This document shows positions 1 through 64,000 of a stretch of 64,000 bases of DNA, piece by piece. The notes beneath the pieces are model-generated. The model searched no databases and was not told where the DNA came from. It saw only the letters and a program-made list of their open reading frames with translations. The DNA lies in IMG/VR virus record IMGVR_UViG_3300009365_003824, positions 1 to 64,000 of that record; one strand, 5' to 3'. This DNA is from a virus. Numbering within the stretch: the stretch's first letter is position 1; each line of letters starts with the position of its first letter. A program made the translations under genes and the position numbers.

Positions 1-495
1 ATGAAGAAATTTCGAGAATTTTGCCAAGATCAAGTGATTAGCGAAGCCGGTCCAGGCATTGGGGTACCAGGCGCATTGCCGGGTGGTCCTCCAGGCATGG
101 GTGGTCCTCCAGGTATGGGCGGTCCTCCAGGTATGGGCGGTCCTCCAGGTATGGGCGGTCCTATGGGTGGAATGCCACCTGGAATGCCTCCTCCGGGTGG
201 TGGGCTTAATCCTATTGGCGGCGGGCCTCTTGGTAGCGATCCGATGATGGGTGGTCCCGGTGGTGGCGGGCAACAACAAGCCCCCGTAAAGTTAAAACCA
301 TTAGATGTTTGGGGCGTTTTAGAGCGTATTTTGGGAATTGAAGATGGTCAATCAGATCAGAAACAAAAACCACAACAGCAGCAACCTCAACCTCCACAAC
401 CGCCTCAGCAACCGCCAGGACAACCTGGACAACCACCTGGACAACCACCAGGACAACCTGGAATGCCGCCTCAACCTCAACATTTGATGACTTAA
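1..495 (+). CDS. Pro/Gly/Gln-rich low-complexity protein with capsid-targeting-like N-terminus
   Basis: Starts MKKFREF...ISEA; GGPPGM and QPPG repeats flank a short ordered core (LKPLDVWGVLERILG). Confidence 0.7.
   Translation: MKKFREFCQDQVISEAGPGIGVPGALPGGPPGMGGPPGMGGPPGMGGPPGMGGPMGGMPPGMPPPGGGLNPIGGGPLGSDPMMGGPGGGGQQQAPVKLKPLDVWGVLERILGIEDGQSDQKQKPQQQQPQPPQPPQQPPGQPGQPPGQPPGQPGMPPQPQHLMT
82..165 (+). repeat. 18-bp coding tandem repeat GGYGGTCCTCCAGGYATG (GGPPGM) x4 plus partial copy
   Basis: Units at 82, 100, 118, 136; partial at 154. Confidence 0.95.
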
Positions 496-498
496 TAT

Positions 499-527
499 TT
501 GACTTTTACATGCAGTTCAATTAAAAT
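499..527 (+). promoter_or_regulatory. Sigma70-type promoter, probably giving a leaderless mRNA
   Basis: TTGACT-17 nt-TAAAAT; ATG at 534 lies 6 nt after the -10 box; no SD. Confidence 0.7.
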
Positions 528-533
528 CCCTGC

Positions 534-1637
534 ATGGAAACTCTTATTTTTGCCGATATACATATCCATCCTCATAAAAAGCAAGTTGAAAGATTACAGG
601 ATTGTCTTGAAACTTTAGAGTGGGTATTCAAAACTGCCGTCGAACACAATGTCTCCAACATCGTTTGCGTAGGCGATCTCTTTGTCGATAGGCAGAAAAT
701 TGATATTTTAACATATCAACATACTTTCGAGATATTTCAGAAGTATGTTAAACTCAATCCTTTTAACATCTATCTTTTGGTCGGAAACCATGATATGTGG
801 TATTCCGACAACTGGGATGTTACCAGTCTCAAACCTCTCTCAGGACTCGATCACGTTCATGTGATTGACAAGCCTTGCACATTAAATCTGCTTCATTGTC
901 AAGCAGTATCTCAAATAGGCAGAGGCGTTCCTGAATATCCGGTGAGCTTTCTGCCTTACACTGATAATCCCCTAGATGCTCTAGCCACAATAGGCAACGA
1001 CAATGATTTTAAATTGTTGTTTGCTCACCTTGCTATAGATGGTGCGACCCTTAATACCAGAGCCAAAACCCGTAGTGAGGAAATGGTAGAACATGATGGG
1101 GAAATGGTAAAGATTAATTGTGATGTGTTTCAGAACTGGAATCAAGTTTTTCTTGGTCACTATCACGCAGCACAACAAATCACACCAAAAATAGAATATG
1201 TTGGCTCACCACTACAATTGAGCTACGGTGAGGCGTTTGATGAAAAACACGTCATTATTTACAACCACGAAACACACGAGAAGAAATACGTTGTAAATGA
1301 ATTTAGTCCCAAACACTTTATTTATACGGCAACCGAAGCACAAGACATTGATCCAGAAGGCGGATTTCTGAAAATCTTGACAGAAAGCCTCACCGATCCC
1401 GAAAACATAGACCTACAAAACAAGCTGTCGCCTCATTTTAAAGAGGTTAAAGTAGAGGCATTCAAGAAACGAAAGACAGAACAGGAAGAAGAAACCATAG
1501 AGGTTGCAAGGTCCATCTTGAACGACGAAGAAAAGATGGCTGAAAAATATCTCGATTGGAAAGGGACAAACGATTTAGACAAAGCTATTTTATTAAAGGT
1601 CTTTAATGAAATACGCAAGAGAACAACGAATGTCTAA
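534..1637 (+). CDS. Mre11/SbcD-type metallophosphoesterase nuclease (T4 gp47-like)
   Basis: DIH, GDLF, GNHD, GHYH, YVGSP motifs; next to Rad50-like gene. Confidence 0.93.
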   Translation: METLIFADIHIHPHKKQVERLQDCLETLEWVFKTAVEHNVSNIVCVGDLFVDRQKIDILTYQHTFEIFQKYVKLNPFNIYLLVGNHDMWYSDNWDVTSLKPLSGLDHVHVIDKPCTLNLLHCQAVSQIGRGVPEYPVSFLPYTDNPLDALATIGNDNDFKLLFAHLAIDGATLNTRAKTRSEEMVEHDGEMVKINCDVFQNWNQVFLGHYHAAQQITPKIEYVGSPLQLSYGEAFDEKHVIIYNHETHEKKYVVNEFSPKHFIYTATEAQDIDPEGGFLKILTESLTDPENIDLQNKLSPHFKEVKVEAFKKRKTEQEEETIEVARSILNDEEKMAEKYLDWKGTNDLDKAILLKVFNEIRKRTTNV

Positions 1638-1902
1638 ATTAGATTTTATCCAAGTATGTTTGAGTCACGGAATACCAGAGGAAAACGCACAAGAGGCATG
1701 GACAAGATTAAGCAACCTAAAGGTCAAAATTCGCAAGAATTGGGATTTAATTGAACAAATGCGAGAAAGAGAACCCACCGAAAGGCTGACACTTAGGAAA
1801 GTGGCGGCTGAAATGGGGATCGAATACACGCCTTCGGAGGTTGATAACCTGATAGATGTTATAGGAATAATTCAGGATCAAATGGAATATGAGGAAAATT
1901 AG
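1630..1902 (+). CDS. hypothetical protein
   Basis: Fills the gap between gp47- and gp46-like genes with short overlaps; ATG 1630 preferred over 1606. Confidence 0.7.
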   Translation: MSKLDFIQVCLSHGIPEENAQEAWTRLSNLKVKIRKNWDLIEQMREREPTERLTLRKVAAEMGIEYTPSEVDNLIDVIGIIQDQMEYEEN

Positions 1903-3871
1903 TTTCAAATACATCAAAGCAGTTAATTTCTTATGCTTTGGACCTGAAGGAATAGAAATCCATTTCGATGATTATGGAAATGTAATCCAAGTCTTTGGTT
2001 TGGTGGTTGAAACCGGCAGAAGTAACGGATCTGGTAAAAGCACAATACCAGAAATAGCCACCTATGCGCTGTATGGCAAAACAATAAAGCCACACAATAA
2101 AATTAAAACCAATATATTTCATAACAAAGTTGGCAACAAACTGCATGTTGAGGTTCATTGGGACAAATACAAGGTCATTCGTAAACGAAAGCCCGACAAG
2201 CTGGAATTATACGAATTAGTAGATGGTCAGTGGAAAGACATCAGCCGAGGATCGGGTAAAATTGCCACCCAAGATTTAATTATATCCAAAATAGGCATGA
2301 ACTATGAGACATTTGTTAATGTCGTCATGTTTACCGATAAAAATGATGAAGCATTCTTAGAATGTGAACTTGCTGATAAACGAAAAATTGCTGAGAATTT
2401 ATTGTCCCTTGAAAAATACAGGATGTATGCCAATACCGTCAAGGAAATGCGAAAAGACCTGAAAGATGAATTAAAAGTCTTGATAAGAGACTACGAAAGG
2501 ATGACTTTAGATCGTGATTCCGCTGCTGCTAGGATACAGTCAGTTGAAAATCAAAACGAACAGTGGGTTTCTAATCTTAAATTTGAAATGAAGCAATTGA
2601 TGGAGAAGATTAAATCTCTAAAAACTGAGATGCAAACCACAGATGAGGGGGCGGCTCTTTTGGCTTGGCAAAAAGCTCAAGACAGTATTGCTAGGATACG
2701 CCTTGAAATCGAAGATTGTGAGGGCAAAAAAGCAGAGTCAAATGAGATGCATCAAAAACTTCAAACTAAAAGAGATTCTTACTCCACAGCGGCTCACAAA
2801 ATTAAACTTGATATTCAAACCATACAACAAGAGATAGAGCGAGCCAATAAAGAGATCGCATCGGACATGGCCTTTATCGAGGGTATAGCAGACAAAAAAG
2901 GAACACGTTGTCCTGCTTGTTTGGGTTTGGTAGGGGAAGACAACCACAATCATGCTGTAAATTCCCGCAAAGATAACCTAGCACAATTAGAGTTTCTAAT
3001 TGAAACCCACAAGAGCACCCTTGCAGACAAAGATAAAGAGGCGACTGACAAAGAAGGTGTCATTAAAAAAATCAGAATGCATATAGCAGTCCTTGAAGGC
3101 AGCAGGGGCGAGATAGACGCTAGAATCAGTAAGTTAAATCAAGAGCTTGCTCGCTTCTCCAAAGTCCCTCGACCCGAAGGTGACAACGTAGCACTGCTTT
3201 TGGAGAAGGAAATAGATCAATTAAAGAAAGAGTTGATAAAGAAGAAGGGTGCTTTTGATAGCGGCAAGACTCCCTATACGCAAATTTTAGAAGATGCACG
3301 TAACGAATTGCAAACCAAAGAAACCGAATGTGCGGATAAGAAGAAAGATTTAGAAGAGAAAGAATCGCTCTTACCCTACTATGATTACTGGTTTGAAGGA
3401 TTTGGCGATACTGGGATACGAAAGCTGATTATTTCTGATGTTGTTCCAGCTTTGAACGAAAGTATTGCTCGTTGGATTAATGTTTTGTTGGATGGAGCCT
3501 ACAGTTTGAAATTAGACAGTGAATTAAACGAGACAATTGAAAGAAATCCCGCTGATGGCGATCCGTTTGTCTATCACGCTATGTCTCGTGGAGAACAGAG
3601 AACTTTGAACCTATCCATCTCCCGTGCCTTCGCTCATGTGATGGCATTAAGTTGGGGATGTATACCATCTTTTATCTTCCTAGATGAAGTGGGTTCCAAT
3701 ATTGATGAAATCGGTAAAGAGTCTGTTTATAAGATGATTTTAGAATTATCTCAAGAGCAACAAGTGTTCGTAACGACACACGATAAGCAGCTACAGGATT
3801 TATTAAAAGGCCACAGTGAGGTTCATCTTAGAAGAGAAAATGGCTTTACAATTCTCTCAAATGAAAATTAA
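1889..3871 (+). CDS. Rad50/SbcC-type SMC ATPase (T4 gp46-like)
   Basis: Walker A NGSGKST, coiled coils with CPAC zinc hook, MSRGE signature, FLDE Walker B, VTTH. Confidence 0.95.
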   Translation: MRKISFKYIKAVNFLCFGPEGIEIHFDDYGNVIQVFGLVVETGRSNGSGKSTIPEIATYALYGKTIKPHNKIKTNIFHNKVGNKLHVEVHWDKYKVIRKRKPDKLELYELVDGQWKDISRGSGKIATQDLIISKIGMNYETFVNVVMFTDKNDEAFLECELADKRKIAENLLSLEKYRMYANTVKEMRKDLKDELKVLIRDYERMTLDRDSAAARIQSVENQNEQWVSNLKFEMKQLMEKIKSLKTEMQTTDEGAALLAWQKAQDSIARIRLEIEDCEGKKAESNEMHQKLQTKRDSYSTAAHKIKLDIQTIQQEIERANKEIASDMAFIEGIADKKGTRCPACLGLVGEDNHNHAVNSRKDNLAQLEFLIETHKSTLADKDKEATDKEGVIKKIRMHIAVLEGSRGEIDARISKLNQELARFSKVPRPEGDNVALLLEKEIDQLKKELIKKKGAFDSGKTPYTQILEDARNELQTKETECADKKKDLEEKESLLPYYDYWFEGFGDTGIRKLIISDVVPALNESIARWINVLLDGAYSLKLDSELNETIERNPADGDPFVYHAMSRGEQRTLNLSISRAFAHVMALSWGCIPSFIFLDEVGSNIDEIGKESVYKMILELSQEQQVFVTTHDKQLQDLLKGHSEVHLRRENGFTILSNEN

Positions 3872-3874
3872 TAC

Positions 3875-3902
3875 TTGAATAAATTCTGCGTGTCACTATA
3901 CT
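3875..3902 (+). promoter_or_regulatory. possible sigma70-type promoter for nrdJ-pyrG
   Basis: TTGAAT-16 nt-TATACT. Confidence 0.45.
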
Positions 3903-3997
3903 TACGAATCGTTCCAATTAATAGTGGATATTTTTGATTCATAACACTTACATATCTTCTACCGTGTTACTTAGAATGTGAATCTGAAAGGGTGATT

Positions 3998-6199
3998 ATG
4001 TCAATTAAGGCTTTGCAGAATTATACCTATTATTCAAGGTATGCTTGTTATAAAGAGAATGAAAAGAGACGTGAAACGTGGTCAGAAGCAGTAGACCGCA
4101 TGATGGATATGCACCTTAGAAAATATCCTGATATGGGAGAGGAAATTGAATGGATTAGACCACTGATAAAGGAAAAAAGATTCTTAGGATCGCAGCGAGC
4201 ATTGCAGTTCGGCGGTCATCCCATCGAAAAGAAAAATGCTAGGCTTTACAATTGCAGTTTTAGCTACTGTGATAGGCCACGTTTTTTTCAAGAAGCTCTA
4301 TGGATGCTCCTGTGTGGCTCCGGTGTCGGTTTCTCCATGCAGAAGCATCATGTAGATAAACTTCCAGAAATTAGAGGCGTAGATAACACGGATGTTGAAA
4401 CCTTCATCATACCTGATTCTATTGAAGGTTGGTCAGATGCTTTAGGAATATTAGTGGCAACTTATATGCCACACGCTGATTACCCAGACTGGTATGGGAA
4501 AACAGTAAGATTTGATTTTGATGAAATTAGACCTGCTGGATCTTACCTGTCCTCTGGCGTCGGTAAAGCCCCCGGCCCTGAACCTCTACGCAAGTCTCTA
4601 GTTAAAATCAGAGACTTGTTAGAATTGTGTGTTGAAGAAGGCCGCACTAAATTAAGACCAATTGATGCTTATGATATTGTCATGCACGCATCTGACGCTG
4701 TTTTGAGTGGAGGAGTGCGAAGATCAGCCACCATTTGTTTGTTTAGTCTTGACGATGAAGAAATGATAGCCGCCAAGACTGGCAACTGGTTTTATGAAAA
4801 CCCGCAACGTGCCCGTTCAAACAACTCAGTAGTGCTCATAAGAGGCGAAACATCCAAAGAGGATTTCCTCAATATAATTGGGGCGGTTCGTGAATATGGC
4901 GAACCAGGGTTCTTTTGGACCGATGATCTAGAAGCTGGGTTCAATCCTTGTGGAGAAATAGGTCTTTTCGCCAAGAATGAACAAGGTGAATCTGGTTGGC
5001 AAGTTTGCAACCTTTGTGAAATTAATGGTAAGAAAATAAGATGCGAAGAAGACTTTGCATTAGCAGCCAGAGGCGCAGCAATTCTTGGAACACTTCAAGC
5101 TGGTTACACTGATTTTGAATATCTTGGACCCATCTCAGAGTCTATAATTCGTAAAGAGGCTTTATTGGGGGTTTCTATTACTGGAATGATGGACAATCCA
5201 GATATTATTTTCGATCCAGACACACAAAAGAAAATGGCTCGGCTTGTTGTTAAGACTAATAAATGGATGGCAAAAAAGATCGACATCAATCCAGCAGCTA
5301 GAACCACTTGTGTAAAACCTGCGGGAACTACATCCTGTGTTTTAGGCACAGCCAGTGGTATTCACCCACACCACGCTAGAAGATACTTTAGGCGGGTTCA
5401 AGGCAATTCACTTGAACCCGTTTTAGGTTATTTCAAATCATACAACTCAGTTGCAGTTGAAGGCAGCGTGTGGGCAGCAAACAAGACAGATGAAGTTATT
5501 ACCTTTTGTGTTGAGGTTCCTGACGGAGCGAAAACAAAGAACCAGATTTCCGCCATCGATCTTCTTGAACATGTTAAATCTACACAGAGACATTGGGTAG
5601 AAAGCGGCAAGGTTGCTGATAATTGCAGTCAGCCTTGGTTGTCCCACAATGTCTCTAATACAATTAATATCCGAGATGATGAGTGGGACGACGTAGCAGA
5701 CTATATCTATAAGAACAGAAAGTGGTTTGCGGGAATCTCTTTATTGCCAGCATCAGGTGATTTAGATTATCCTCAAGCCCCGATGGTAAAGGTTAAGCTG
5801 CCTACGGAAGTCCTAAGAGAATATGGAGATGGGGCGTTAATGGCGTCGGGTTTAGTAGTAGATGGATTACATGCTTTTGGTAATAATCTTTGGGCTGCAT
5901 GTGATGCTGTAATGGGTCTTGGAGATGAATTAATAGAACCCAGTAATGGAGAACACCGTTATTGGGAAAAGAAAATGGATTGGGTAAGAAGAATGAGACA
6001 GTTCGCTGATAGGTATTTAAATGGTGATCTTAAAAAGACCACTTATTTACTTAAAGATGTGAATAATTGGAAGCATTGGTTGGATTTAAACCGTGAATAC
6101 AAAGATGTTCCCTACGACCAATTCATTGAAGAAGAAAACAACGTAGAATTGAAGGAAACCGTGGCTTGTGCTGGTGGTGTTTGTGAATTGCATGTCTGA
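3998..6199 (+). CDS. nrdJ: Class II (adenosylcobalamin-dependent) ribonucleotide reductase
   Basis: RRETWSE, LYNCSF, GGVRRSA, NPCGEI active-site loop, VKPAGT, C-terminal CAGGVC; no beta subunit nearby. Confidence 0.9.
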   Translation: MSIKALQNYTYYSRYACYKENEKRRETWSEAVDRMMDMHLRKYPDMGEEIEWIRPLIKEKRFLGSQRALQFGGHPIEKKNARLYNCSFSYCDRPRFFQEALWMLLCGSGVGFSMQKHHVDKLPEIRGVDNTDVETFIIPDSIEGWSDALGILVATYMPHADYPDWYGKTVRFDFDEIRPAGSYLSSGVGKAPGPEPLRKSLVKIRDLLELCVEEGRTKLRPIDAYDIVMHASDAVLSGGVRRSATICLFSLDDEEMIAAKTGNWFYENPQRARSNNSVVLIRGETSKEDFLNIIGAVREYGEPGFFWTDDLEAGFNPCGEIGLFAKNEQGESGWQVCNLCEINGKKIRCEEDFALAARGAAILGTLQAGYTDFEYLGPISESIIRKEALLGVSITGMMDNPDIIFDPDTQKKMARLVVKTNKWMAKKIDINPAARTTCVKPAGTTSCVLGTASGIHPHHARRYFRRVQGNSLEPVLGYFKSYNSVAVEGSVWAANKTDEVITFCVEVPDGAKTKNQISAIDLLEHVKSTQRHWVESGKVADNCSQPWLSHNVSNTINIRDDEWDDVADYIYKNRKWFAGISLLPASGDLDYPQAPMVKVKLPTEVLREYGDGALMASGLVVDGLHAFGNNLWAACDAVMGLGDELIEPSNGEHRYWEKKMDWVRRMRQFADRYLNGDLKKTTYLLKDVNNWKHWLDLNREYKDVPYDQFIEEENNVELKETVACAGGVCELHV

Positions 6200-6210
6200 G
6201 GAAAGAAAAA

Positions 6211-7833
6211 ATGAAATCAATTATAGTCTGCGGTGGTGTCATCAGCGGAACTGGCAAAGGTATAGCAGCAGCATCTATCGGGCTGTTATTGAAATTAAGA
6301 GGTCAAAGTGTCCAATTAATTAAATTTGATCCATATTTGAACATCAATGCTGGTATTTTAGCTCCTCGTGAGCATGGGGAGTGCTTTCTGTGTGATGATG
6401 GCACAGAAACCGATTTAGATTTAGGCCATTATGAGCGAATTGTTGGGACCACAGTTTCCAAAGACAACATCTGCACATCTGGGACTATTTACAAAGAGTT
6501 GATTGAGGAACAAGAAGACGGCAAATACTTGGGGGACACCATTCAGGTGATCCCCCATGTTACTGACAAAATACAGAATCGCCTCTATAATTTAGGCAAA
6601 ACTTCTGACATTGTTATTGCTGAAATTGGCGGCACAGTAGGCGATACAGAATCGGGGCAGTTCTATCACGCTATAGCTAATTTTAAACAACGAAATTGGG
6701 ACGACTGCATCATTGCAATGGTCGCCCCGATACTTTGGATACCCACTATAAAAGAATTTAAAACAAAGCCCTTACAGGCTGCTGTGAAAGGCTTGCAGAG
6801 TTTTGGTATCCAACCAGAGATGTTGCTCTGTCGAGTGGACAGGCCGGTGCCTGACAATATATTAAATAAGGTTGCTAACCTGACCAACGTGCCCCGCGAG
6901 GCTGTGTTTGATGCCCCAGATGTTTCTACAATCTATAAGGTTCCCATTGAATTCTACAACAGGCATATTGATGATTTTGTTGCCGATAAATTTCGCATAA
7001 AAAGGACTGGTTGTAGAATCCACAAATATCGGGATTTAGTGGAAAAACATGCTGAAGTTACATCATGCGACGAAAGCGACACCCATGTATGCATTGGAAT
7101 TGTGGGTAAATATGAAAACTGCGATGAGGCTTACATTAGTCTAAAAGACGCCTTGTATCATGCAAGCGTAGCAAACGACATTAAGGTGGATATTAAATGG
7201 ATTAATGCAGAAACCCTTGAAAACTACAAGGACATGAGGGGGTTCAACAACCACTTTGGTGATGTAGATGGTGTGATTGTTCCTGGTGGTTTTGATGCGA
7301 GAGGGATAGAAGGCAAAATCAAGGCAACTAAATACTGTCGTGAAAAGAAGATCCCGTTTTTAGGTATTTGTTTAGGTTTGCAGTGTGCTGTAATTGAATA
7401 TGCTCGTTTAATGGGGGCAGAAACCGCCAATAGTCAAGAGTTCGATCCTGATACTGAGTTTCCTGTAGTTCATCTCATGGAAGAACAGAAGGCCGTCAAA
7501 AAGAAATCAGCTACAATGCGACTTGGAGCTTATGATTGTGCTTTAGCTAAAGACAGTCTTGCTCACGAGTTGTATAAAAAGAAAAACATTAGTGAAAGGC
7601 ACCGCCATAGATATGAAGTCAACGCTGATTTAGTCAATGAGTTTCCTGATTTTAACATTTCAGGATTGAATCCTCAAAGGAACCTAGTGGAGATCATGGA
7701 ACTAAAACGTGAGGTTCACCCTTATTTCATAGGGACGCAGGCTCATCCAGAGTTTAAAAGCAGATTAGACAAGCCAGCACCATTATTTAATGGTCTTGTG
7801 AAAGCAGCCATTCAAAAACGTAGAGAAGGTTAA
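6211..7833 (+). CDS. pyrG: CTP synthase
   Basis: GGVISGTGKG, ETDLDLGHYER, EIGGTVGD, KTKPLQ, GICLGLQ, ERHRHRYE, QAHPEF. Confidence 0.97.
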   Translation: MKSIIVCGGVISGTGKGIAAASIGLLLKLRGQSVQLIKFDPYLNINAGILAPREHGECFLCDDGTETDLDLGHYERIVGTTVSKDNICTSGTIYKELIEEQEDGKYLGDTIQVIPHVTDKIQNRLYNLGKTSDIVIAEIGGTVGDTESGQFYHAIANFKQRNWDDCIIAMVAPILWIPTIKEFKTKPLQAAVKGLQSFGIQPEMLLCRVDRPVPDNILNKVANLTNVPREAVFDAPDVSTIYKVPIEFYNRHIDDFVADKFRIKRTGCRIHKYRDLVEKHAEVTSCDESDTHVCIGIVGKYENCDEAYISLKDALYHASVANDIKVDIKWINAETLENYKDMRGFNNHFGDVDGVIVPGGFDARGIEGKIKATKYCREKKIPFLGICLGLQCAVIEYARLMGAETANSQEFDPDTEFPVVHLMEEQKAVKKKSATMRLGAYDCALAKDSLAHELYKKKNISERHRHRYEVNADLVNEFPDFNISGLNPQRNLVEIMELKREVHPYFIGTQAHPEFKSRLDKPAPLFNGLVKAAIQKRREG

Positions 7834-7839
7834 TAAATA
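7834..7839 (+). promoter_or_regulatory. gp55-type late promoter box TAAATA
   Basis: 5 nt before ATG 7845; same spacing recurs at five other genes. Confidence 0.6.
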
Positions 7840-7844
7840 ATAAC

Positions 7845-8408
7845 ATGACAATGCAATTTAAAGACTTTCTTCTGAATGAAAACAGGGTCTATTTGGGCCA
7901 AAAAATAGGCGATATTTTAAGCGCTGTGCATGATTTACAGCAAGATGAACCGGGTATGGGCGAGCGACACTATGTTCGATTTGCTGAGAAGGTGGTTACA
8001 GCGATCAGGAGGGTTCTGCATAGTCCTTGGCCTAGAAGTGAACAACAGTATTTAAAAGACTTGCAGAAAATAGGGGTAGCTTTAGCTAAGACGATTGACG
8101 AAAAAGGCGAATTAAAACAAATTATGCCTAGCATAAAGACGGAGTTAGAGCAATTATCTGGTAAATTAGGAATGCCTGTTAATCAAATGGGCGTGCAACA
8201 AGGTGCTGAACCAGCACAATTGCCTGATGAAACACCAGAAGGGGACACAGCCCCAGAGCAACAACAGCAACAACAGCAGCCGCCCAATCCTCCAATGGAA
8301 CCTCAAATAGGAGGTCAACCTCCTATGCCTGGGACACCAGGACAGCCGCCAATGCCTGGGCAAGGTCAGCCCCCTCAGCAACCACCAATGGGGCAACCTC
8401 AATTTTAA
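7845..8408 (+). CDS. capsid-targeting-like N-terminus protein with Pro/Gln-rich tail
   Basis: MTMQFKDFLLNE start; PPMPG/QQQ C-terminus. Confidence 0.75.
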   Translation: MTMQFKDFLLNENRVYLGQKIGDILSAVHDLQQDEPGMGERHYVRFAEKVVTAIRRVLHSPWPRSEQQYLKDLQKIGVALAKTIDEKGELKQIMPSIKTELEQLSGKLGMPVNQMGVQQGAEPAQLPDETPEGDTAPEQQQQQQQPPNPPMEPQIGGQPPMPGTPGQPPMPGQGQPPQQPPMGQPQF

Positions 8409-8417
8409 GGGGTTCCT

Positions 8418-9413
8418 ATGAAAGTGGTTTTAATTTTAGAGGGACTCAAGGGCGCATGTCCATTCTACAGATCCGTAGGCCCATTTAAGCGATTAGCCAA
8501 TAATATGGACCTAAAGGTTAGTGTTGTTGATATTTCTCAAGATGATAAACCTCTCTGGATGCACATAACAGATGCATCAGTGGTTTATTTTGAAAGACCA
8601 GTAACCCCTAAGATGCTAGAGTATTTTAGAGAAACAAGTGACATAGGAATTAAGACCTGGGTTGATTATGATGATAATTTAATGAATATACCTTCATGGA
8701 GAGCAGATGCAAGTCTGAATGTCCAACGAGGAAAGGTAATGAGAGAGTGTGCTAAATATGCTGATTTAGTGACTGTTTCAACCACTCCTTTAAAGAGAAT
8801 GTTTGATCGATTAGGTGAGACGGCACATGTGGTCCCTAATGCTTTTGATGATTTTCTTTTAAAAGATGGGTTTAAGATTTCTAACAAAAAAATGATTTTT
8901 TGGAGGGGTTCTGACACTCACGACAAAGACTTAGACATTCTTTTTGAAGCATACAGAAAAATTCACCCACTTCATAGTGATTGGTTATGGGTCGTAATTG
9001 GAGGAGGCGATCAATCATTCCTCAGAAACAAGAAGGGAACCATGTGTGTAGATTACAACCCTTCTTTGTTGGGCTATTTTAAAAAAACTCTAAATATAGG
9101 CCCAAGTATTTTGTTGTATCCCCTGGAAGATCACTTTTTTAATTATTGTAAATCAAATATAGCTTGGTTGGAAGCAACTTATTTTGGAGCAGTCACGGTG
9201 GCTCCTAATTTTTCAGAATGGAGCAAGAAAGGATGTATCCTAAACTATAAGGAACCCCAAGACATCCCAGAACGTATAATTAGGCTAATAGAAAATAGAG
9301 AATTAAGACACAGGCTGTATGTTAATTCTCGTAGGTTTATCAAAAAGAACTTGGTAATTGATGAAGTCAACAAAATAAGAAAGAGATTGTTAGGTGAATT
9401 ATGTCAAAATTAA
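8418..9413 (+). CDS. GT-B type glycosyltransferase
   Basis: DYDDNL, ADLVTVST, VVPNA, WRGS.TH..DL, PLEDHFFNYCKSNIAWLE. Confidence 0.8.
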   Translation: MKVVLILEGLKGACPFYRSVGPFKRLANNMDLKVSVVDISQDDKPLWMHITDASVVYFERPVTPKMLEYFRETSDIGIKTWVDYDDNLMNIPSWRADASLNVQRGKVMRECAKYADLVTVSTTPLKRMFDRLGETAHVVPNAFDDFLLKDGFKISNKKMIFWRGSDTHDKDLDILFEAYRKIHPLHSDWLWVVIGGGDQSFLRNKKGTMCVDYNPSLLGYFKKTLNIGPSILLYPLEDHFFNYCKSNIAWLEATYFGAVTVAPNFSEWSKKGCILNYKEPQDIPERIIRLIENRELRHRLYVNSRRFIKKNLVIDEVNKIRKRLLGELCQN

Positions 9414-10105
9414 CGTATGTGATTACTTATTACAATCAACCATTCATCGAAAAACAGCTAGAACTATGGTCTTCTTATCCCTCGGATGTTTTATCTCAAT
9501 TGGAATTTGTAATGGTGGATGATGGTTCTAAAACTAGACCATTGGCCCCCATAGTGAGACCCTATAAAAACAAACTTTCAATCAAGTTGTTTGTGATTAC
9601 TAAAGATATTTATTGGAACATCCCTGGTGCAATTAATTTGGGAATGTGCATGACTAATACTCCTTGGGCATTTCACGCAGACGTAGATAATTGGGTTGCA
9701 GCCGAGTCTATGTCTGAAATAATGGATGCTATAGAAAACGAGGAGAATGAATTATATGATTTTGTAGTTCATATAGGCGAAAGGGTGGCCAACAACACAT
9801 CTTCTTTTCTTTTGACTAGGGATTTGTTTTGGAAAATAGGGGGATATGACGAGGATTTTTCTGGACAATATGGACATGATGATATATATTTTAAATATGA
9901 ATGCGAATTTCGAGGACATAAATCTGTGCCTTTGCATGATATTAAAATAAATATGATATATGAAGGCAGAGTGGTTGAATTAGATAACCCGGAAGACAAA
10001 GAATCAGAACCTTCAAGACTGATGCTTCAAGACAAAAAAGAACCTTATAAACCCCATAGGCCCAAAAGGATTTTGAGGTTTCCGTGGAAGCAAATCATCC
10101 TTTAA
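9401..10105 (+). CDS. GT2/GT7-like glycosyltransferase
   Basis: VDDGS, DVD, FWKIGGYDEDFSGQYGHDD. Confidence 0.85.
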   Translation: MSKLTYVITYYNQPFIEKQLELWSSYPSDVLSQLEFVMVDDGSKTRPLAPIVRPYKNKLSIKLFVITKDIYWNIPGAINLGMCMTNTPWAFHADVDNWVAAESMSEIMDAIENEENELYDFVVHIGERVANNTSSFLLTRDLFWKIGGYDEDFSGQYGHDDIYFKYECEFRGHKSVPLHDIKINMIYEGRVVELDNPEDKESEPSRLMLQDKKEPYKPHRPKRILRFPWKQIIL

Positions 10106-10791
10106 ACCATTTTCAATTTGGTTTCTTGAAAGTCTCCAAATTCAAATATGCCTTCGTGAGTTTCATCGGCCTCTCTAAAGTTCACCTTTTTTTTCTGTTC
10201 GATATACCAATCAGCCCCATACCTGAACCTTAGAAATTCTTTGGCATTATTTGGTCCCCATAATTTCCTGCCAAACATCTCTACTTCTTTGCGACCTTGA
10301 ATGAATATTTCAGGGAAAGATTTATGAATGTTTAATCCATCCGAAGTAAGTTCTCTTGTTAATACATCTCTTTTCCAAAAGAACAAATCTACAGTCATGT
10401 GATTAGTGGGACTTCTGGGGATTCTAATTACAGTTTGTCCATGAATCTTTTCTTCAGCAGCGTTTTTAGACTTGTGAATAAACATTCCATAACCGTCTGC
10501 TTTAATTCGGTCCCTCAATCCTATTATTTTCTTTCTATCTGAATAAAACACTCCTAAGTCCCCATCGGTATCGTGAGGAATGTTTTTTCCTGTTCTTACA
10601 GCCCCTAGAAGCGTTCCAAAATCCAACCAATAGTGAATATTTTGTTCTTCAAATAAATCATGCAAGTAAAACAGCACATCCCTCAGATGATTTACACAAC
10701 AGGGGGGCATGACTCTTTTTCTATTGACCCTTGGCCAGTCTTTCTTTTCACATTTAGGCGTATCTAATCTACAACCTACTCTTTTTAGCAT
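10102..10791 (-). CDS. LicD/FKRP-family alditol- or choline-phosphotransferase 1
   Basis: GC-x6-C...PPCC, YWLDFGTLLGAVR, PHDTDGD, NHMTVDL; ATG 10791 follows upstream stop. Confidence 0.88.
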   Translation of the reverse strand: MLKRVGCRLDTPKCEKKDWPRVNRKRVMPPCCVNHLRDVLFYLHDLFEEQNIHYWLDFGTLLGAVRTGKNIPHDTDGDLGVFYSDRKKIIGLRDRIKADGYGMFIHKSKNAAEEKIHGQTVIRIPRSPTNHMTVDLFFWKRDVLTRELTSDGLNIHKSFPEIFIQGRKEVEMFGRKLWGPNNAKEFLRFRYGADWYIEQKKKVNFREADETHEGIFEFGDFQETKLKMV

Positions 10792-10792
10792 T

Positions 10793-11686
10793 TTAGAAAC
10801 CCAAAATTTCTCTTGTCCACCTTTCACCCAGATACTCCTTAGCAAAAGACCTCATGTTTCTAGCGTGTTCGTCATCGGCTGTCCTTATTTTATTCAAGTA
10901 AGCCGTAGCCTTACTGGTATCACCTATGCTAAGGTTAGCATTATATAGGTCCATAACCCTTTTGATGTGCCACGCCATGAAACTTTTAAATTGAGGATCT
11001 AACCTCTCTGGATTTGACATTGCCATACATAATGAATACACAGTAAATTCTAACATCTGCGTAACAGTTTCGCCTCTGCTTTGAATTTTCAAATCTATCC
11101 TTGTAGCTGAGCCATTTGTGTAGGCAATCCATTCATCACATATGTATAAAGGAGTATCCCCCCACGATCTAGCTTGTTGAACCATATAAAGATTGTATGA
11201 CATTCCTCTTAATTGTGGAGAAACATATTTAGCTGCTGCCTGCATGGTGGTTTTTGGCTCTTCCATAACAACAACATTATCATCCAGAACATAAAAAGCA
11301 TTAATTCTACGAGAGCTTTGCTCTCTAAAGTGGCTTCTTAATTTACTGGCTAACCCGTGCGAAGTCTCGTGTGCCCATGTGATACGGTCAGAATCTCTAT
11401 AAATGTGCCCTGCTGGCATATGAGATTCAATATCTGATAACACTTTTCCCAAACTACTATCCGCTTCTTTAACGGGTTGATAGGTTGAAAAGGTCGGCAC
11501 TGGAGTCTGCAATTCAGGCGGCGGTTGTTGTTGAGGCGGCACAGGCACCCCTGGAAGCGGGTGCTGCTGCACTGGCTGCTGTGATTGAAAGTCGCCTGTC
11601 TGAGCCGGTTGCGATGCACCATGAACGAAAAATAAAACCGATATGGCAAACGCTAGAACTAAAAACATCACCCTTCTATTGTTCAT
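10793..11686 (-). CDS. exported/membrane-anchored protein with HExxH (putative zinc peptidase)
   Basis: N-terminal hydrophobic segment, PQ linker, WAHETSHG, downstream DEW. Confidence 0.55.
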   Translation of the reverse strand: MNNRRVMFLVLAFAISVLFFVHGASQPAQTGDFQSQQPVQQHPLPGVPVPPQQQPPPELQTPVPTFSTYQPVKEADSSLGKVLSDIESHMPAGHIYRDSDRITWAHETSHGLASKLRSHFREQSSRRINAFYVLDDNVVVMEEPKTTMQAAAKYVSPQLRGMSYNLYMVQQARSWGDTPLYICDEWIAYTNGSATRIDLKIQSRGETVTQMLEFTVYSLCMAMSNPERLDPQFKSFMAWHIKRVMDLYNANLSIGDTSKATAYLNKIRTADDEHARNMRSFAKEYLGERWTREILGF

Positions 11687-11745
11687 ATCATCCTCCTTGT
11701 CTAAATATATTTATCCAGAAGGAGGATGTTTAACTACTTTATGTT

Positions 11746-12339
11746 ATGGACTTTGAAGGCATTAATTTCGATGATGTGATTGCTGACGCCGAGAAAAAGA
11801 AGAAAAAAAAGAAAAAAAAGAATTCCGGCGAAAAAGGCAAACGGGGTGAGAGAAACCTAGCGAAGGTTCTAAAAGAACGATTCGGATTCGAGTTTACTCG
11901 AACTGTTGGATCGGGCAATCGCTGGGGGCAGGTGTCATTTTTACCTCAGCACGCTACTGATACCTATTCAGGAGACATAGTTTGTCCTGAAAACTTTAAA
12001 TTTGTAATCGAATGCAAAGATGGGTATAATGACTTAGATTTGCATTTTTGCGTAGGTTCCAATAAGGGATACGCTAAAATTGATTCTTGGATAGAGCAAT
12101 CCATTGATGAAGCTAAACGAAGCGAAAGATTGCCTATAATTACTTGGAAGAAAGATTACAAACCTTGGGTAGCGCTTGTCCGAAAAATTGACCTACCTAT
12201 GCGCAGGAAGCCATATCTTGTAATCTGGAAGTCCTTCCACATGATATACAACGACTGGGCTGTGTTACCATTAACCGCTTTGTTAGAATTGCCAGACGAA
12301 TTCTGGTTTAAGGAAGCCAAGGGTGGCGAGGAATCCTGA
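11746..12339 (+). CDS. Hjc-type PD-(D/E)xK Holliday junction resolvase
   Basis: KGKRGERNLAK, SG, GDIV, VIECK; poly-Lys N-terminus. Confidence 0.8.
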   Translation: MDFEGINFDDVIADAEKKKKKKKKKNSGEKGKRGERNLAKVLKERFGFEFTRTVGSGNRWGQVSFLPQHATDTYSGDIVCPENFKFVIECKDGYNDLDLHFCVGSNKGYAKIDSWIEQSIDEAKRSERLPIITWKKDYKPWVALVRKIDLPMRRKPYLVIWKSFHMIYNDWAVLPLTALLELPDEFWFKEAKGGEES

Positions 12340-12661
12340 TAATTGTCCAATTTGTGGAACTTTTATGGAAATAATATGTACTGGGCACCAGCACAAAACA
12401 TGCCCATACATAGATGGCAGAACATATCCAGGCATTTGTTTCGTATGTTTTAATATCCCCAAAGTATGGGATATAACCTACGGAGAGGCCGAAGATGGTT
12501 CAGAAGATGTCTGGAAAGGCCCTTTTTGGGATCACAAGCATCTCCACACAGCAAAAGAACTCGTAGAAGATGGCACCACCGATGATATTGTGTGGGCCAA
12601 AAAAGCAGTTGCCGCAGTGAAGAAGAGAATCACAGCATCCAAAAAGGCAGGAAGATTATAG
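12323..12661 (+). CDS. Cys-rich hypothetical protein
   Basis: CPIC, CFVC; GTG start overlapping upstream gene. Confidence 0.6.
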   Translation: MARNPDNCPICGTFMEIICTGHQHKTCPYIDGRTYPGICFVCFNIPKVWDITYGEAEDGSEDVWKGPFWDHKHLHTAKELVEDGTTDDIVWAKKAVAAVKKRITASKKAGRL

Positions 12662-13882
12662 GTGGGTCACTCTTTTGTGTAGTCTTTTTTCGGCTTTGTA
12701 AAGCAATTCAAATTGATGCCTATATTGATAATACACAGTGGGGTTGTTTATTCTTAAAACAGTTTCGTCATTGTGTCTCAAGCCGGGGTGAGTATAATTA
12801 TAGGAGCCAGTCCAAACTATTCGGTGTTCATCTGTTTTTATTAATAGGAATTTATGATGCATCCTCCCACGCCAGTTATCTCGCACTTGGATTTCATCAT
12901 TTAACATATAAACTTCCTTGTTGTAATGCTCATTTCTAACAATTGCAAATGGTATTTTGTTCTCCCTAAGAAATGGAACGGTATTTTTTACGTTTTGCCA
13001 CTCATCACTTAGCAAGACTCGCACCTTAGATCCGCCTTCTTTGAATTTTAATAGGAACTCCCTCACTCTCCTTCTCGTGAAATAAGCCATAGCCACATCT
13101 ATGCGTGTTCGCTCCCCATCTGTTTTTTCATAAATCCTGTGCAGTTCTTTCTCAACTGGACAACTATCCCTTGGCATGAAATACGCTGCCGCAGGGGTTT
13201 CTATTGGGACAAGAGGCTCGAATCTGAATATGTTTAGATTGGGTCTGAGCTTTTTCTTGTTTTTTCTTAAATTGATGGTGTCTTGCAGTTCGTTCCAATG
13301 ATGAGAATATTTCGCGTAAATGTCTTTATCATCATAAATTACCACCATGTTATTAAATTGGTGTGTCTGGGTAATGTTAATATTGGCTGTGGTTTGTATG
13401 ATTACATATTTGCCTATTCCTTCCAATTCGGAAATGAGAAAGAATTTATCGTGCATGTAACCAGTTTTAGCCTCTACCTCAGCTTTGGCCATTTCTTTTC
13501 TTACTTCTGGATCATTAGTGCCAATGCGGGTGTCAATGATGACGTTTTTCTCATGGAAGGCAAGGTTGAACTTTTTTACTAAGGCAGGATGGTTGAATTC
13601 GTTGTATTTATCGAATATTATTTTAGTATCGCAATTTCTGGCTCTATCTACAAATGTTTGCGTAACAAAGTTAGGATTTCCTGGCTCGTCCTTCCATTTA
13701 TCCCTGTAATCCTTTTTAGGTAAACCTGTGTTATCGTTCCACATATAGATGGCGCAACGCACCGTAGCATCATGTGGAATACGAGAAAATAACTTTTCTA
13801 GCTCCACATACATGGAAAAATCTGGCTCGACTTCTTTATTTAACTTAGGTTTAGAAAAATAGGGGCCTAGAAACTTAACCAT
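12656..13882 (-). CDS. phospholipase D superfamily protein (two HxK half-sites)
   Basis: MHDKF and MHHKF, TGSYNYT, NDE; ATG 13882 chosen. Confidence 0.85.
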   Translation of the reverse strand: MVKFLGPYFSKPKLNKEVEPDFSMYVELEKLFSRIPHDATVRCAIYMWNDNTGLPKKDYRDKWKDEPGNPNFVTQTFVDRARNCDTKIIFDKYNEFNHPALVKKFNLAFHEKNVIIDTRIGTNDPEVRKEMAKAEVEAKTGYMHDKFFLISELEGIGKYVIIQTTANINITQTHQFNNMVVIYDDKDIYAKYSHHWNELQDTINLRKNKKKLRPNLNIFRFEPLVPIETPAAAYFMPRDSCPVEKELHRIYEKTDGERTRIDVAMAYFTRRRVREFLLKFKEGGSKVRVLLSDEWQNVKNTVPFLRENKIPFAIVRNEHYNKEVYMLNDEIQVRDNWRGRMHHKFLLIKTDEHRIVWTGSYNYTHPGLRHNDETVLRINNPTVYYQYRHQFELLYKAEKRLHKRVTHL

Positions 13883-13901
13883 AATCTGGGTATATATTAT
13901 T

Positions 13902-14306
13902 ATGAAAATAGGTTTTACTGTTGGAGTCTGGGACTTGTGGCACGATGGACACGTCAATGTCCTTGAACAATCCAAAGAACATTGTGACTACCTCGTAGTA
14001 GGTATAATGACCGACTACTGGGTTCGTGTCCAAAAAGGACACGACAGACCCTTCGAGTCTCTTATTAAAAGAATAGTCGGTCTCAGAAAATGCAAATACG
14101 TTGATAAAATTGTTATTTTAGACACGATGGATATGACTCCTTACCTCCAAATAGCAGATGTTTGGATAAAAGGGGAAGATCAATCCAATATGCGTCCAGA
14201 ATTGTGGCCGAATGAAGTCTATATTAAGAGGACTCCTGATGTTTCAACTACCGAACTAGGAGAAAGATTCAGAAAACCTGGAGAGCCTCTGAAAGAAGAT
14301 TTTTAA
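13902..14306 (+). CDS. TagD-like (glycerol-3-phosphate type) cytidylyltransferase
   Basis: GVWDLWHDGH (HxGH), LVVGI.TD, KG.D, RTPDVSTT. Confidence 0.88.
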   Translation: MKIGFTVGVWDLWHDGHVNVLEQSKEHCDYLVVGIMTDYWVRVQKGHDRPFESLIKRIVGLRKCKYVDKIVILDTMDMTPYLQIADVWIKGEDQSNMRPELWPNEVYIKRTPDVSTTELGERFRKPGEPLKEDF

Positions 14307-14311
14307 ATCAT

Positions 14312-15046
14312 ATGTTAAAAGTATTACGCGGTTGTACCGTTGCCACAAGGAAGTGCCCTTACCATAATTACGGGCTTGGAGTAAAAGCTCGGAATCCAGA
14401 ATACCTGAAAAGGAAACGGGGCAACGAACCATATATCTACACTAGAGAAATGCCTCCTTGCTGCATCAAGCATTGCAGGGAGTTAATTTGGTATACTATA
14501 GATTTATTGGAAGAAGAAGGAATCACGTATTGGGCTGATTTTGGAACGCTTCTAGGTGCTGTTCGAGAAGGAAGAACAGTTCCACATGATACAGATGCCG
14601 ATTTGTGTGCATTTGTAGAGGATCGACCCAAAATATTAGATTTAAAAGATAGAGTGCAAAAAGATGGCTTTGCTATGGGTATAAAAAGACCAATTCGCCC
14701 TGGTGATGACCATATTAAAATATGCCGTAGTGGCAAGAACCACATGACACTAGACATATTTTTCTGGAGACATGATAATCACAAGAACATCTATAAAAGC
14801 CCTGGCCTCAACGCACCTAAATCATTTCCTGATTGGTGGGTAGAAGAATTGACCAGGGTAGAGATTTTCGGCAAGAAAATGTGGGCACCAAGAGACCCAG
14901 AGCACTTTTTACAAATGAGATTCGGTTCCGCTTGGAAAAAACCGAAAGATGAAAAAGTGCATGATAGTGATGCCATTAGATCCCATGTCTATGGCTTCAC
15001 GTATGCCGACAAAAGAGGTTGGAAAAAAAAAGTAAAACTCACCTAA
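14312..15046 (+). CDS. LicD/FKRP-family alditol- or choline-phosphotransferase 2
   Basis: GC-x6-C...PPCC, YWADFGTLLGAVR, PHDTDAD, NHMTLDI. Confidence 0.88.
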   Translation: MLKVLRGCTVATRKCPYHNYGLGVKARNPEYLKRKRGNEPYIYTREMPPCCIKHCRELIWYTIDLLEEEGITYWADFGTLLGAVREGRTVPHDTDADLCAFVEDRPKILDLKDRVQKDGFAMGIKRPIRPGDDHIKICRSGKNHMTLDIFFWRHDNHKNIYKSPGLNAPKSFPDWWVEELTRVEIFGKKMWAPRDPEHFLQMRFGSAWKKPKDEKVHDSDAIRSHVYGFTYADKRGWKKKVKLT

Positions 15047-15243
15047 AGAGTGGCGTTTATCTCACAGGTTCAATAAAATCCCCCCCTAAACTCACCGAAT
15101 CTGCCGATTCGTTTGTAGCAAAACGATATTCGGAAGACATACCGTTAGGCGCAACATGGGCTAAGCCACCCAAGAAGAAAAAGAAAAAGAAGAAAAAACG
15201 AGGCGAGAAGCCAAAGAAATTCATAATCAAACGAAAAGACTAA
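15019..15243 (+). CDS. Lys-rich open frame lacking an ATG start
   Basis: Mixed AAA/AAG Lys run; its stop overlaps the convergent gene's stop by 4 bp, as real gene pairs do here. Confidence 0.4.
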   Translation: MEKKSKTHLKSGVYLTGSIKSPPKLTESADSFVAKRYSEDIPLGATWAKPPKKKKKKKKKRGEKPKKFIIKRKD

Positions 15244-15941
15244 TAATCTCCATTCAGATCGTAGTCAACTAGAGAGTCTATGTTGCAGACTCCACTGCTA
15301 TTCAACCCGGCATTTTTAGCGTTTCGCTTATCGGTTTGATTCATTTTTCGTCTGATGCTTTTTAAGAATTTAACACCCCTGAGTGAATACTTAAATCTAT
15401 CTCCATAGTATCCTGCCATTGCACCAAGAGCAAAAGTTTTGAACCATCTAGGGCCATAACACAACTGATCTGTTACTTGTTCTAAAGTTAAATCTCTCCA
15501 AGAGGCTAATCTTCCAAAATTAGCGCTAAGGGCTTCTCTTGACCCAATGGAACAGTGACCAGAACCAAATGATGCGAACCTGCTACACCAGTAATCCTTT
15601 ACTAGATCATCCGAGTCGCAATTGCCGTAATCAAACATTCCTGACATGCACATCTTCAAACCAGTTTGAACATGTGGTAGAACAGGATGGTAGATCACGT
15701 CATACATTGATGTAATCGGTTTTTTTGACCATCCAACAGAAAGACTCACTTTATATTGCTCATCGTATTCATCCCAGTCCTCCCAAGTGCCTGCAAACAC
15801 TGTGTATGGGAACTGTAATACGAAAGTTTTCGAGCCTATCCGAACAGTTCTAACTTGTGGGGGGTATTCTCGAATTTCCACCCAGTCGTTAGGCATCATC
15901 AACCGACGATATGCTTTTTTTCTCGTATTCCATTGATCCAT
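15240..15941 (-). CDS. putative prokaryotic E2 family D-like protein
   Basis: LQFPYTVF...IYHPVLPHV..GLKMCM...YWCSRF resembles the Prok-E2_D pattern. Confidence 0.45.
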   Translation of the reverse strand: MDQWNTRKKAYRRLMMPNDWVEIREYPPQVRTVRIGSKTFVLQFPYTVFAGTWEDWDEYDEQYKVSLSVGWSKKPITSMYDVIYHPVLPHVQTGLKMCMSGMFDYGNCDSDDLVKDYWCSRFASFGSGHCSIGSREALSANFGRLASWRDLTLEQVTDQLCYGPRWFKTFALGAMAGYYGDRFKYSLRGVKFLKSIRRKMNQTDKRNAKNAGLNSSGVCNIDSLVDYDLNGDY

Positions 15942-15988
15942 TTCTTGCTCCGAATGCGCAGAATCCGTCCTGAGACCTTTCCATTACC

Positions 15989-16016
15989 AGTATAGCACAG
16001 ATAGAGGCAATGTGAA
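15989..16016 (-). promoter_or_regulatory. sigma70-type extended -10 promoter
   Basis: TTCACA-16 nt-TATACT with TG-n before the -10. Confidence 0.6.
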
Positions 16017-16049
16017 AAAAACAACCCCCGGAAGATACCTTCCGAGGGT
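16014..16049 (-). terminator. rho-independent terminator
   Basis: ACCCTCGGAAG-GTAT-CTTCCGGGGGT then TGTTTTTTT on the minus strand. Confidence 0.75.
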
Positions 16050-16136
16050 CTTTTAGCACTGAAAGCGAGGTCTCAGAGCCATACGTCGGCCAAGGGTAAG
16101 CTATCCGTAGCTAACAGGTTAAATTAAGGGCTTGGC

Positions 16137-16874
16137 CTATCCGAATATTTGAATTTGATTTTTAGGAGAGATGTATAGGTTATCACCTACCTCTAACTCA
16201 AACCACACATCGTAGATACCACAAGGAACATCTGTTGTGTCCCATTTGTAATATCCATACAAATGTTCTCGTATTTGAACGAGTTCTCTGTCTACCACCA
16301 ATCTTAAATCTTCTTCTTCAGGTACACAATCACCACAGCTTTGGGCAATGGAAATGTATAAAGGAGATACCACAGCTATATTGCAATAGTATTTTTCCAA
16401 TTCAGATGCGGTAGGCACATTAGGAGTTATTTGGGTTATCAGGTATTGTTTCGCTCCTTGTGCTATTTGATTTGGACGAAATGAAAATGAAAAATCATAG
16501 ATCAATGGAACGGGAGAAGTGAACCACAAATCTCTGAAAACTTGGAAGTAATTCGTTACTTCAGCAATGTCATTTTCATCTTCATTGTATTCTTCAAAAG
16601 CAACATGCCATACATCAGAATAATTACCAACAACAAACAGCCTGTCCTCTAAATTTATTTCTGCACGATAAGTTCCAGTATCATCATGGGTGATGTCTGC
16701 TTCATCAATAGTGTGAACGAGGCGTCTTTTGGTAAGATCGTCAGGCTCATCATTATCGTGTTGATAAATTTCTACTTTTTTTATGGAGTAAACATCAGTA
16801 GGCACGTTGGCGTTCCAAAACAACTGCCGCAGTGTCAAGTCATCTCCTACTTTGGGATTTTGGTATCTTTCCAT
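16137..16874 (-). CDS. putative virion structural protein (beta-rich)
   Basis: Downstream of gp26-like gene; repeated G.Y.DVW motifs. Confidence 0.55.
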   Translation of the reverse strand: MERYQNPKVGDDLTLRQLFWNANVPTDVYSIKKVEIYQHDNDEPDDLTKRRLVHTIDEADITHDDTGTYRAEINLEDRLFVVGNYSDVWHVAFEEYNEDENDIAEVTNYFQVFRDLWFTSPVPLIYDFSFSFRPNQIAQGAKQYLITQITPNVPTASELEKYYCNIAVVSPLYISIAQSCGDCVPEEEDLRLVVDRELVQIREHLYGYYKWDTTDVPCGIYDVWFELEVGDNLYISPKNQIQIFG

Positions 16875-17119
16875 TATTTCTTCTTTTTCCTTTCACGCTC
16901 CATAGCTTTGTGTTCTTTTTCTTTCTGTTCAACAAACAAATGTATCAACTCTTTTCGCATATAAACAGGTATTCTTAAAACTTGTTCAAATCCGCCCATT
17001 CCAGGCATATGATAACATAGAAAGAAAATTTCATGTAGCCATCTTTTGAAAAAAGTTAGACTAGACTTTTCCCAATTTACTCCTCCTCCTTCCTCTTGTA
17101 TTGTGGGAAGAAAAAACCC
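16874..17119 (-). CDS. gp51-like tail/baseplate assembly domain reached by -1 frameshift (not in ORF track)
   Basis: 81 open codons in the -1 frame from GGGTTTT to a TAA overlapping ATG 16874; HEIFFLCYHM...IPVYMRKELI pattern. Confidence 0.7.
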   Translation of the reverse strand, partial: GFFLPTIQEEGGGVNWEKSSLTFFKRWLHEIFFLCYHMPGMGGFEQVLRIPVYMRKELIHLFVEQKEKEHKAMERERKKKK

Positions 17120-18042
17120 GCTTCTAGCGGCATATCAATGTTGAAGTCTGCTGTACAGGAAGGACAAACTAAATCAACTTCAGTGTCTACGCCAAACGGC
17201 GGATCGTTGACTAAACTTCTTAAATATGATACGTCCGAAATGGGAAGTCGCTTCAGAAGGATGGTAAGGGAATTGGCATCATCAATTTCACCAATATTGT
17301 TCAACAGTTGAGCGGTTCTATAAGTCAAAGTATCATCGGTTCCGGTTGCTCCGAATTGACGAACTCTTTTTTCTCTGTATGCGTTGACTTTGTTTTCATC
17401 TCTACCTGTGGACAATTTATAGGCAAACTTGTAGTTTGTTTTAGGGAGTGTCCCCATCATGTTGGCTGAGCCAAAGTCTTCGGGACAATAATTAACTTCT
17501 AGTGCATTCAGATTAATGACTTGGCCACCTTTGGCATCACACTCTGGGCACTTAACTTCTACTTCATACTCGTTGGAATAAGAAATACCACGCAACCAAA
17601 TCAGCAAGAAAGTTCTGTCAATAGTTAGAAGATCCAATGGGTTATAATCTTCTTGACTGCACTTTCTGAAGATCATGTCGATGGCTTCGTTTTTCTTTAC
17701 ATAACGAGGCGTAGCTAAAATTTCTTCTTCGGCACCTGTCATGGGTCTTACGTGTAAGACTCCACCACTTAGAACGCTGTCATCCGAGTAAAATACGCCT
17801 CTGGATGGAAGCACTACTTCTTCATAATTTAAAACCTGCAAGTCTTTTAACATATCTTGCAAAGGACCAGTCGGTGCTGTTGTTGGTCCCATAGGCGGTC
17901 TTTGTTTGGCAGGTTGTTGAGCAGGAGGAGCAGCTTCGCCACCCCCTTCAGTCTTCTCAGCTTGAACTTGTTTCATAGCTTGTTGAAAAGCCGGTGTTGG
18001 GTTTCCTTGAATGCTCATACCACCATCGTTTGCATCTGGCAT
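17077..18042 (-). CDS. T4 gp26-like baseplate hub/tail assembly protein
   Basis: LPSRG..Y, RPMTGAEEEIL, DRTFLLIWLRGISY, CPEC and CPSC, C-terminal FF. Confidence 0.85.
   Translation of the reverse strand: MPDANDGGMSIQGNPTPAFQQAMKQVQAEKTEGGGEAAPPAQQPAKQRPPMGPTTAPTGPLQDMLKDLQVLNYEEVVLPSRGVFYSDDSVLSGGVLHVRPMTGAEEEILATPRYVKKNEAIDMIFRKCSQEDYNPLDLLTIDRTFLLIWLRGISYSNEYEVEVKCPECDAKGGQVINLNALEVNYCPEDFGSANMMGTLPKTNYKFAYKLSTGRDENKVNAYREKRVRQFGATGTDDTLTYRTAQLLNNIGEIDDANSLTILLKRLPISDVSYLRSLVNDPPFGVDTEVDLVCPSCTADFNIDMPLEAGFFFPQYKRKEEE
17113..17119 (-). other. slippery heptamer G-GGT-TTT (programmed -1 frameshift site)
   Basis: In-register X XXY YYZ at codons 308-310 of the gp26-like gene. Confidence 0.75.
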
Positions 18043-18085
18043 AATGTTCTCCTAAAATTCAAAAATGTTATTACTTTAAGTTAGT

Positions 18086-18448
18086 ATGCTTTCGATAAAT
18101 ATTGACAATGTAGAAGACCTTGTGTTCTTTGATGAAAAATTACATTCCAAGTTGCCTGATTTTGAGTTTCTGTTTAGGCAATGGAAGTTAGGTAAAATGT
18201 ATGGGTTGAGATCACTCATAAGGCAATCTTTATTTGACTTTCTAAATCGCACCAATAATGAACACATTAAAATTCTGGAAGAATATTTAGGTCAGGATAT
18301 TGTTATCGAGGACAATCTCGACTATCATATAGTAAGGAATATTAAAGTTTCGGTAGAAGATCCAGAAGCAATCTGCGAAATAAGTGGTTACAATGGATTT
18401 TCCACCTATAGGAAGGGTAATCAGCTATATGTATCCTTCTGGCGTTAA
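18086..18448 (+). CDS. hypothetical protein
   Basis: 120-aa ORF divergent from gp26-like gene. Confidence 0.65.
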   Translation: MLSINIDNVEDLVFFDEKLHSKLPDFEFLFRQWKLGKMYGLRSLIRQSLFDFLNRTNNEHIKILEEYLGQDIVIEDNLDYHIVRNIKVSVEDPEAICEISGYNGFSTYRKGNQLYVSFWR

Positions 18449-18493
18449 ATTTTTTTGAAAGAAAAACTCGAATAATCATATGAGGGTGAAAGA

Positions 18494-18829
18494 ATGGAAA
18501 TAGCGAACGTAATCTTGTTTATTCTTGCATCTATTGGAATGACACACATTGTAGTAGATGGAAGTATCTTTGACGGTGCAAGAAATTGGCTTAAGAAACG
18601 TCTCTCGGAGAGAGTTTACAGCTTGTTTGAATGCTATCAATGCGCTGGCTTCTGGTGTGGTTTGATAAGCGGCTATTTTACAATAGCGATGTTTATGCCG
18701 CTTTGGAGCCAAGCCTTTGTTGCTTTCTTCTGCGGGTGCGCAGGAAGTTATCTGTCTGCCTTGGCTGCTATCCACATGAATGCTCTTGAAGCAAGAACAG
18801 TAATTGATCTAAACGAAAATGGCGATTAA
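18494..18829 (+). CDS. DUF1360-like membrane protein
   Basis: Hydrophobic helices; SIF...R...LFECYQCAGFWCG. Confidence 0.7.
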   Translation: MEIANVILFILASIGMTHIVVDGSIFDGARNWLKKRLSERVYSLFECYQCAGFWCGLISGYFTIAMFMPLWSQAFVAFFCGCAGSYLSALAAIHMNALEARTVIDLNENGD

Positions 18830-19148
18830 AACCTATCTTTTGTATTGCGAGATATGCAATTATAAAAAAATCACTGATGGCTCTGATGATTCATTGGTAG
18901 AAATTAAGACTTCTCCGCTAATGACTTCACCGCCCACGCTAGATCCTGAAACAAAGAAGGCTATTCCAGCTAAATTTAAACCACAAAAGAAAAGGTTCAA
19001 GTGCCCTCAATGTGGAAGGGTGATTTTTCCTAGAAAGTTACAAATAGAAGATGAAGAAAAGTCTCAGGAAAATAACGATTCTGGACATCAAACAGGCGAT
19101 GAGGGACCAGAGGTTCAGGGAGAGCCTGCCTCTGGAAGTTCAGGATGA
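18819..19148 (+). CDS. zinc-ribbon protein
   Basis: CEIC and CPQCG pairs. Confidence 0.65.
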   Translation: MAIKTYLLYCEICNYKKITDGSDDSLVEIKTSPLMTSPPTLDPETKKAIPAKFKPQKKRFKCPQCGRVIFPRKLQIEDEEKSQENNDSGHQTGDEGPEVQGEPASGSSG

Positions 19149-19440
19149 TGTACAGAAATATCTAAGCAATCCAGGTTGTGCCTGCAATACCCCCATTTAT
19201 ATGAGGATTTTAAAAGAATGCAGGCCGCAAATCAAGCAATATTTTCCTGGCAAAGAGGTTAGCGATATAGATGAAGAGATTAAAGAGTTATCAAAAAATC
19301 ACTGGCGGGTAATTAATTGTCATGTTACAGAATTAGAAATAGAACTCAAAAAACTACCTCCTGGGAGGAAGCAAATTGATGTTGCTAGATACGAAGATCA
19401 GGTGACTTGTGTAATTAATGAACTGGATGTTTTGTATTAA
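19051..19440 (+). CDS. hypothetical protein
   Basis: 129-aa ORF with NPGCAC. Confidence 0.65.
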   Translation: MKKSLRKITILDIKQAMRDQRFRESLPLEVQDDVQKYLSNPGCACNTPIYMRILKECRPQIKQYFPGKEVSDIDEEIKELSKNHWRVINCHVTELEIELKKLPPGRKQIDVARYEDQVTCVINELDVLY

Positions 19441-20263
19441 GCTCATCTGCGTAGAAGTCGCAATCCCTTTCTTTTGTAGCCATAGATGACACTGTAGGTT
19501 CAGGGTGATCATCTGCGACCCATGCTTCAAAATTAAATTGAGGCATCTTGTTTGTCCTGTCTTCGGGGTGAAATAATGGCAACCCTTTGCTCACTCGCTC
19601 TTGAAGAGTAAGAATTTTTTCTTCAGATCCAGGTTGGGCATTTGTGGCCTCACTCTTCTTTTCTTGGCGGGTTGTAGGAATAAATATAAATGTCCCCAAC
19701 GGGTATTTAAGAAGGCTATCTTGGCTATCTTTTTCTATCTTACGACGATACGCCTGTTTCGCATATTCATTGTATTGATCTAGGTGTTTCTGGCATTTCG
19801 CTTTCCCTTCCGCAGCAGTCTCGCCACAAAGAGTGCATACTCCCTCTTTGCGTCGTTTTATCGCTTTTAGTTTTCGGGTTCTTCTGCTGCTCTTGGTGTT
19901 CTTTATTTTTTGACATTTTGGACACCATCTACCAAATCGAATCCCATTCCCGCCTCGTTTTGCTGAGAATTCATCACCACATTGTTCGCACGTCAGTGAT
20001 TTCAACCGCTTCTGGTTACGGGCTACCACATTTGCTCGACTGACTTTCATTTGGCACTTTGTCGAACAATACTTCTTCAGCATCTTGGCAGAAAACGTCT
20101 TTCCGCATAGTTCGCACGTTTGATTGTTTCGTGCAGCAATCTGTCGAGCTTTTCTCCTATCATTGCTGTTTTTAGTTTTGCACTTAGAAGAACAGAACTT
20201 CCTGCTCCCGTGCGGGGAATGATCCACGAAGGAATCCCCACAAACTCCGCAATCCTTGCGCAT
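19415..20263 (-). CDS. multi-zinc-finger protein, probably early
   Basis: Repeated CxxC...CSxKC units; strong SD AAGGAG; sigma70 promoter upstream. Confidence 0.7.
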   Translation of the reverse strand: MRKDCGVCGDSFVDHSPHGSRKFCSSKCKTKNSNDRRKARQIAARNNQTCELCGKTFSAKMLKKYCSTKCQMKVSRANVVARNQKRLKSLTCEQCGDEFSAKRGGNGIRFGRWCPKCQKIKNTKSSRRTRKLKAIKRRKEGVCTLCGETAAEGKAKCQKHLDQYNEYAKQAYRRKIEKDSQDSLLKYPLGTFIFIPTTRQEKKSEATNAQPGSEEKILTLQERVSKGLPLFHPEDRTNKMPQFNFEAWVADDHPEPTVSSMATKERDCDFYADELNTKHPVH

Positions 20264-20306
20264 TTTTGACTCCTTTCAAAAGTTGACAACTCCTTTCAGG
20301 TCTTCG

Positions 20307-20335
20307 ATTCTATGCCATTCCTACTATTTTATCAA
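20307..20335 (-). promoter_or_regulatory. sigma70-type promoter
   Basis: TTGATA-17 nt-TAGAAT. Confidence 0.7.
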
Positions 20336-20358
20336 TGTCTTATTTGAGGAGTTCAATC

Positions 20359-21201
20359 ATGGTAAGTATTGGTGTGGTGGGCATGGGTTTCGTGGGGGGT
20401 GCTGTTTTTAATGGCTTTAAGTATGAATGTGATGTGCGGGGTTATGATATTGATCCAAAAAAAACAACACACCCATTTGATGTGGTGGTAAATTCTGATT
20501 TCGTATTCGTGTGTCTTCCAACACCTATGGAAACCATAGAAGGGGGCAAGGCAGACATCTGCTACATAGATGATTTTTTTAATTCCCTCAAAGATGAGTT
20601 TAGGCTTAATCAAAAAACGATATTTATAATCAAATCTACGATCCCAGTAGGGACTACAAGACAGCTAAGTGAAAAGTATGAAATACCCATTGTCCATAGC
20701 CCAGAGTTCCTTACAGAAAAAAATGCCCAAGTTGATTTTATTACCCCCAACCGTCAGGTTGTTGGTTGTTTAGATGCGGCTACTAGCTGGAAGGTGGCTA
20801 ATCTATATAAAAGCAGGTTTCCTCAATGTCCCGTGTTTGAGATGGGTCCAGAAGAAGCGGAATTAGTTAAATATATGGCTAATGGTTTCTTGGCTACCAA
20901 GGTTTTGTTTTTTAATGAGATGAAATTGCTGTCTGATAGATTAGGACTTGATTGGCTTAGCATTATGGATGGGGTTTTAAGTGATGGTAGAATAGCCAAG
21001 GCTCACACAAGTATTCCTGGTCACGATGGCGACAGAGGTTTTGGTGGCAAGTGTTTCCCAAAAGATATAAATGCACTTATCGCTGTATTCAAAGACCATG
21101 ATTTAAACCCTTTACAGCTTGAAGCAACTTGGGAACAGAATAAAAAAATAAGAGAAAACTGGGACTGGGCCAGCATAAAAGGGGCGGTGAAAAATCAGTA
21201 A
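20359..21201 (+). CDS. UDP-glucose/GDP-mannose dehydrogenase family (short form)
   Basis: GMGFVG, CLPTP, KSTIPVG, SPEFL, AELVKY, GFGGKCFPKD; SD GAGGAG. Confidence 0.9.
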   Translation: MVSIGVVGMGFVGGAVFNGFKYECDVRGYDIDPKKTTHPFDVVVNSDFVFVCLPTPMETIEGGKADICYIDDFFNSLKDEFRLNQKTIFIIKSTIPVGTTRQLSEKYEIPIVHSPEFLTEKNAQVDFITPNRQVVGCLDAATSWKVANLYKSRFPQCPVFEMGPEEAELVKYMANGFLATKVLFFNEMKLLSDRLGLDWLSIMDGVLSDGRIAKAHTSIPGHDGDRGFGGKCFPKDINALIAVFKDHDLNPLQLEATWEQNKKIRENWDWASIKGAVKNQ

Positions 21202-21299
21202 AACCCCTATACAAGCGGTGAAAACCACCTAAATATAATTTTAGCTAATAATGACCTCCTCGTGCATAACTATGCATTGGAACACTAATGCGAGGAGGC

Positions 21300-22142
21300 A
21301 TGAAAATGAAAAGAATTTCATTAGTTCTGTTGGCTCTGCTGTTGATCTCTCAAACAGCGCAAGCCGCTAGACTCGTTACGTTTAGCTCATCTCGAAGGTC
21401 CACCTTCTATGTGGATCAAAAGTTCTCCGAAGTTAATAAATCCCTTGGAGTTAAAGTGTTAAAAATAACTTCAGACGGGGATAGTATTGACGGAACCAGA
21501 ATGGATGTACTCGCCATAAGGCTGAAAGAATTAGAAGGTGAATTGGATAATGATGCAATTAGATTAGAAGCCAAAGGAAACATTGATGTAATACTCCAGA
21601 ATAGGACATTGGGCAGATATAAAGTAACCCTACATGAAAGTGTAGATGTAAAGCCGGGGGTGATAAAATCCCACATGTATTTGGTGCAACCTAGACTTAG
21701 ATTGTGCATTCAAGGTAGAACAGTATGGGTGGACGCTTGTTCTTTTAATGCTACTGTAACCAAAGCTGGAAACAAGAGTAAATTTGACGTGAGTGTTTAT
21801 TTAAAGGTCACGGTATCTTTGCCTTGCATATTTCGCAGAATTGGGAATAGAATCGCAAGTAATGCCCTTCACCAAACAACCTGTCAAACTCTCTCTCAAA
21901 CAGTGAACGATATTCTTTGTGCATTGTGCGAAGAAAACCCCGACACACTAGACTTAGCTACCATGTTTTTAAAGACCTTAAAGAAGGTGGGTCTTGAAGA
22001 CGATGCTGTTGTGAAGGTAAAGGTAAGAGGAGTAGAGGTTAAATTTGATGATTTGGAAGAAGTAAAAAAAGCACTAGAAAACAAAGAAGTTAAAGAAACC
22101 ATAAATACAATAGAAGGGACTATATCTGAACTAAAGGAGTGA
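21300..22142 (+). CDS. signal-peptide hypothetical protein
   Basis: MKRISLVLLALLLISQTAQA; SD GGAGG. Confidence 0.7.
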   Translation: MKMKRISLVLLALLLISQTAQAARLVTFSSSRRSTFYVDQKFSEVNKSLGVKVLKITSDGDSIDGTRMDVLAIRLKELEGELDNDAIRLEAKGNIDVILQNRTLGRYKVTLHESVDVKPGVIKSHMYLVQPRLRLCIQGRTVWVDACSFNATVTKAGNKSKFDVSVYLKVTVSLPCIFRRIGNRIASNALHQTTCQTLSQTVNDILCALCEENPDTLDLATMFLKTLKKVGLEDDAVVKVKVRGVEVKFDDLEEVKKALENKEVKETINTIEGTISELKE

Positions 22143-22143
22143 T

Positions 22144-22725
22144 ATGAGCAATAGAATAGCCATCTTATCACATAAGTATAAATTCATTTACATAAAAGCT
22201 CACAAGACTGCCGGGAGCAGCATTTCGGCAGCACTTGTCCAGCATTGTGGCAAAGAAGACAGGATAAGAGCGGTTCCTAAATTCAAACAATATACCAATA
22301 ACCCCCTAGCTGAAGGAGAAGAGGTTCCCGAAGATATTTGGAGTAGTTACTATAAAATGACTGTCATTCGCAATCCTTGGGATTATTTAGTTTCATTGTG
22401 GTGGTGGAGGAAGTATTGGTTCAAAGTCAAATTAAGTTTTGATGATTTTGTCGTAAGGCAAAAAGACCATAACGGTAGGCGTTGTTATTTCAACAAAGAC
22501 GGAAGTTTAGTATGTGACCACTATATGAGGTTTGAACATTTAGAAAAAGATTACACTGATTTTTGCGAATACACTGGATACCCTTTAGAGTTGCCACTCC
22601 CAAGACTGAAAACCTTTCAAAGAGAAGACAAACGACACTACAGAGAATACTACACTAAAGAGACTAAAGACTTTGTTAGTCATAAATTTAAACGTTTCCT
22701 GAAAGTATTTGATTACGAGTTTTAA
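22144..22725 (+). CDS. sulfotransferase family 2 protein
   Basis: FIYIKAHKTAGSS, IRNPWDYLVS, RFEHL, HYREYY, FDYEF. Confidence 0.85.
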   Translation: MSNRIAILSHKYKFIYIKAHKTAGSSISAALVQHCGKEDRIRAVPKFKQYTNNPLAEGEEVPEDIWSSYYKMTVIRNPWDYLVSLWWWRKYWFKVKLSFDDFVVRQKDHNGRRCYFNKDGSLVCDHYMRFEHLEKDYTDFCEYTGYPLELPLPRLKTFQREDKRHYREYYTKETKDFVSHKFKRFLKVFDYEF

Positions 22726-23678
22726 CTAATTATCAAACCAAAATGCTCTGAACGATCAATCTTGTGGGCGCATTGTCTTTTCATAAGAATGGGATAGTCC
22801 CTATATTTGTTTATTTCCATAGGCCACACATCATTCTGAAGACGACGCGCCCCTAATTTTAGAGCATTATCATAAAACACATTAGCCTTATTGTATTTCT
22901 TCACCAGCTTATAATAAATATCGCCCAATAGACACCAGAATTCAGCCATAAGAGGTTTCGCTATCAGGCCGGGCATCAAATTGCGAATAGCTAGATTTGT
23001 GTCTTTTTTTACATGGCAATATACCATCGAGCAATAGTATCTGGTCATAATTATTGGCATAAGTTCACTTTTTTCTTTGAACAGATAGATGTTGGCTATT
23101 TTAAGAAATTCATCATAGTTCATCTGGGAAAGCAAGGCACACGCCTCATAATAATATGGTTCACTTGAGGCGGGTTCTTTTTTTCTCCACTTCTGAACTA
23201 ATTGCAGGTTGTTAGATTGTTCAATCAATTTAGATCGAATTACACACCCGGAATCTTCAGCTTTGCCAGCTAAACACTCATAAATAGGATTGACAAATTT
23301 AAATCCTTTTTGCCACATCCTTATTTCTTTTGTCATGGTTTGTGCTTGAAACACTCTAAAATTCCACAATGGGTGGTCTTTTTTCATTACGTTCATCAAG
23401 GTGGGAACCTGACCAGCAGCCAGTTTTTCATAAGGTTGTATATAAAGCTGCCACTTGTGCCTAGCTTCTTCAGCCAGCCTATTTCTCGCCTCACTTCTAT
23501 CATCGCTCTCTAAATCAACAACTCTTGCCCCGTAGGATTCACACAGGTCTTTGGTCTTATCTTTACTGCCAAAGTCACCAACAAGAATCTCAGCTTCTAG
23601 GGGAAGAATGGATTTAATTGCTGTTTCAATCTGATTCTGATTGTTCAGAGTCAAAATTTGCACGGTTAATTGTGACAT
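22722..23678 (-). CDS. GT2 glycosyltransferase-like domain plus TPR repeats
   Basis: GDFGSKD, ARN; AEFWCLLGDIYY TPR-like helices; DxD degenerate. Confidence 0.7.
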   Translation of the reverse strand: MSQLTVQILTLNNQNQIETAIKSILPLEAEILVGDFGSKDKTKDLCESYGARVVDLESDDRSEARNRLAEEARHKWQLYIQPYEKLAAGQVPTLMNVMKKDHPLWNFRVFQAQTMTKEIRMWQKGFKFVNPIYECLAGKAEDSGCVIRSKLIEQSNNLQLVQKWRKKEPASSEPYYYEACALLSQMNYDEFLKIANIYLFKEKSELMPIIMTRYYCSMVYCHVKKDTNLAIRNLMPGLIAKPLMAEFWCLLGDIYYKLVKKYNKANVFYDNALKLGARRLQNDVWPMEINKYRDYPILMKRQCAHKIDRSEHFGLIIS

Positions 23679-23826
23679 TTTTGGGGAATCTATCTTCTAT
23701 TAATTCCAGAAAGGCTTGTGCCTCGTTGTGTTTATGAACAGATTCATAATATTTGATCAAATCATCGTATGATTTGAAAGCAAATGGATTGTCCAACAAG
23801 GCAGCAAATAGTAAATCTGGCTTCAT
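23626..23826 (-). CDS. hypothetical protein
   Basis: 66-aa ORF with ACTATATTA motif 5 nt before ATG. Confidence 0.55.
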   Translation of the reverse strand: MKPDLLFAALLDNPFAFKSYDDLIKYYESVHKHNEAQAFLELIEDRFPKNVTINRANFDSEQSESD

Positions 23827-23843
23827 AAAGTTAATATAGTAAA

Positions 23844-24830
23844 ATGAGTTGTCGAGTTATATCATTTAATCGTTGGAAAAACGCTCCTGATACGCATAAG
23901 AAGGTGGAAAGTGGGGATAAACACTTTCTATTTTATGATAGAGATGAGCAAAAACCCATATTTTGTCCGGTGAAATTAGCCGAAGTAGAATCATCTCCTT
24001 TCTTAGGTTCTCAGCCCCAACACAAGCCGTGGGAAGGCAATTGTGATAAGAAACCTTGGGAGTATGAGGTCACAGCCGTCATTCCATCTTTAAATACGCC
24101 TGAGACGCTCCCTGTGTGCATAGAGCTACTTAGACTACAAACAGTGCGTCCATTTATTATGATTATAGATACGGGCAGCACGGGCGAAGAATGGGAAGCT
24201 ACTCAAAAATTAATTGCACCCGATGTAGAGGTTCATTCTATTAAGTTGCATGGTGTACGACACCCATCAGATTATCCTGCAATGGCTATGGATGCTGCTT
24301 TTGCCATGTGTAGGACTGAATATCTTTTTGCAACACACGCAGACGTATTTTTAAGGCGTCAAGATTTCGTGGAAGATTTACTTAAACTCTGCAAGATTGA
24401 ATCCCCTGTTGTAGGTTATCAATTAAGTCCACGAAACCACAAGGATTGGAAAGGTATGTGTAGTCATACAGCGTCTATGTATCACATTCCCACAATGGAC
24501 AGAATAGGTTTTGGCTGGAATCTAAGGAGATTGTGTAATCAGTATGGGATAGAAGATTATACTCCTGTGCCAAGCAGACCTAATTGGCCGGATACAGAGA
24601 TATTAGGTAATTACATTTTAAAAAAACATGACATCACTCCTCACCTTGTAGGCGAGGAAGAGAACAACGAAAGAACTTTAGATGAAAATTTAGACCACAT
24701 AAGAAGTTATACATCCCTAAAATTATATGGAGGCGAAAATTTCGCCAGAGCAAAGGATCTTTTTAATAAAGCTAAAGAAAACGCTGAAAAAAGAATAGAA
24801 AAATGGAAAAAAATTTCTCGTGCGCAGTAA
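23844..24830 (+). CDS. GT2-like glycosyltransferase (paralog of 32480-33316)
   Basis: VTAVIP, IIDTGS, ATHAD, WPDTE. Confidence 0.75.
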   Translation: MSCRVISFNRWKNAPDTHKKVESGDKHFLFYDRDEQKPIFCPVKLAEVESSPFLGSQPQHKPWEGNCDKKPWEYEVTAVIPSLNTPETLPVCIELLRLQTVRPFIMIIDTGSTGEEWEATQKLIAPDVEVHSIKLHGVRHPSDYPAMAMDAAFAMCRTEYLFATHADVFLRRQDFVEDLLKLCKIESPVVGYQLSPRNHKDWKGMCSHTASMYHIPTMDRIGFGWNLRRLCNQYGIEDYTPVPSRPNWPDTEILGNYILKKHDITPHLVGEEENNERTLDENLDHIRSYTSLKLYGGENFARAKDLFNKAKENAEKRIEKWKKISRAQ

Positions 24831-24870
24831 ATACATAGGGTTTTTTCTACTTAATCTTCGAGGAGGGCTT

Positions 24871-25458
24871 ATGGCAGTTGAATATCTAAACAATAAGGTA
24901 TTCGAGAGAACTATTCAGGAATTTCAAGTGTCGAAGAGAGAGAAAAGAAAGTACGAATTGATAATGGAAGACCTCCAAGGGTCGAAAGAAAGGCGCATAA
25001 AAAGAAGCAATCAAAATAAGAGGCGAGGCAAGCTACTTGCAACACTCTTAGACCAGAAGGAAGAGGAATATGGCTCTGTGTTGGGTGATTTTAATGTGTT
25101 GCAGGACAATTTAGCCCTGGCATTTTATACTCTGAGTGAAAACCTAGTGAAATATGCCCAGTTTCAGTTCATAGAGGAAGATGATGCTATTCAGGAAGGT
25201 GTAGTGATTTGTTTTGAGAAAATCGACAGATTCAATCCTGATAAAGGCAAGGCTTTTAACTATATGACCACTTGTATTTTAAACCACTTTAGGCAACTTT
25301 ACAGAACGGCAAGAAACTACCAGGAATTAAAAAAGAAGTATCTCGCATTTATCCAACAGGAAATTGACCGAATTATAATTCACAATGGCAAACAAACCTC
25401 TTTATGTAACAACACTACACCAGTTCCAGTAGGAAATAGTAGACAAAGAAATGATTAA
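24871..25458 (+). CDS. T4 gp55-like late-transcription sigma factor
   Basis: YLNNK, DDAIQEGV..CFEKIDRFNPDK.KAFNYMT..I.N.FRQ; no region 4; SD AGGAGG. Confidence 0.85.
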   Translation: MAVEYLNNKVFERTIQEFQVSKREKRKYELIMEDLQGSKERRIKRSNQNKRRGKLLATLLDQKEEEYGSVLGDFNVLQDNLALAFYTLSENLVKYAQFQFIEEDDAIQEGVVICFEKIDRFNPDKGKAFNYMTTCILNHFRQLYRTARNYQELKKKYLAFIQQEIDRIIIHNGKQTSLCNNTTPVPVGNSRQRND

Positions 25459-25459
25459 C

Positions 25460-25488
25460 TTGCGTAATTAAATTAAAATGTGTATAAT
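25460..25488 (+). promoter_or_regulatory. sigma70-type promoter
   Basis: TTGCGT-17 nt-TATAAT. Confidence 0.65.
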
Positions 25489-25517
25489 TCGTATGTGTGC
25501 GTATAAGGACAATCATT

Positions 25518-25760
25518 ATGATGTTAAAAAGCAGTATGCTGGAAGAAATAGAGAGAGCAGAACTAATACAAAAATTAGTGGATAGTGGATACGGAGAATT
25601 AGTCGAAACCCTTTTGCTGAATGAAACTAAGGTTTATACAAAAAAGGGGCGTCTAAACAAAAGTGGCACATGTAGAGTCTTGGGCTGGAAAACTAAACAA
25701 TTAGAAGATGCCTTGGAAGAGTGTCGCAAAATTCTACACGATGATGTAGAAGAAGAGTAA
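25518..25760 (+). CDS. hypothetical protein (possible HTH)
   Basis: YTKKGRLNKSGTCRVLGWK; followed by a terminator. Confidence 0.65.
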   Translation: MMLKSSMLEEIERAELIQKLVDSGYGELVETLLLNETKVYTKKGRLNKSGTCRVLGWKTKQLEDALEECRKILHDDVEEE

Positions 25761-25764
25761 AATA

Positions 25765-25796
25765 AAACAACCCACCCCCGTAGGGGTGGGTTGTTT
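25765..25796. terminator. bidirectional terminator
   Basis: AAACAACCCACCCC-loop-GGGGTGGGTTGTTT between convergent genes. Confidence 0.85.
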
Positions 25797-25797
25797 C

Positions 25798-26313
25798 TTA
25801 ATTTCTCCAAGCACGATCATATTTCAGAGTGATGTCGCAGGTAACAACTTCGTTATTACCCATATCAAGTTCTCCGAAATTTATTTGCTCCGGCCAACAG
25901 TTTTCAAAAGTCCAACTTTCTATTATATCACCACAACCTGAGTACATCTCCAGTTCACCAGTTTTTTTGAATATACCATTTTCATTTATAATTGGAAAAT
26001 AGTTGCCCTCATACGGTTGATAGATTTCATAGATCCAATCCCATACTGGATGACTACCGCCTTGCGTGCAAATATCATAAAGCGTCAAATTAATAGGTTT
26101 CCAATCAGGTTTACCAGGGAGATAAACATTTTCTATTAAGTGTTGCACTTCAATGTTTTTGAATGCTAAATTAGGTCTAGCACCTTTCAAAGGTGGTAAA
26201 ACATTGACGCCTTCTCGTTCGCCACACACGCCGATAATTTCAAACATCCAACGAAATCGCCTTTTGTAAATGGTGTCCGGCGCAGCCAGAACACCCATGC
26301 CCATATTTGCCAT
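25798..26313 (-). CDS. tail tube protein 2 (gp19-like)
   Basis: KRRFRW, PGKPDWKPINLTLYD, WPEQINFGELD, TLKYD. Confidence 0.88.
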   Translation of the reverse strand: MANMGMGVLAAPDTIYKRRFRWMFEIIGVCGEREGVNVLPPLKGARPNLAFKNIEVQHLIENVYLPGKPDWKPINLTLYDICTQGGSHPVWDWIYEIYQPYEGNYFPIINENGIFKKTGELEMYSGCGDIIESWTFENCWPEQINFGELDMGNNEVVTCDITLKYDRAWRN

Positions 26314-26361
26314 AGGTTATTCCGATTGTTAAAAAAAAGGGGGGGAAGAAAGTTATAGAAC

Positions 26362-26400
26362 AGTAGAGTAGTAAAGGAGGACTCCTTTACTACATCTACT
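26362..26400. other. long hairpin between the two tube genes
   Basis: AGTAGA-GTAGTAAAGGAG / CTCCTTTACTAC-A-TCTACT. Confidence 0.7.
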
Positions 26401-26422
26401 GATCTGTATTTCTTATCGTTTG

Positions 26423-27052
26423 TTAGCAAGACGCATCACAGCAATAATCAAATTCACCTGCACAGGAACAATATTCAACATCTGAATATCTAACTGTCAG
26501 TTCGATTGTTGCTTCTTCGGAGCTTGCATAATCTAAATCACCGAAATTAATTGCTTGTGGCCATGCATCTTTTAAAGTCCACTCTTCAAGGGTATCACCA
26601 CAACCGCTATACATACGCAAGTTAATTACTGCGGAGTAATCGCTTCGTGCAGAACCCATATGAGCAACGTTTTTATTTCCGCCACGCGGCCCGCCTTGAA
26701 TTCCTTCTGTGAAGTTATAAACACTGGCTAACCATGAATACAAAGCCATAATGCCGGTTCCAGCAGCTTCGCCTACAACATCATAGAAAGTAACAGTGAT
26801 TGTTTCCCAACTTGCTTTTCCAGGTATCCAAGTTCGACCGTTTTTCATATTGATTTCGGTTTCTTCAATGGTAATGTTCGGACGAGATGCCAACTTGACA
26901 AATTCTTCTTCAATTGAAGTGTTATTGCCTTTGGTACACAACGGAGTGATTGTCATGCCCCATCTGAATTTACGTTTGAAAATAGTGGTTGAGTCTACTA
27001 ATAGACCCATACCCATATTTACTTTATCTCTTGGTGCGCATTTTGCAACCAT
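26423..27052 (-). CDS. tail tube protein 1 (gp19-like)
   Basis: KRKFRW, PGKASWETITVTFYD, AWPQAINFGDLDY; directly after the sheath gene. Confidence 0.9.
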   Translation of the reverse strand: MVAKCAPRDKVNMGMGLLVDSTTIFKRKFRWGMTITPLCTKGNNTSIEEEFVKLASRPNITIEETEINMKNGRTWIPGKASWETITVTFYDVVGEAAGTGIMALYSWLASVYNFTEGIQGGPRGGNKNVAHMGSARSDYSAVINLRMYSGCGDTLEEWTLKDAWPQAINFGDLDYASSEEATIELTVRYSDVEYCSCAGEFDYCCDASC

Positions 27053-27068
27053 TTTTTAAAAACCTCCA

Positions 27069-29555
27069 TTAAAAATCGGTTCCAACGTAATCGCTGTTAT
27101 ATTCAAAGGAACCTGTTCTGTGTATTGAAAACTCAATAAATATGAATTCAACAGCTTTGGTTGGTTGAATTCCGATTCTTGCCCAAAATTCATTTCTGTC
27201 TACTCTGTCTGGAGTGTTAATATCCCAGTCAGCTTGTATTCTGTAGTCCGTCAAACCTCTACCTGACCTAATAGTGTCTAGGACTCGTGAAGCTATTGTG
27301 ATAAATTTAGAGTGGAAGATGTCATCATGCGGATCAAAGAGCAATCTTCGGGAATCTGCACGAATCCTCTTCTCAGCTACAAACATCATTCTTCGGACGT
27401 TAATTCTATCTAATGCAGTTGGTGTTCGTTGTAAAGTCTTTTGACCCCAAGCAACGAAACCATCAATGTCTCTAAATTGAACGATTGGATTGACAGCATT
27501 TCTCCAACCATAGAGCAAATCTCTTTCTGCAAGAGTTGGACGTTGGAATACGTCTTTAACATTCGGAACCTGTCCTCTTGAGGCACCAGCAGGTGCGTAC
27601 CAAGGAGCGGATAGCGAATCGCTACGTGCAATTGTTGCTAAAACGCTTCCAGACGGTGGAACCCAAACATCGACCTGATTGAAAGAATCAAACTGCTTCA
27701 GCCACGGCCAGTAAAGTGCCGCAAAGTCAGAATCCAGTCTGGTATCATTCAGTGGATGCCTTCCGTTGTGCCAATCCACAATCTCTTGTAGATACAAGCC
27801 AAACGGCGGGTCAAGAATTCCCAAACAATCCATTCTCTCATTTTGGCAAACATCAATGATGCCTTCCATAACGGAAGTAGATGAATGACCCGGAGCGGCC
27901 AGAAGGTCAATATCAACCTGTTCTGGTTCGGACAGAGCGTAAAGACCTGTCATTTCGTAAAGATCACCGATGATTAAATCATCTTGGTCATCTGGATCAG
28001 CCGGAATACCATCGCTACCACCTGCTAAATCGTAGGTGCCATCTGCTGGGGATGCCGGATTGTCTGGATCGTCTGTAACTCTAACCCAGTTAGAAACGAT
28101 AGAGAGGAAGCTCTCAACATAAAATCGGCTAGTAGCGTCTTTGGTCAAATTGCCCCAAGACTCTGTTTGCGTGCTGTTGTTATAAACTTCCAAAGTAAAG
28201 GTGCCTTGTCTCAGGTCATTAGTAATTACGACCTGGGTGTTGTTACCATCAATACCTGGGCTGTCAGCAGCCAAGCTGAAGGTTACATCGCCGGTTGCGG
28301 CTGCATCGCCTACGACAATGCCGTAAGTATCAATTGACGCATCACCGGAAACACCTGCTGGACTTACACCAGTGTCAGCTTGCGTTGGGCCAGCAGTTGG
28401 GAAGCCGAAGATAGGAGCACCAGAGCTACCCGGTTTTACACGCAATGCTGCGTCTACACCGTGATGCAATGATACGATAGAAATACTCTTCAAACTTACC
28501 AAACCGGCCAGTTCTGGATCGCCTGATACTTCAGTGGGCACGGAAGCCGCGTCACCACCGATAGCTACAAAGCCACCCGGCAAACTTGCGATTTGTTCAT
28601 TAATTTCATCAACAACTTCATCAGTTGTGGATGTGATACCTTCCAAGTCTCCCAAGTCTACGACTTGAACTACTTGGTCGATACTTGTACTGTCTGTTCC
28701 ATCTACCACAATCTCCAAAAGCACATCTGTTTCGGAGGTTAAGTCCCAAGTGTCTGCTACACCTAAGCTGCTAGAATCTGGGTCTGGGTAGCCCGTGGTG
28801 GTTCCAAGAACCTGAGCACGAGTCATTCCAGTTCCGAGTCCAGTCACATTAGGTCCACCAAGAGCTACTGTGGAACCGCCGTAAATTGCGTCTTTGACTG
28901 ATACCAACTCAAGTGAGGCATCAGGACCAAACGCGAAAGTGGTGCGAACACCGATTTCATTTCCTGTAGTGCAGAAAAATTCAATCCCATCATCATCTGT
29001 AAGTTGAAGATTTAAGTCTTCAACTAATTGGAGGCAGCTATACTTATCACCTGTTAGCGGAGCCGGACGATTTGCGTCGGCGTAAACTAGCAAGGTTTTT
29101 GAGGATAGAACTGTATTTAGTCTCCAACGGAAGAAGGAATCCACAGCAAAGCTGTAAACTGGAAGTGCTGTTGGAGATGCAACATTGGACGTAATAATAA
29201 TTTGTCCACCAGCAGCAGGAACTTCGATTTCAGCCGTAGTTGCTTGCTCCCAGCTTGTGTTGTTTTCCTCGGCCACACGGACAATCCAAAGCTCGTTAGC
29301 AATAGCTAAGTATTGCGTAGCGGCGTAAAGTAAATACGGATCGCCTGTTTGGGGGTGAGGATACCCAAAAACTTCAGTTAATTCTCTTCTAGTTCTGATT
29401 TGTGTTGGGAGGTTAATCGGTCCCTTACTAGCAAATCCTACTAATCCAGCACGATGGAAAGATGATCCTACGTCATAGAAACTCAAGTCGGTTTCTTTAA
29501 TTCTCACCGACGCTGAGATTGTATTAGATGGAGGAAACCCTTTTAAAATTGCCAT
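27069..29555 (-). CDS. contractile tail sheath protein (gp18-like)
   Basis: GFASKGP, YWPW, PPSG, WYAPAG..RG, WGQKTLQ, LDRINVRR, IQPTKAVEFI. Confidence 0.95.
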   Translation of the reverse strand: MAILKGFPPSNTISASVRIKETDLSFYDVGSSFHRAGLVGFASKGPINLPTQIRTRRELTEVFGYPHPQTGDPYLLYAATQYLAIANELWIVRVAEENNTSWEQATTAEIEVPAAGGQIIITSNVASPTALPVYSFAVDSFFRWRLNTVLSSKTLLVYADANRPAPLTGDKYSCLQLVEDLNLQLTDDDGIEFFCTTGNEIGVRTTFAFGPDASLELVSVKDAIYGGSTVALGGPNVTGLGTGMTRAQVLGTTTGYPDPDSSSLGVADTWDLTSETDVLLEIVVDGTDSTSIDQVVQVVDLGDLEGITSTTDEVVDEINEQIASLPGGFVAIGGDAASVPTEVSGDPELAGLVSLKSISIVSLHHGVDAALRVKPGSSGAPIFGFPTAGPTQADTGVSPAGVSGDASIDTYGIVVGDAAATGDVTFSLAADSPGIDGNNTQVVITNDLRQGTFTLEVYNNSTQTESWGNLTKDATSRFYVESFLSIVSNWVRVTDDPDNPASPADGTYDLAGGSDGIPADPDDQDDLIIGDLYEMTGLYALSEPEQVDIDLLAAPGHSSTSVMEGIIDVCQNERMDCLGILDPPFGLYLQEIVDWHNGRHPLNDTRLDSDFAALYWPWLKQFDSFNQVDVWVPPSGSVLATIARSDSLSAPWYAPAGASRGQVPNVKDVFQRPTLAERDLLYGWRNAVNPIVQFRDIDGFVAWGQKTLQRTPTALDRINVRRMMFVAEKRIRADSRRLLFDPHDDIFHSKFITIASRVLDTIRSGRGLTDYRIQADWDINTPDRVDRNEFWARIGIQPTKAVEFIFIEFSIHRTGSFEYNSDYVGTDF

Positions 29556-29567
29556 TCTTATTCTCCC

Positions 29568-29780
29568 TTAATTTAACCTGTTAGGTACGTATCGAGTAGA
29601 AATTAAACCCATTGCTTCTACACGGTCTATATATTCAGTTGCTCGCTCATCTTCAAGCAAAATTGTGTTTTTTCCTTCTCCCAATCCTGGGACTATTTTG
29701 GTCGTGAAAGATCGAGGCTTCCTTCTTGATCTTACAACTAGCTGAACTGGTTGTTTAGTTTTGTTTCTTATTTCAAGCAT
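29568..29780 (-). CDS. small hypothetical protein upstream of sheath
   Basis: 70-aa ORF coupled to gp15-like gene. Confidence 0.65.
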   Translation of the reverse strand: MLEIRNKTKQPVQLVVRSRRKPRSFTTKIVPGLGEGKNTILLEDERATEYIDRVEAMGLISTRYVPNRLN

Positions 29781-30774
29781 TGTCTAAATCTTTCACCGTA
29801 GTTTTAACTCTACTAATAACCTGTGTCACATCCTCGTCCTTGACAGCATTAACAAACTCTTGGTTAATACTCAAAACAGCCTTTCGTCTCTCAATGGGCT
29901 GCGGGATATAGCTTTCTGCCAACATGTTAAACTGCATTTTTATAATTCGGATAGCTTGATCACCCGGAGCAACCTCTGTATTATTACCCGAAGATTCAAA
30001 TTTAACAATTATCTCCCAATGTACACCGCGTATGTTTATATATGCGCATGGATTGAATTTCAGAAAAATTTGTTCCGCGATCTGGTTCATGTCTTCGATA
30101 TATAGTGTCCATATCCAAAGACTATAACTAATATCAACTGGGATACCTCTAGTAACGCCAAATAGCGTTCCACGATGCTTGTTTTCGTTGACATAGTTAC
30201 TCCTAGACCACCTTTTTGCGGCACTATAAGTATATCTATCCTGATTGAATTGCATGTCGTTCTGATGAATGGCCATAAAAGGCAAACGAATGCGATCCAC
30301 CACCAACGTATTGTCCTTTCGGACGTTATCTTGAACGATAGCTGCCACCGCTTTTTCCTGGGGTCCAAAAATAATAGGAACAGGATGTTCCTTGCCATTT
30401 TCATCAAAAACAATTATATCCCTAAACAAGTCTGTAACTGCTTCATCGCAGCCACGAATTGCTTTGGAATACCTGTTTATAATATGACCACGATGCGGAG
30501 GAGTTGTCAAAGGCTCTTGCGGGTCATTTTTAATATTCCCCGTCATCATAGGATCGCAATCACCACGGGAACCAATCCCTGTTTTCTTCATGTAGTCTGT
30601 CTCAAGCCAAGAAGCGGGGCCAGTGGCAACTCTTCTTAAGGTAGGCTCTTGTGTTTCGTCACATCTTTTCCCCCAAGGAGGGTCTAAATTCAACTTGTTA
30701 ATAACCGGACTTTTTGGATTGCAAGGATTTAGTGAAGGTTCTGTGTTGATTGAGTTTTCAGTGCGTTCAGCCAT
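29773..30774 (-). CDS. tail terminator/sheath stabilizer (gp15-like)
   Basis: VPIIFGPQEK, RLPFM, PVDISYSL, DMNQIAEQI..KFNP. Confidence 0.82.
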   Translation of the reverse strand: MAERTENSINTEPSLNPCNPKSPVINKLNLDPPWGKRCDETQEPTLRRVATGPASWLETDYMKKTGIGSRGDCDPMMTGNIKNDPQEPLTTPPHRGHIINRYSKAIRGCDEAVTDLFRDIIVFDENGKEHPVPIIFGPQEKAVAAIVQDNVRKDNTLVVDRIRLPFMAIHQNDMQFNQDRYTYSAAKRWSRSNYVNENKHRGTLFGVTRGIPVDISYSLWIWTLYIEDMNQIAEQIFLKFNPCAYINIRGVHWEIIVKFESSGNNTEVAPGDQAIRIIKMQFNMLAESYIPQPIERRKAVLSINQEFVNAVKDEDVTQVISRVKTTVKDLDNA

Positions 30775-30821
30775 AAATATACCTTTCCACTATTTATTGG
30801 TATTACTCTTTTATTTTCATA

Positions 30822-30989
30822 ATGAAATATTTCAAACTTAAGAAAAACAAAGTCCCTACCCCCGTGGTAACAGAGCGTATATTTCAAAATAAACTGCCTA
30901 AATGCAGGCCCACCTTAACATTCTTCAAAAAGGTTCATCGCATTGAATATGGGGAAGAAATTATTCCCCCAGAACATCATCAATCGTGA
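30822..30989 (+). CDS. small basic hypothetical protein (55 aa, not in ORF track)
   Basis: MKYFKLKKNK...; ACTCTTTTA motif upstream; fills otherwise empty space. Confidence 0.45.
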   Translation: MKYFKLKKNKVPTPVVTERIFQNKLPKCRPTLTFFKKVHRIEYGEEIIPPEHHQS

Positions 30990-31512
30990 AGTCTGGCTTC
31001 TGTTGAGTAACTTTCCCCTCGCCAGTCGTAGTGGATTCTTGGAATCTCTGGCAAATCATCTCAAGGCGAATAGCGCCCCATTTATGAAATTGACCTAGAT
31101 TTCTTTGAATGAGAATCCAATTCTCACTAAGGTGAGGAGAAAAGAACCTAGAGCCTATCTTGGGAGGATGTCCTACCGCTTTTAATATGGCTTTGTAATT
31201 AACCTGAAAAATAATTTCGTCAGGAGAATCAATTCCCCACTCTGTTTGATCATTCTGAGATGGAATAGGTTCGTAATAAGCATAAATTGTTATAGGATTG
31301 GCCGACCAAAGTTTGCCTCTATCTTCGACATAAAGAGGATCTACTGTTTGATCTTGAATGAAGACTTCATAATAAAAAAGAGGCGTCCCTGATATTTTTA
31401 TAGCTTCCTCGTCCCACCTGTTCAATATTTCATGATCAGGTGAATCAGGATTAAATTGACGCATACTCCCTACTGGGTGGTATACTGTTCCATCAGTCCT
31501 ATAAATTGCCAT
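30961..31512 (-). CDS. neck/head-closure protein (gp14-like)
   Basis: EAIKISG...DPLYVED...WGIDSPDE...PKIGS; upstream of gp15-like gene. Confidence 0.72.
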   Translation of the reverse strand: MAIYRTDGTVYHPVGSMRQFNPDSPDHEILNRWDEEAIKISGTPLFYYEVFIQDQTVDPLYVEDRGKLWSANPITIYAYYEPIPSQNDQTEWGIDSPDEIIFQVNYKAILKAVGHPPKIGSRFFSPHLSENWILIQRNLGQFHKWGAIRLEMICQRFQESTTTGEGKVTQQKPDFTIDDVLGE

Positions 31513-32018
31513 TAAGCACCACCTAAGTTGGGGACACTTTTATGTGTTCGTCCTTTTTGACTCCAAAAATCCATTTCATCCAACCTTGTGGCCATTTCCC
31601 TAATTGCTGTAGCACCTTGTCTGATAAGACCCCTGGAAGCCTCATCAATCTCAGTAGGCGGAACCTTTCTTAAGTTTTCCGTTAATTTCAAGAAAGACTC
31701 TATAGCTATCTTGATTTCGGTTTTAAGAGAAGTGCCCCAAGCACCATGAATCCAATTGCTTTCATGGAATTGTTCACATTTCCAAGCAAGGTATTTACAT
31801 TGCCACTCGGTTCTCTCAGAAACTTCCCCAGTGTGTTGTAGTTCCACAAGAACCCTGTTAATGGACATAGCCATATCAGCCATATCACTGAATCCTGGTG
31901 AATCTAATTGACGGAGTTCCTGTTGGAGCTTCTGAGACGCCTCAGTTAAGGTATCAAAAAAATAATTAGGTTGACCCTGAGCGTCGATTTCGTATTGCCA
32001 TTCATTTAAAGTCTTCAT
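31512..32018 (-). CDS. capsid-targeting-like N-terminus protein
   Basis: MKTLNEW...LTEA; TAAATA 5 nt before ATG. Confidence 0.65.
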   Translation of the reverse strand: MKTLNEWQYEIDAQGQPNYFFDTLTEASQKLQQELRQLDSPGFSDMADMAMSINRVLVELQHTGEVSERTEWQCKYLAWKCEQFHESNWIHGAWGTSLKTEIKIAIESFLKLTENLRKVPPTEIDEASRGLIRQGATAIREMATRLDEMDFWSQKGRTHKSVPNLGGA

Positions 32019-32035
32019 GCCTTTATTTATGAATG

Positions 32036-32464
32036 TTACGAATTATTTTCAGAAACAAGAGTGAATTTAGGATGCACAGAGAAAAGACCCCCGCCCGATG
32101 GTAGTTCAACCGGAGCATAAGCGGCCTGTTGTGCCCAGAGTAATTCAGTTCCAGCAGCATTGGTTACAAAGTACCCATAAATGTCTTGTGCTACTGTGAA
32201 TGTAAATTCTTGTTCGGATGCATATTCAGCATATCCTTTGTTTAAACCATCGGTGCTTATTGCCCAGCTTCCAGAGGCAAGAGTCTTAGCAGCGTAGCCA
32301 GTGCCGCCAGGACACTCTGTAAAATCAGCTAAAATGGTATCCCCATCCAAGGTCAATTCATTAGAATACAATCTTAATGCTACGTTAGATGCTGGATTAA
32401 CATTTAAAATGATTTTCAGCATATTCAGTTCTGCTACATCGGGTACAATTAGGCTTTCAGACAT
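32036..32464 (-). CDS. putative virion structural protein
   Basis: LRLYSN...DFTE...GYAAKTL...W...FTFT...YGYFV pattern typical of phage tail/baseplate-associated proteins. Confidence 0.6.
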   Translation of the reverse strand: MSESLIVPDVAELNMLKIILNVNPASNVALRLYSNELTLDGDTILADFTECPGGTGYAAKTLASGSWAISTDGLNKGYAEYASEQEFTFTVAQDIYGYFVTNAAGTELLWAQQAAYAPVELPSGGGLFSVHPKFTLVSENNS

Positions 32465-32479
32465 ATTACTCTCCTGATT

Positions 32480-33316
32480 TTATGTAGTCCACGCCTCGAT
32501 TCTTTTCCTTGCATCTTCCTTTGCGTCTTCTACCCAATCTATCATTTTTTCTAAATGAGGCGGGCTGTATAATTTGGCAGAAGTATAAGTTCTAGGGTGA
32601 TCTATGTTTTCATCCAGGTTTCTACAATGGTTTTTTTCATTGCCTATAAACAAGGGTTCTATGCCACTTCGATTTAATATGTAGTTTCCAAGCACTTCCG
32701 TATCGGGCCAATTAGGAGAATTGGGATCGGGTTTTCTGTTTTGAATTCCGGTTGTATTGCATAATCTTCTCAACGACCAACCGAAACCTATCTTATCCAT
32801 AGTGAACATGTGATACATGGTGGCTGTATGACTCACCATGAATTCCCAATCAGCGTGTTCACGAGGAGTTAGTCGATAACCAACTACTGGTGATTCCTCT
32901 TTGCATTTTTGCAAAAGGTCTTCTACAAAATCTCTTCTTTTTAGAAAACAGTCAGAATGAGTAGCAAATAAGTAATCTGTCCTACACATCGAAAATGCCA
33001 AATCCATTGCTATAGCAGGATAATCTGAAGGGTGAACAACACCATTCAAGCGAAGCGAATGCACTTCTACATCTTCATCCCTTAGTGACTCTATCTTTTC
33101 AAGTTCACTTTCACAGCTTCCGGTATCAATAATGACAATAAAGGGGCGAACTGTTTGTAGTTTCAACAATTGCACTACGAGTTCTAGGGTGTCATAAGTA
33201 TCCAAAACTGGAACAACAGCAGTGACTTCATATTCCCAAGGCTTCTTTTCACAATCTCCCTCCCAAGGTAATTCCGTTGTGGGACGCCCTTTCAAGGGTG
33301 AAATTCTATCTCTCAT
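32480..33316 (-). CDS. GT2-like glycosyltransferase (paralog of 23844-24830)
   Basis: PWEGDCEKKPWEYEVTAV, IIDTGS, ATHSD, WPDTE. Confidence 0.75.
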   Translation of the reverse strand: MRDRISPLKGRPTTELPWEGDCEKKPWEYEVTAVVPVLDTYDTLELVVQLLKLQTVRPFIVIIDTGSCESELEKIESLRDEDVEVHSLRLNGVVHPSDYPAIAMDLAFSMCRTDYLFATHSDCFLKRRDFVEDLLQKCKEESPVVGYRLTPREHADWEFMVSHTATMYHMFTMDKIGFGWSLRRLCNTTGIQNRKPDPNSPNWPDTEVLGNYILNRSGIEPLFIGNEKNHCRNLDENIDHPRTYTSAKLYSPPHLEKMIDWVEDAKEDARKRIEAWTT

Positions 33317-34359
33317 GCAATGGTGCCCTCGTAATTGATTTTTCGACTATTTGTAAATAAGTCATATGTCTTGTATTTTTTGTATAGCTCCCAATATTCT
33401 GGGTAGTTTATCAATTCCATTTCTAAACTTGCGATATGCGGTCTGGCGGCTTTAAGTTTCGCATCCTGGGGATGCCAACTCATTGAAAGAAGGTGTTCTG
33501 CCATTCTCTTTGGAATCAGTTTGTATCTTTCACTTTTGAGTTGATAAAACACCCAACTCCCGAAATCCTGGCTCAAACAGTCATACTCAAAATTTGCATC
33601 AAATTTTTCTGGGTATTTGGCAAGCAGTCCTTTGTAGAAACGACGGAATTCTTTTTCACTTAAATCTTTTTTGATGTTGAATTCTTTGTTTACGTGATAC
33701 CCTGTCCACCGCTCTTTAATTAACGCTTTTTTACATGTCACCATAGGTGTGTTGATATGTGGAAGGTTGAGTTTTTTGGCACCTTGGAAATTATAAGTTG
33801 ATACTATTGATCCTAAAATAGGAGGATTATAAACTGCTGCAACTTCTTCATTTTCAAGAAGTTGCATAGATTCCTCGGCCCATGCGGGGTTGGTGACAAT
33901 CATATCATCATGGAGCAATGTATATGCTTTTGTATGCACCCAAGGGATTGCCATTTCTATGGCTTCTCCATGACCAATTCGGCTCCAAACCCTAGCAATG
34001 GTGATGGGCATGTCCCTATCATTCCATTTTAAACTTCTTAGGTCTTCCAAAAACTCCTGTTTTGTATCTTGAACAGATGTGTCTCCTGTGCGCGAGTCTG
34101 GCCCATTAATGCAAACAATGAGATGTTCTAAATTCCCAGAAGATCGCAACAAAAGAGAAAAAACAGCCCACATCAAACAATCAATTTGACTTTGGTAGGT
34201 GGCTATGATAGCAGTGGTTTTGTCAGATACTAAGGACAAATCTTCACAAGCCTTGCGATTTAATATCATGTGCTTGTGAAAATCAGATTCTTCAAACCCA
34301 TCATCTATAACATTCTTGATGAACATTCTTTTCGATTTTTTGTCCATTCTCTCAGCCAT
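33313..34359 (-). CDS. GT-A-like glycosyltransferase (paralog of 48793-49839)
   Basis: INGPDSRTG, WSRIGHGEA, LHDD, DFGS. Confidence 0.65.
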   Translation of the reverse strand: MAERMDKKSKRMFIKNVIDDGFEESDFHKHMILNRKACEDLSLVSDKTTAIIATYQSQIDCLMWAVFSLLLRSSGNLEHLIVCINGPDSRTGDTSVQDTKQEFLEDLRSLKWNDRDMPITIARVWSRIGHGEAIEMAIPWVHTKAYTLLHDDMIVTNPAWAEESMQLLENEEVAAVYNPPILGSIVSTYNFQGAKKLNLPHINTPMVTCKKALIKERWTGYHVNKEFNIKKDLSEKEFRRFYKGLLAKYPEKFDANFEYDCLSQDFGSWVFYQLKSERYKLIPKRMAEHLLSMSWHPQDAKLKAARPHIASLEMELINYPEYWELYKKYKTYDLFTNSRKINYEGTIA

Positions 34360-35096
34360 TGTTCAAACTCCTCTTTGTTATAACTACCTTGTTTTTTTAA
34401 ATTAGTAACTGCTTTGCATGGTCTTAAATTTTCTAGGCAATTTATTATTCTCATGTCTGTGATACCATGATCAATAAAAGCCTTTATAGGAAAAACGTGA
34501 TCTAAGTGCCATTCGCTTTTTTTAAGTTGTGGCCAATCTGGGTGTTGTTCTACGTGTTCTTTTAATTCTTTGGAATCATACCCCAACAAATCTTTAGTAG
34601 GTGATGTTTTTGAGTTGTTGGTTGCATAAAGAGATCGATATAGTAAATTATAGCACTTCTTTCTAAACATTTCATTAAATCTTACTTCATTTCGATCTGG
34701 ATTCCATCTAGGATTACTCTCACCAGAAAGCCCACAGGCTTTGCATCTATGTCCTCTAGTGAAGTTTACAACAGTGGTTGTGCCTATGTGTCCTTTAGGG
34801 CATCGGTATTTTAACTTTTGAACACAGCTAGTGTAGCTGGAGTCTAATAGTTCGTATTCTTCTTTTTCAAAAATGGCTTTAACTTCTTGTAGATTCAAGG
34901 TTCTTCTTTTTTCTAATCCGCAAGCCACACATCTTTGTCCTATTAGGAAATTTTTCAATCTTGTCGAACCCTCATTACCACAAACACAAATGTAATTTAG
35001 GGGGGTTTTGTTGTTTTTGTAATCCTCAGATAATAATTTACAACCAGCATTTTCAAAAATGCCACTTACTTGTTCATAGGTGTATTTTTTAGGCAT
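34305..35096 (-). CDS. free-standing HNH homing endonuclease with zinc-ribbon repeats
   Basis: YICVCG, RCPKGH, GHRC..C, WHLDHVFP...NCLENLRP...NLKK. Confidence 0.82.
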   Translation of the reverse strand: MPKKYTYEQVSGIFENAGCKLLSEDYKNNKTPLNYICVCGNEGSTRLKNFLIGQRCVACGLEKRRTLNLQEVKAIFEKEEYELLDSSYTSCVQKLKYRCPKGHIGTTTVVNFTRGHRCKACGLSGESNPRWNPDRNEVRFNEMFRKKCYNLLYRSLYATNNSKTSPTKDLLGYDSKELKEHVEQHPDWPQLKKSEWHLDHVFPIKAFIDHGITDMRIINCLENLRPCKAVTNLKKQGSYNKEEFEQWLREWTKNRKECSSRML

Positions 35097-35124
35097 TTCG
35101 CTATTCCTCCTTAATATATATAGT

Positions 35125-35760
35125 ATGGCTATATACAATTCTAATGGAACAGTTTATAAATTGCAAGGCCCGAATCCCATGATGAAGAAGCAGAAAATAT
35201 GGGATGAGAAAGGCGAGTTTAAACTACACAACTGTAGTTGGGAAACTGAAGTGCTGGATGACAACCTCCCCCAGCCAGTCCCCACAAAAAGCGACTTTAC
35301 AATCAAAGAAGAGCCAGAACCGGAAGCAAAACCGGAAACAAAACCGGAAATGGAAATCAATGTTGTAGATAGGCATGAAGACGACGACATGCCAGAAATC
35401 ACAATAGTAGAGAGGAATGCCCCAACACAGCCACCAGAGAGGACTGTTCGTAAATTAGATGGCAAAGTGGTAATGCATTGTTTACAGGCGACCGCTACCA
35501 CAACAAGGGATGATTTTTATGATGAGAGCAGACCTAAAGTTGAATATGACAAGACATTTAACTTTGAGGCTATTATAGCATCCCAAAATGATATAAACAT
35601 GATGTTCTGGACTAACATTAAAATACCAGAACGATCTGTGGTTTATCCTCAAAACCAAGAGAAGCGATGGTGGGAAATAATAGATGTTCAAGAACGAGGC
35701 GGCGGCTATTTACATGTAACCATGCCAAGCACTGTTAATCCGAGTTTTGCCGAAAAATAG
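35125..35760 (+). CDS. hypothetical protein, N-terminus similar to the gp14-like protein
   Basis: MAIYNSNGTVY vs MAIYRTDGTVY; DDFYDE vs DPLYVE. Confidence 0.65.
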   Translation: MAIYNSNGTVYKLQGPNPMMKKQKIWDEKGEFKLHNCSWETEVLDDNLPQPVPTKSDFTIKEEPEPEAKPETKPEMEINVVDRHEDDDMPEITIVERNAPTQPPERTVRKLDGKVVMHCLQATATTTRDDFYDESRPKVEYDKTFNFEAIIASQNDINMMFWTNIKIPERSVVYPQNQEKRWWEIIDVQERGGGYLHVTMPSTVNPSFAEK

Positions 35761-36046
35761 GCTTGCACTCTGGACAAGACTCTTCCTGTTTGGCCTCTAT
35801 ATTTACATTGTATCCCATTTTATTTAATATGTCCCTATACTGATCGGTCGCAGCTATAAAGCCCATTTCATAGGAATCAATAAACATTCTGCCCAAAGCC
35901 TCTAAATCCCCATCCGTTCTAACGACATGAATTAATCGTTCAACCATATCCTCATGGTTTCCGTACCTATCTTTGAGAAGTTGGTATAGATATTGTTTGA
36001 GTGCTACGCCACGGGGATTTGCCCATGCTTCATATGGATTTGGCAT
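35735..36046 (-). CDS. hypothetical protein
   Basis: 103-aa ORF coupled to the large gene. Confidence 0.6.
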   Translation of the reverse strand: MPNPYEAWANPRGVALKQYLYQLLKDRYGNHEDMVERLIHVVRTDGDLEALGRMFIDSYEMGFIAATDQYRDILNKMGYNVNIEAKQEESCPECKPIFRQNSD

Positions 36047-39000
36047 TCTCTATCTCTTTCTCTACTCTTTCTTTTAGTAATCTCTTGCGAATTTCTACAC
36101 TTTTATGGTTGAGATGCTCTTTAAGAGAGGTCCACTTTTGAATAGGCAAGCCATCTCCTTCACCCCCGGTGTCTTCTTTGGATCGTTTGGTGATTGGATC
36201 TTCTATTGGAGACAATCCACCCGTTCTACTTCCAGCAGCGCCCCATGCTTGTGCCCCTTTACGTGTAATTTCGCCTCTAATTTTGTCACTATATTTACCA
36301 TTGGGTAAATCTGGGTAGCCTATTGGCAGAGACATTTCCATGAATCCAAGTCGTTTAGATGCAGATTGAAGGATTTGGATTTGTTTTGCCAATCTTGGAT
36401 CTTCAGGATAAGCTGCCAGTAGGGCTGTTGGATTTGTTAAAATGCCTCTCAATTCTGCATTTGATTTTAGCAACTCTCTAGCCCTTGGTGCATTTTCATC
36501 ATTAGCTCTTAGGGATGCAATTACATCACCAACCATTGTTTTCCCTCTTTCTGTCGCAGGCGATCTGGCTGTTGTTGCTCTAGGAGAGGGTTGCGCTGCT
36601 GGCGCTGCGGGTTGACCTTGCGGTGAAACAGCATCAGGAGTTTTTGTTTTTGGTGTAGCACTAACCCCTGCACTTACTGAAGCTATCTTTTCTACAATTG
36701 CTGGGAAATATTTATGAAACTCTTCTTTGGGAACAAAAGCTCGTTCAAATTTACCCATCAACATACCAATCCAATGCTCTTTGCTTTCAACTGAGACCTT
36801 GGTGAGATCGATTTCTTTATTTTCTTTTTTGTTGGTTTCTTGGTCTAAAATGGGCACTACCATCATACCATCATCTGCCATTGCTTCTAATTCATCTATG
36901 GCATCTTGTTGGATTTCTAATTGTTCGCTATCTGGTCCTCTTGTTAAAGGATCAGTTTTCATGGTATCGGGGGTGTATTCTCGTGCGCGAGCTTGAATTT
37001 CGCCTGCCGGAGCGTTTTGCAACACTAATTTTTCATCCCTGATTGTTTGATACAAAGTAGCAACAACACTATCGCCTGATTTCAGTTGAATGCCCTTTTC
37101 TTTTAAATAAGATTTCAATAATGAGGCGGCTTTCCTTTCAGCCTCAGCACCAGATAGTGCTTTACCTTGAAGCGATGGATGTTTTCCACTTTGGATGGCT
37201 TCCAGAATTGTTCTATAAGAAGATTCTACATCGCCCCAATTTTCTTCCATAGTTTTCTTGTCTATTGTTTCCAAAGTTGCTGCTTGACGGGCACCTAAAT
37301 TAGACCCAAACCCTTGGGCACCGTAACGTCCAACGCCTTGGAATCTGTTTTTTCCACGTCTACTATGTCCCATTGTAGACAGGGCATCATCAGACATACC
37401 GCCATCTGCATCATCCTTCTGGGCCAAGTCTCCCAGTTCTGCTCCTGGTTCACCACTGCCACTAGGGTCAGCAGATTTATTTAATGAATCTGCTCCTATG
37501 CCATGTCTTTTTAGACGTGCAATAGATGCTTGGATTCTTTGTTTTAAGACTCCCACTCTAGCAGCTTGTCTTTTGCCGTTTTTGTGTTTCTTTTCATCAA
37601 GAACATAAACCTCTCGTCCAGCCGCAGCACTGGCTTTATCATCTATCTTCAGTGGAATATTGACTTCCTGATGAGCAGATAAAATCAAACCCATAACAGC
37701 ATTTTGCACTAAGGATTCGCCATAAGTGTTTATGATTCCACGATCTGCATCGCCAGACTTGGCCAGAATACTTTGCACGGCACCCCATGCCATTCTAGTG
37801 TATTCTTTGTATATTTCTGCCCAAACATCTTCGCCTATTGCTCTTTTGATTCTTTCTTCATCTTGTTTTTTATTTAGTGCGTAATCAGTTGAGGAGTTAT
37901 TGATACCACCAGTTACCCATATTGCTTGCAACTGTGTTTGACTTGGAGTTCCATAGTGTTGCACCAAATCAGGCAAAGCAATCCTGTTATCTCTGAGAGT
38001 TTGCTGATCTTCATCATGCAAAAGAGGTATACTTCTTGTGAATTGATCGATGTCTTCTCGCGGCCTTCCATTCCCAGGATATGCTTTGTAATTTATACCA
38101 AACCCTGCTTCTCCACCGAAAGCTCTAGGATTGGTTGCTCTGCATAAATTCATTATGCTGATTTTGCCCTGGAACGCTTCAGTGCCAGCCTTATCAATTA
38201 AATCATCAAGCAATACAATCCACTTATCTGATAATCTTAATTCTTCTTTACACGCACGTATGAACTTTTTAAGGTTTTCCTCATTTCTGGGTTGCCAATC
38301 TACATCTCTTTCTAAATTAGCATCAACAGGAATAGGCTCTATTGCCAAATCTCTAGCAGTATGATCTACTAAAGGCATTTTTCTCAATTGACCTATTTTT
38401 CCTTTAACGTCTAATTTATTGAATTGCCTAAGAATGAAATCATCTTTCTTTACTTTAATTGGTGGCTCGTGTCTTTTTAATTCATCGTTCCATTTTGCAA
38501 AAATGGTTCCTGGTAACAGCACTGGAATATAATAAGCCCCATTTGGAACCTGTCTTACTTCGCCACTTCTTTCATCAGCTATCTGGTATCCTGGTAGAGC
38601 GATCTTGATACAAGGCAGCTTATACTTTAAGGCTTTGCCTCCTGCCCACGGTCCACCTGCGGGCGGTTTGCCTGTTGGGTTTTTTCCAATACTTCCATCA
38701 ACCTGAACATTATCAACCCATTTAATAGGGTAACTTTTCCCATCTGGTGCTGTCCATTCATCAGGAACGTCTCCCTCAGCGAGTCTAAGTTCGTTCACCT
38801 TAGTCCATGCGCGAAGGTTTCTTCTAATTGCCTCTAATTGGGCTGTCTTGAAGCTCCTATTAAATACACTTGGGGGATCTCTAGCGACAATTGGCTCACC
38901 AGCAGTTGCACGGCCTTGTTGCACTTCTTCATCATCAGCTACATATATTGCTTCTAGTGGCTCTGTGAGATCGTAATCGTGGAGGCCATAACCTTGTCGT

Positions 39001-39500
39001 AAATACTGATCCCACTTATCCTTGTTTTCTCTCAGCCATTCAGGATCGATTTTCTTTTGTAAGTCTATCCACAAATCCTTGAGTCCAGTTCGGATGTTTG
39101 GAAAAGTGTAAGTGTGAGTGTGTTCTTCTTTTGGTTGTGTTGCCCACTTTTTAATAATGACATCTTCTCTGTCAGGATATTGAAAATCCTTAACCTCAGA
39201 GGTTCTGGTGTAGTCCTTTGACATATCTGGCCCAACATCGCCTTCACTACCATACTTGGCTCTAAGCATATCTTCACCACCTTGGTTCTCCCATGCTTGG
39301 GCCACTTTCAATAAACCAGAAGAATATCTCCACCACATAGCCATCATCCAACATTCGGATGGAAATTGTTGTAAATATTCCAGATCCTTTTTGTTGAACA
39401 CGATGGGAATTTTATAGTTATTTCCTTGATACATGGCCATTTCAAGGAAAACTTGGTTCTTTTTATCATTATTCAAGTAATCAGCAAACGTCAATCCCAT
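36030..39500 (-). CDS. 1156-aa putative internal virion protein with a sigma-like segment
   Basis: MGLTFADYL...FLEMA start; central ESLVQNAVMGL...SLNK...ELGD. Confidence 0.6.
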   Translation of the reverse strand: MGLTFADYLNNDKKNQVFLEMAMYQGNNYKIPIVFNKKDLEYLQQFPSECWMMAMWWRYSSGLLKVAQAWENQGGEDMLRAKYGSEGDVGPDMSKDYTRTSEVKDFQYPDREDVIIKKWATQPKEEHTHTYTFPNIRTGLKDLWIDLQKKIDPEWLRENKDKWDQYLRQGYGLHDYDLTEPLEAIYVADDEEVQQGRATAGEPIVARDPPSVFNRSFKTAQLEAIRRNLRAWTKVNELRLAEGDVPDEWTAPDGKSYPIKWVDNVQVDGSIGKNPTGKPPAGGPWAGGKALKYKLPCIKIALPGYQIADERSGEVRQVPNGAYYIPVLLPGTIFAKWNDELKRHEPPIKVKKDDFILRQFNKLDVKGKIGQLRKMPLVDHTARDLAIEPIPVDANLERDVDWQPRNEENLKKFIRACKEELRLSDKWIVLLDDLIDKAGTEAFQGKISIMNLCRATNPRAFGGEAGFGINYKAYPGNGRPREDIDQFTRSIPLLHDEDQQTLRDNRIALPDLVQHYGTPSQTQLQAIWVTGGINNSSTDYALNKKQDEERIKRAIGEDVWAEIYKEYTRMAWGAVQSILAKSGDADRGIINTYGESLVQNAVMGLILSAHQEVNIPLKIDDKASAAAGREVYVLDEKKHKNGKRQAARVGVLKQRIQASIARLKRHGIGADSLNKSADPSGSGEPGAELGDLAQKDDADGGMSDDALSTMGHSRRGKNRFQGVGRYGAQGFGSNLGARQAATLETIDKKTMEENWGDVESSYRTILEAIQSGKHPSLQGKALSGAEAERKAASLLKSYLKEKGIQLKSGDSVVATLYQTIRDEKLVLQNAPAGEIQARAREYTPDTMKTDPLTRGPDSEQLEIQQDAIDELEAMADDGMMVVPILDQETNKKENKEIDLTKVSVESKEHWIGMLMGKFERAFVPKEEFHKYFPAIVEKIASVSAGVSATPKTKTPDAVSPQGQPAAPAAQPSPRATTARSPATERGKTMVGDVIASLRANDENAPRARELLKSNAELRGILTNPTALLAAYPEDPRLAKQIQILQSASKRLGFMEMSLPIGYPDLPNGKYSDKIRGEITRKGAQAWGAAGSRTGGLSPIEDPITKRSKEDTGGEGDGLPIQKWTSLKEHLNHKSVEIRKRLLKERVEKEIENAKSI

Positions 39501-39545
39501 GATGCACCTATTTTAATAAACACTCAACCTATATATACAGTTACT

Positions 39546-40430
39546 ATGGCAAATACAATTTTACTTAACACTCCATCACGCGATGCCCAAGGCAGAGCGT
39601 GCAGCAATTCTTGTAGTGGAGAACTCGGTCCTACCGATCCTCTGAACAAGAGCAAACTTGGTCCTCGTAAAGAACGAGAAAAAGTCAGAGAACAAATCAA
39701 AGACTTTGTATTATTAATGCTTGGTGCGCCCGTAATTGATGTAGAATTAGATGTTCAAAATTTAGATTTAGCTGTCGATCAGGCTCTAAAAATATTTGAG
39801 GAATATGCTCCTCGTGAATATTTCGATTATTATGTCTTTGCTACAACACCCGGTAAAAGTGTATATGAGATGCCCCCGGATGTGGGTTTGATAAGAAATG
39901 TTTTTTATAAAAAACATGGTAATTTCGCCTTCCAAGCATCGGATTTAGATGGTGCCATCCCGGTTGAATATTTCTATCCTGGTGGAGCTTATGCTAGTAT
40001 CCAAGGTGGTCTTATTGACCCAATTCAGCCCATTTGGGGACGTATGGGTGAGTGGGCACTGTATAAACAATATGAAATGATGTATTCTAGGCTTAGTTCC
40101 AACATCGGTGGATGGGAGTGGGTAGGAGGATTTCAACATGTTAAATTGTATCCTGCCCCAGTAGGAAACCAAAAAGTAATTGTTCACTACCTCCAAAAAC
40201 ACAAAGACTGGAACGAAGTTACTGAGTCCATGCAAGACGGAGCTTTGGCTTACGCCAAGCAAATGTTAGGCAGAATTAGAGGGAAGTTTTCTCAAATTGC
40301 TGGCCCAGGTGGCGGCGGAATGGCCACTGATGGAGAGCGGCTTTTGACAGAAGGCTTGGAAGAACTCAAAGAATGGAGAGAAAATCTCATAACTAGATAC
40401 GGTGACATTCTTCCAATCACTTTGGATTAA
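39546..40430 (+). CDS. neck/head-tail adaptor (gp13-like)
   Basis: LMLGAPVIDVEL...DQAL, ALAYAKQMLGRIRGKF..I.GPGG....G..L..EG. Confidence 0.9.
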   Translation: MANTILLNTPSRDAQGRACSNSCSGELGPTDPLNKSKLGPRKEREKVREQIKDFVLLMLGAPVIDVELDVQNLDLAVDQALKIFEEYAPREYFDYYVFATTPGKSVYEMPPDVGLIRNVFYKKHGNFAFQASDLDGAIPVEYFYPGGAYASIQGGLIDPIQPIWGRMGEWALYKQYEMMYSRLSSNIGGWEWVGGFQHVKLYPAPVGNQKVIVHYLQKHKDWNEVTESMQDGALAYAKQMLGRIRGKFSQIAGPGGGGMATDGERLLTEGLEELKEWRENLITRYGDILPITLD

Positions 40431-40434
40431 AATT

Positions 40435-40908
40435 ATGAAGACATTTAAAGACTGGACATTTGATGCGTTGCTCAATGAAGAAACTCATACCACAAGGTAT
40501 AGTGTAGAAATCAATTATAGGAGCAATCTTAAGGAGGTCATGGAAGGCTTCGCTAAGATTGCTCTCGGTTTTGTAAGCGCATCTCTTAAAGCACAAGATT
40601 ACCACGTCAAGCAGGTTTTTGATGAAAAACCTCTGAGAATTCTATGTTGTCGTAGGAATTGGGACGATGGCGAGTGGGTTGGACTGGTCTCTTGGAACCC
40701 AGAACACAAGTGCTTTGTAGTATCTAAAGGGTTTTATAATAAGGATAGAAATACTGTCTCCGTTCAAAAAAGCCACCAAAGCGATGGCAAGTCAGCACAG
40801 GCAGTTGCCAGAGAAATAATAAATTTCATGCACGATCTGAAAGACAAGCCTGATAGACACCATCCTAAATTAAAGCCAGTCCCCCTCAAAAGAGGACCAA
40901 AACACTAA
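40435..40908 (+). CDS. capsid-targeting-like N-terminus protein
   Basis: MKTFKDW...LLNEE. Confidence 0.7.
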   Translation: MKTFKDWTFDALLNEETHTTRYSVEINYRSNLKEVMEGFAKIALGFVSASLKAQDYHVKQVFDEKPLRILCCRRNWDDGEWVGLVSWNPEHKCFVVSKGFYNKDRNTVSVQKSHQSDGKSAQAVAREIINFMHDLKDKPDRHHPKLKPVPLKRGPKH

Positions 40909-41393
40909 TGGCTGAACAGTATCACCGTATAGGCGCAGATGGAGGGTGTCGTTTCGGAAATCGAGGCGCTGGGATTCTGTTCACAGATGGCAAGAAGGTT
41001 TTATTACTTAAACGTGCGGCCCCTGGCGATCACCCAAATACATGGGGTCAACCCGGAGGTAAAGTAGAAAAAGGTGAAACCTATATTGATGCCGCTATTC
41101 GAGAAGCCAAAGAAGAATGCGGTAAGGTGAAAGGCCATCGTATAGCCCAATTTGAAGAAAAAGATGGACTACACAGATGGATGACCTATATTTATGTGGT
41201 AGAAAAACCATTTGAGTGTGAACTCAGCGATGAGCATAAAATGTGGAAATGGTATGATTTAGACAGGCTCGATAATGTAAACCTTCATCCTAAGTTCAAA
41301 GAGAACATGGATGATTACATTAGGTTAATTAGAAAGAAGCTCAATCTTCTCAAGCCGTTTCGGGAGTGGATCGTTCATCGAGAAAAGTTTTAA
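40908..41393 (+). CDS. NUDIX hydrolase
   Basis: Nudix box GGKVEKGETYIDAAIREAKEECG; LSDEH; LHP. Confidence 0.92.
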   Translation: MAEQYHRIGADGGCRFGNRGAGILFTDGKKVLLLKRAAPGDHPNTWGQPGGKVEKGETYIDAAIREAKEECGKVKGHRIAQFEEKDGLHRWMTYIYVVEKPFECELSDEHKMWKWYDLDRLDNVNLHPKFKENMDDYIRLIRKKLNLLKPFREWIVHREKF

Positions 41394-41667
41394 TATTCTC
41401 AATTACGGCCTGTCTGACGCCTTTCATTTGTCCTATTTCTTCAAGATCAAGTGGCCCACTTTCTACAAATCTCTTGGCCAGTTTAGGACCAATACCTTTT
41501 ATTTCTAGCCACTCTTCTTCGGTAAGTTCTATGGAACTTTGTGCAGGTTCCACATCGTCATCGTCATCTACAACATCTTCGCCTGATGCCCACTTTCTAA
41601 ACTCCTCTGCTTCTTCAAGAAAAGTAGGAGCTTGTTTTCGCCATTCGTTCCAGGTTTTAAGTGCCAT
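41350..41667 (-). CDS. helix-hairpin-helix DNA-binding protein with capsid-targeting-like N-terminus
   Basis: MALKTWNEW; IKGIGPKLA, MKGV. Confidence 0.75.
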   Translation of the reverse strand: MALKTWNEWRKQAPTFLEEAEEFRKWASGEDVVDDDDDVEPAQSSIELTEEEWLEIKGIGPKLAKRFVESGPLDLEEIGQMKGVRQAVIENIKTFLDERSTPETA

Positions 41668-42217
41668 TTAATTCTCCTAACAGGGGTTGCAAGTCTTCCC
41701 AAACCTTCTTTTTTTCCTTGGGATTCCTAAGTAAATACGCAGGATGATAAGTGCAAAGCACTTTCATCCCATTGTATTCATACCAACGACCACGCATCTT
41801 ACCTATAGGAGTATCCGTTCCTAATAAGTTCTGCGCAGCCGTCGCTCCCAGACATACTATATATCTAGGTCTTATGACTTTTAATTGTAGATCCAAGTAG
41901 GGGCGGCAATTCTCTGCCTCTTCTGCTTCTGGATTTCTATTGCTGGGTGGCCTGCATTTCACGATGTTGCAGATGTAAACACTCTCTCTTTCCAACCCAC
42001 AAGCCGACAATATACTGTTCAATAATTCCCCTGCACGACCTACAAATGGCACCCCTTGTTCGTCTTCATTTTTACCTGGACCTTCACCAATCAAGACGAT
42101 TTTGGAATTGGGATCGCCATCTCCAAATACTGTTTGTGTTCTATCTACAAGTTTGGGACACTTCTGGCATTCTGCCACTTTTCCAGCCAGGGTTTGCAAC
42201 ATGTCTTGTTTGTTCAT
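41657..42217 (-). CDS. family 4 uracil-DNA glycosylase
   Basis: CQKC, GEGPG..ED..G.PFVGRAG, NIVKCRPP.NR, TYHPAYLLR. Confidence 0.95.
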   Translation of the reverse strand: MNKQDMLQTLAGKVAECQKCPKLVDRTQTVFGDGDPNSKIVLIGEGPGKNEDEQGVPFVGRAGELLNSILSACGLERESVYICNIVKCRPPSNRNPEAEEAENCRPYLDLQLKVIRPRYIVCLGATAAQNLLGTDTPIGKMRGRWYEYNGMKVLCTYHPAYLLRNPKEKKKVWEDLQPLLGELNGT

Positions 42218-42486
42218 ATTTCATATTCCGGTCTGTATTCGCTTCTATCCTCTTGGTAGATATAACCCCACATTAAATCCAGATACCAATTTCGCTCTGG
42301 ATCAATTAACGCACACGCCGGGTGTTTGCCTGGATAATGAAAGTTTTTAAGACCAAACTCCTCAAGGAGCCAAGTGCCAAACTGTTTTTTTGCCTTACCC
42401 ACAGGTGTTTGTTTCCACTCGATTATGGAGCCGTCTTTCTGTCTTTCTGTTCTAATCTCGTCAAACATGTTAATATCATAAACCAA
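42214..42486 (-). CDS. hypothetical protein
   Basis: About 90 aa, ATGA overlap with UDG. Confidence 0.6.
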   Translation of the reverse strand: MVYDINMFDEIRTERQKDGSIIEWKQTPVGKAKKQFGTWLLEEFGLKNFHYPGKHPACALIDPERNWYLDLMWGYIYQEDRSEYRPEYEI

Positions 42487-42534
42487 TTAATTATGAATTA
42501 CAAGACTAAATAATAGTAAATTCAAGGATGTGAA

Positions 42535-43458
42535 ATGGCACAAAAAAGCAACCCTAATCCAAAGAAACCAGTCGTTGAAAAAGAAATCAGCGAGAAGGAA
42601 ATCATCTTAGATGCCGTCCTACACAGTGCTTCCGAAGGTATTGTAATTGCCGATCAAGATGGCAAATTTATTTTATGGAATGATGCTGCTAGAGAAATCG
42701 TTGGAATGGGTTCCCAAGATGTAGATCCAGATAAATACCCAGCAATATATGGCACTTACAAAGATGAAGAATGCACCAATCTATTCAAAGCGGAAGAGTT
42801 GCCATTATTTCGGGCTATTCGAGGCGATGTATTCACCAATGTTGAAATGTTTCTAAAAAACGACCATGTTGACTTTCGTTGCATTCTGTTGAGTGGTCGC
42901 CCATATTTTGGCAAAAATGGAAAAAGAGGCGGCGTTTTAATGTTCAGAGACGTTACAGATGTATGTAAGGCTAAACAAATTGAACAATATTACAAGAAGT
43001 TTTACCATTCTGTTCCTATATCGTTTTTTACTACTTCAATAAAAGACGGAACATTTATCCGAGCCAATCCTTACTGTGTTCGTATGTTGGGATTTGAAAC
43101 ATTTGAAGAGATGGCCAGGAGGATAAAGTCCACAGATTTATATGTCGATCTTGATGATCGCAAAGTGCTGATTGAAGAGCTTCTAAATAACCATAAAGTG
43201 ACGGCTCATCCAGTGCATATTAAGTTGTTAAATGGAGAAGAAAGGTGGGTCGAAGTAACAGCCAGCCTTTGCAGGTGTGGTAAATTCCCTATGTGTGATA
43301 AAGGATGCGGTGCGTGTTTTGAGGGTTTGTTGTTTGATATTACCAAAAAGAAAAAAATGGAAGATGAGTTGTCGCAATTAAGAGAAGCTCGTGTGCGAGC
43401 TATGAAAGATATTAATTTAGCCATTGAAGAAAAATTAAAAACTTACCAAGGCAAATAA
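42535..43458 (+). CDS. tandem PAS-PAS protein without output domain
   Basis: EGIVIAD.DG.FILWN.AA, FRDVT; DGTFIRANP...MLGF, NGEERWV, FDITKKK..E. Confidence 0.85.
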   Translation: MAQKSNPNPKKPVVEKEISEKEIILDAVLHSASEGIVIADQDGKFILWNDAAREIVGMGSQDVDPDKYPAIYGTYKDEECTNLFKAEELPLFRAIRGDVFTNVEMFLKNDHVDFRCILLSGRPYFGKNGKRGGVLMFRDVTDVCKAKQIEQYYKKFYHSVPISFFTTSIKDGTFIRANPYCVRMLGFETFEEMARRIKSTDLYVDLDDRKVLIEELLNNHKVTAHPVHIKLLNGEERWVEVTASLCRCGKFPMCDKGCGACFEGLLFDITKKKKMEDELSQLREARVRAMKDINLAIEEKLKTYQGK

Positions 43459-44298
43459 ATGCTACACATTTTCCCAAATAATGCCAGGTTAAAGAATGGC
43501 AAAATAGCAGTGGTGTTTCATGGAATAGTGGGGGGATTAACAGACAGAAATGGTTTGGGAGAACTTATAGATGTCGAAATTTGTGCCAAAACATTCAAAC
43601 ATAATGTGCTATCGCATTACGATTGTGATATTTTTGCTCATTCTTGGACGATAGAAGCCAAAGATAAAATAAATGAAATTTACCGACCCACAGCTTCCCT
43701 TTTTCAGCCTCAAGAGTTCTTTGGTTTGAACAAAAACAACAACGACAAAGGGGTGGGAACTCTTCGATTTAGAACCATTAGCAGGTATGAAAGTTTACGT
43801 CGGGCCATGAAGTTAAAACAGGACCACGAGAAAAAACACAACTTTAAATATCAACTGGTTTTAATGGTAAGATACGATCTTGTGTTTTTTAAAAGGGTTT
43901 ATTTAGAAAGATTTCTTCCTAGTAGGTTTTACATCTGTGGAGAACCGTATTGGTATGATAATCCTGGTTATACACCTCGGAAAATTAACCCAAATAGACG
44001 AAACATCTGTCTCCACGATATTATTTTTGTATCTGGGTCAAAAAATGCAGATCGATTTGTCACAATGGTAGATGATATAGATTCAAAATATACACCAAAC
44101 CCCCACAGAATGCTATTTTATAAATTGCACGATATGTTTCCCAATTACCCAGATGCAGTTCATATAGGCTTTGATAGGTATATAGACATGGAAATTTATC
44201 GCATGGTTATGAATCCATCACAGAGCAAGCATGGATTTAAATTTGGCGGGAATGAAACCAAACAGAGATTGGAAGAACTGCTAAAGGAAATTAAATAA
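43459..44298 (+). CDS. putative glycan-modifying protein
   Basis: KIAVVFHG, DIFAHSW, VRYDL; first gene of the sugar cluster. Confidence 0.5.
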   Translation: MLHIFPNNARLKNGKIAVVFHGIVGGLTDRNGLGELIDVEICAKTFKHNVLSHYDCDIFAHSWTIEAKDKINEIYRPTASLFQPQEFFGLNKNNNDKGVGTLRFRTISRYESLRRAMKLKQDHEKKHNFKYQLVLMVRYDLVFFKRVYLERFLPSRFYICGEPYWYDNPGYTPRKINPNRRNICLHDIIFVSGSKNADRFVTMVDDIDSKYTPNPHRMLFYKLHDMFPNYPDAVHIGFDRYIDMEIYRMVMNPSQSKHGFKFGGNETKQRLEELLKEIK

Positions 44299-45056
44299 TG
44301 AGGATAGAAATTGATTTTTTGGCATCCTTAGCACGATTTACCGAAGCTAAGACCATAGTTGAAGTGGGCGTCATGCATGGAGATGTGGCCGTTCATCTTT
44401 GCAAGGCCGCAAACCAAAATAATGGAAAATATTGCGGATTTGATGTCTGGCACAGGCATGGGTTAAAGTCACAATTCAAACAACTGGGTAGCAAAGAAGC
44501 TGTTAATAAAAGGTTGCTTCAAACAGGGTGTAAAGGCTTCACTTTAACAAAAATAGATACATTGAAAAATAGGAATGTATTTATCGATCACTTGAAACAA
44601 CAGTGTCCAAATGGAATTGATTTTGCATTCATAGATGCTTGTCATTCGTATTATGGTATAGCAAATGATTTTTTCGCAGTATATCCATTGTTGACACCCG
44701 CAGGTGTAGTTGCCTTTCACGATACTGCCAAAATAGATGGTTGTAGGGAGTTTGTCTTAGATTTAAGAACTAAATACAACGACGGAACCTTTGATGTTTC
44801 AGACTACCCATTTGGTTTGGGTAATCGTAGGTGTGGAGTCTCTATCCTGACTAAAAGATCGTATCCTGTATTAGATTTGGGCATTGATGAAGTCTGTGGT
44901 AGTGTCTCGTCCGCTGAAGAAATAGAGGCCAGAGAAATATCTTGGCATCAGCAAGAAATTAAAGATAAGCCCATTATGCCGACTAAATATGATGGTCAAA
45001 TGTTGCTTGATAAAATAGGCACATATAAACGAAGAAAATTAGGGGCGACAAAATGA
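44298..45056 (+). CDS. class I SAM methyltransferase (Methyltransf_24-like)
   Basis: VEVGV..G, GFD, IDFAFIDACHSY, GVVAFHD. Confidence 0.88.
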   Translation: MRIEIDFLASLARFTEAKTIVEVGVMHGDVAVHLCKAANQNNGKYCGFDVWHRHGLKSQFKQLGSKEAVNKRLLQTGCKGFTLTKIDTLKNRNVFIDHLKQQCPNGIDFAFIDACHSYYGIANDFFAVYPLLTPAGVVAFHDTAKIDGCREFVLDLRTKYNDGTFDVSDYPFGLGNRRCGVSILTKRSYPVLDLGIDEVCGSVSSAEEIEAREISWHQQEIKDKPIMPTKYDGQMLLDKIGTYKRRKLGATK

Positions 45057-45397
45057 TAAGTCACACTGATAAACCTTGGGGATACGAAGAGCTTTTAGAG
45101 CACAATGATCACTATGTCCTCAAAAGAATTTTTATGAAAGAGGGCCACTGTTGCAGTTTGCAGTATCACAAGGAAAAACATGAAACGATATATATTGTAT
45201 CAGGAGAAATGAAGTTTGTTCATGGAGATGCTGAGGATGCATTGCAAACTGATGTTTTAGTCGAAGGTCAATTTCGTGCGGTGCCACCCAACAAAATACA
45301 CAGGATGTGCGGAAAAACGGATTGTCTTTATTTGGAGGCATCCACCCCGCAATTAGAAGATTTAGTTAGGGTAGAGGATTTTTACAATAGAAAATGA
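45053..45397 (+). CDS. cupin (mannose-6-phosphate isomerase type II C-terminal-like)
   Basis: KPWGYE, SLQYH..KHET, HRM, EASTPQLEDLVR.ED. Confidence 0.88.
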   Translation: MISHTDKPWGYEELLEHNDHYVLKRIFMKEGHCCSLQYHKEKHETIYIVSGEMKFVHGDAEDALQTDVLVEGQFRAVPPNKIHRMCGKTDCLYLEASTPQLEDLVRVEDFYNRK

Positions 45398-46941
45398 AGG
45401 TATTAATTACTACAAGCGGCCTGGGCACTAGACTAGGCGACCTCACCAAATATACCAACAAGGCTTTAATTAAACTGGGCGATAAAGCTGTAATATCTCA
45501 CATAATTGACACATATCCTTATGCTGATTTTGTGATAACTTTGGGGTATTTGGGCGATTATGTAAAACAATATTTAGAAATAGCACATCCAGACAGGAAT
45601 TTTGAGTTTGTTTATGTCGATCCATATAGCGGCCCCGGAAGCGGTCTTATCAAGTCTCTGTCTTTTGCTAGAAATCTGCTTCAAACACCATTCATATTCC
45701 ACGCTTGCGACACCATAGTTAATTACAAGCCCAACCTCACTTCAAATTGGATGGCTTGCGTTGAATCAGAACAATCAGATGCTTTTAGAACCGTTCGCAC
45801 AACAAATAACAAGATTACCAGAATAAATGAAAAGGGTGAAATTGATTACGACTTTGCTTACATAGGTGTTGCTGGAATAATAGATTACCGCCTATTCTGG
45901 GAGATTGTGGATTCTCTGTTGACTGGCTACATTGAGGATTCTAGTGATTGTCATATTTTGATGGAAATGTTAAATACCGTTTCCATTAATTTAGTAAAAA
46001 TTGATGATTGGGATGATACGGGTGGTGTCGAAAGATTAAATAAAGCCAAACAAAAACACCCCAATAAATACAATGTGTTGGACAAACCCGAAGAGGCCAT
46101 ATATTTCGTAAACAATACAGTAATTAAGTTTTTCCGAAATTCCACTATTTGCAAAAACAGGGTAACGAGAGCATCTGCATTAAGAACACTGGTTCCAGAA
46201 ATAACATCCTCTACAGAAAACTTTTACAAATACCCCTTAGCTAATGGTGTTTTGTTAGCCAGCGACATCACACAAGAAAGGATTTCTAACTTAGTGGAGT
46301 GGGCCAAACAAAACCTTTGGCACCCGGTTTCTGTAGATTCTAAGACTTTCAAAGGCAAGTGTTATGAATTTTACAAAGAAAAAACAAAGGGCAGAATAGC
46401 CAAATTTATAAAAAACTCTAACATGCCAGATAGAGAGTGTGTGATCAATAATCATACAGTGCCTAGCTGTGAATCGCTATTAAGCCAAGTAGATTGGGAG
46501 TTACTATGTGAAACAGAACCAACTTGTTTTCATGGTGATTTCATATTAGACAACATCCTCTTCACACTGGATTCATTTGTTTTATTAGATTGGAGGCAGG
46601 ATTTTGCAGGAGACGTTGTAGCGGGAGATAAATATTATGATTTGTCTAAATTAAACCATAATTTAACGCTTAATCACGATATTTTGACACAGGGGTTGTT
46701 TACAATTGATATAACTGATAAAGCAATCAAATGCGATGTGCTTAGAAGCCACAACATGGTGCAATGCCAACAGTTTTATCTTGATGCACTGGCAGCAAAT
46801 GGTTTTAACCTCAACAAGATTGAGGTTCTTACGCCTCTAATTTGGTTGAACATGTCACCACTACACACCTATCCATTGAATAATTTCCTGTTTTATTTCG
46901 GCAGATATAATTTGTGGAGAGCATTATGCGGGAACAAATAG
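45394..46941 (+). CDS. sugar-phosphate nucleotidyltransferase fused to APH/choline-kinase-like phosphotransferase
   Basis: SGLGTRL...NKAL N-terminus; HGDFILDNI, LLDWRQ, YYDLSKL C-terminus. Confidence 0.85.
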   Translation: MKVLITTSGLGTRLGDLTKYTNKALIKLGDKAVISHIIDTYPYADFVITLGYLGDYVKQYLEIAHPDRNFEFVYVDPYSGPGSGLIKSLSFARNLLQTPFIFHACDTIVNYKPNLTSNWMACVESEQSDAFRTVRTTNNKITRINEKGEIDYDFAYIGVAGIIDYRLFWEIVDSLLTGYIEDSSDCHILMEMLNTVSINLVKIDDWDDTGGVERLNKAKQKHPNKYNVLDKPEEAIYFVNNTVIKFFRNSTICKNRVTRASALRTLVPEITSSTENFYKYPLANGVLLASDITQERISNLVEWAKQNLWHPVSVDSKTFKGKCYEFYKEKTKGRIAKFIKNSNMPDRECVINNHTVPSCESLLSQVDWELLCETEPTCFHGDFILDNILFTLDSFVLLDWRQDFAGDVVAGDKYYDLSKLNHNLTLNHDILTQGLFTIDITDKAIKCDVLRSHNMVQCQQFYLDALAANGFNLNKIEVLTPLIWLNMSPLHTYPLNNFLFYFGRYNLWRALCGNK

Positions 46942-47914
46942 AAAAAACCAAATTGTTTTTAGGCCCAATGACAAAAAACATTGTTGATGGAGTTGTGGTT
47001 TGTAAAAACGTGGGCCTCATACCTTCAAGAAGACAGGTAGATCATACAGGTGGTTATGTAAACAACTGGACTACAGAAACTTTTAGTTCTTATGTTAGAA
47101 TTACGAATAAATCTACATTGATATGCAGGGATCACGGTGGAATAGGACAAGGTTCCGCAGGGATCACGGTGGAATAGGACAAGGTTCCGTTCCAGATTCG
47201 GGTGTAGATTCATTGTTATGTGATGCCAAAATGTTGGATATAATCCATATTGACCCGTGGAAATCACTAGGTTTTGAAGATAGCATTCAATATACCGTGG
47301 ATTTGATGGAAAGATGCAGCAACATAAATAATAGATGTCTGTTTGAAATAGGCACAGAGGAGGCCATCTTCCCAATGACAACTGAGATGCTTGAAGAACT
47401 TATCCGAAAAGTAAAAGAGTTGTCTTCTCATTATCCAAAAATAATTTATGCTGTTATTCAGTCGGGAACATCGCTGAAAAGTGGAATCAATACTGGCAAT
47501 TACGACAGGAATAGATTGATTAAAATGATCAAAATATGTTCTGATAATGGCCTGTTGTCCAAGGAGCATAATGGAGATTATTTAGAACCTAAGCAGATGA
47601 AAGAAAAATTTGAATTAGGATTGTCAGCCATTAACATAGCGCCTGAAGTTGCACACATAGAAACCGAGCTTATTCTCGATAGACTTTCTCCTAAAAAGAA
47701 ACAGATGTGGTTCGCCCTGTGTTTAGAACAAGGCAGTTGGAAAAAATGGTTTCCTGAAAATTACGATCCTGATGCCAATAAATATGAAGTGATAAGACTT
47801 TGCGGGCACTATGTTTTGAGTCGCCCCGAATTTAAAAAAATTTACGATATATCACAAGTTTCTGAAGATGTGATAAAAGATGTGAAAAACTTCATTAAAA
47901 AGAGGGTTCCATGA
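46926..47914 (+). pseudogene. GatZ/KbaZ-like TIM-barrel aldolase/epimerase, frameshifted by a 32-bp tandem duplication
   Basis: RDHGG.GQG, IHIDP, EIGTEE, VIQSGT, KEHNGDY; removing 32 bp leaves a 957-bp intact ORF. Confidence 0.75.
47125..47188 (+). repeat. perfect 32-bp tandem duplication
   Basis: GCAGGGATCACGGTGGAATAGGACAAGGTTCC x2. Confidence 0.97.
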
Positions 47915-48270
47915 TAGAAAGACCCAAGACTTTATTCGTTGACATTGACGGAACCTTGTTATTCCACCACGGTTGCGGCAATCTTCAAGCTAATACGCAA
48001 CCAGTGCTCTTAGCAGGAGTGCATAAAAAATTTGATGAGTGGGATAGAAAAGGCTATAGGATATTTTTAGTAACTGGACGTAGAGAAAGCGAACGCAAAA
48101 AGACAGAAGAACAACTGCAATCTGTAGGTATTGTGTATGATGGTCTAATTATGGGCATTGGTGGTGGAGTTAGAGTGTTAATTAATGATTTAAAAGAAGA
48201 ATCAAAAGACCCTACTGCGTTGGCAATTTGCATTGAACGCAACGAAGGCATAGAGAATATAAATGTTTAA
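47911..48270 (+). CDS. capless HAD-superfamily phosphatase
   Basis: DIDGTL, VTGR, LIND. Confidence 0.85.
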   Translation: MIERPKTLFVDIDGTLLFHHGCGNLQANTQPVLLAGVHKKFDEWDRKGYRIFLVTGRRESERKKTEEQLQSVGIVYDGLIMGIGGGVRVLINDLKEESKDPTALAICIERNEGIENINV

Positions 48271-48851
48271 TTATGGACAAATAGAACCCTGTTAATTTTT
48301 CCCACTCTAACATTTTCTTCTAAGACTTTATTAGCAAGCAACCAATCAGCGGCCACATCACCTGGGTCCAAACCACCAGCCCTTAAAACCAACTCTCTGC
48401 GTATAGCAAAAGCCCCCATGTCTATTCGTCCTATGGCCAATTCAGTGGTTAATTTTTTATATAGAAAATAACTATGCACCATGTCCCAATAGATAAAATC
48501 TAATTCGTGTTTAATCTTGTTGACTTCTGCTACGAAAGTAGGGCAATAATAATTGTCATGGCCTGAAAACACAATGAAGTCACCAGAGGCTTTTTCTAGT
48601 CCAAAATTTCTAGCATGATGTCCCCATTGTCCTTTGTAGGGTATGTGAAAATATTTAATTTTCTCCCGGTTGTCAGCCACATACCCATAAATTATATCAT
48701 CTGCTCTTTTGTCTGGCCCATCACATACCAAAATCAACTCCCAGTTTGGATCATTTTGGCATAACATGCAATTCACAATTATGTGAATACAGTTAATCCT
48801 TTTGTACACGGGGACGATTAAAGAAATCGGCATTGCCTCTACCTGTTCCAT
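48267..48851 (-). CDS. GT2 glycosyltransferase
   Basis: SLIVPVY, DGPD, ARNFGL..ASGDF, HDN; start may be 48833. Confidence 0.85.
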   Translation of the reverse strand: MEQVEAMPISLIVPVYKRINCIHIIVNCMLCQNDPNWELILVCDGPDKRADDIIYGYVADNREKIKYFHIPYKGQWGHHARNFGLEKASGDFIVFSGHDNYYCPTFVAEVNKIKHELDFIYWDMVHSYFLYKKLTTELAIGRIDMGAFAIRRELVLRAGGLDPGDVAADWLLANKVLEENVRVGKINRVLFVHN

Positions 48852-49839
48852 TCTTTCTTAATTGTTTACTTTTGTCGCTGATTTTACTAACTGATCTAGA
48901 TACTAACTTAGCGTCACTGCCAAAATACCTTTTGTAAAACGCATGAACGTGTGGGAGCTTTTCTTCCATTTTTTGCTCAATCTGAGTCAGATGGTATGCA
49001 CCCAAACGAAGTCGTTCCATTCTAGCGTGTCGGTTAGGAGACTGTGTGAACACCCCGTAATGATATACACATTCTTCTTTGGTAACTTGACTTAATTTAA
49101 CAATTTTTTTATCTTGCTCTTCTAGTCTGCGTTTTAAGAAAGACCCTATTTCATAAGTAACAATATCAATCTGCCTAGCTTCTTCTCCTGCTACATGTTG
49201 GTCGCCACCGTTATATTCTAAATCTGCAAAACCCTCAACAAATGGACCTTCCATCCAGTAACCAGACCATCTATGTGATTCTTCTTTTTTTACTATCGTA
49301 AATTCGGTGCCCAATTTAGGAAATGTCAAATAGGTTTTATCTTTTATCTTAGACACCCTTAGCCTGTTTGTGTCTTCAAATCTAGGATCTTCATAAAAGA
49401 CCGCACCAACTGATGGCATATTAATTTCTTCTTTTACAGCACACCAGCTTGGATCTAGAATTAATACATCATCATGCATAACCAAATAGTCTTTTGTAAA
49501 AACCCAAGGATATGCTGAATCTAAGGCTTGACCTTGACCAATACGAGACCATGTTCTTTGAACGGTAATGGGAATATATTCTCTAATTTTTTCTAAGAAA
49601 ATCTGCTTCCTATCTTGGTTTACAAGATTTCCAGTCCTTTTATCAGGACCATTGATAGACACGATGATGTGTTTTAGATAATCTGTTGAATTTAAGAATA
49701 GACTCACAATGCTAAGAGCCAGCATTTGAGGCGGGCAATTATAAGTAGGAACAATGGCTGTAATGCCATCATTGGCATCTTCACTTATTGCCTTTTGCTC
49801 ATCAAAAAAGTGCAGTTTTTTACCATTTTGCTTTAGCAT
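48793..49839 (-). CDS. GT-A-like glycosyltransferase (paralog of 33313-34359)
   Basis: TAIVPTY, INGPDKRTG, WSRIGQGQA, MHDD, EIGS. Confidence 0.65.
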   Translation of the reverse strand: MLKQNGKKLHFFDEQKAISEDANDGITAIVPTYNCPPQMLALSIVSLFLNSTDYLKHIIVSINGPDKRTGNLVNQDRKQIFLEKIREYIPITVQRTWSRIGQGQALDSAYPWVFTKDYLVMHDDVLILDPSWCAVKEEINMPSVGAVFYEDPRFEDTNRLRVSKIKDKTYLTFPKLGTEFTIVKKEESHRWSGYWMEGPFVEGFADLEYNGGDQHVAGEEARQIDIVTYEIGSFLKRRLEEQDKKIVKLSQVTKEECVYHYGVFTQSPNRHARMERLRLGAYHLTQIEQKMEEKLPHVHAFYKRYFGSDAKLVSRSVSKISDKSKQLRKNGTGRGNADFFNRPRVQKD

Positions 49840-49852
49840 ATCTTAAATAAGA

Positions 49853-49881
49853 AAGTCGCCCCTAAAAATTAGGGGCGACTT
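49853..49881. terminator. perfect inverted repeat, probable terminator after rmlA-like gene
   Basis: AAGTCGCCCCTAA-AAA-TTAGGGGCGACTT. Confidence 0.7.
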
Positions 49882-49890
49882 CACCGTTCC

Positions 49891-50622
49891 TCAACTCTGA
49901 CGCTTCCAGTTAAAGACCTCGCAACATGTTTCCATATACACTTCTAGGCTTTCACCAGCATCTCGCCACCAACCATCAAGGAGATTAGCTTTTAACAAGC
50001 CATCTTTTAAATAAAGATTATTCAAATCAGTTATTTCCAGTTCCCCCCTGGCCGAAGGGCTTAAAGAATTGATATACTCCCAAACCCTACTGTCATACAT
50101 GTAAATCCCGGTGGCAATGAGATTAGACTTGGGGTTTTTGGGCTTCTCTATAATTGATAGAACATTTCCATCGTCATCTGTTTCTACTACACCATACCAT
50201 TCTGGATGTTCTACTTTAGTTAGAAAAATTCTAGCACCATTGGGATTGGTTGTAAATTCTTCTACAGCTTTTGGGAATGGATTTTCAACTAAATTATCTG
50301 CCAAAACAACACACATGGGATCATCTCCCACGAAACTTTCAGCATAAGATAGTGCGTCCGCAATCCCTCTGGGTTCATCTTGATAGGTGTAGTGGAGGCG
50401 TTTTAATCCAAACTCCTCCCCGTTTCCTAATATTCTAAGAAATTCTCCTGCTGCGTTGCCTCCGCAAACCAAGAGAATGTCGGTCACTCCACTTTCGACA
50501 AGTGACCTGATTGGATAATAAATCATTGGTTGATCACAAACAGGCAAAAGACATTTGTTTGTGACTTTTGTAAGCGGTTTAAGGCGTGTACCTAGACCAC
50601 CAGCCAGAATAATACCTTTCAT
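49891..50622 (-). CDS. rmlA: glucose-1-phosphate thymidylyltransferase (short RmlA/SpsI type)
   Basis: GIILAGGLGTRL.PLT...NKCLLPV, EKP, SARGELEITD, W.DAG. Confidence 0.9.
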   Translation of the reverse strand: MKGIILAGGLGTRLKPLTKVTNKCLLPVCDQPMIYYPIRSLVESGVTDILLVCGGNAAGEFLRILGNGEEFGLKRLHYTYQDEPRGIADALSYAESFVGDDPMCVVLADNLVENPFPKAVEEFTTNPNGARIFLTKVEHPEWYGVVETDDDGNVLSIIEKPKNPKSNLIATGIYMYDSRVWEYINSLSPSARGELEITDLNNLYLKDGLLKANLLDGWWRDAGESLEVYMETCCEVFNWKRQS

Positions 50623-50676
50623 TATTTTATCTCCGATTGCCTTTCAAAGCTCGAAGATAATATAGTTAGTAGTACA

Positions 50677-50722
50677 TAAAAAAAACCCACTCTACCCCGA
50701 CAGATGCAAGGGGCAGAGTGGG
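50677..50722 (-). terminator. rho-independent terminator
   Basis: CCCACTCTGCCCC...GGGGTAGAGTGGG plus T-run on the minus strand. Confidence 0.7.
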
Positions 50723-50741
50723 CCGACCATGAAAAGGTCTT

Positions 50742-50933
50742 CTATACGGCTACGGCGGCGTCTGTTGATGACCAGCCACGAGATACATCAATGACATATT
50801 CGCCCGATTCTAATTCATCTTGGGCCATTTCTTCCGCATCAGACGAAGAAGGGCAGCTAAACTGCAACTTTCTCCGTTTCGGCCTCTTGGTGTCCAGATT
50901 CTTCCTCTCCACGATCACTTGGTAGTTCGGCAT
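50742..50933 (-). CDS. hypothetical protein
   Basis: 63 aa, SD-like AAGGAAG, ends before terminator. Confidence 0.55.
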   Translation of the reverse strand: MPNYQVIVERKNLDTKRPKRRKLQFSCPSSSDAEEMAQDELESGEYVIDVSRGWSSTDAAVAV

Positions 50934-51204
50934 CTTCCTTTTTTTCCTCCTCTATCACGTTATTTTGAGTTAGGAACTCCAAAATAACGCTTTCCACGAA
51001 CTCTAATTGGGCAACTGCCAATGCCTTGCTGAAGGGCATCTTCTTGCCTAGTTTCTCGCACCGCTCCCAGATTTGTTCACGATCTTCGCAGGCTAACACA
51101 GCAGCATCGGTAGTGTAAGAGTAGTCTCCTACCATGCCTCTACGGATAGCGTGCTCAATACGAACAGTAAGCGGGCGCACGTCGGAAGGTTTTATCTTAT
51201 CCAT
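50857..51204 (-). CDS. hypothetical protein
   Basis: 115-aa ORF. Confidence 0.55.
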   Translation of the reverse strand: MDKIKPSDVRPLTVRIEHAIRRGMVGDYSYTTDAAVLACEDREQIWERCEKLGKKMPFSKALAVAQLEFVESVILEFLTQNNVIEEEKKEDAELPSDRGEEESGHQEAETEKVAV

Positions 51205-51288
51205 TTGCGCAGACTCGCTATAAACACATTATTGGACATTACCAACATGTTAGCATAAATAGCGATAAAGTGAAGGAAAGAGCTTGAT

Positions 51289-51729
51289 TTAACCTAGAAA
51301 ATCCACACCATCAACGGGTTCTTCGTTCAACAGTACGTCCTCAGAAGATTCATTGCACTTATCATCACAGCAAGGAGTCTCATTGAGAGGCTTGGTTTCT
51401 GGTTTTACTACTACTTGCTCAACTTTGCCTTCTGTAGTCACAGTATCAGGTTGATCTAAGATTAATTTCTCTTCTTGCATTTTTTGTTGCTCCTCAGTGA
51501 TCAATGCTCTCACCAATCGAATTTCGTTCGTTTTTACCATTTCCATAAAGTAGGAATCACCTTGAAATTCTGCCCCTGGTGCTACTGTCTTGGTGCCATC
51601 GTCCAATGGCTTAGGTAGCATCAAGGTGGCATCATTGTGGTTCCTGTAGACATACACGCCAGTTCCTCTTCTGGCTTGTTCAATCTTTTTATGCCTGTAT
51701 TCTCTGGCTTCATACTTGTTTAGCTTCAT
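51289..51729 (-). CDS. hypothetical (probably late) protein
   Basis: SD AAGGAG; TATATA upstream; LNE motifs near C-terminus. Confidence 0.7.
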   Translation of the reverse strand: MKLNKYEAREYRHKKIEQARRGTGVYVYRNHNDATLMLPKPLDDGTKTVAPGAEFQGDSYFMEMVKTNEIRLVRALITEEQQKMQEEKLILDQPDTVTTEGKVEQVVVKPETKPLNETPCCDDKCNESSEDVLLNEEPVDGVDFLG

Positions 51730-51816
51730 GTTTTCTCCTTTTTGGTTTAGATTTTTAAACCAATCGTCTTAGTATATAGTAGTAGCTCGGCTAAATTATT
51801 AAGAAAGGATGTTAGT

Positions 51817-52137
51817 ATGAATAAGCCCCCTAAATGGTCGCAAATCTACCCACAGGGAACTGCGAAAGGAGACGAAGAGCAACACTTCTTTGTTGTTCTA
51901 TCAAGAGGCAAATACGACTTTCTGAGTATTGCCCAAATTGCTCAAGAATCTAAATTGAGCAAGAAGCGAGTGGAAGAAATCATAGAAAAATACTACACCT
52001 TAAATGTGGTGCTACAAAATCCAGAAAACGAAGATCAATGGGGATATTGGGAAAGATGTGAAAGTCTGCTGCCCGAAGAAAAGCCCAGTATCTCCCGAAC
52101 CGATAAAGAATCGAGAATCAAAAAGGCACGATTATAA
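51817..52137 (+). CDS. winged-helix-like hypothetical protein
   Basis: SIAQIAQESKLSKKRVEEII. Confidence 0.6.
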   Translation: MNKPPKWSQIYPQGTAKGDEEQHFFVVLSRGKYDFLSIAQIAQESKLSKKRVEEIIEKYYTLNVVLQNPENEDQWGYWERCESLLPEEKPSISRTDKESRIKKARL

Positions 52138-52142
52138 AGAAA

Positions 52143-52174
52143 AAAAGCAAGCCCGCGCAAGCGGGCTTGCTTTT
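52143..52174. terminator. bidirectional terminator
   Basis: AAAAGCAAGCCCGC-GCAA-GCGGGCTTGCTTTT. Confidence 0.9.
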
Positions 52175-52198
52175 CTCATATTATAAAATCAATATTGC

Positions 52199-52420
52199 TT
52201 AGGCGTTCTTGCCGGTTAATTGGCCATCAGCCGTCGCAGATGTTGGGTTGAAATACTTGTGCGGATATTGTGCTCTAACATATGCGTCAGGATAGTTCTT
52301 GCTCGACCCGGCTCTATGGGTGTTTTCACTAGAATCCTCTGTGCTTTCTCCACCAGCTATGGTGTTCAGCAAATCTGTTTTAGCATTATCTTCTTCTACC
52401 CATTGGCGAAACGTTTTCAT
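52199..52420 (-). CDS. small capsid-targeting-like N-terminus protein
   Basis: MKTFRQWVEE; SD GAGG. Confidence 0.75.
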   Translation of the reverse strand: MKTFRQWVEEDNAKTDLLNTIAGGESTEDSSENTHRAGSSKNYPDAYVRAQYPHKYFNPTSATADGQLTGKNA

Positions 52421-52565
52421 AATTTATCCTCTCTAAATCAACTGGGGATCTCAGTTCATTATATATAGCCCCCAGTTTCATTTTTTATTCGTTATTACCA
52501 ATCCATTTTTGTGCGCTCATAAGGATAAATATATTGGGGAGCACAATCAAAGGAGGATATTTATT

Positions 52566-52835
52566 ATGAAATTCGATAAAAACACACTAGCAATTATTGC
52601 TTTGGCATTGGGTGCTGTCTGTGCTTATTTCTGGATGCAAGACCAAAAAGGAAATACGCCACCGCCACAACAACCTAATGCACAATCTCCATTTGGTCAA
52701 AATTGGATGCCGTCGCAGCAACAGGTTCCACCGGGACAGCCGCCGCAACAACAGGTTCCACCACAGTCACCACCGCAACAGGGGCCTCCGCAGCAAATGC
52801 CACCGGAACAGCCTTTTCCACCGAGAGGAGGGTGA
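52566..52835 (+). CDS. membrane-anchored Pro/Gln-rich small protein
   Basis: SD AGGAGG; N-terminal TM; QQVPP repeats. Confidence 0.7.
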   Translation: MKFDKNTLAIIALALGAVCAYFWMQDQKGNTPPPQQPNAQSPFGQNWMPSQQQVPPGQPPQQQVPPQSPPQQGPPQQMPPEQPFPPRGG

Positions 52836-52892
52836 AAGCCTGGGTTTTACACTAATCACGGTAGTTTACTAGATTGGAAGATATATAATTAA

Positions 52893-53051
52893 ATGGCATG
52901 TGGAAATTGTGGAAAAAAAGGCACAGTCAGAATGAGAACTTATGACTGGGAAAAGAGTCGCAAACGGGCTAAAGCTATCATCAAGCGAAAGCGTGAGATG
53001 AGTCATTATCATGCTAAGGCCCGAATGGTTTTCAATAAAATGCATTTGTGA
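52893..53051 (+). CDS. small basic protein MACGNCG... (52 aa, not in ORF track)
   Basis: TATATA 5 nt before ATG; Lys/Arg-rich. Confidence 0.6.
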   Translation: MACGNCGKKGTVRMRTYDWEKSRKRAKAIIKRKREMSHYHAKARMVFNKMHL

Positions 53052-53061
53052 GGTAAAAATT

Positions 53062-53310
53062 ATGGGATGTGGTTGTAATAAAAGTGTTCGTAGTACTGGT
53101 AGTAGAACCAAAATGACTGTAGCCAGGGCCAGCAGAGTTGTGTCATCTTCTAAAAGCACTAGAGCCAGCAGGATGATCCCTCAATCAGTGTTGAAACAAC
53201 AAGCTGCCAAGCAGGCTGAATTAGAACAAGGAACTTCCGCACTAGAAAAACAACGCAAGTTGAGAGACATAAGAAGAAGAATTATTGCTCAAAAACTAGG
53301 ACACCATTAG
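53062..53310 (+). CDS. small basic protein MGCGCNK...
   Basis: SD GAGG; ATG 53062. Confidence 0.7.
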   Translation: MGCGCNKSVRSTGSRTKMTVARASRVVSSSKSTRASRMIPQSVLKQQAAKQAELEQGTSALEKQRKLRDIRRRIIAQKLGHH

Positions 53311-54137
53311 TTTTCTGCCATGTTTACGGTGTCTTTCATATATGGCATTACCCAGTTGTTTGGATCAACCACAAGGTTGACTGAGGTATTGCTAAAGGAC
53401 CAGTAGAGCGTTTTGTTTTCCTCATACCAACAAATCTTCATCTCTTTTGGAACCAAAAATCCGTTCACTGATTGAAAGCTCAAGACTTCTGAACTTGCTA
53501 TTCCATTATCAGATAAGTCCAACAAATAGTGTCCTATTATTGCTTTTTTCTCTGCATCAATGAGAGTTATTTTCTTAACCCAATTGCCCGTTGAAGCACT
53601 CACTTTTCTTTCTTCAACTAGGATATATTTCTCATTTCTCTTGATTTTATCTGGCAGTTCTATTACCCCAACATTTAGACATTCTATCATCCACAAAGGG
53701 TGAAACGGGGTTTTAAGGCGTGTCTTGTGAAGACTTGCGTGTTCTGAATAATACAGCGCAGGAGGCTTCATACGCCTTGACCAGAACCAAAATATGTTAT
53801 TAGTTGAGCCGACATCTAATTCTCTTCCAGTGATAGAATTAGCAAGCATCCTAAAATTAAGATCCTTTTCGTAGGCAATGGAACCTCTAAGATTGAAGGG
53901 GCTATCAACTATGTCTATGGCAACATCTGTTTTCATTGTCCTCAGCAGTTTATTGTGAGCATTTATTTCGTGAAATAATTGCAACACCTTTTGCTTCTCT
54001 GAGGTTTCTTGTGGCTCTAAATTGGCAACACCACCAGCACTCAAATAATGAGAAGAAGGTGGTGATCCCTGGAAATTAATATACCAGAAAAACACAATTG
54101 CCAAAATCATTATGGTTATTACTAAAATCTTCTGCAA
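53307..54137 (-). CDS. membrane-anchored LolA/DUF4292-like fold protein
   Basis: N-terminal TM; NFRM...ELDVGS...FWFW; VPKEMKI.W. Confidence 0.55.
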   Translation of the reverse strand: MQKILVITIMILAIVFFWYINFQGSPPSSHYLSAGGVANLEPQETSEKQKVLQLFHEINAHNKLLRTMKTDVAIDIVDSPFNLRGSIAYEKDLNFRMLANSITGRELDVGSTNNIFWFWSRRMKPPALYYSEHASLHKTRLKTPFHPLWMIECLNVGVIELPDKIKRNEKYILVEERKVSASTGNWVKKITLIDAEKKAIIGHYLLDLSDNGIASSEVLSFQSVNGFLVPKEMKICWYEENKTLYWSFSNTSVNLVVDPNNWVMPYMKDTVNMAEN

Positions 54138-54547
54138 CGGTAGTACCTCACACCAAAACAGCCCAACAACCTTCGCAAGGGTCGTCTATGACGTATATAC
54201 TTAAATGGTCTACATCTATGACGAGTAACGCATGGTTTTTTAACACAAGTGGGCGTTTCCACGAAGGTATTACAAATTAACAACCCTTCTCCGTTTGAAG
54301 GGGTGAATTCCTGATAAGGGACATATTCGATGTATTCATCTTCATATTCCCTTAGTTCCAATCCAATTAAAGGTTCTTCATTAGGTTTCCTTGAAGAAAA
54401 ATCACATAATTCCAAACCCACGATTTGATGATTGGTGTTTGCCACAACCGCTCTTTTTGGCGGTATATTCAAAATATGTTCTGTAATATAAGGCAGGTTC
54501 ATCAATGCGGCCAGAAATACCGCAATTCCTGCGAGCGTGTTTTTCAT
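54122..54547 (-). CDS. hypothetical protein with N-terminal hydrophobic segment
   Basis: SD GGGAGG; Arg/Cys-rich tail RRPLRRLL. Confidence 0.6.
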   Translation of the reverse strand: MKNTLAGIAVFLAALMNLPYITEHILNIPPKRAVVANTNHQIVGLELCDFSSRKPNEEPLIGLELREYEDEYIEYVPYQEFTPSNGEGLLICNTFVETPTCVKKPCVTRHRCRPFKYIRHRRPLRRLLGCFGVRYYRCRRF

Positions 54548-54623
54548 AGAGTCCCTCCCAAAAAATACGTTCGTTATTATATATATCCTTACTGAGCTTG
54601 GTTTTTACGTTGGAGAAAAAAAC

Positions 54624-55391
54624 ATGTTATCATACGAAAAATGGAAAGTGATTAGTGAGTCTATGGGTGGAGCAATTCCTCTTGGTATTAAAACTCCCGA
54701 AACTATCGGAGTGGTTGGAAATATCACAGAGCCAGTTGAGCCTCTTGACTTTGAAGCTGAACTTGAGGAAGCTAAGAAATGCCTTAAGAAAAAAATGGAC
54801 GGCGACGTTCCATCTCCTGATGATGAAGGTGGAGATAAGCCTCCTTTCCTTAAGAAAAAAGGAAGTCCAGATGATGCCGAAGCCGATGATGGCGGCGAAG
54901 AACCGGGCGGCGATGAAGATGAAAGCGGCGATGAGCCTTCAGGTGATGCTGATGCTGGTTCCGATGACTCTTCTGATTCCGATTCCGATTCCAGTGGTGA
55001 CGATGAAAAAGTAGATCCAAAAGCAAAACCCACTTTATTCCAAAAGAAAAAGCAAAAGAAGGGCATGAAGAAGAATATGAAAAAGGAAGACAACGAATTC
55101 CTTAGTCGCTTCAAAAGCCTGCATAAGCAATTGGGATATGATCCTAACCAAAGACATTGGGATGGACTTAGTGAAGATGCTGTATATCCCGAATCAGACC
55201 CGAATCAAGGTCTGGCTGATATACAACCGGAAGTACCAGACAATCCGCAGCCCGGTGAAGTAGGATTTTCTCCTTACAGTAAAGTGGCAGGTTTGGGTGC
55301 TGAATATGAAGAGTCTACAAAAAATCTTGTAGATGCCATACTCAACGACTCAAGAGTGCCAGAAGAAGTTAAAAATGATTTGCGTGGTTAA
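54624..55391 (+). CDS. acidic/basic low-complexity protein with capsid-targeting-like N-terminus (possible core/scaffold-like)
   Basis: MLSYEKW..ISES; D/E/S tract then K tract. Confidence 0.65.
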   Translation: MLSYEKWKVISESMGGAIPLGIKTPETIGVVGNITEPVEPLDFEAELEEAKKCLKKKMDGDVPSPDDEGGDKPPFLKKKGSPDDAEADDGGEEPGGDEDESGDEPSGDADAGSDDSSDSDSDSSGDDEKVDPKAKPTLFQKKKQKKGMKKNMKKEDNEFLSRFKSLHKQLGYDPNQRHWDGLSEDAVYPESDPNQGLADIQPEVPDNPQPGEVGFSPYSKVAGLGAEYEESTKNLVDAILNDSRVPEEVKNDLRG

Positions 55392-56305
55392 ATATAATCG
55401 CGTATTCCGTCCATAAGACTATACTCAGGGGAAAAGCCCAAGATTTCTTGGGCTTTTTTCATGTCTGTATGAACATTGTCTTGGTAGGTCTTTGGATCGG
55501 GATTTTCAACATATTCAATTTTCTTAAATGGCTCTCTGGGTCGTGGCATCTTCGTCTTTAAATGCAGTTGTAATGCCCCTACAACCTCATTGAAGCTAAT
55601 AGGATCGCCAGTTGCACAATTAAATATAGCAGTTCCATTGAATTCAGCAGCAAGCAGGTTGGCTCTTACCGCATCTTTCACATAAAGCCACTCTCTTTTT
55701 TCTTCCCCATTTCCGAACAATACAGGGGCTTCGCCTCGTTTTATTTTATTGGCCAGCTTTGTAATCATGCTCATTCTAGGCCCTTTGTGCTCTTCTCCTG
55801 GGCCATACACATTGCAGTATCTCAAACCTACAATTGAAATGTCGGGATGTCTTGAGGCAAATGATATTGCGTATTGATCTAGCCTATATTTGGACATTCC
55901 ATAGACATTCAGTGGATTACATTCGTCTGTTTCTTTGAATGGGTCGTGATCTTTGGTGAATCCTCTACCATAGACAGCAGTTGATGAGGCATAAACGAAT
56001 TTACAACAATTGCTGTTTAGTTTGAGTGCGTTAAAAAGATCCGTAGTTGCATATAGATTTGAACGCAACATTAAGTTATGATCGGTCTCTGTTGTCTTGT
56101 TGTTGGCGGCTTGGTGGAAACAAACATCCACCCCCTCGACACGTCGCCAATCTATGCCATTCAAATCGTGTGGCAAAAATTCGGTTCCTTCAGGAACTCT
56201 TTCAGGACAACTCCCAGTAACTAGAACCTCATGGCCTTGTTTTACAAGTTCTGAAGCTAAGTGGTGTCCAACGAAGCCCGTTCCGCCAGTAACTAATGCT
56301 TTCAT
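55388..56305 (-). CDS. NAD-dependent epimerase, ADP-L-glycero-D-manno-heptose-6-epimerase (GmhD/HldD)-like
   Basis: TGGTGFVG, YASS.AVYG, PLNVYGMSK, GLRY.NVYGP.E.HKG, YQ. Confidence 0.8.
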   Translation of the reverse strand: MKALVTGGTGFVGHHLASELVKQGHEVLVTGSCPERVPEGTEFLPHDLNGIDWRRVEGVDVCFHQAANNKTTETDHNLMLRSNLYATTDLFNALKLNSNCCKFVYASSTAVYGRGFTKDHDPFKETDECNPLNVYGMSKYRLDQYAISFASRHPDISIVGLRYCNVYGPGEEHKGPRMSMITKLANKIKRGEAPVLFGNGEEKREWLYVKDAVRANLLAAEFNGTAIFNCATGDPISFNEVVGALQLHLKTKMPRPREPFKKIEYVENPDPKTYQDNVHTDMKKAQEILGFSPEYSLMDGIRDYI

Positions 56306-56341
56306 GATCGCCTCTATTTATGTTGGTTTAATAGAGGGAAG

Positions 56342-56494
56342 TTATTGTTTTTTTGAATGAAATACTTCGGGACGGGGTGCCCATTGGGGGCCTTTTCGCT
56401 CTTTTCCACCAACTCTGAGACGATCCATCTTGTCAGTTATTTCTTTTTTATTTATACTCTGTTCTTGGAGAGCTAACCATTGCTTAAAAGTCAT
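56342..56494 (-). CDS. 50-aa capsid-targeting-like protein MTFKQWLALQE... (not in ORF track)
   Basis: Open frame of 51 codons; TAGATA 5 nt before ATG. Confidence 0.7.
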   Translation of the reverse strand: MTFKQWLALQEQSINKKEITDKMDRLRVGGKERKGPQWAPRPEVFHSKKQ

Positions 56495-56504
56495 ATGAGT
56501 ATCT

Positions 56505-57197
56505 ATGGACACAATCAAGCATTTTGAAAATTACATCAAAGCAGGGTTTCAAGTTATCCCTTTGCATCCCAATACTAAAATTCCAATTGGCAAGAAGTGG
56601 AATGAAAATTGGAGTGAAAGAGGCGCACGTAGTCTCTTTCAATTTCACGTTGGAGCCAATTTAGGAATTTTACTGGGAACTGTTGTTGATGTTGAAGGCG
56701 ATACCATTGAAGCTAATGAATTGATTGATGAACTGATCGGTGATTATCCTCACCCTTCATATCGGGGTTCCAAGTCAACTCACCACTTATTTCAGAATCC
56801 AGATAAGGGTTTGACTAGAATATCCAAAAATGGAATTGAATTCAGGGCTTTCAAGCACCAATCTGTCCTTCCTCCTAGCATCCACCCAGATGGCTCTCAA
56901 TACAAGTGGTTGACTGACTTTTTTCCTATACCACCAATGCCTCCCGCTCTATTGGAGCTATATGGTGAATTTCAAGCAGTACCAAAAACGTGTCCTCCGA
57001 GGAAGCCGAGACATGATTTAATCATAATCCAGTGTCCTTGTTGTCATAAGAAAATAAAGATGAATCGCACGCGGTATAAACGAGAAAAGGCCGCTTTTAG
57101 GGAGAGGCGGGAAGAGTGGTGTTGCTCTAAGTGTAGAAGATTTGATATTCGTCCTTCATGTAGAAGGATCAAAAAACAGATGCGACTTAATAAATAA
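56505..57197 (+). CDS. bifunctional primase/polymerase (Prim-Pol) N-terminal domain plus zinc finger
   Basis: VIPLHP..K.P, NLGI, VDVE, H.LF, VLPPSIHPDG..Y.W; CPCC...CCSKC. Confidence 0.8.
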   Translation: MDTIKHFENYIKAGFQVIPLHPNTKIPIGKKWNENWSERGARSLFQFHVGANLGILLGTVVDVEGDTIEANELIDELIGDYPHPSYRGSKSTHHLFQNPDKGLTRISKNGIEFRAFKHQSVLPPSIHPDGSQYKWLTDFFPIPPMPPALLELYGEFQAVPKTCPPRKPRHDLIIIQCPCCHKKIKMNRTRYKREKAAFRERREEWCCSKCRRFDIRPSCRRIKKQMRLNK

Positions 57198-57201
57198 CAT
57201 C

Positions 57202-57498
57202 ATGGATTTCAAGACATTTTTTTATAAAATAGCCCCTTCTGAAAAAGAGAGGGCAGCGATACAGAAGTATCAACAAGGCACTCCAGTAATGGATATTGTT
57301 CAGGAGTTTGGATTTACTTCTATGGGTAAATTCTATGAGATGCTAAAGGAAAATGGCATTGGAGCTAATCGTTTAAAACAAAAACATGAGTTAATTGGCT
57401 ATTTCCACAATGGTGGCTATAACACGCACCAGATAGCTGATTTGGTTGATATGTCAGAACGAGCCGTTCGAGATTTTGTTCGCAAATTAAGAGACTAA
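57202..57498 (+). CDS. double-HTH protein with capsid-targeting-like N-terminus
   Basis: MDFKTFF; QIADLVDMSERAV; TAAATA 5 nt before ATG. Confidence 0.65.
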   Translation: MDFKTFFYKIAPSEKERAAIQKYQQGTPVMDIVQEFGFTSMGKFYEMLKENGIGANRLKQKHELIGYFHNGGYNTHQIADLVDMSERAVRDFVRKLRD

Positions 57499-57499
57499 C

Positions 57500-58354
57500 A
57501 TGCCAATAAAAGAAGAGATAGTTTGGGTATTATCTGGTGGCCGCTCCAATCGTAATGTAAATGATTCCTTGGGCGGTGAGCCTTCTACTACAATCATAAT
57601 GGATGGATTAAATAATCTTTTTGATGATGTAACCCGCTTAGAGATGAAACGAGGTAATGTAGACTATCGTTGTTTTTATGTTAAAAATGGCTCTAAACAA
57701 ACTTGGCAAAACATCCAGGTTTACATCAAAAGTCAAGTAGAAGATGGGGCTTTTGGGTATTTGGGAGTAGGTTTAGCAGATGAAGAACAACAATTCAGCG
57801 TAATCGCTGATGCTGATGTTACAGGTGGTTATTTTACTTTTGATTTTGACACTGATCTTAATGTTCGAGTTGATCACGATAGTGATTTAGATACATGGGC
57901 TGCTAACTTTGAAACAGCCCTTAAAGGAATCAGGCAGTTAAGAGATGTTCAGGTTACTGGCCATTATTTCCCAGATCATTCTACTCCATATTATCAAAAC
58001 AAAACATTTTACACTTTTAGAATTTTATTTTTAGGTCGTGACGGCAAGAGAAATCAATCTCTAATTGAACCAAATCAAAACAATATCACTGGAATTAACG
58101 TTAATTTATCTTCAGATAAAGTCATTTCTGGTGCCCCTTGTAATTCTGTAGCAGTCCAAGTAGCGGCAGAAAACCAACGCCCTGATAATGTGGTTTTTAA
58201 CCTGACCAGTAGGGATGCACCTATCCAGTTAGGAGATTTAAAACCTGATGAATATGTGCCAATTTGGTTGATGCGTGAGAATTTTCCTGATGACACTGAA
58301 AAAAGAAATGATAAAATTACAGTTGCTATTCGAGGCGCATCGACTGTAATATAA
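57500..58354 (+). CDS. putative virion structural protein
   Basis: SLGG...NNLFDDV...DYRCFYVKN...IWLMR pattern seen in phage tail-associated proteins. Confidence 0.6.
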   Translation: MPIKEEIVWVLSGGRSNRNVNDSLGGEPSTTIIMDGLNNLFDDVTRLEMKRGNVDYRCFYVKNGSKQTWQNIQVYIKSQVEDGAFGYLGVGLADEEQQFSVIADADVTGGYFTFDFDTDLNVRVDHDSDLDTWAANFETALKGIRQLRDVQVTGHYFPDHSTPYYQNKTFYTFRILFLGRDGKRNQSLIEPNQNNITGINVNLSSDKVISGAPCNSVAVQVAAENQRPDNVVFNLTSRDAPIQLGDLKPDEYVPIWLMRENFPDDTEKRNDKITVAIRGASTVI

Positions 58355-58379
58355 CTCTTTTAGTGTAGGAGAAATATAA

Positions 58380-58994
58380 ATGAAATGTCCAGTCACAGGG
58401 AAAATGTGTCCCAAGCCTAGAGTTTATCACGTTACTGAAATAGAAGATGGGACGGCATCTAAGCAATTAGATTTATGCCCTGATTGCTTTGCAGCCTATG
58501 TAAAGAAAGAACCAGTAGAGAAAGAACCAGAGCCACAACTTCCTGATTTGCCAAATTTAAAAAATCTCACTCCTCAAGTAGCAGATGAATTTGTGCAAGA
58601 CATGATGACGTTTGTAGAGAAAATCGTACAAAAACACCAACCTTTGGTTGTTCCACAAGATTTAAAAACATGCAAGTGCGGTTCAACGACCCTTGATATA
58701 GCTAAAACTGGAAAAATGGGATGTCCAGAGTGTTATAAAACATTTGAGGAAGAAATGCAGCCTGTGATATTCAATGCGCATTCTGGCCCTAATTCATCGG
58801 AACAAATTGAACACGTAGGGAAAAAACCCAAAAACTGGACCCCACCAGCACCACCACCTGAATCTCCAAAAATGAAAATGGTGAAACTGAACTATAAAAT
58901 GAAAATGGCCATTCAAGAAGAAGATTATGAATATGCTGCTAGGCTTAGAGATGAAATTAAAAAAATAACAGATGGACTAAAATCGGAAGATTAA
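58380..58994 (+). CDS. mcsA: McsA-like protein (zinc fingers plus UVR domain)
   Basis: LCPDC, G.MGCPECY.TF, HVGKKP, C-terminal AIQEEDYEYAARLRDEIK. Confidence 0.88.
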   Translation: MKCPVTGKMCPKPRVYHVTEIEDGTASKQLDLCPDCFAAYVKKEPVEKEPEPQLPDLPNLKNLTPQVADEFVQDMMTFVEKIVQKHQPLVVPQDLKTCKCGSTTLDIAKTGKMGCPECYKTFEEEMQPVIFNAHSGPNSSEQIEHVGKKPKNWTPPAPPPESPKMKMVKLNYKMKMAIQEEDYEYAARLRDEIKKITDGLKSED

Positions 58995-60019
58995 CCTTCT
59001 GGCAGTTCTTCTTTTAACTCCTCATCTTTGTGGGTCTCAATATATTTTAAAAACTCTCTTGGATCAATAATTCCAAATCCTTGGAAGAACTTTTTGCCAG
59101 CTTGATGTTTGTTGGCAATGTGAACTGTGTGTTCTTTCAGCAAAGCCCTGATGCCATCTACAGATTGTAACGCGCACTCTCCCTTAGCAATTAATTGACA
59201 ATCATCTCCACATATTTTGCAATCTAATTTTTGCTCTTTAGCATAAGACAACAATAATGCTGTGCATCCTACAGCAAAAGGAGCAGACTGTGAAGTGCCA
59301 GACATGACACCATACCAATCATCGGGAATACAACTTTGAATCTTACCACCTGGAGCCATGAAATCCAACATCTTACCAGTGTTGCTGAAATTAGAACGGG
59401 TGAAGTTTTTGTTAATTGAGCCTATGGCTATAGTTTCAGGATAGCGTGCTGGGTAATAAATCTCCTTGATTTTCCCAGCATTGCCTGCTGCGCAGAATAC
59501 GGGCACTCCTTTTTTTGTAGCATATTGAATAGCTTTTCTTACTTGTTGTAAGGGAAATGGTGCCCCTAGAGACATAGAAATAATATCTGCCCCATTATCT
59601 ACAGCAAACCTGATTCCTTTCGCTACATTAACAAGATCACCATCGCCAAATGAATCTAAAATCTTGACAGGCATTCCTTTAGCTTCTGGTGCGACACCTA
59701 TAATACCCACACCATTCTCGCCTGCGCACACAACCCCCATACAGTGCGTGCCGTGTCCGTTATCATCATGCGGCGGCTTTTTGGGATTAAGAATGTTGGC
59801 CCCTTTGGGCACGATTAAATTATCAACTAAATCAGGGTGATCTAGATCACAACCACTGTCTAAGATAGCAACGGTCACGCCTTTGCCTCTTGAATACTTC
59901 CATGCATTGGGAAGATCAAAGGCGGTTATTTGCCACCCTGGCCTATCCCCAGCTTGTTGTGCAGAAAGCGTCTCTACTATTTCAAAGGGAGGTAAAGAAC
60001 AGTGTCTTTTATTCGCCAT
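58991..60019 (-). CDS. subtilisin-like S8 serine protease
   Basis: VAILDSG, HGTH, AAGN, SGTSQSAP; ATG 60019 chosen. Confidence 0.93.
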   Translation of the reverse strand: MANKRHCSLPPFEIVETLSAQQAGDRPGWQITAFDLPNAWKYSRGKGVTVAILDSGCDLDHPDLVDNLIVPKGANILNPKKPPHDDNGHGTHCMGVVCAGENGVGIIGVAPEAKGMPVKILDSFGDGDLVNVAKGIRFAVDNGADIISMSLGAPFPLQQVRKAIQYATKKGVPVFCAAGNAGKIKEIYYPARYPETIAIGSINKNFTRSNFSNTGKMLDFMAPGGKIQSCIPDDWYGVMSGTSQSAPFAVGCTALLLSYAKEQKLDCKICGDDCQLIAKGECALQSVDGIRALLKEHTVHIANKHQAGKKFFQGFGIIDPREFLKYIETHKDEELKEELPEG

Positions 60020-60452
60020 CTCCTGCTTCTTCTTGTTCATCTTCCCTCCATAGACCATCTCGGTATTTTTGAACCATAAAATCTATCACATAGGAGATCC
60101 ACACGTAAATTATTAGATGCTTAACTCTCCCTGCTATTGGCTTTAGCCAAATTGGCAATACTTCTTTTATGACATGATCATATAGTATTTCTATTGCCCT
60201 TAACACCGTTGCTTTTTTATCTGGACTGTCTAAATCTACAAATTTATCAACTCTTAGAATTAATTCATCCACACAGTTGATTAAGAAAGAAACGGCCACC
60301 ATTAAACCATTGCGGCCCTTCTTCCAGAATTCCCACCATCTTTTTTGTGGTACGGGATTCTCCTCATTCCATTGCTCTGCTAACTTGAGAATCTCAGGTT
60401 CCAGCGCTGTAGTTGCCCTTCCAATAGGATTGGCTTGTGCTACTGCTTTCAT
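60009..60452 (-). CDS. hypothetical protein
   Basis: SD AGGAGG; DKKATVL...LPIWLKP; co-transcribed with protease. Confidence 0.65.
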   Translation of the reverse strand: MKAVAQANPIGRATTALEPEILKLAEQWNEENPVPQKRWWEFWKKGRNGLMVAVSFLINCVDELILRVDKFVDLDSPDKKATVLRAIEILYDHVIKEVLPIWLKPIAGRVKHLIIYVWISYVIDFMVQKYRDGLWREDEQEEAGDGE

Positions 60453-60495
60453 AATGGTATCCTCCTGTGTGTATATATTATTATGAGGTTGTGAA

Positions 60496-61401
60496 ATGAA
60501 AATATTATTCGTTACAGGTGGGGGCATTGGCAACATCATTCAAGCCACCCCAACCATCAAAGCCCTTGCTATTGAAGGACATAAGGTGGATCTTCGGCTT
60601 CACTGTAATAGTGGCGCAGACATTCGAGAGGTTTTCAATATCCCCAGTGTTCGACAGGTTTTTATAGATAAAGAACCCAAAGGCAATTATGATTGTGAGA
60701 TGCGAGGGCTTTTCATTCCAAGCAGCCTTCATGGTGCTAAAAAAACAGTTAAATGCAAAATAAGCTACGCTCAACATATCCCAGAATCAGAAGTTTATTA
60801 CAGCCTTGCAAAACAAATCGGAATCAAAGCCCCTATGGGAGATTGCGAAATAAATGTAGGTCAAAATGGGCCTATCCCAGAACACAAACACACAGTTGCT
60901 ATTTATCCTGGTTCAAAATACAACTGGGCAATGAAAAGATGGGATAAATACGATGAATTAGCCAAAAAATTCAAACATGTAGCAGTGGTTGGAACAGATA
61001 AAGACATTAACACGCATGGGAATCCCACATGGATTACTCGTTCTTGGAAATGGCCTAAGCATGTGAGATTTGCAAAAGACCCTCAACTTGTGAATGTGGC
61101 TCATTTTATTTCTAAATGCGACATGTTTATTGGCAATGATGGCGGGTTGGCTCATGTAGCAGCCGCTACTGGGATACCCACCTTTGTCCTGTTCGGTCCA
61201 TCATCGGATGTTAAAAATAAACCTAAAGCCCACAAGGCACATGTGGTAGCCATCAACTTGCCTTGTCGCCCATGTCAGTTTAAGAAAAAAAATGGAAAGT
61301 CTATTTTTGATGGCAATATAGGCAATTGCTATTTAAACATGAAGTGCATGAATGATATGTCCGTTGATTTTGTATTGAAACAAATGCGTGCTCAAATGTA
61401 A
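60496..61401 (+). CDS. GT9 (heptosyltransferase-like) glycosyltransferase
   Basis: GIGN, YPGS...KRW, FIGNDGGLAHVAAA.G.PTFVLFGPS, C.PC...C...CM. Confidence 0.9.
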   Translation: MKILFVTGGGIGNIIQATPTIKALAIEGHKVDLRLHCNSGADIREVFNIPSVRQVFIDKEPKGNYDCEMRGLFIPSSLHGAKKTVKCKISYAQHIPESEVYYSLAKQIGIKAPMGDCEINVGQNGPIPEHKHTVAIYPGSKYNWAMKRWDKYDELAKKFKHVAVVGTDKDINTHGNPTWITRSWKWPKHVRFAKDPQLVNVAHFISKCDMFIGNDGGLAHVAAATGIPTFVLFGPSSDVKNKPKAHKAHVVAINLPCRPCQFKKKNGKSIFDGNIGNCYLNMKCMNDMSVDFVLKQMRAQM

Positions 61402-62015
61402 TTGTGTTTTTCTAGCCACCAACCAAATTCATCTTCTATTAAGTTTATAGATTCCTCGGAAAGCACATTTTTGTAACTGCTTGGCCTACCATTAGTTCCT
61501 TTGGTAATATGGTTGGGGTGCAACTGAGTGATTTGACTCATTTGTTTTTTAGGAATAATTAATCCTTCAACTTTCTTATGAACTTTTTTTGGATCAACAA
61601 TTAGGTCTAATTTTCTAAGAATTGAAGTGAGGGTTCTGACTTTATTGAAATACATCTTCTCGTATCTAATTTCTAAATGAGAGTATTTCTTCCAAGGAGT
61701 GTGTTCTCTATTAACTACTCGTTTTACATACTTAACAACTTCTTCAGGTGTGTTTTCGATTAATTTTCTACGAACTGCTGAAGCTGCTATGTCTCGTAAA
61801 TCTCTTGTTGTAGTGAAAATGCGATAGGCGTGTTTGTGTTGTTTTAAAAAGTTGTGAGTTTTAATGACATGGTATTCTTCTCTTCTTGTGGAATCATACT
61901 CATTGTGAAAGCAAGAATAGAAAGGGATTTGAGCTTCCCGCAAAGAAAGCCTCAATGCATTAAATAGCCAAGTGCTTCCCGAACGATGACACCCAGCACA
62001 GATTATTTTTCGCAT
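61392..62015 (-). CDS. sulfotransferase-like protein
   Basis: GCHRSGSTW, KTH, RDLRD..AS, RYE. Confidence 0.8.
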   Translation of the reverse strand: MRKIICAGCHRSGSTWLFNALRLSLREAQIPFYSCFHNEYDSTRREEYHVIKTHNFLKQHKHAYRIFTTTRDLRDIAASAVRRKLIENTPEEVVKYVKRVVNREHTPWKKYSHLEIRYEKMYFNKVRTLTSILRKLDLIVDPKKVHKKVEGLIIPKKQMSQITQLHPNHITKGTNGRPSSYKNVLSEESINLIEDEFGWWLEKHNYI

Positions 62016-63937
62016 TAGAAATTCAACTTTCCTTCATCAATTAATTTCTGAACTTGGGGAGGATGTTGTCCTCCAAATTCAGTCCAGTTTCCACCACCCA
62101 TTGGGTGTGTTTTCCCATTAACAGCATTCGGGTTTTTTCTCCATCTTAAAAATACATCATCAACATAACCTCTATTATCAACCCCTGATTGCTGTCTGTA
62201 GTATTCCATCTTGTGATAGATTTTCTCAAGTGGCCTTACCCATGAATAATGATAAAAGAGGCGCTCATTACCTCTCCATGTTTTGACTTTTTTGTTGACG
62301 AGAACACTATCGTGAGCAGAAACGTGCAAGTGGTTTTTTCCACGATAACCGTAACCCTCTCGCCATTTAACAACTCGTTCTTGGGGGTAATTGTCCCATT
62401 TGCCTGTCCCAATTGTGTTGACGTTATTCCAAAACAACCAGAACTGCATTATAAGCACTTCGTATTGCGTCATTAATTGCGTAACCCGCCACAGTTGATC
62501 CTCTGTATAGACCTCATCTCCATCGAGCATAAACATCCAGTCACCCGGTTTTAGTTTTGTGGCATAAGCATTTCTCATCTCTACTTTGTCTTTCCACAAT
62601 CTTCCCGGTGGTCCTATGACGGTGCCGTTGTGTGTGTTCGCTAATTCATGGGCTATTTCTAAAGTTTTGTCTATGGGGGTGCCATCTGGATTACACATGC
62701 CTGCTTTTTGGGCATACTCGTTTCCACCAATCACAAATATCCATTCATCTATTAATGGAGCAACACTATCCACAGACGCCTCTAAAAACTCTTCTTCATT
62801 TAGAGCAATTACACATCCTACGGTTTTACCTTTTTTAGCATCTTTAAGTCCATTTGGGATATGTAGCAACCCTGGTCTAGCACTGCAATGTTTATCTACT
62901 TTGTAATTGTTGACCCATCTTTCCATGAAAATCTTTTTGTTGTTGGACCTGTATTTGTGACCTCCTCCTTTTGATTGGCCTACTTTGTGGTATATCATAG
63001 ATTGAGGTTCATACCATATTTCCAACCCTGCATCCTTCACCTTCATACACAAGTCTGAATCTTCCCAGTAGCCAATTCTATAATCAAGATCGAATCCACC
63101 TATCCGATTAAACAGTTCTTTCCTAATTATAAAACATGCCCCAGTAACCATGTCTCTAGGTGCTGCTCGAAGTAAATCTCTAGGGGCTTTGTTGTATCTT
63201 ATTGGTTCTTTTAATTCACGATCTTGATAGATGTTTCGGCCTATATGGAGAAATGACTTTGATCTCCAACTCCAACGAGATCCAGCAGAATCAATATAAC
63301 CTTTGGGATTTAATTGTAGGTTGCCGACTAATCCTATTTTAGGATCAGATTTGAGGCGTTTTACTAAAGGGCTTATCCAGTTGGGTGTGACTACTGTATC
63401 TGCATTCAAGAAAATCAGATAATCCCCTGAAGCATGAGCGGCCCCTGTGTTACAAGTGGGTCCAAATCCGGCATTTTTAGAGTGTTTTACTATTTTGCCT
63501 ATTTTGAATGTTGGTCTGTTAGCTGCCCAAATGCTGGTGATTTGCGTGTATGTCTTATCAGGACAGCAATCATCAACGTAGATTATTTCTGTAGATATGT
63601 CTGGTTCTGGTTGAGACCATTTTTTAATTTGTTCTGTTATACAGGCTTTACTGCGGAAAAGAGGAACGATGATTGAAACATCAACTTTTTCAGAGGTTCT
63701 AAACCAATCAGGCGTGGGCAACTCTTGAGCTTTTGGATAAATAAATGGATCGAGAACAAAGACTTTATCTGCGGGCCGCTCTGGTGAGACTTTTAATTTT
63801 TTTCTCTTTTTTGAAGACTTACTATATATCTTGCCCTTGCGGTTAGGGTCATTTACAAGCTGTTGGATCTTCTTGTTATTTTCGGGATGCGAGCGCGTAT
63901 TTCTCTGTACCAGAATGTTTTTAAATTTAGATGCCAT
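62015..63937 (-). CDS. two-domain GT2 glycosyltransferase
   Basis: VSIIVP, VDD, N.GF...CN.G, FLNADT, GGFD..Y..GY.ED.DLC; second domain LNEEEFL, LDGDE. Confidence 0.9.
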   Translation of the reverse strand: MASKFKNILVQRNTRSHPENNKKIQQLVNDPNRKGKIYSKSSKKRKKLKVSPERPADKVFVLDPFIYPKAQELPTPDWFRTSEKVDVSIIVPLFRSKACITEQIKKWSQPEPDISTEIIYVDDCCPDKTYTQITSIWAANRPTFKIGKIVKHSKNAGFGPTCNTGAAHASGDYLIFLNADTVVTPNWISPLVKRLKSDPKIGLVGNLQLNPKGYIDSAGSRWSWRSKSFLHIGRNIYQDRELKEPIRYNKAPRDLLRAAPRDMVTGACFIIRKELFNRIGGFDLDYRIGYWEDSDLCMKVKDAGLEIWYEPQSMIYHKVGQSKGGGHKYRSNNKKIFMERWVNNYKVDKHCSARPGLLHIPNGLKDAKKGKTVGCVIALNEEEFLEASVDSVAPLIDEWIFVIGGNEYAQKAGMCNPDGTPIDKTLEIAHELANTHNGTVIGPPGRLWKDKVEMRNAYATKLKPGDWMFMLDGDEVYTEDQLWRVTQLMTQYEVLIMQFWLFWNNVNTIGTGKWDNYPQERVVKWREGYGYRGKNHLHVSAHDSVLVNKKVKTWRGNERLFYHYSWVRPLEKIYHKMEYYRQQSGVDNRGYVDDVFLRWRKNPNAVNGKTHPMGGGNWTEFGGQHPPQVQKLIDEGKLNF

Positions 63938-64000
63938 TACCTACCTGTTAAACTTGCAACGCCCTTATTGGCTCTGCCTTGTTGCCCTATAGTCATGCTG
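63937..64000 (-). CDS. 3' end of an upstream gene (partial)
   Basis: Open frame ...GRANKGVASLTGR* ends in a TAATG overlap with the GT2 start. Confidence 0.45.
   Translation of the reverse strand, partial: SMTIGQQGRANKGVASLTGR

What the first reader, a model, noticed from the sequence alone, without database searches (positions are those of the whole stretch)
10102..15046. Two phage LicD enzymes with the animal FKRP zinc-finger signature beside a CDP-alditol cytidylyltransferase
Seen: both paralogs start GC-x6-C (GCRLDTPKC, GCTVATRKC), then MPPCC just before the YW.DFGTLLGAVR/PHD.D.D nucleotidyltransferase core, then S..NHM.(V/L)D(L/I), FP and P....FL..R(Y/F)G. Established: human FKRP, the CDP-ribitol-dependent ribitol-5-phosphate transferase of dystroglycan, has a four-Cys zinc-finger loop (GCNKETTRC...PPCC) followed by SESNHLHVDL, FPEHF and PNN..RFL..KFG; typical bacterial LicD lacks this loop. 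A TagD-type cytidylyltransferase is directly upstream of paralog 2 and CTP synthase is nearby. Inference: the phage makes CDP-glycerol or CDP-ribitol and uses two FKRP-type enzymes, perhaps in tandem like fukutin/FKRP, to put alditol-phosphate on virion or host glycans. This is my best candidate for an undescribed system, and it bears on the origin of FKRP.
Basis: partly seen in the sequence, partly recalled or inferred. Interest (0 to 1): 0.88.

Follow-up and report, generated by a model that had tools for sequence, protein, structure and literature searches.

The report
Phage FKRP-type LicD phosphotransferase module
A large marine T4-like phage carries two small enzymes built like the catalytic half of the human muscular-dystrophy protein FKRP, beside the enzyme that probably makes their activated donor; they most likely add glycerol-phosphate-type groups to a sugar chain, and the zinc-finger trait that looked animal-specific is in fact common in bacteria.

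Summary
Two LicD-family ORFs, 10102-10791(-) and 14312-15046(+), are 44% identical. Their only real match among solved structures is human FKRP (E 6.5e-22 and 1.1e-16; model Z 22 over FKRP 283-487). They keep FKRP's four zinc-binding cysteines and its catalytic aspartates.

The C-x6-C...CC signature is not an animal trait. About 100 of the 150 best cluster representatives carry it, including chromosomal genes from six bacterial phyla. One of those sits in a phosphonate (AEP) cluster, so the zinc finger does not imply a ribitol donor. The phage proteins lack FKRP's stem domain and its ribitol loop. FKRP's position in the subfamily tree is unresolved, and a control grouping fits as well as phage+FKRP.

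The 134-aa cytidylyltransferase-like gene is neither a TagD nor an HldC equivalog. It belongs to a distinct phage clade that, in five of six non-redundant loci, lies next to a LicD or a TagF-like gene. These phages encode no ribitol, choline or phosphonate precursor genes, so CDP-glycerol is the best guess for the donor, by elimination.

The acceptor is unknown; it could be a host envelope glycan or the virion. The window holds about 20 glycan genes. Verdict: a new phage member of a known kind of module, of moderate interest.

The parts
10102..10791 (-). LicD paralog 1 (229 aa): stand-alone FKRP-type zinc-finger LicD phosphotransferase with no stem domain, TM segment or signal peptide
   Evidence: Pfam LicD 34.8 bits. 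FKRP E 6.5e-22, with all four zinc-ligand Cys aligned. AF2 model pLDDT 82.6; VIA-align Z 22, rmsd 2.3-2.9 A, model 1-204 = FKRP 283-487. Groups with P0002-P0004 in the tree.
14312..15046 (+). LicD paralog 2 (244 aa): second FKRP-type zinc-finger LicD, with a longer loop between C-x6-C and CC (34 residues against 16)
   Evidence: Pfam LicD 32.4 bits. FKRP E 1.1e-16. 44% identical to paralog 1. Lies in a different subclade of the phage clade. In related phages, the single LicD next to the NTase is about equally similar to both paralogs.
13902..14306 (+). Small HxGH nucleotidyltransferase (134 aa, PF01467): probable synthase of the LicDs' CDP-activated donor
   Evidence: PF01467 48.7 bits. Below the cut-offs of both TagD (45.4 against 165.4) and RfaE domain II (67.6 against 181.5). 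Forms a distinct six-member clade (SH-aLRT 99) whose members adjoin a LicD (4), a TagF-like gene (1) or neither (1). Only PF01467 gene in the 106 kb record. Ends 5 nt before paralog 2.
12656..13882 (-). Two-HKD phospholipase-D-family protein (about 408 aa), divergently transcribed 19 nt from the NTase; role unknown
   Evidence: PLDc_2 87 bits in two stretches. The PLD(-)/NTase(+)/LicD(+) arrangement is conserved in two other viral contigs at 42-45% identity. The Atlas gives only generic bacterial PLD clusters. No PDB sequence hit.
10793..11686 (-). 297-aa protein with an N-terminal hydrophobic segment, a P/Q-rich linker and an HETSH (HExxH-like) motif; its stop codon abuts the start of LicD paralog 1
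   Evidence: ORF list and translation. No Pfam family. The link to LicD1 is by position only.
8418..10105 (+). Overlapping GT1-family and GT2-family glycosyltransferase genes, convergent on LicD paralog 1
   Evidence: Glycos_transf_1 27.6 bits and Glycos_transf_2 35.6 bits. In the complete phage L097 the order is a 360-aa ORF that I read as GT1-like (not scanned), a 247-aa ORF that I read as GT2-like (not scanned), LicD, then NTase, all co-directional.
6211..7833 (+). CTP synthase (PyrG); could raise the CTP supply but sits with the nucleotide-metabolism genes
   Evidence: NF003792 654 bits, TIGR00337 634 bits. Adjacent to ribonucleotide reductase. Any link to the module is inference only.

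Best explanation
The module adds a phospho-alcohol decoration to a glycan. The 134-aa HxGH nucleotidyltransferase joins CTP to a phospho-alcohol taken from host metabolism. That substrate is most likely sn-glycerol-3-phosphate, which would give CDP-glycerol. The two soluble zinc-finger LicD enzymes then use an NTase-fold, two-metal mechanism (three Asp before the core plus a fourth Asp) to transfer the phospho-alcohol onto hydroxyls of a glycan. The phage's own glycosyltransferases help build that glycan.

The C4 zinc loop sits over the active site, as in FKRP. The conserved Lys at FKRP's Arg295 position suggests the acceptor carries an anionic group, possibly a phosphate.

Shown here: family membership, FKRP-like fold, conserved catalytic and zinc-ligand residues, and conserved NTase-LicD gene linkage.
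Inferred: identity of the donor, and that the NTase uses CTP.
Unknown: whether the acceptor is a host envelope intermediate or virion proteins, and whether the two paralogs act on different sites or one after the other.
For: LicD and FKRP identity: (Z 22; only FKRP aligns with model residues 1-31, the zinc loop).

Conservation: the four Cys, Thr11 and Asp74/76/78/135 are invariant across the 17 aligned phage-clade sequences, and the Cys are invariant in a 35-sequence alignment with 23% mean column identity. Lys or Arg at the Arg295 position occurs in 17 of 17 phage-clade proteins.

Linkage: the NTase gene abuts a LicD gene in the window (5 nt), in L094 and L095 and in L097 (ATGA overlap). In L096 it overlaps the stop codon of a PF04464 TagF-like gene.

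Placement of the NTase: references that pass the NCBIfam cut-offs put HldE domain II with the HldD-linked viral NTases, while the window's clade lies elsewhere.

Donor by elimination: no PEP mutase, choline kinase or IspD/TarI in the window's record, in two complete related phages or in a fourth record that is 62% complete. A LicD-family enzyme that uses CDP-glycerol is already known (Cps7C, PMC11666461), and CDP-glycerol is reported to compete with CDP-ribitol at fukutin and FKRP (PMC11982090, citing Imae 2018).

Glycan context: at least nine GT genes plus UGD, an RmlA-like gene, an epimerase, sulfotransferases and a methyltransferase in the window.
Against: The NTase passes no curated cut-off, and its best profile score is to RfaE domain II (ADP-heptose) rather than TagD. 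The deep split in the NTase tree is weak (support 60), and the window's clade is not sister to TagD.

The PF04464 hit in L096 is modest (39 bits) and overlaps other GT-B families. L092 and L093 have the NTase without any recognisable phosphotransferase nearby.

The window's record is only about 21% of the genome by CheckV's estimate, so precursor genes could lie elsewhere. LicD donors are diverse (choline, ethanolamine, ribitol, glycerol, and probably AEP), and nothing in the LicD sequences fixes the donor. No experiment or expression data exist.
Confidence: 0.6

Rival explanations
1. One reading: the phage makes CDP-ribitol, and the two enzymes act one after the other like fukutin and FKRP to build a tandem ribitol-phosphate on a glycan.
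For: FKRP is the closest solved relative. The basic residue at the Arg295 position, which in FKRP binds the phosphate of the first ribitol-phosphate, is conserved. Two paralogs are present.
Against: FKRP's ribitol-interacting loop LDHRQ (433-437) reads S-D-G-L-N in the phage proteins. No IspD/TarI-type CDP-ribitol synthase occurs in the window's record or in related complete phages. To my knowledge no PF01467 enzyme makes CDP-ribitol. Fukutin itself has no zinc finger, so the pair is not a fukutin/FKRP analogue. The complete 527 kb relative has a single LicD. A zinc-finger LicD in bacteria sits in a phosphonate cluster.
Confidence: 0.07
2. The architecture is as in the best explanation, but the donor carries another head group: CDP-ethanolamine, CDP-choline or a CMP-phosphonate such as CMP-AEP. 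The result would be a zwitterionic decoration.
For: The NTase's best PDB sequence hit is ethanolamine-phosphate cytidylyltransferase at 56.8 bits, ahead of TagD at 43.8. Classical LicDs use CDP-choline, and Mf1 also uses CDP-ethanolamine. The zinc-finger LicD in L017 adjoins a PF01467-PEP-mutase fusion and a TPP-dependent decarboxylase (PMC6697681).
Against: The phage records contain no PEP mutase or choline kinase, and two of them are complete genomes. Free phosphocholine and phosphoethanolamine are not general bacterial metabolites (my own knowledge). The TagF-like partner in L096 points to a polyol-phosphate donor. The PEP-mutase-fused NTases fall outside the window's clade.
Confidence: 0.2
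3. The small NTase is an HldC-type heptose-1-phosphate adenylyltransferase that serves the window's HldD-like epimerase and GT9 heptosyltransferase-like gene. Its position next to LicD is coincidental, and the LicDs draw on a host CDP-alcohol pool.
For: The best NCBIfam score is to rfaE_dom_II at 67.6 bits. The window encodes an ADP-heptose 6-epimerase-like protein (204 bits) and a GT9. It is the only PF01467 gene found in the record. Thirty of the 69 non-redundant NTases extracted from 80 viral loci lie next to an HldD-like gene.
Against: Genuine HldE domain II references cluster with the HldD-linked viral NTases and not with the window's clade. A score of 67.6 bits is at the cross-hit level: genuine TagDs score 53-65 bits on the same model. 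The HldD-like gene is 41 kb away, whereas LicD2 is 5 nt away. The NTase has the RT..(V/I)STT C-terminal motif typical of cytidylyltransferases (motif assignment from my own knowledge). Five of the clade's six non-redundant loci adjoin a CDP-alcohol transferase.
Confidence: 0.1

Closest known systems
Human FKRP (fukutin-related protein; PDB 6KAJ-6KAN), a CDP-ribitol:ribitol-5-phosphate transferase
   Same: LicD/NTase-fold catalytic domain. The C4 zinc-finger loop aligns on ligands C289, C296, C317 and C318. Asp360/362/364/416 are conserved. Thr293 is matched, and Arg295 is matched by Lys. About 30% identity, Z 22 over FKRP residues 283-487.
   Different: The phage proteins have no N-terminal stem domain, which FKRP needs for dimerisation and acceptor binding, and no membrane anchor. 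The ribitol loop is not conserved and the C-terminal segment differs. They are cytoplasmic phage proteins of 229-244 aa, against a 495-aa Golgi enzyme. The donor is probably not CDP-ribitol.
Prokaryotic zinc-finger LicD subfamily (unnamed; found here in Actinomycetota, Acidobacteriota, Thermodesulfobacteriota, Krumholzibacteriota, Gemmatimonadota and Campylobacterota)
   Same: The same C-[TS]-x-x-[TS]-x-[RK]-C ... P-x-CC signature immediately before the LicD core. They form one clade against Cys-less LicDs (99/96).
   Different: The phage clade is a separate, well-supported branch (100/99) with a longer zinc loop: median 17 residues between motifs, against 12-13 in bacteria and 20 in FKRP. Bacterial members occur in O-antigen/capsule-like and phosphonate clusters.
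Cps7C of Actinobacillus pleuropneumoniae, a LicD-family CDP-glycerol-dependent glycerol-phosphate polymerase (PMC11666461)
   Same: A LicD-family NTase domain that uses a CDP-polyol donor and is reported to be homologous to FKRP. It is the best functional precedent for the mechanism proposed here.
   Different: Cps7C carries an N-terminal TPR domain, and that paper does not mention zinc. Whether it has the four Cys was not tested here. It belongs to a bacterial capsule system, not a phage.
Classical LicD phosphocholine transferases (S. pneumoniae LicD1/LicD2, H. influenzae LicD, M. fermentans Mf1)
   Same: The same Pfam family and catalytic Asp motif. They are paired with a cytidylyltransferase that makes the CDP donor.
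   Different: They lack the zinc-finger loop (for example the Haemophilus locus L055 and P0014-P0020). Their donor synthase is LicC (NTP_transf_3 fold) with LicA kinase, not a PF01467 enzyme.
TagD (glycerol-3-phosphate cytidylyltransferase) and HldC/HldE domain II (heptose-1-phosphate adenylyltransferase)
   Same: The same PF01467 HxGH fold and a similar size of about 130 aa. The window's NTase has the HxGH motif and an RT..VSTT motif.
   Different: It scores far below both curated cut-offs and forms its own clade, outside both the TagD and the HldE reference groups.
Giant-virus LicD proteins (Mimiviridae, Marseilleviridae and relatives)
   Same: Virus-encoded LicD-fold proteins, some fused to glycosyltransferases. 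Foldseek E 1e-13 to 1e-9.
   Different: Only 17-25% identical. The three that were tested lack the zinc motif and fall outside the phage clade.

Membership tests
LicD family (PF04991) | Pfam model hit above the gathering score | tested here: met
   34.8 and 32.4 bits against 22.6. Only the N-terminal part of the model is matched.
LicD family (PF04991) | NTase-fold catalytic acidic residues (D-x-D-x-D after the G[ST]LLG strand, plus a later Asp) | tested here: met
   DTDGD and DTDAD, plus the VDL/LDI Asp. These residues are invariant in the phage clade and align with FKRP Asp360/362/364/416.
FKRP orthologue | C4 zinc-finger loop (C289, C296, C317, C318) | tested here: met
   All four Cys align by sequence in paralog 1 and are invariant across the subfamily. 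The model aligns to FKRP from residue 283. Actual zinc binding, and Cys-Cys distances in the model, could not be measured.
FKRP orthologue | Arg295, essential for binding the acceptor's phosphate | tested here: inconclusive
   Replaced by Lys in both paralogs. The position is basic in 17 of 17 phage-clade proteins. Functional equivalence was not tested.
FKRP orthologue | N-terminal stem domain that mediates dimerisation and acceptor recognition | tested here: not met
   The proteins are 229 and 244 aa and begin 5-6 residues before the first zinc-ligand Cys. The model aligns only to FKRP 283-487.
FKRP orthologue | Ribitol-interacting loop Leu433-Gln437 | tested here: not met
   LDHRQ aligns with S-D-G-L-N in paralog 1. 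The phage clade conserves G-L-N-x-x-K instead.
FKRP orthologue | Exclusive common ancestry with animal FKRP | tested here: inconclusive
   The free trees group the phage clade with nine metagenomic proteins (98/95) and leave FKRP apart. The AU test does not reject phage+FKRP (p 0.54-0.65), nor a control of FKRP plus an actinobacterial/acidobacterial clade (p 0.57).
TagD, glycerol-3-phosphate cytidylyltransferase (TIGR01518) | Score above the NCBIfam equivalog cut-off | tested here: not met
   45.4 bits against 165.4. Genuine TagDs score 167-175 bits.
TagD, glycerol-3-phosphate cytidylyltransferase (TIGR01518) | HxGH and RTxGISTT-type motifs | tested here: met
   WHDGH and RTPDVSTT are present. 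These motifs are shared with other cytidylyltransferases, so they do not reveal the substrate.
HldC / RfaE domain II (TIGR02199) | Score above the cut-off, and clustering with genuine HldE domain II | tested here: not met
   67.6 bits against 181.5. The HldE references group with the HldD-linked viral NTases (support 90-93) and not with the window's clade.

The most novel reading that the evidence does not exclude
The phage uses its roughly 20 glycan genes to build a glycan on its own virion or on another phage-specified structure. The two FKRP-type enzymes then act in sequence, helped by the phosphate-binding Lys in the zinc loop, to add a polyol-phosphate unit. That would be the first polyol-phosphate glycoconjugate made by a bacteriophage and a prokaryotic-virus counterpart of the dystroglycan ribitol-phosphate step.
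Probability: 0.12. Interest if true: 0.75.

Novelty: new member of a known kind. Interest (0 to 1): 0.45.

Why it matters
There are three reasons.

1. The FKRP structure paper states that the zinc-finger loop is conserved only in FKRP orthologues. The searches here show that it defines a large, mostly prokaryotic and phage LicD subfamily. FKRP's catalytic domain is therefore one long branch of a microbial radiation. Soluble proteins of about 230 aa with no stem domain are available as minimal models for studying the zinc loop and disease-relevant positions such as Thr293, Arg295 and Cys318.

2. No cultured phage among 50,697 records has this enzyme type. A phage-encoded CDP-alcohol synthase with matching transferases, set among about 20 glycan genes, points to phospho-alcohol decoration of glycans as part of large-phage biology. 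Such decoration could affect adsorption, superinfection or recognition of the virion.

3. The small NTase defines a clade separate from TagD and HldC. Its substrate can be tested directly.

Tried and rejected
The neighbourhoods of P0006, P0009 and P0012 could not be read, so linkage was tested on IMG/VR loci instead.
- The AU test on the full 134-row tree did not finish in about 860 s on one CPU. It was replaced by a 52-row subsample.
- The T4 late-promoter motif TATAAATA occurs 3 times against 4.5 expected by chance, and none lies near the module, so there is no clue to timing.
- tblastn of both LicDs against cultured phages gave no match at 1e-5 and one 42-residue fragment at 2e-2.
- The PLD-like protein has no PDB sequence hit and only generic PLD clusters in the Atlas.
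- The cluster look-up of the nine nearest non-phage relatives returned only metagenomic records. One was auto-named 'fukutin-related protein'.
- Sequencing runs: no RNA holder is listed. The strong DNA holders are marine metagenomes from a single study, which may be the source of the window.
- The scan's own notes hold no look-alike of LicD1 in other windows.
- The 515-aa NTP_transf_3 protein (45394-46941) was considered as a LicC/TarI-like donor synthase. Its weak hits are all to sugar-1-phosphate nucleotidyltransferases, so it was set aside.
- Complex prediction was not used, because no claim is made that the two paralogs bind each other.


Full report
**What is there.** The window is part of a 105,941-base IMG/VR virus record that CheckV rates as about 21% complete. 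It is a T4-like myovirus: it has a tail sheath, tail tube gp19, a baseplate hub, RNR and an SbcC-like protein. The same DNA occurs in marine metagenomes from a single study. Its nearest cultured relatives by tail sheath are only 29-39% identical, so the host is unknown.

Paralog 1 most likely starts at the ATG at 10791, giving 229 aa, as in database protein P0001. The two are 44% identical over 195 residues, and both pass Pfam's LicD threshold.

**The resemblance to FKRP is genuine.** phmmer against every PDB sequence finds human FKRP as the only strong hit (6.5e-22 and 1.1e-16). In paralog 1 the alignment places G-C-R-L-D-T-P-K-C on FKRP's G288-C296 and P-P-C-C on C317/C318. The FKRP structure paper names exactly these four Cys as the zinc ligands (PMC6965139). 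Asp360/362/364 and Asp416 are matched too.

An AlphaFold model built on 17 homologues (pLDDT 82.6, pTM 0.82) aligns to FKRP with Z 22 and rmsd 2.3-2.9 A over 180-189 residues, model 1-204 against FKRP 283-487. Other NTase-fold proteins such as LnuA and ANT(2'') align only from model residue 32 onward, so they do not cover the zinc loop. FKRP is, however, the only solved LicD-family structure, so being the top hit says little about specific kinship.

**The zinc finger is not an animal signature.** An exhaustive HMMER search of 1.84 billion cluster representatives gave 318 hits at E<=1e-10. About 100 of the best 150 carry C-x6-C followed by CC just before the LicD core. A scan of one genome per prokaryotic species found the motif in chromosomal genes of Actinomycetes/Solirubrobacterales, Acidobacteriota, Desulfobacterales, Krumholzibacteriia, Gemmatimonadales and Sulfurovum, on contigs of up to 580 kb.

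Across 100 such sequences, the FKRP Thr293 position is Thr or Ser in 92%. The Arg295 position is Arg or Lys in 71% overall, and in all 17 phage-clade and all 4 animal sequences. The paper's statement that the loop is 'conserved in only FKRP orthologues' is therefore too narrow. I found no paper that describes this prokaryotic subfamily, although IMG's pipeline already labels one member 'fukutin-related protein'.

**Phylogeny.** Genuine animal FKRPs were recovered from the search (P0159 scores 693 bits against 6KAJ over its full length). In a 134-row tree and in a carefully searched 52-row tree, the zinc-finger LicDs separate from Cys-less LicDs (99/96). The phage-type proteins form one clade (100/99), nested with nine metagenomic proteins (98/95). 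Animal FKRP is a separate long branch (stem 1.1-1.8) in a polytomy of mostly bacterial lineages.

AU tests do not reject an exclusive phage+FKRP clade (p 0.65 and 0.54). They also do not reject a control in which FKRP is joined to an actinobacterial/acidobacterial clade (p 0.57). FKRP's place is therefore unresolved, and no specific link to phages is shown.

The two window paralogs lie in different subclades, so the duplication is old. A complete 527 kb relative has only one LicD.

**These proteins are not FKRP orthologues.** They lack the stem domain that FKRP needs for dimerisation and acceptor recognition, and they have no membrane anchor. The ribitol-interacting loop LDHRQ is replaced by S-D-G-L-N.

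The zinc finger does not predict the donor either. In a Desulfobacteraceae genome a zinc-finger LicD is followed by a PF01467-PEP-mutase fusion and a TPP-dependent decarboxylase. This is the signature of cytidylyl-activated phosphonate tailoring (PMC6697681). In Sulfurovum, three LicDs sit in tandem beside a Wzx-type flippase.

**The nucleotidyltransferase.** The 134-aa gene that ends 5 nt before paralog 2 is a PF01467 enzyme with HxGH and RT..VSTT motifs. It passes no curated threshold: rfaE_dom_II 67.6 against 181.5, TagD 45.4 against 165.4. Genuine TagDs score 53-65 bits on the RfaE model, and genuine HldEs score 46-53 bits on the TagD model, so the window's scores are at cross-hit level.

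ADP-heptose is a real rival, because the window also encodes an ADP-heptose-6-epimerase-like protein (204 bits) and a GT9. Thirty of the 69 non-redundant NTases extracted from 80 viral loci lie beside an HldD-like gene. In a tree that includes curated references, however, HldE domain II groups with those HldD-linked NTases (support 90-93). The window's NTase belongs to a separate six-member clade (SH-aLRT 99).

The members of that clade are arranged as follows:
- the window, L094 and L095: conserved PLD(-)/NTase(+)/LicD(+);
- L097, a complete 45.8 kb phage: a 360-aa ORF, a 247-aa ORF, LicD, then NTase, co-directional with an ATGA overlap; I read the first two as glycosyltransferases but did not scan them;
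- L096: the NTase overlaps the stop codon of a PF04464 TagF-like gene;
- L092 and its duplicate L093: no recognisable partner.

So the clade pairs with two unrelated families of CDP-alcohol phosphotransferase, which argues for a CDP-alcohol product.

**Which alcohol.** PEP mutase, choline kinase and IspD/TarI are absent from the window's record, from two complete phage genomes that carry this NTase clade with a LicD, and from a fourth record that is 62% complete. The substrate should therefore be a general host metabolite, and sn-glycerol-3-phosphate is the obvious candidate. TagF-like enzymes use CDP-glycerol or CDP-ribitol, and a LicD-family CDP-glycerol polymerase (Cps7C) has been described (PMC11666461). 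CDP-glycerol is thus the best guess, at roughly even odds. It rests on elimination and gene association, not on sequence determinants.

**Context and target.** An earlier scan note claimed many glycan genes in this window, and I confirmed most of them:
- GT1 at 8418;
- GT2 at 9401, 22722, 23844, 32480, 48267, 48793 and 62015;
- GT9 at 60496;
- UGD at 20335;
- sulfotransferase-like genes at 22144 and 61392;
- a methyltransferase at 44298;
- a cupin/PMI-like gene at 45053;
- a 515-aa sugar-phosphate NTase at 45394;
- a HAD phosphatase at 47911;
- an RmlA-like gene at 49891;
- an epimerase at 55388.

The LicDs have no signal peptide or TM segment, so they act in the cytoplasm. That fits either lipid-linked envelope intermediates or virion proteins, and nothing here decides between the two. 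Timing could not be inferred.

**Verdict.** This is a phage-borne member of a widespread but undescribed zinc-finger branch of the LicD family. It is coupled to a distinct small cytidylyltransferase-like clade and most likely installs glycerol-phosphate-type groups on a glycan. It is not an FKRP orthologue, does not indicate ribitol chemistry, and does not by itself illuminate FKRP's origin beyond showing that FKRP's catalytic domain belongs to a microbial radiation.

Noticed in passing
window 10793-11686 (-): A 297-aa protein with an N-terminal hydrophobic segment, a P/Q-rich linker and an HETSH (HExxH-like) motif. It has no Pfam family, and its stop codon abuts the start of LicD paralog 1. 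It could be a secreted or membrane-anchored metallopeptidase-like protein.
   Followed up: no
window 55388-56305 (-) and 60496-61401 (+); viral loci L104-L171: The window has an ADP-heptose-6-epimerase-like gene and a GT9 heptosyltransferase-like gene. Separately, 30 of the 69 non-redundant NTases extracted from 80 IMG/VR loci lie directly beside an HldD-like epimerase and cluster with genuine HldE domain II. Phage-encoded ADP-heptose modules therefore look common.
   Followed up: partly
L017:422-4650 (Desulfobacteraceae MAG): A zinc-finger LicD is followed by a cytidylyltransferase-PEP-mutase fusion, a TPP-dependent decarboxylase and a further 378-aa gene. This looks like a phosphonate (AEP) tailoring cluster that uses an FKRP-type transferase.
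   Followed up: partly
L032:5800-8028 (Sulfurovum MAG): Three LicD-family genes lie in tandem downstream of a Wzx-type flippase gene; the first has the zinc finger and the other two do not. Multiple LicD paralogs in one glycan cluster also occur in bacteria.
   Followed up: no
L004/L094 (IMGVR_UViG_3300005613_000001, 527,112 bases): A viral contig that CheckV rates as complete, at 527 kb, shares the PLD/NTase/LicD module at 45-70% protein identity. The window's phage may belong to a lineage of very large phages, consistent with its own 21% completeness estimate at 106 kb.
   Followed up: no
window 7845-8408, 10793-11686, 17077-18042: Several otherwise unrelated proteins, including a baseplate-hub-like protein, carry long Pro/Gln-rich low-complexity stretches. 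Whether these are glycosylation sites is unknown.
   Followed up: no
window 42535-43458, 24820-25458, 56505-57197, 58991-60058: The window also holds a PAS-domain protein, a protein like sigma-70 region 2, a Prim-Pol primase-polymerase and a subtilase. These are unusual accessory genes for a T4-like phage.
   Followed up: no
P0258 / P0195 (metagenomic proteins): A zinc-finger LicD from the sister group of the phage clade (the P0031 cluster) and a 71%-identical NTase homologue both list a longest contig of 18,114 bases.
   Followed up: no
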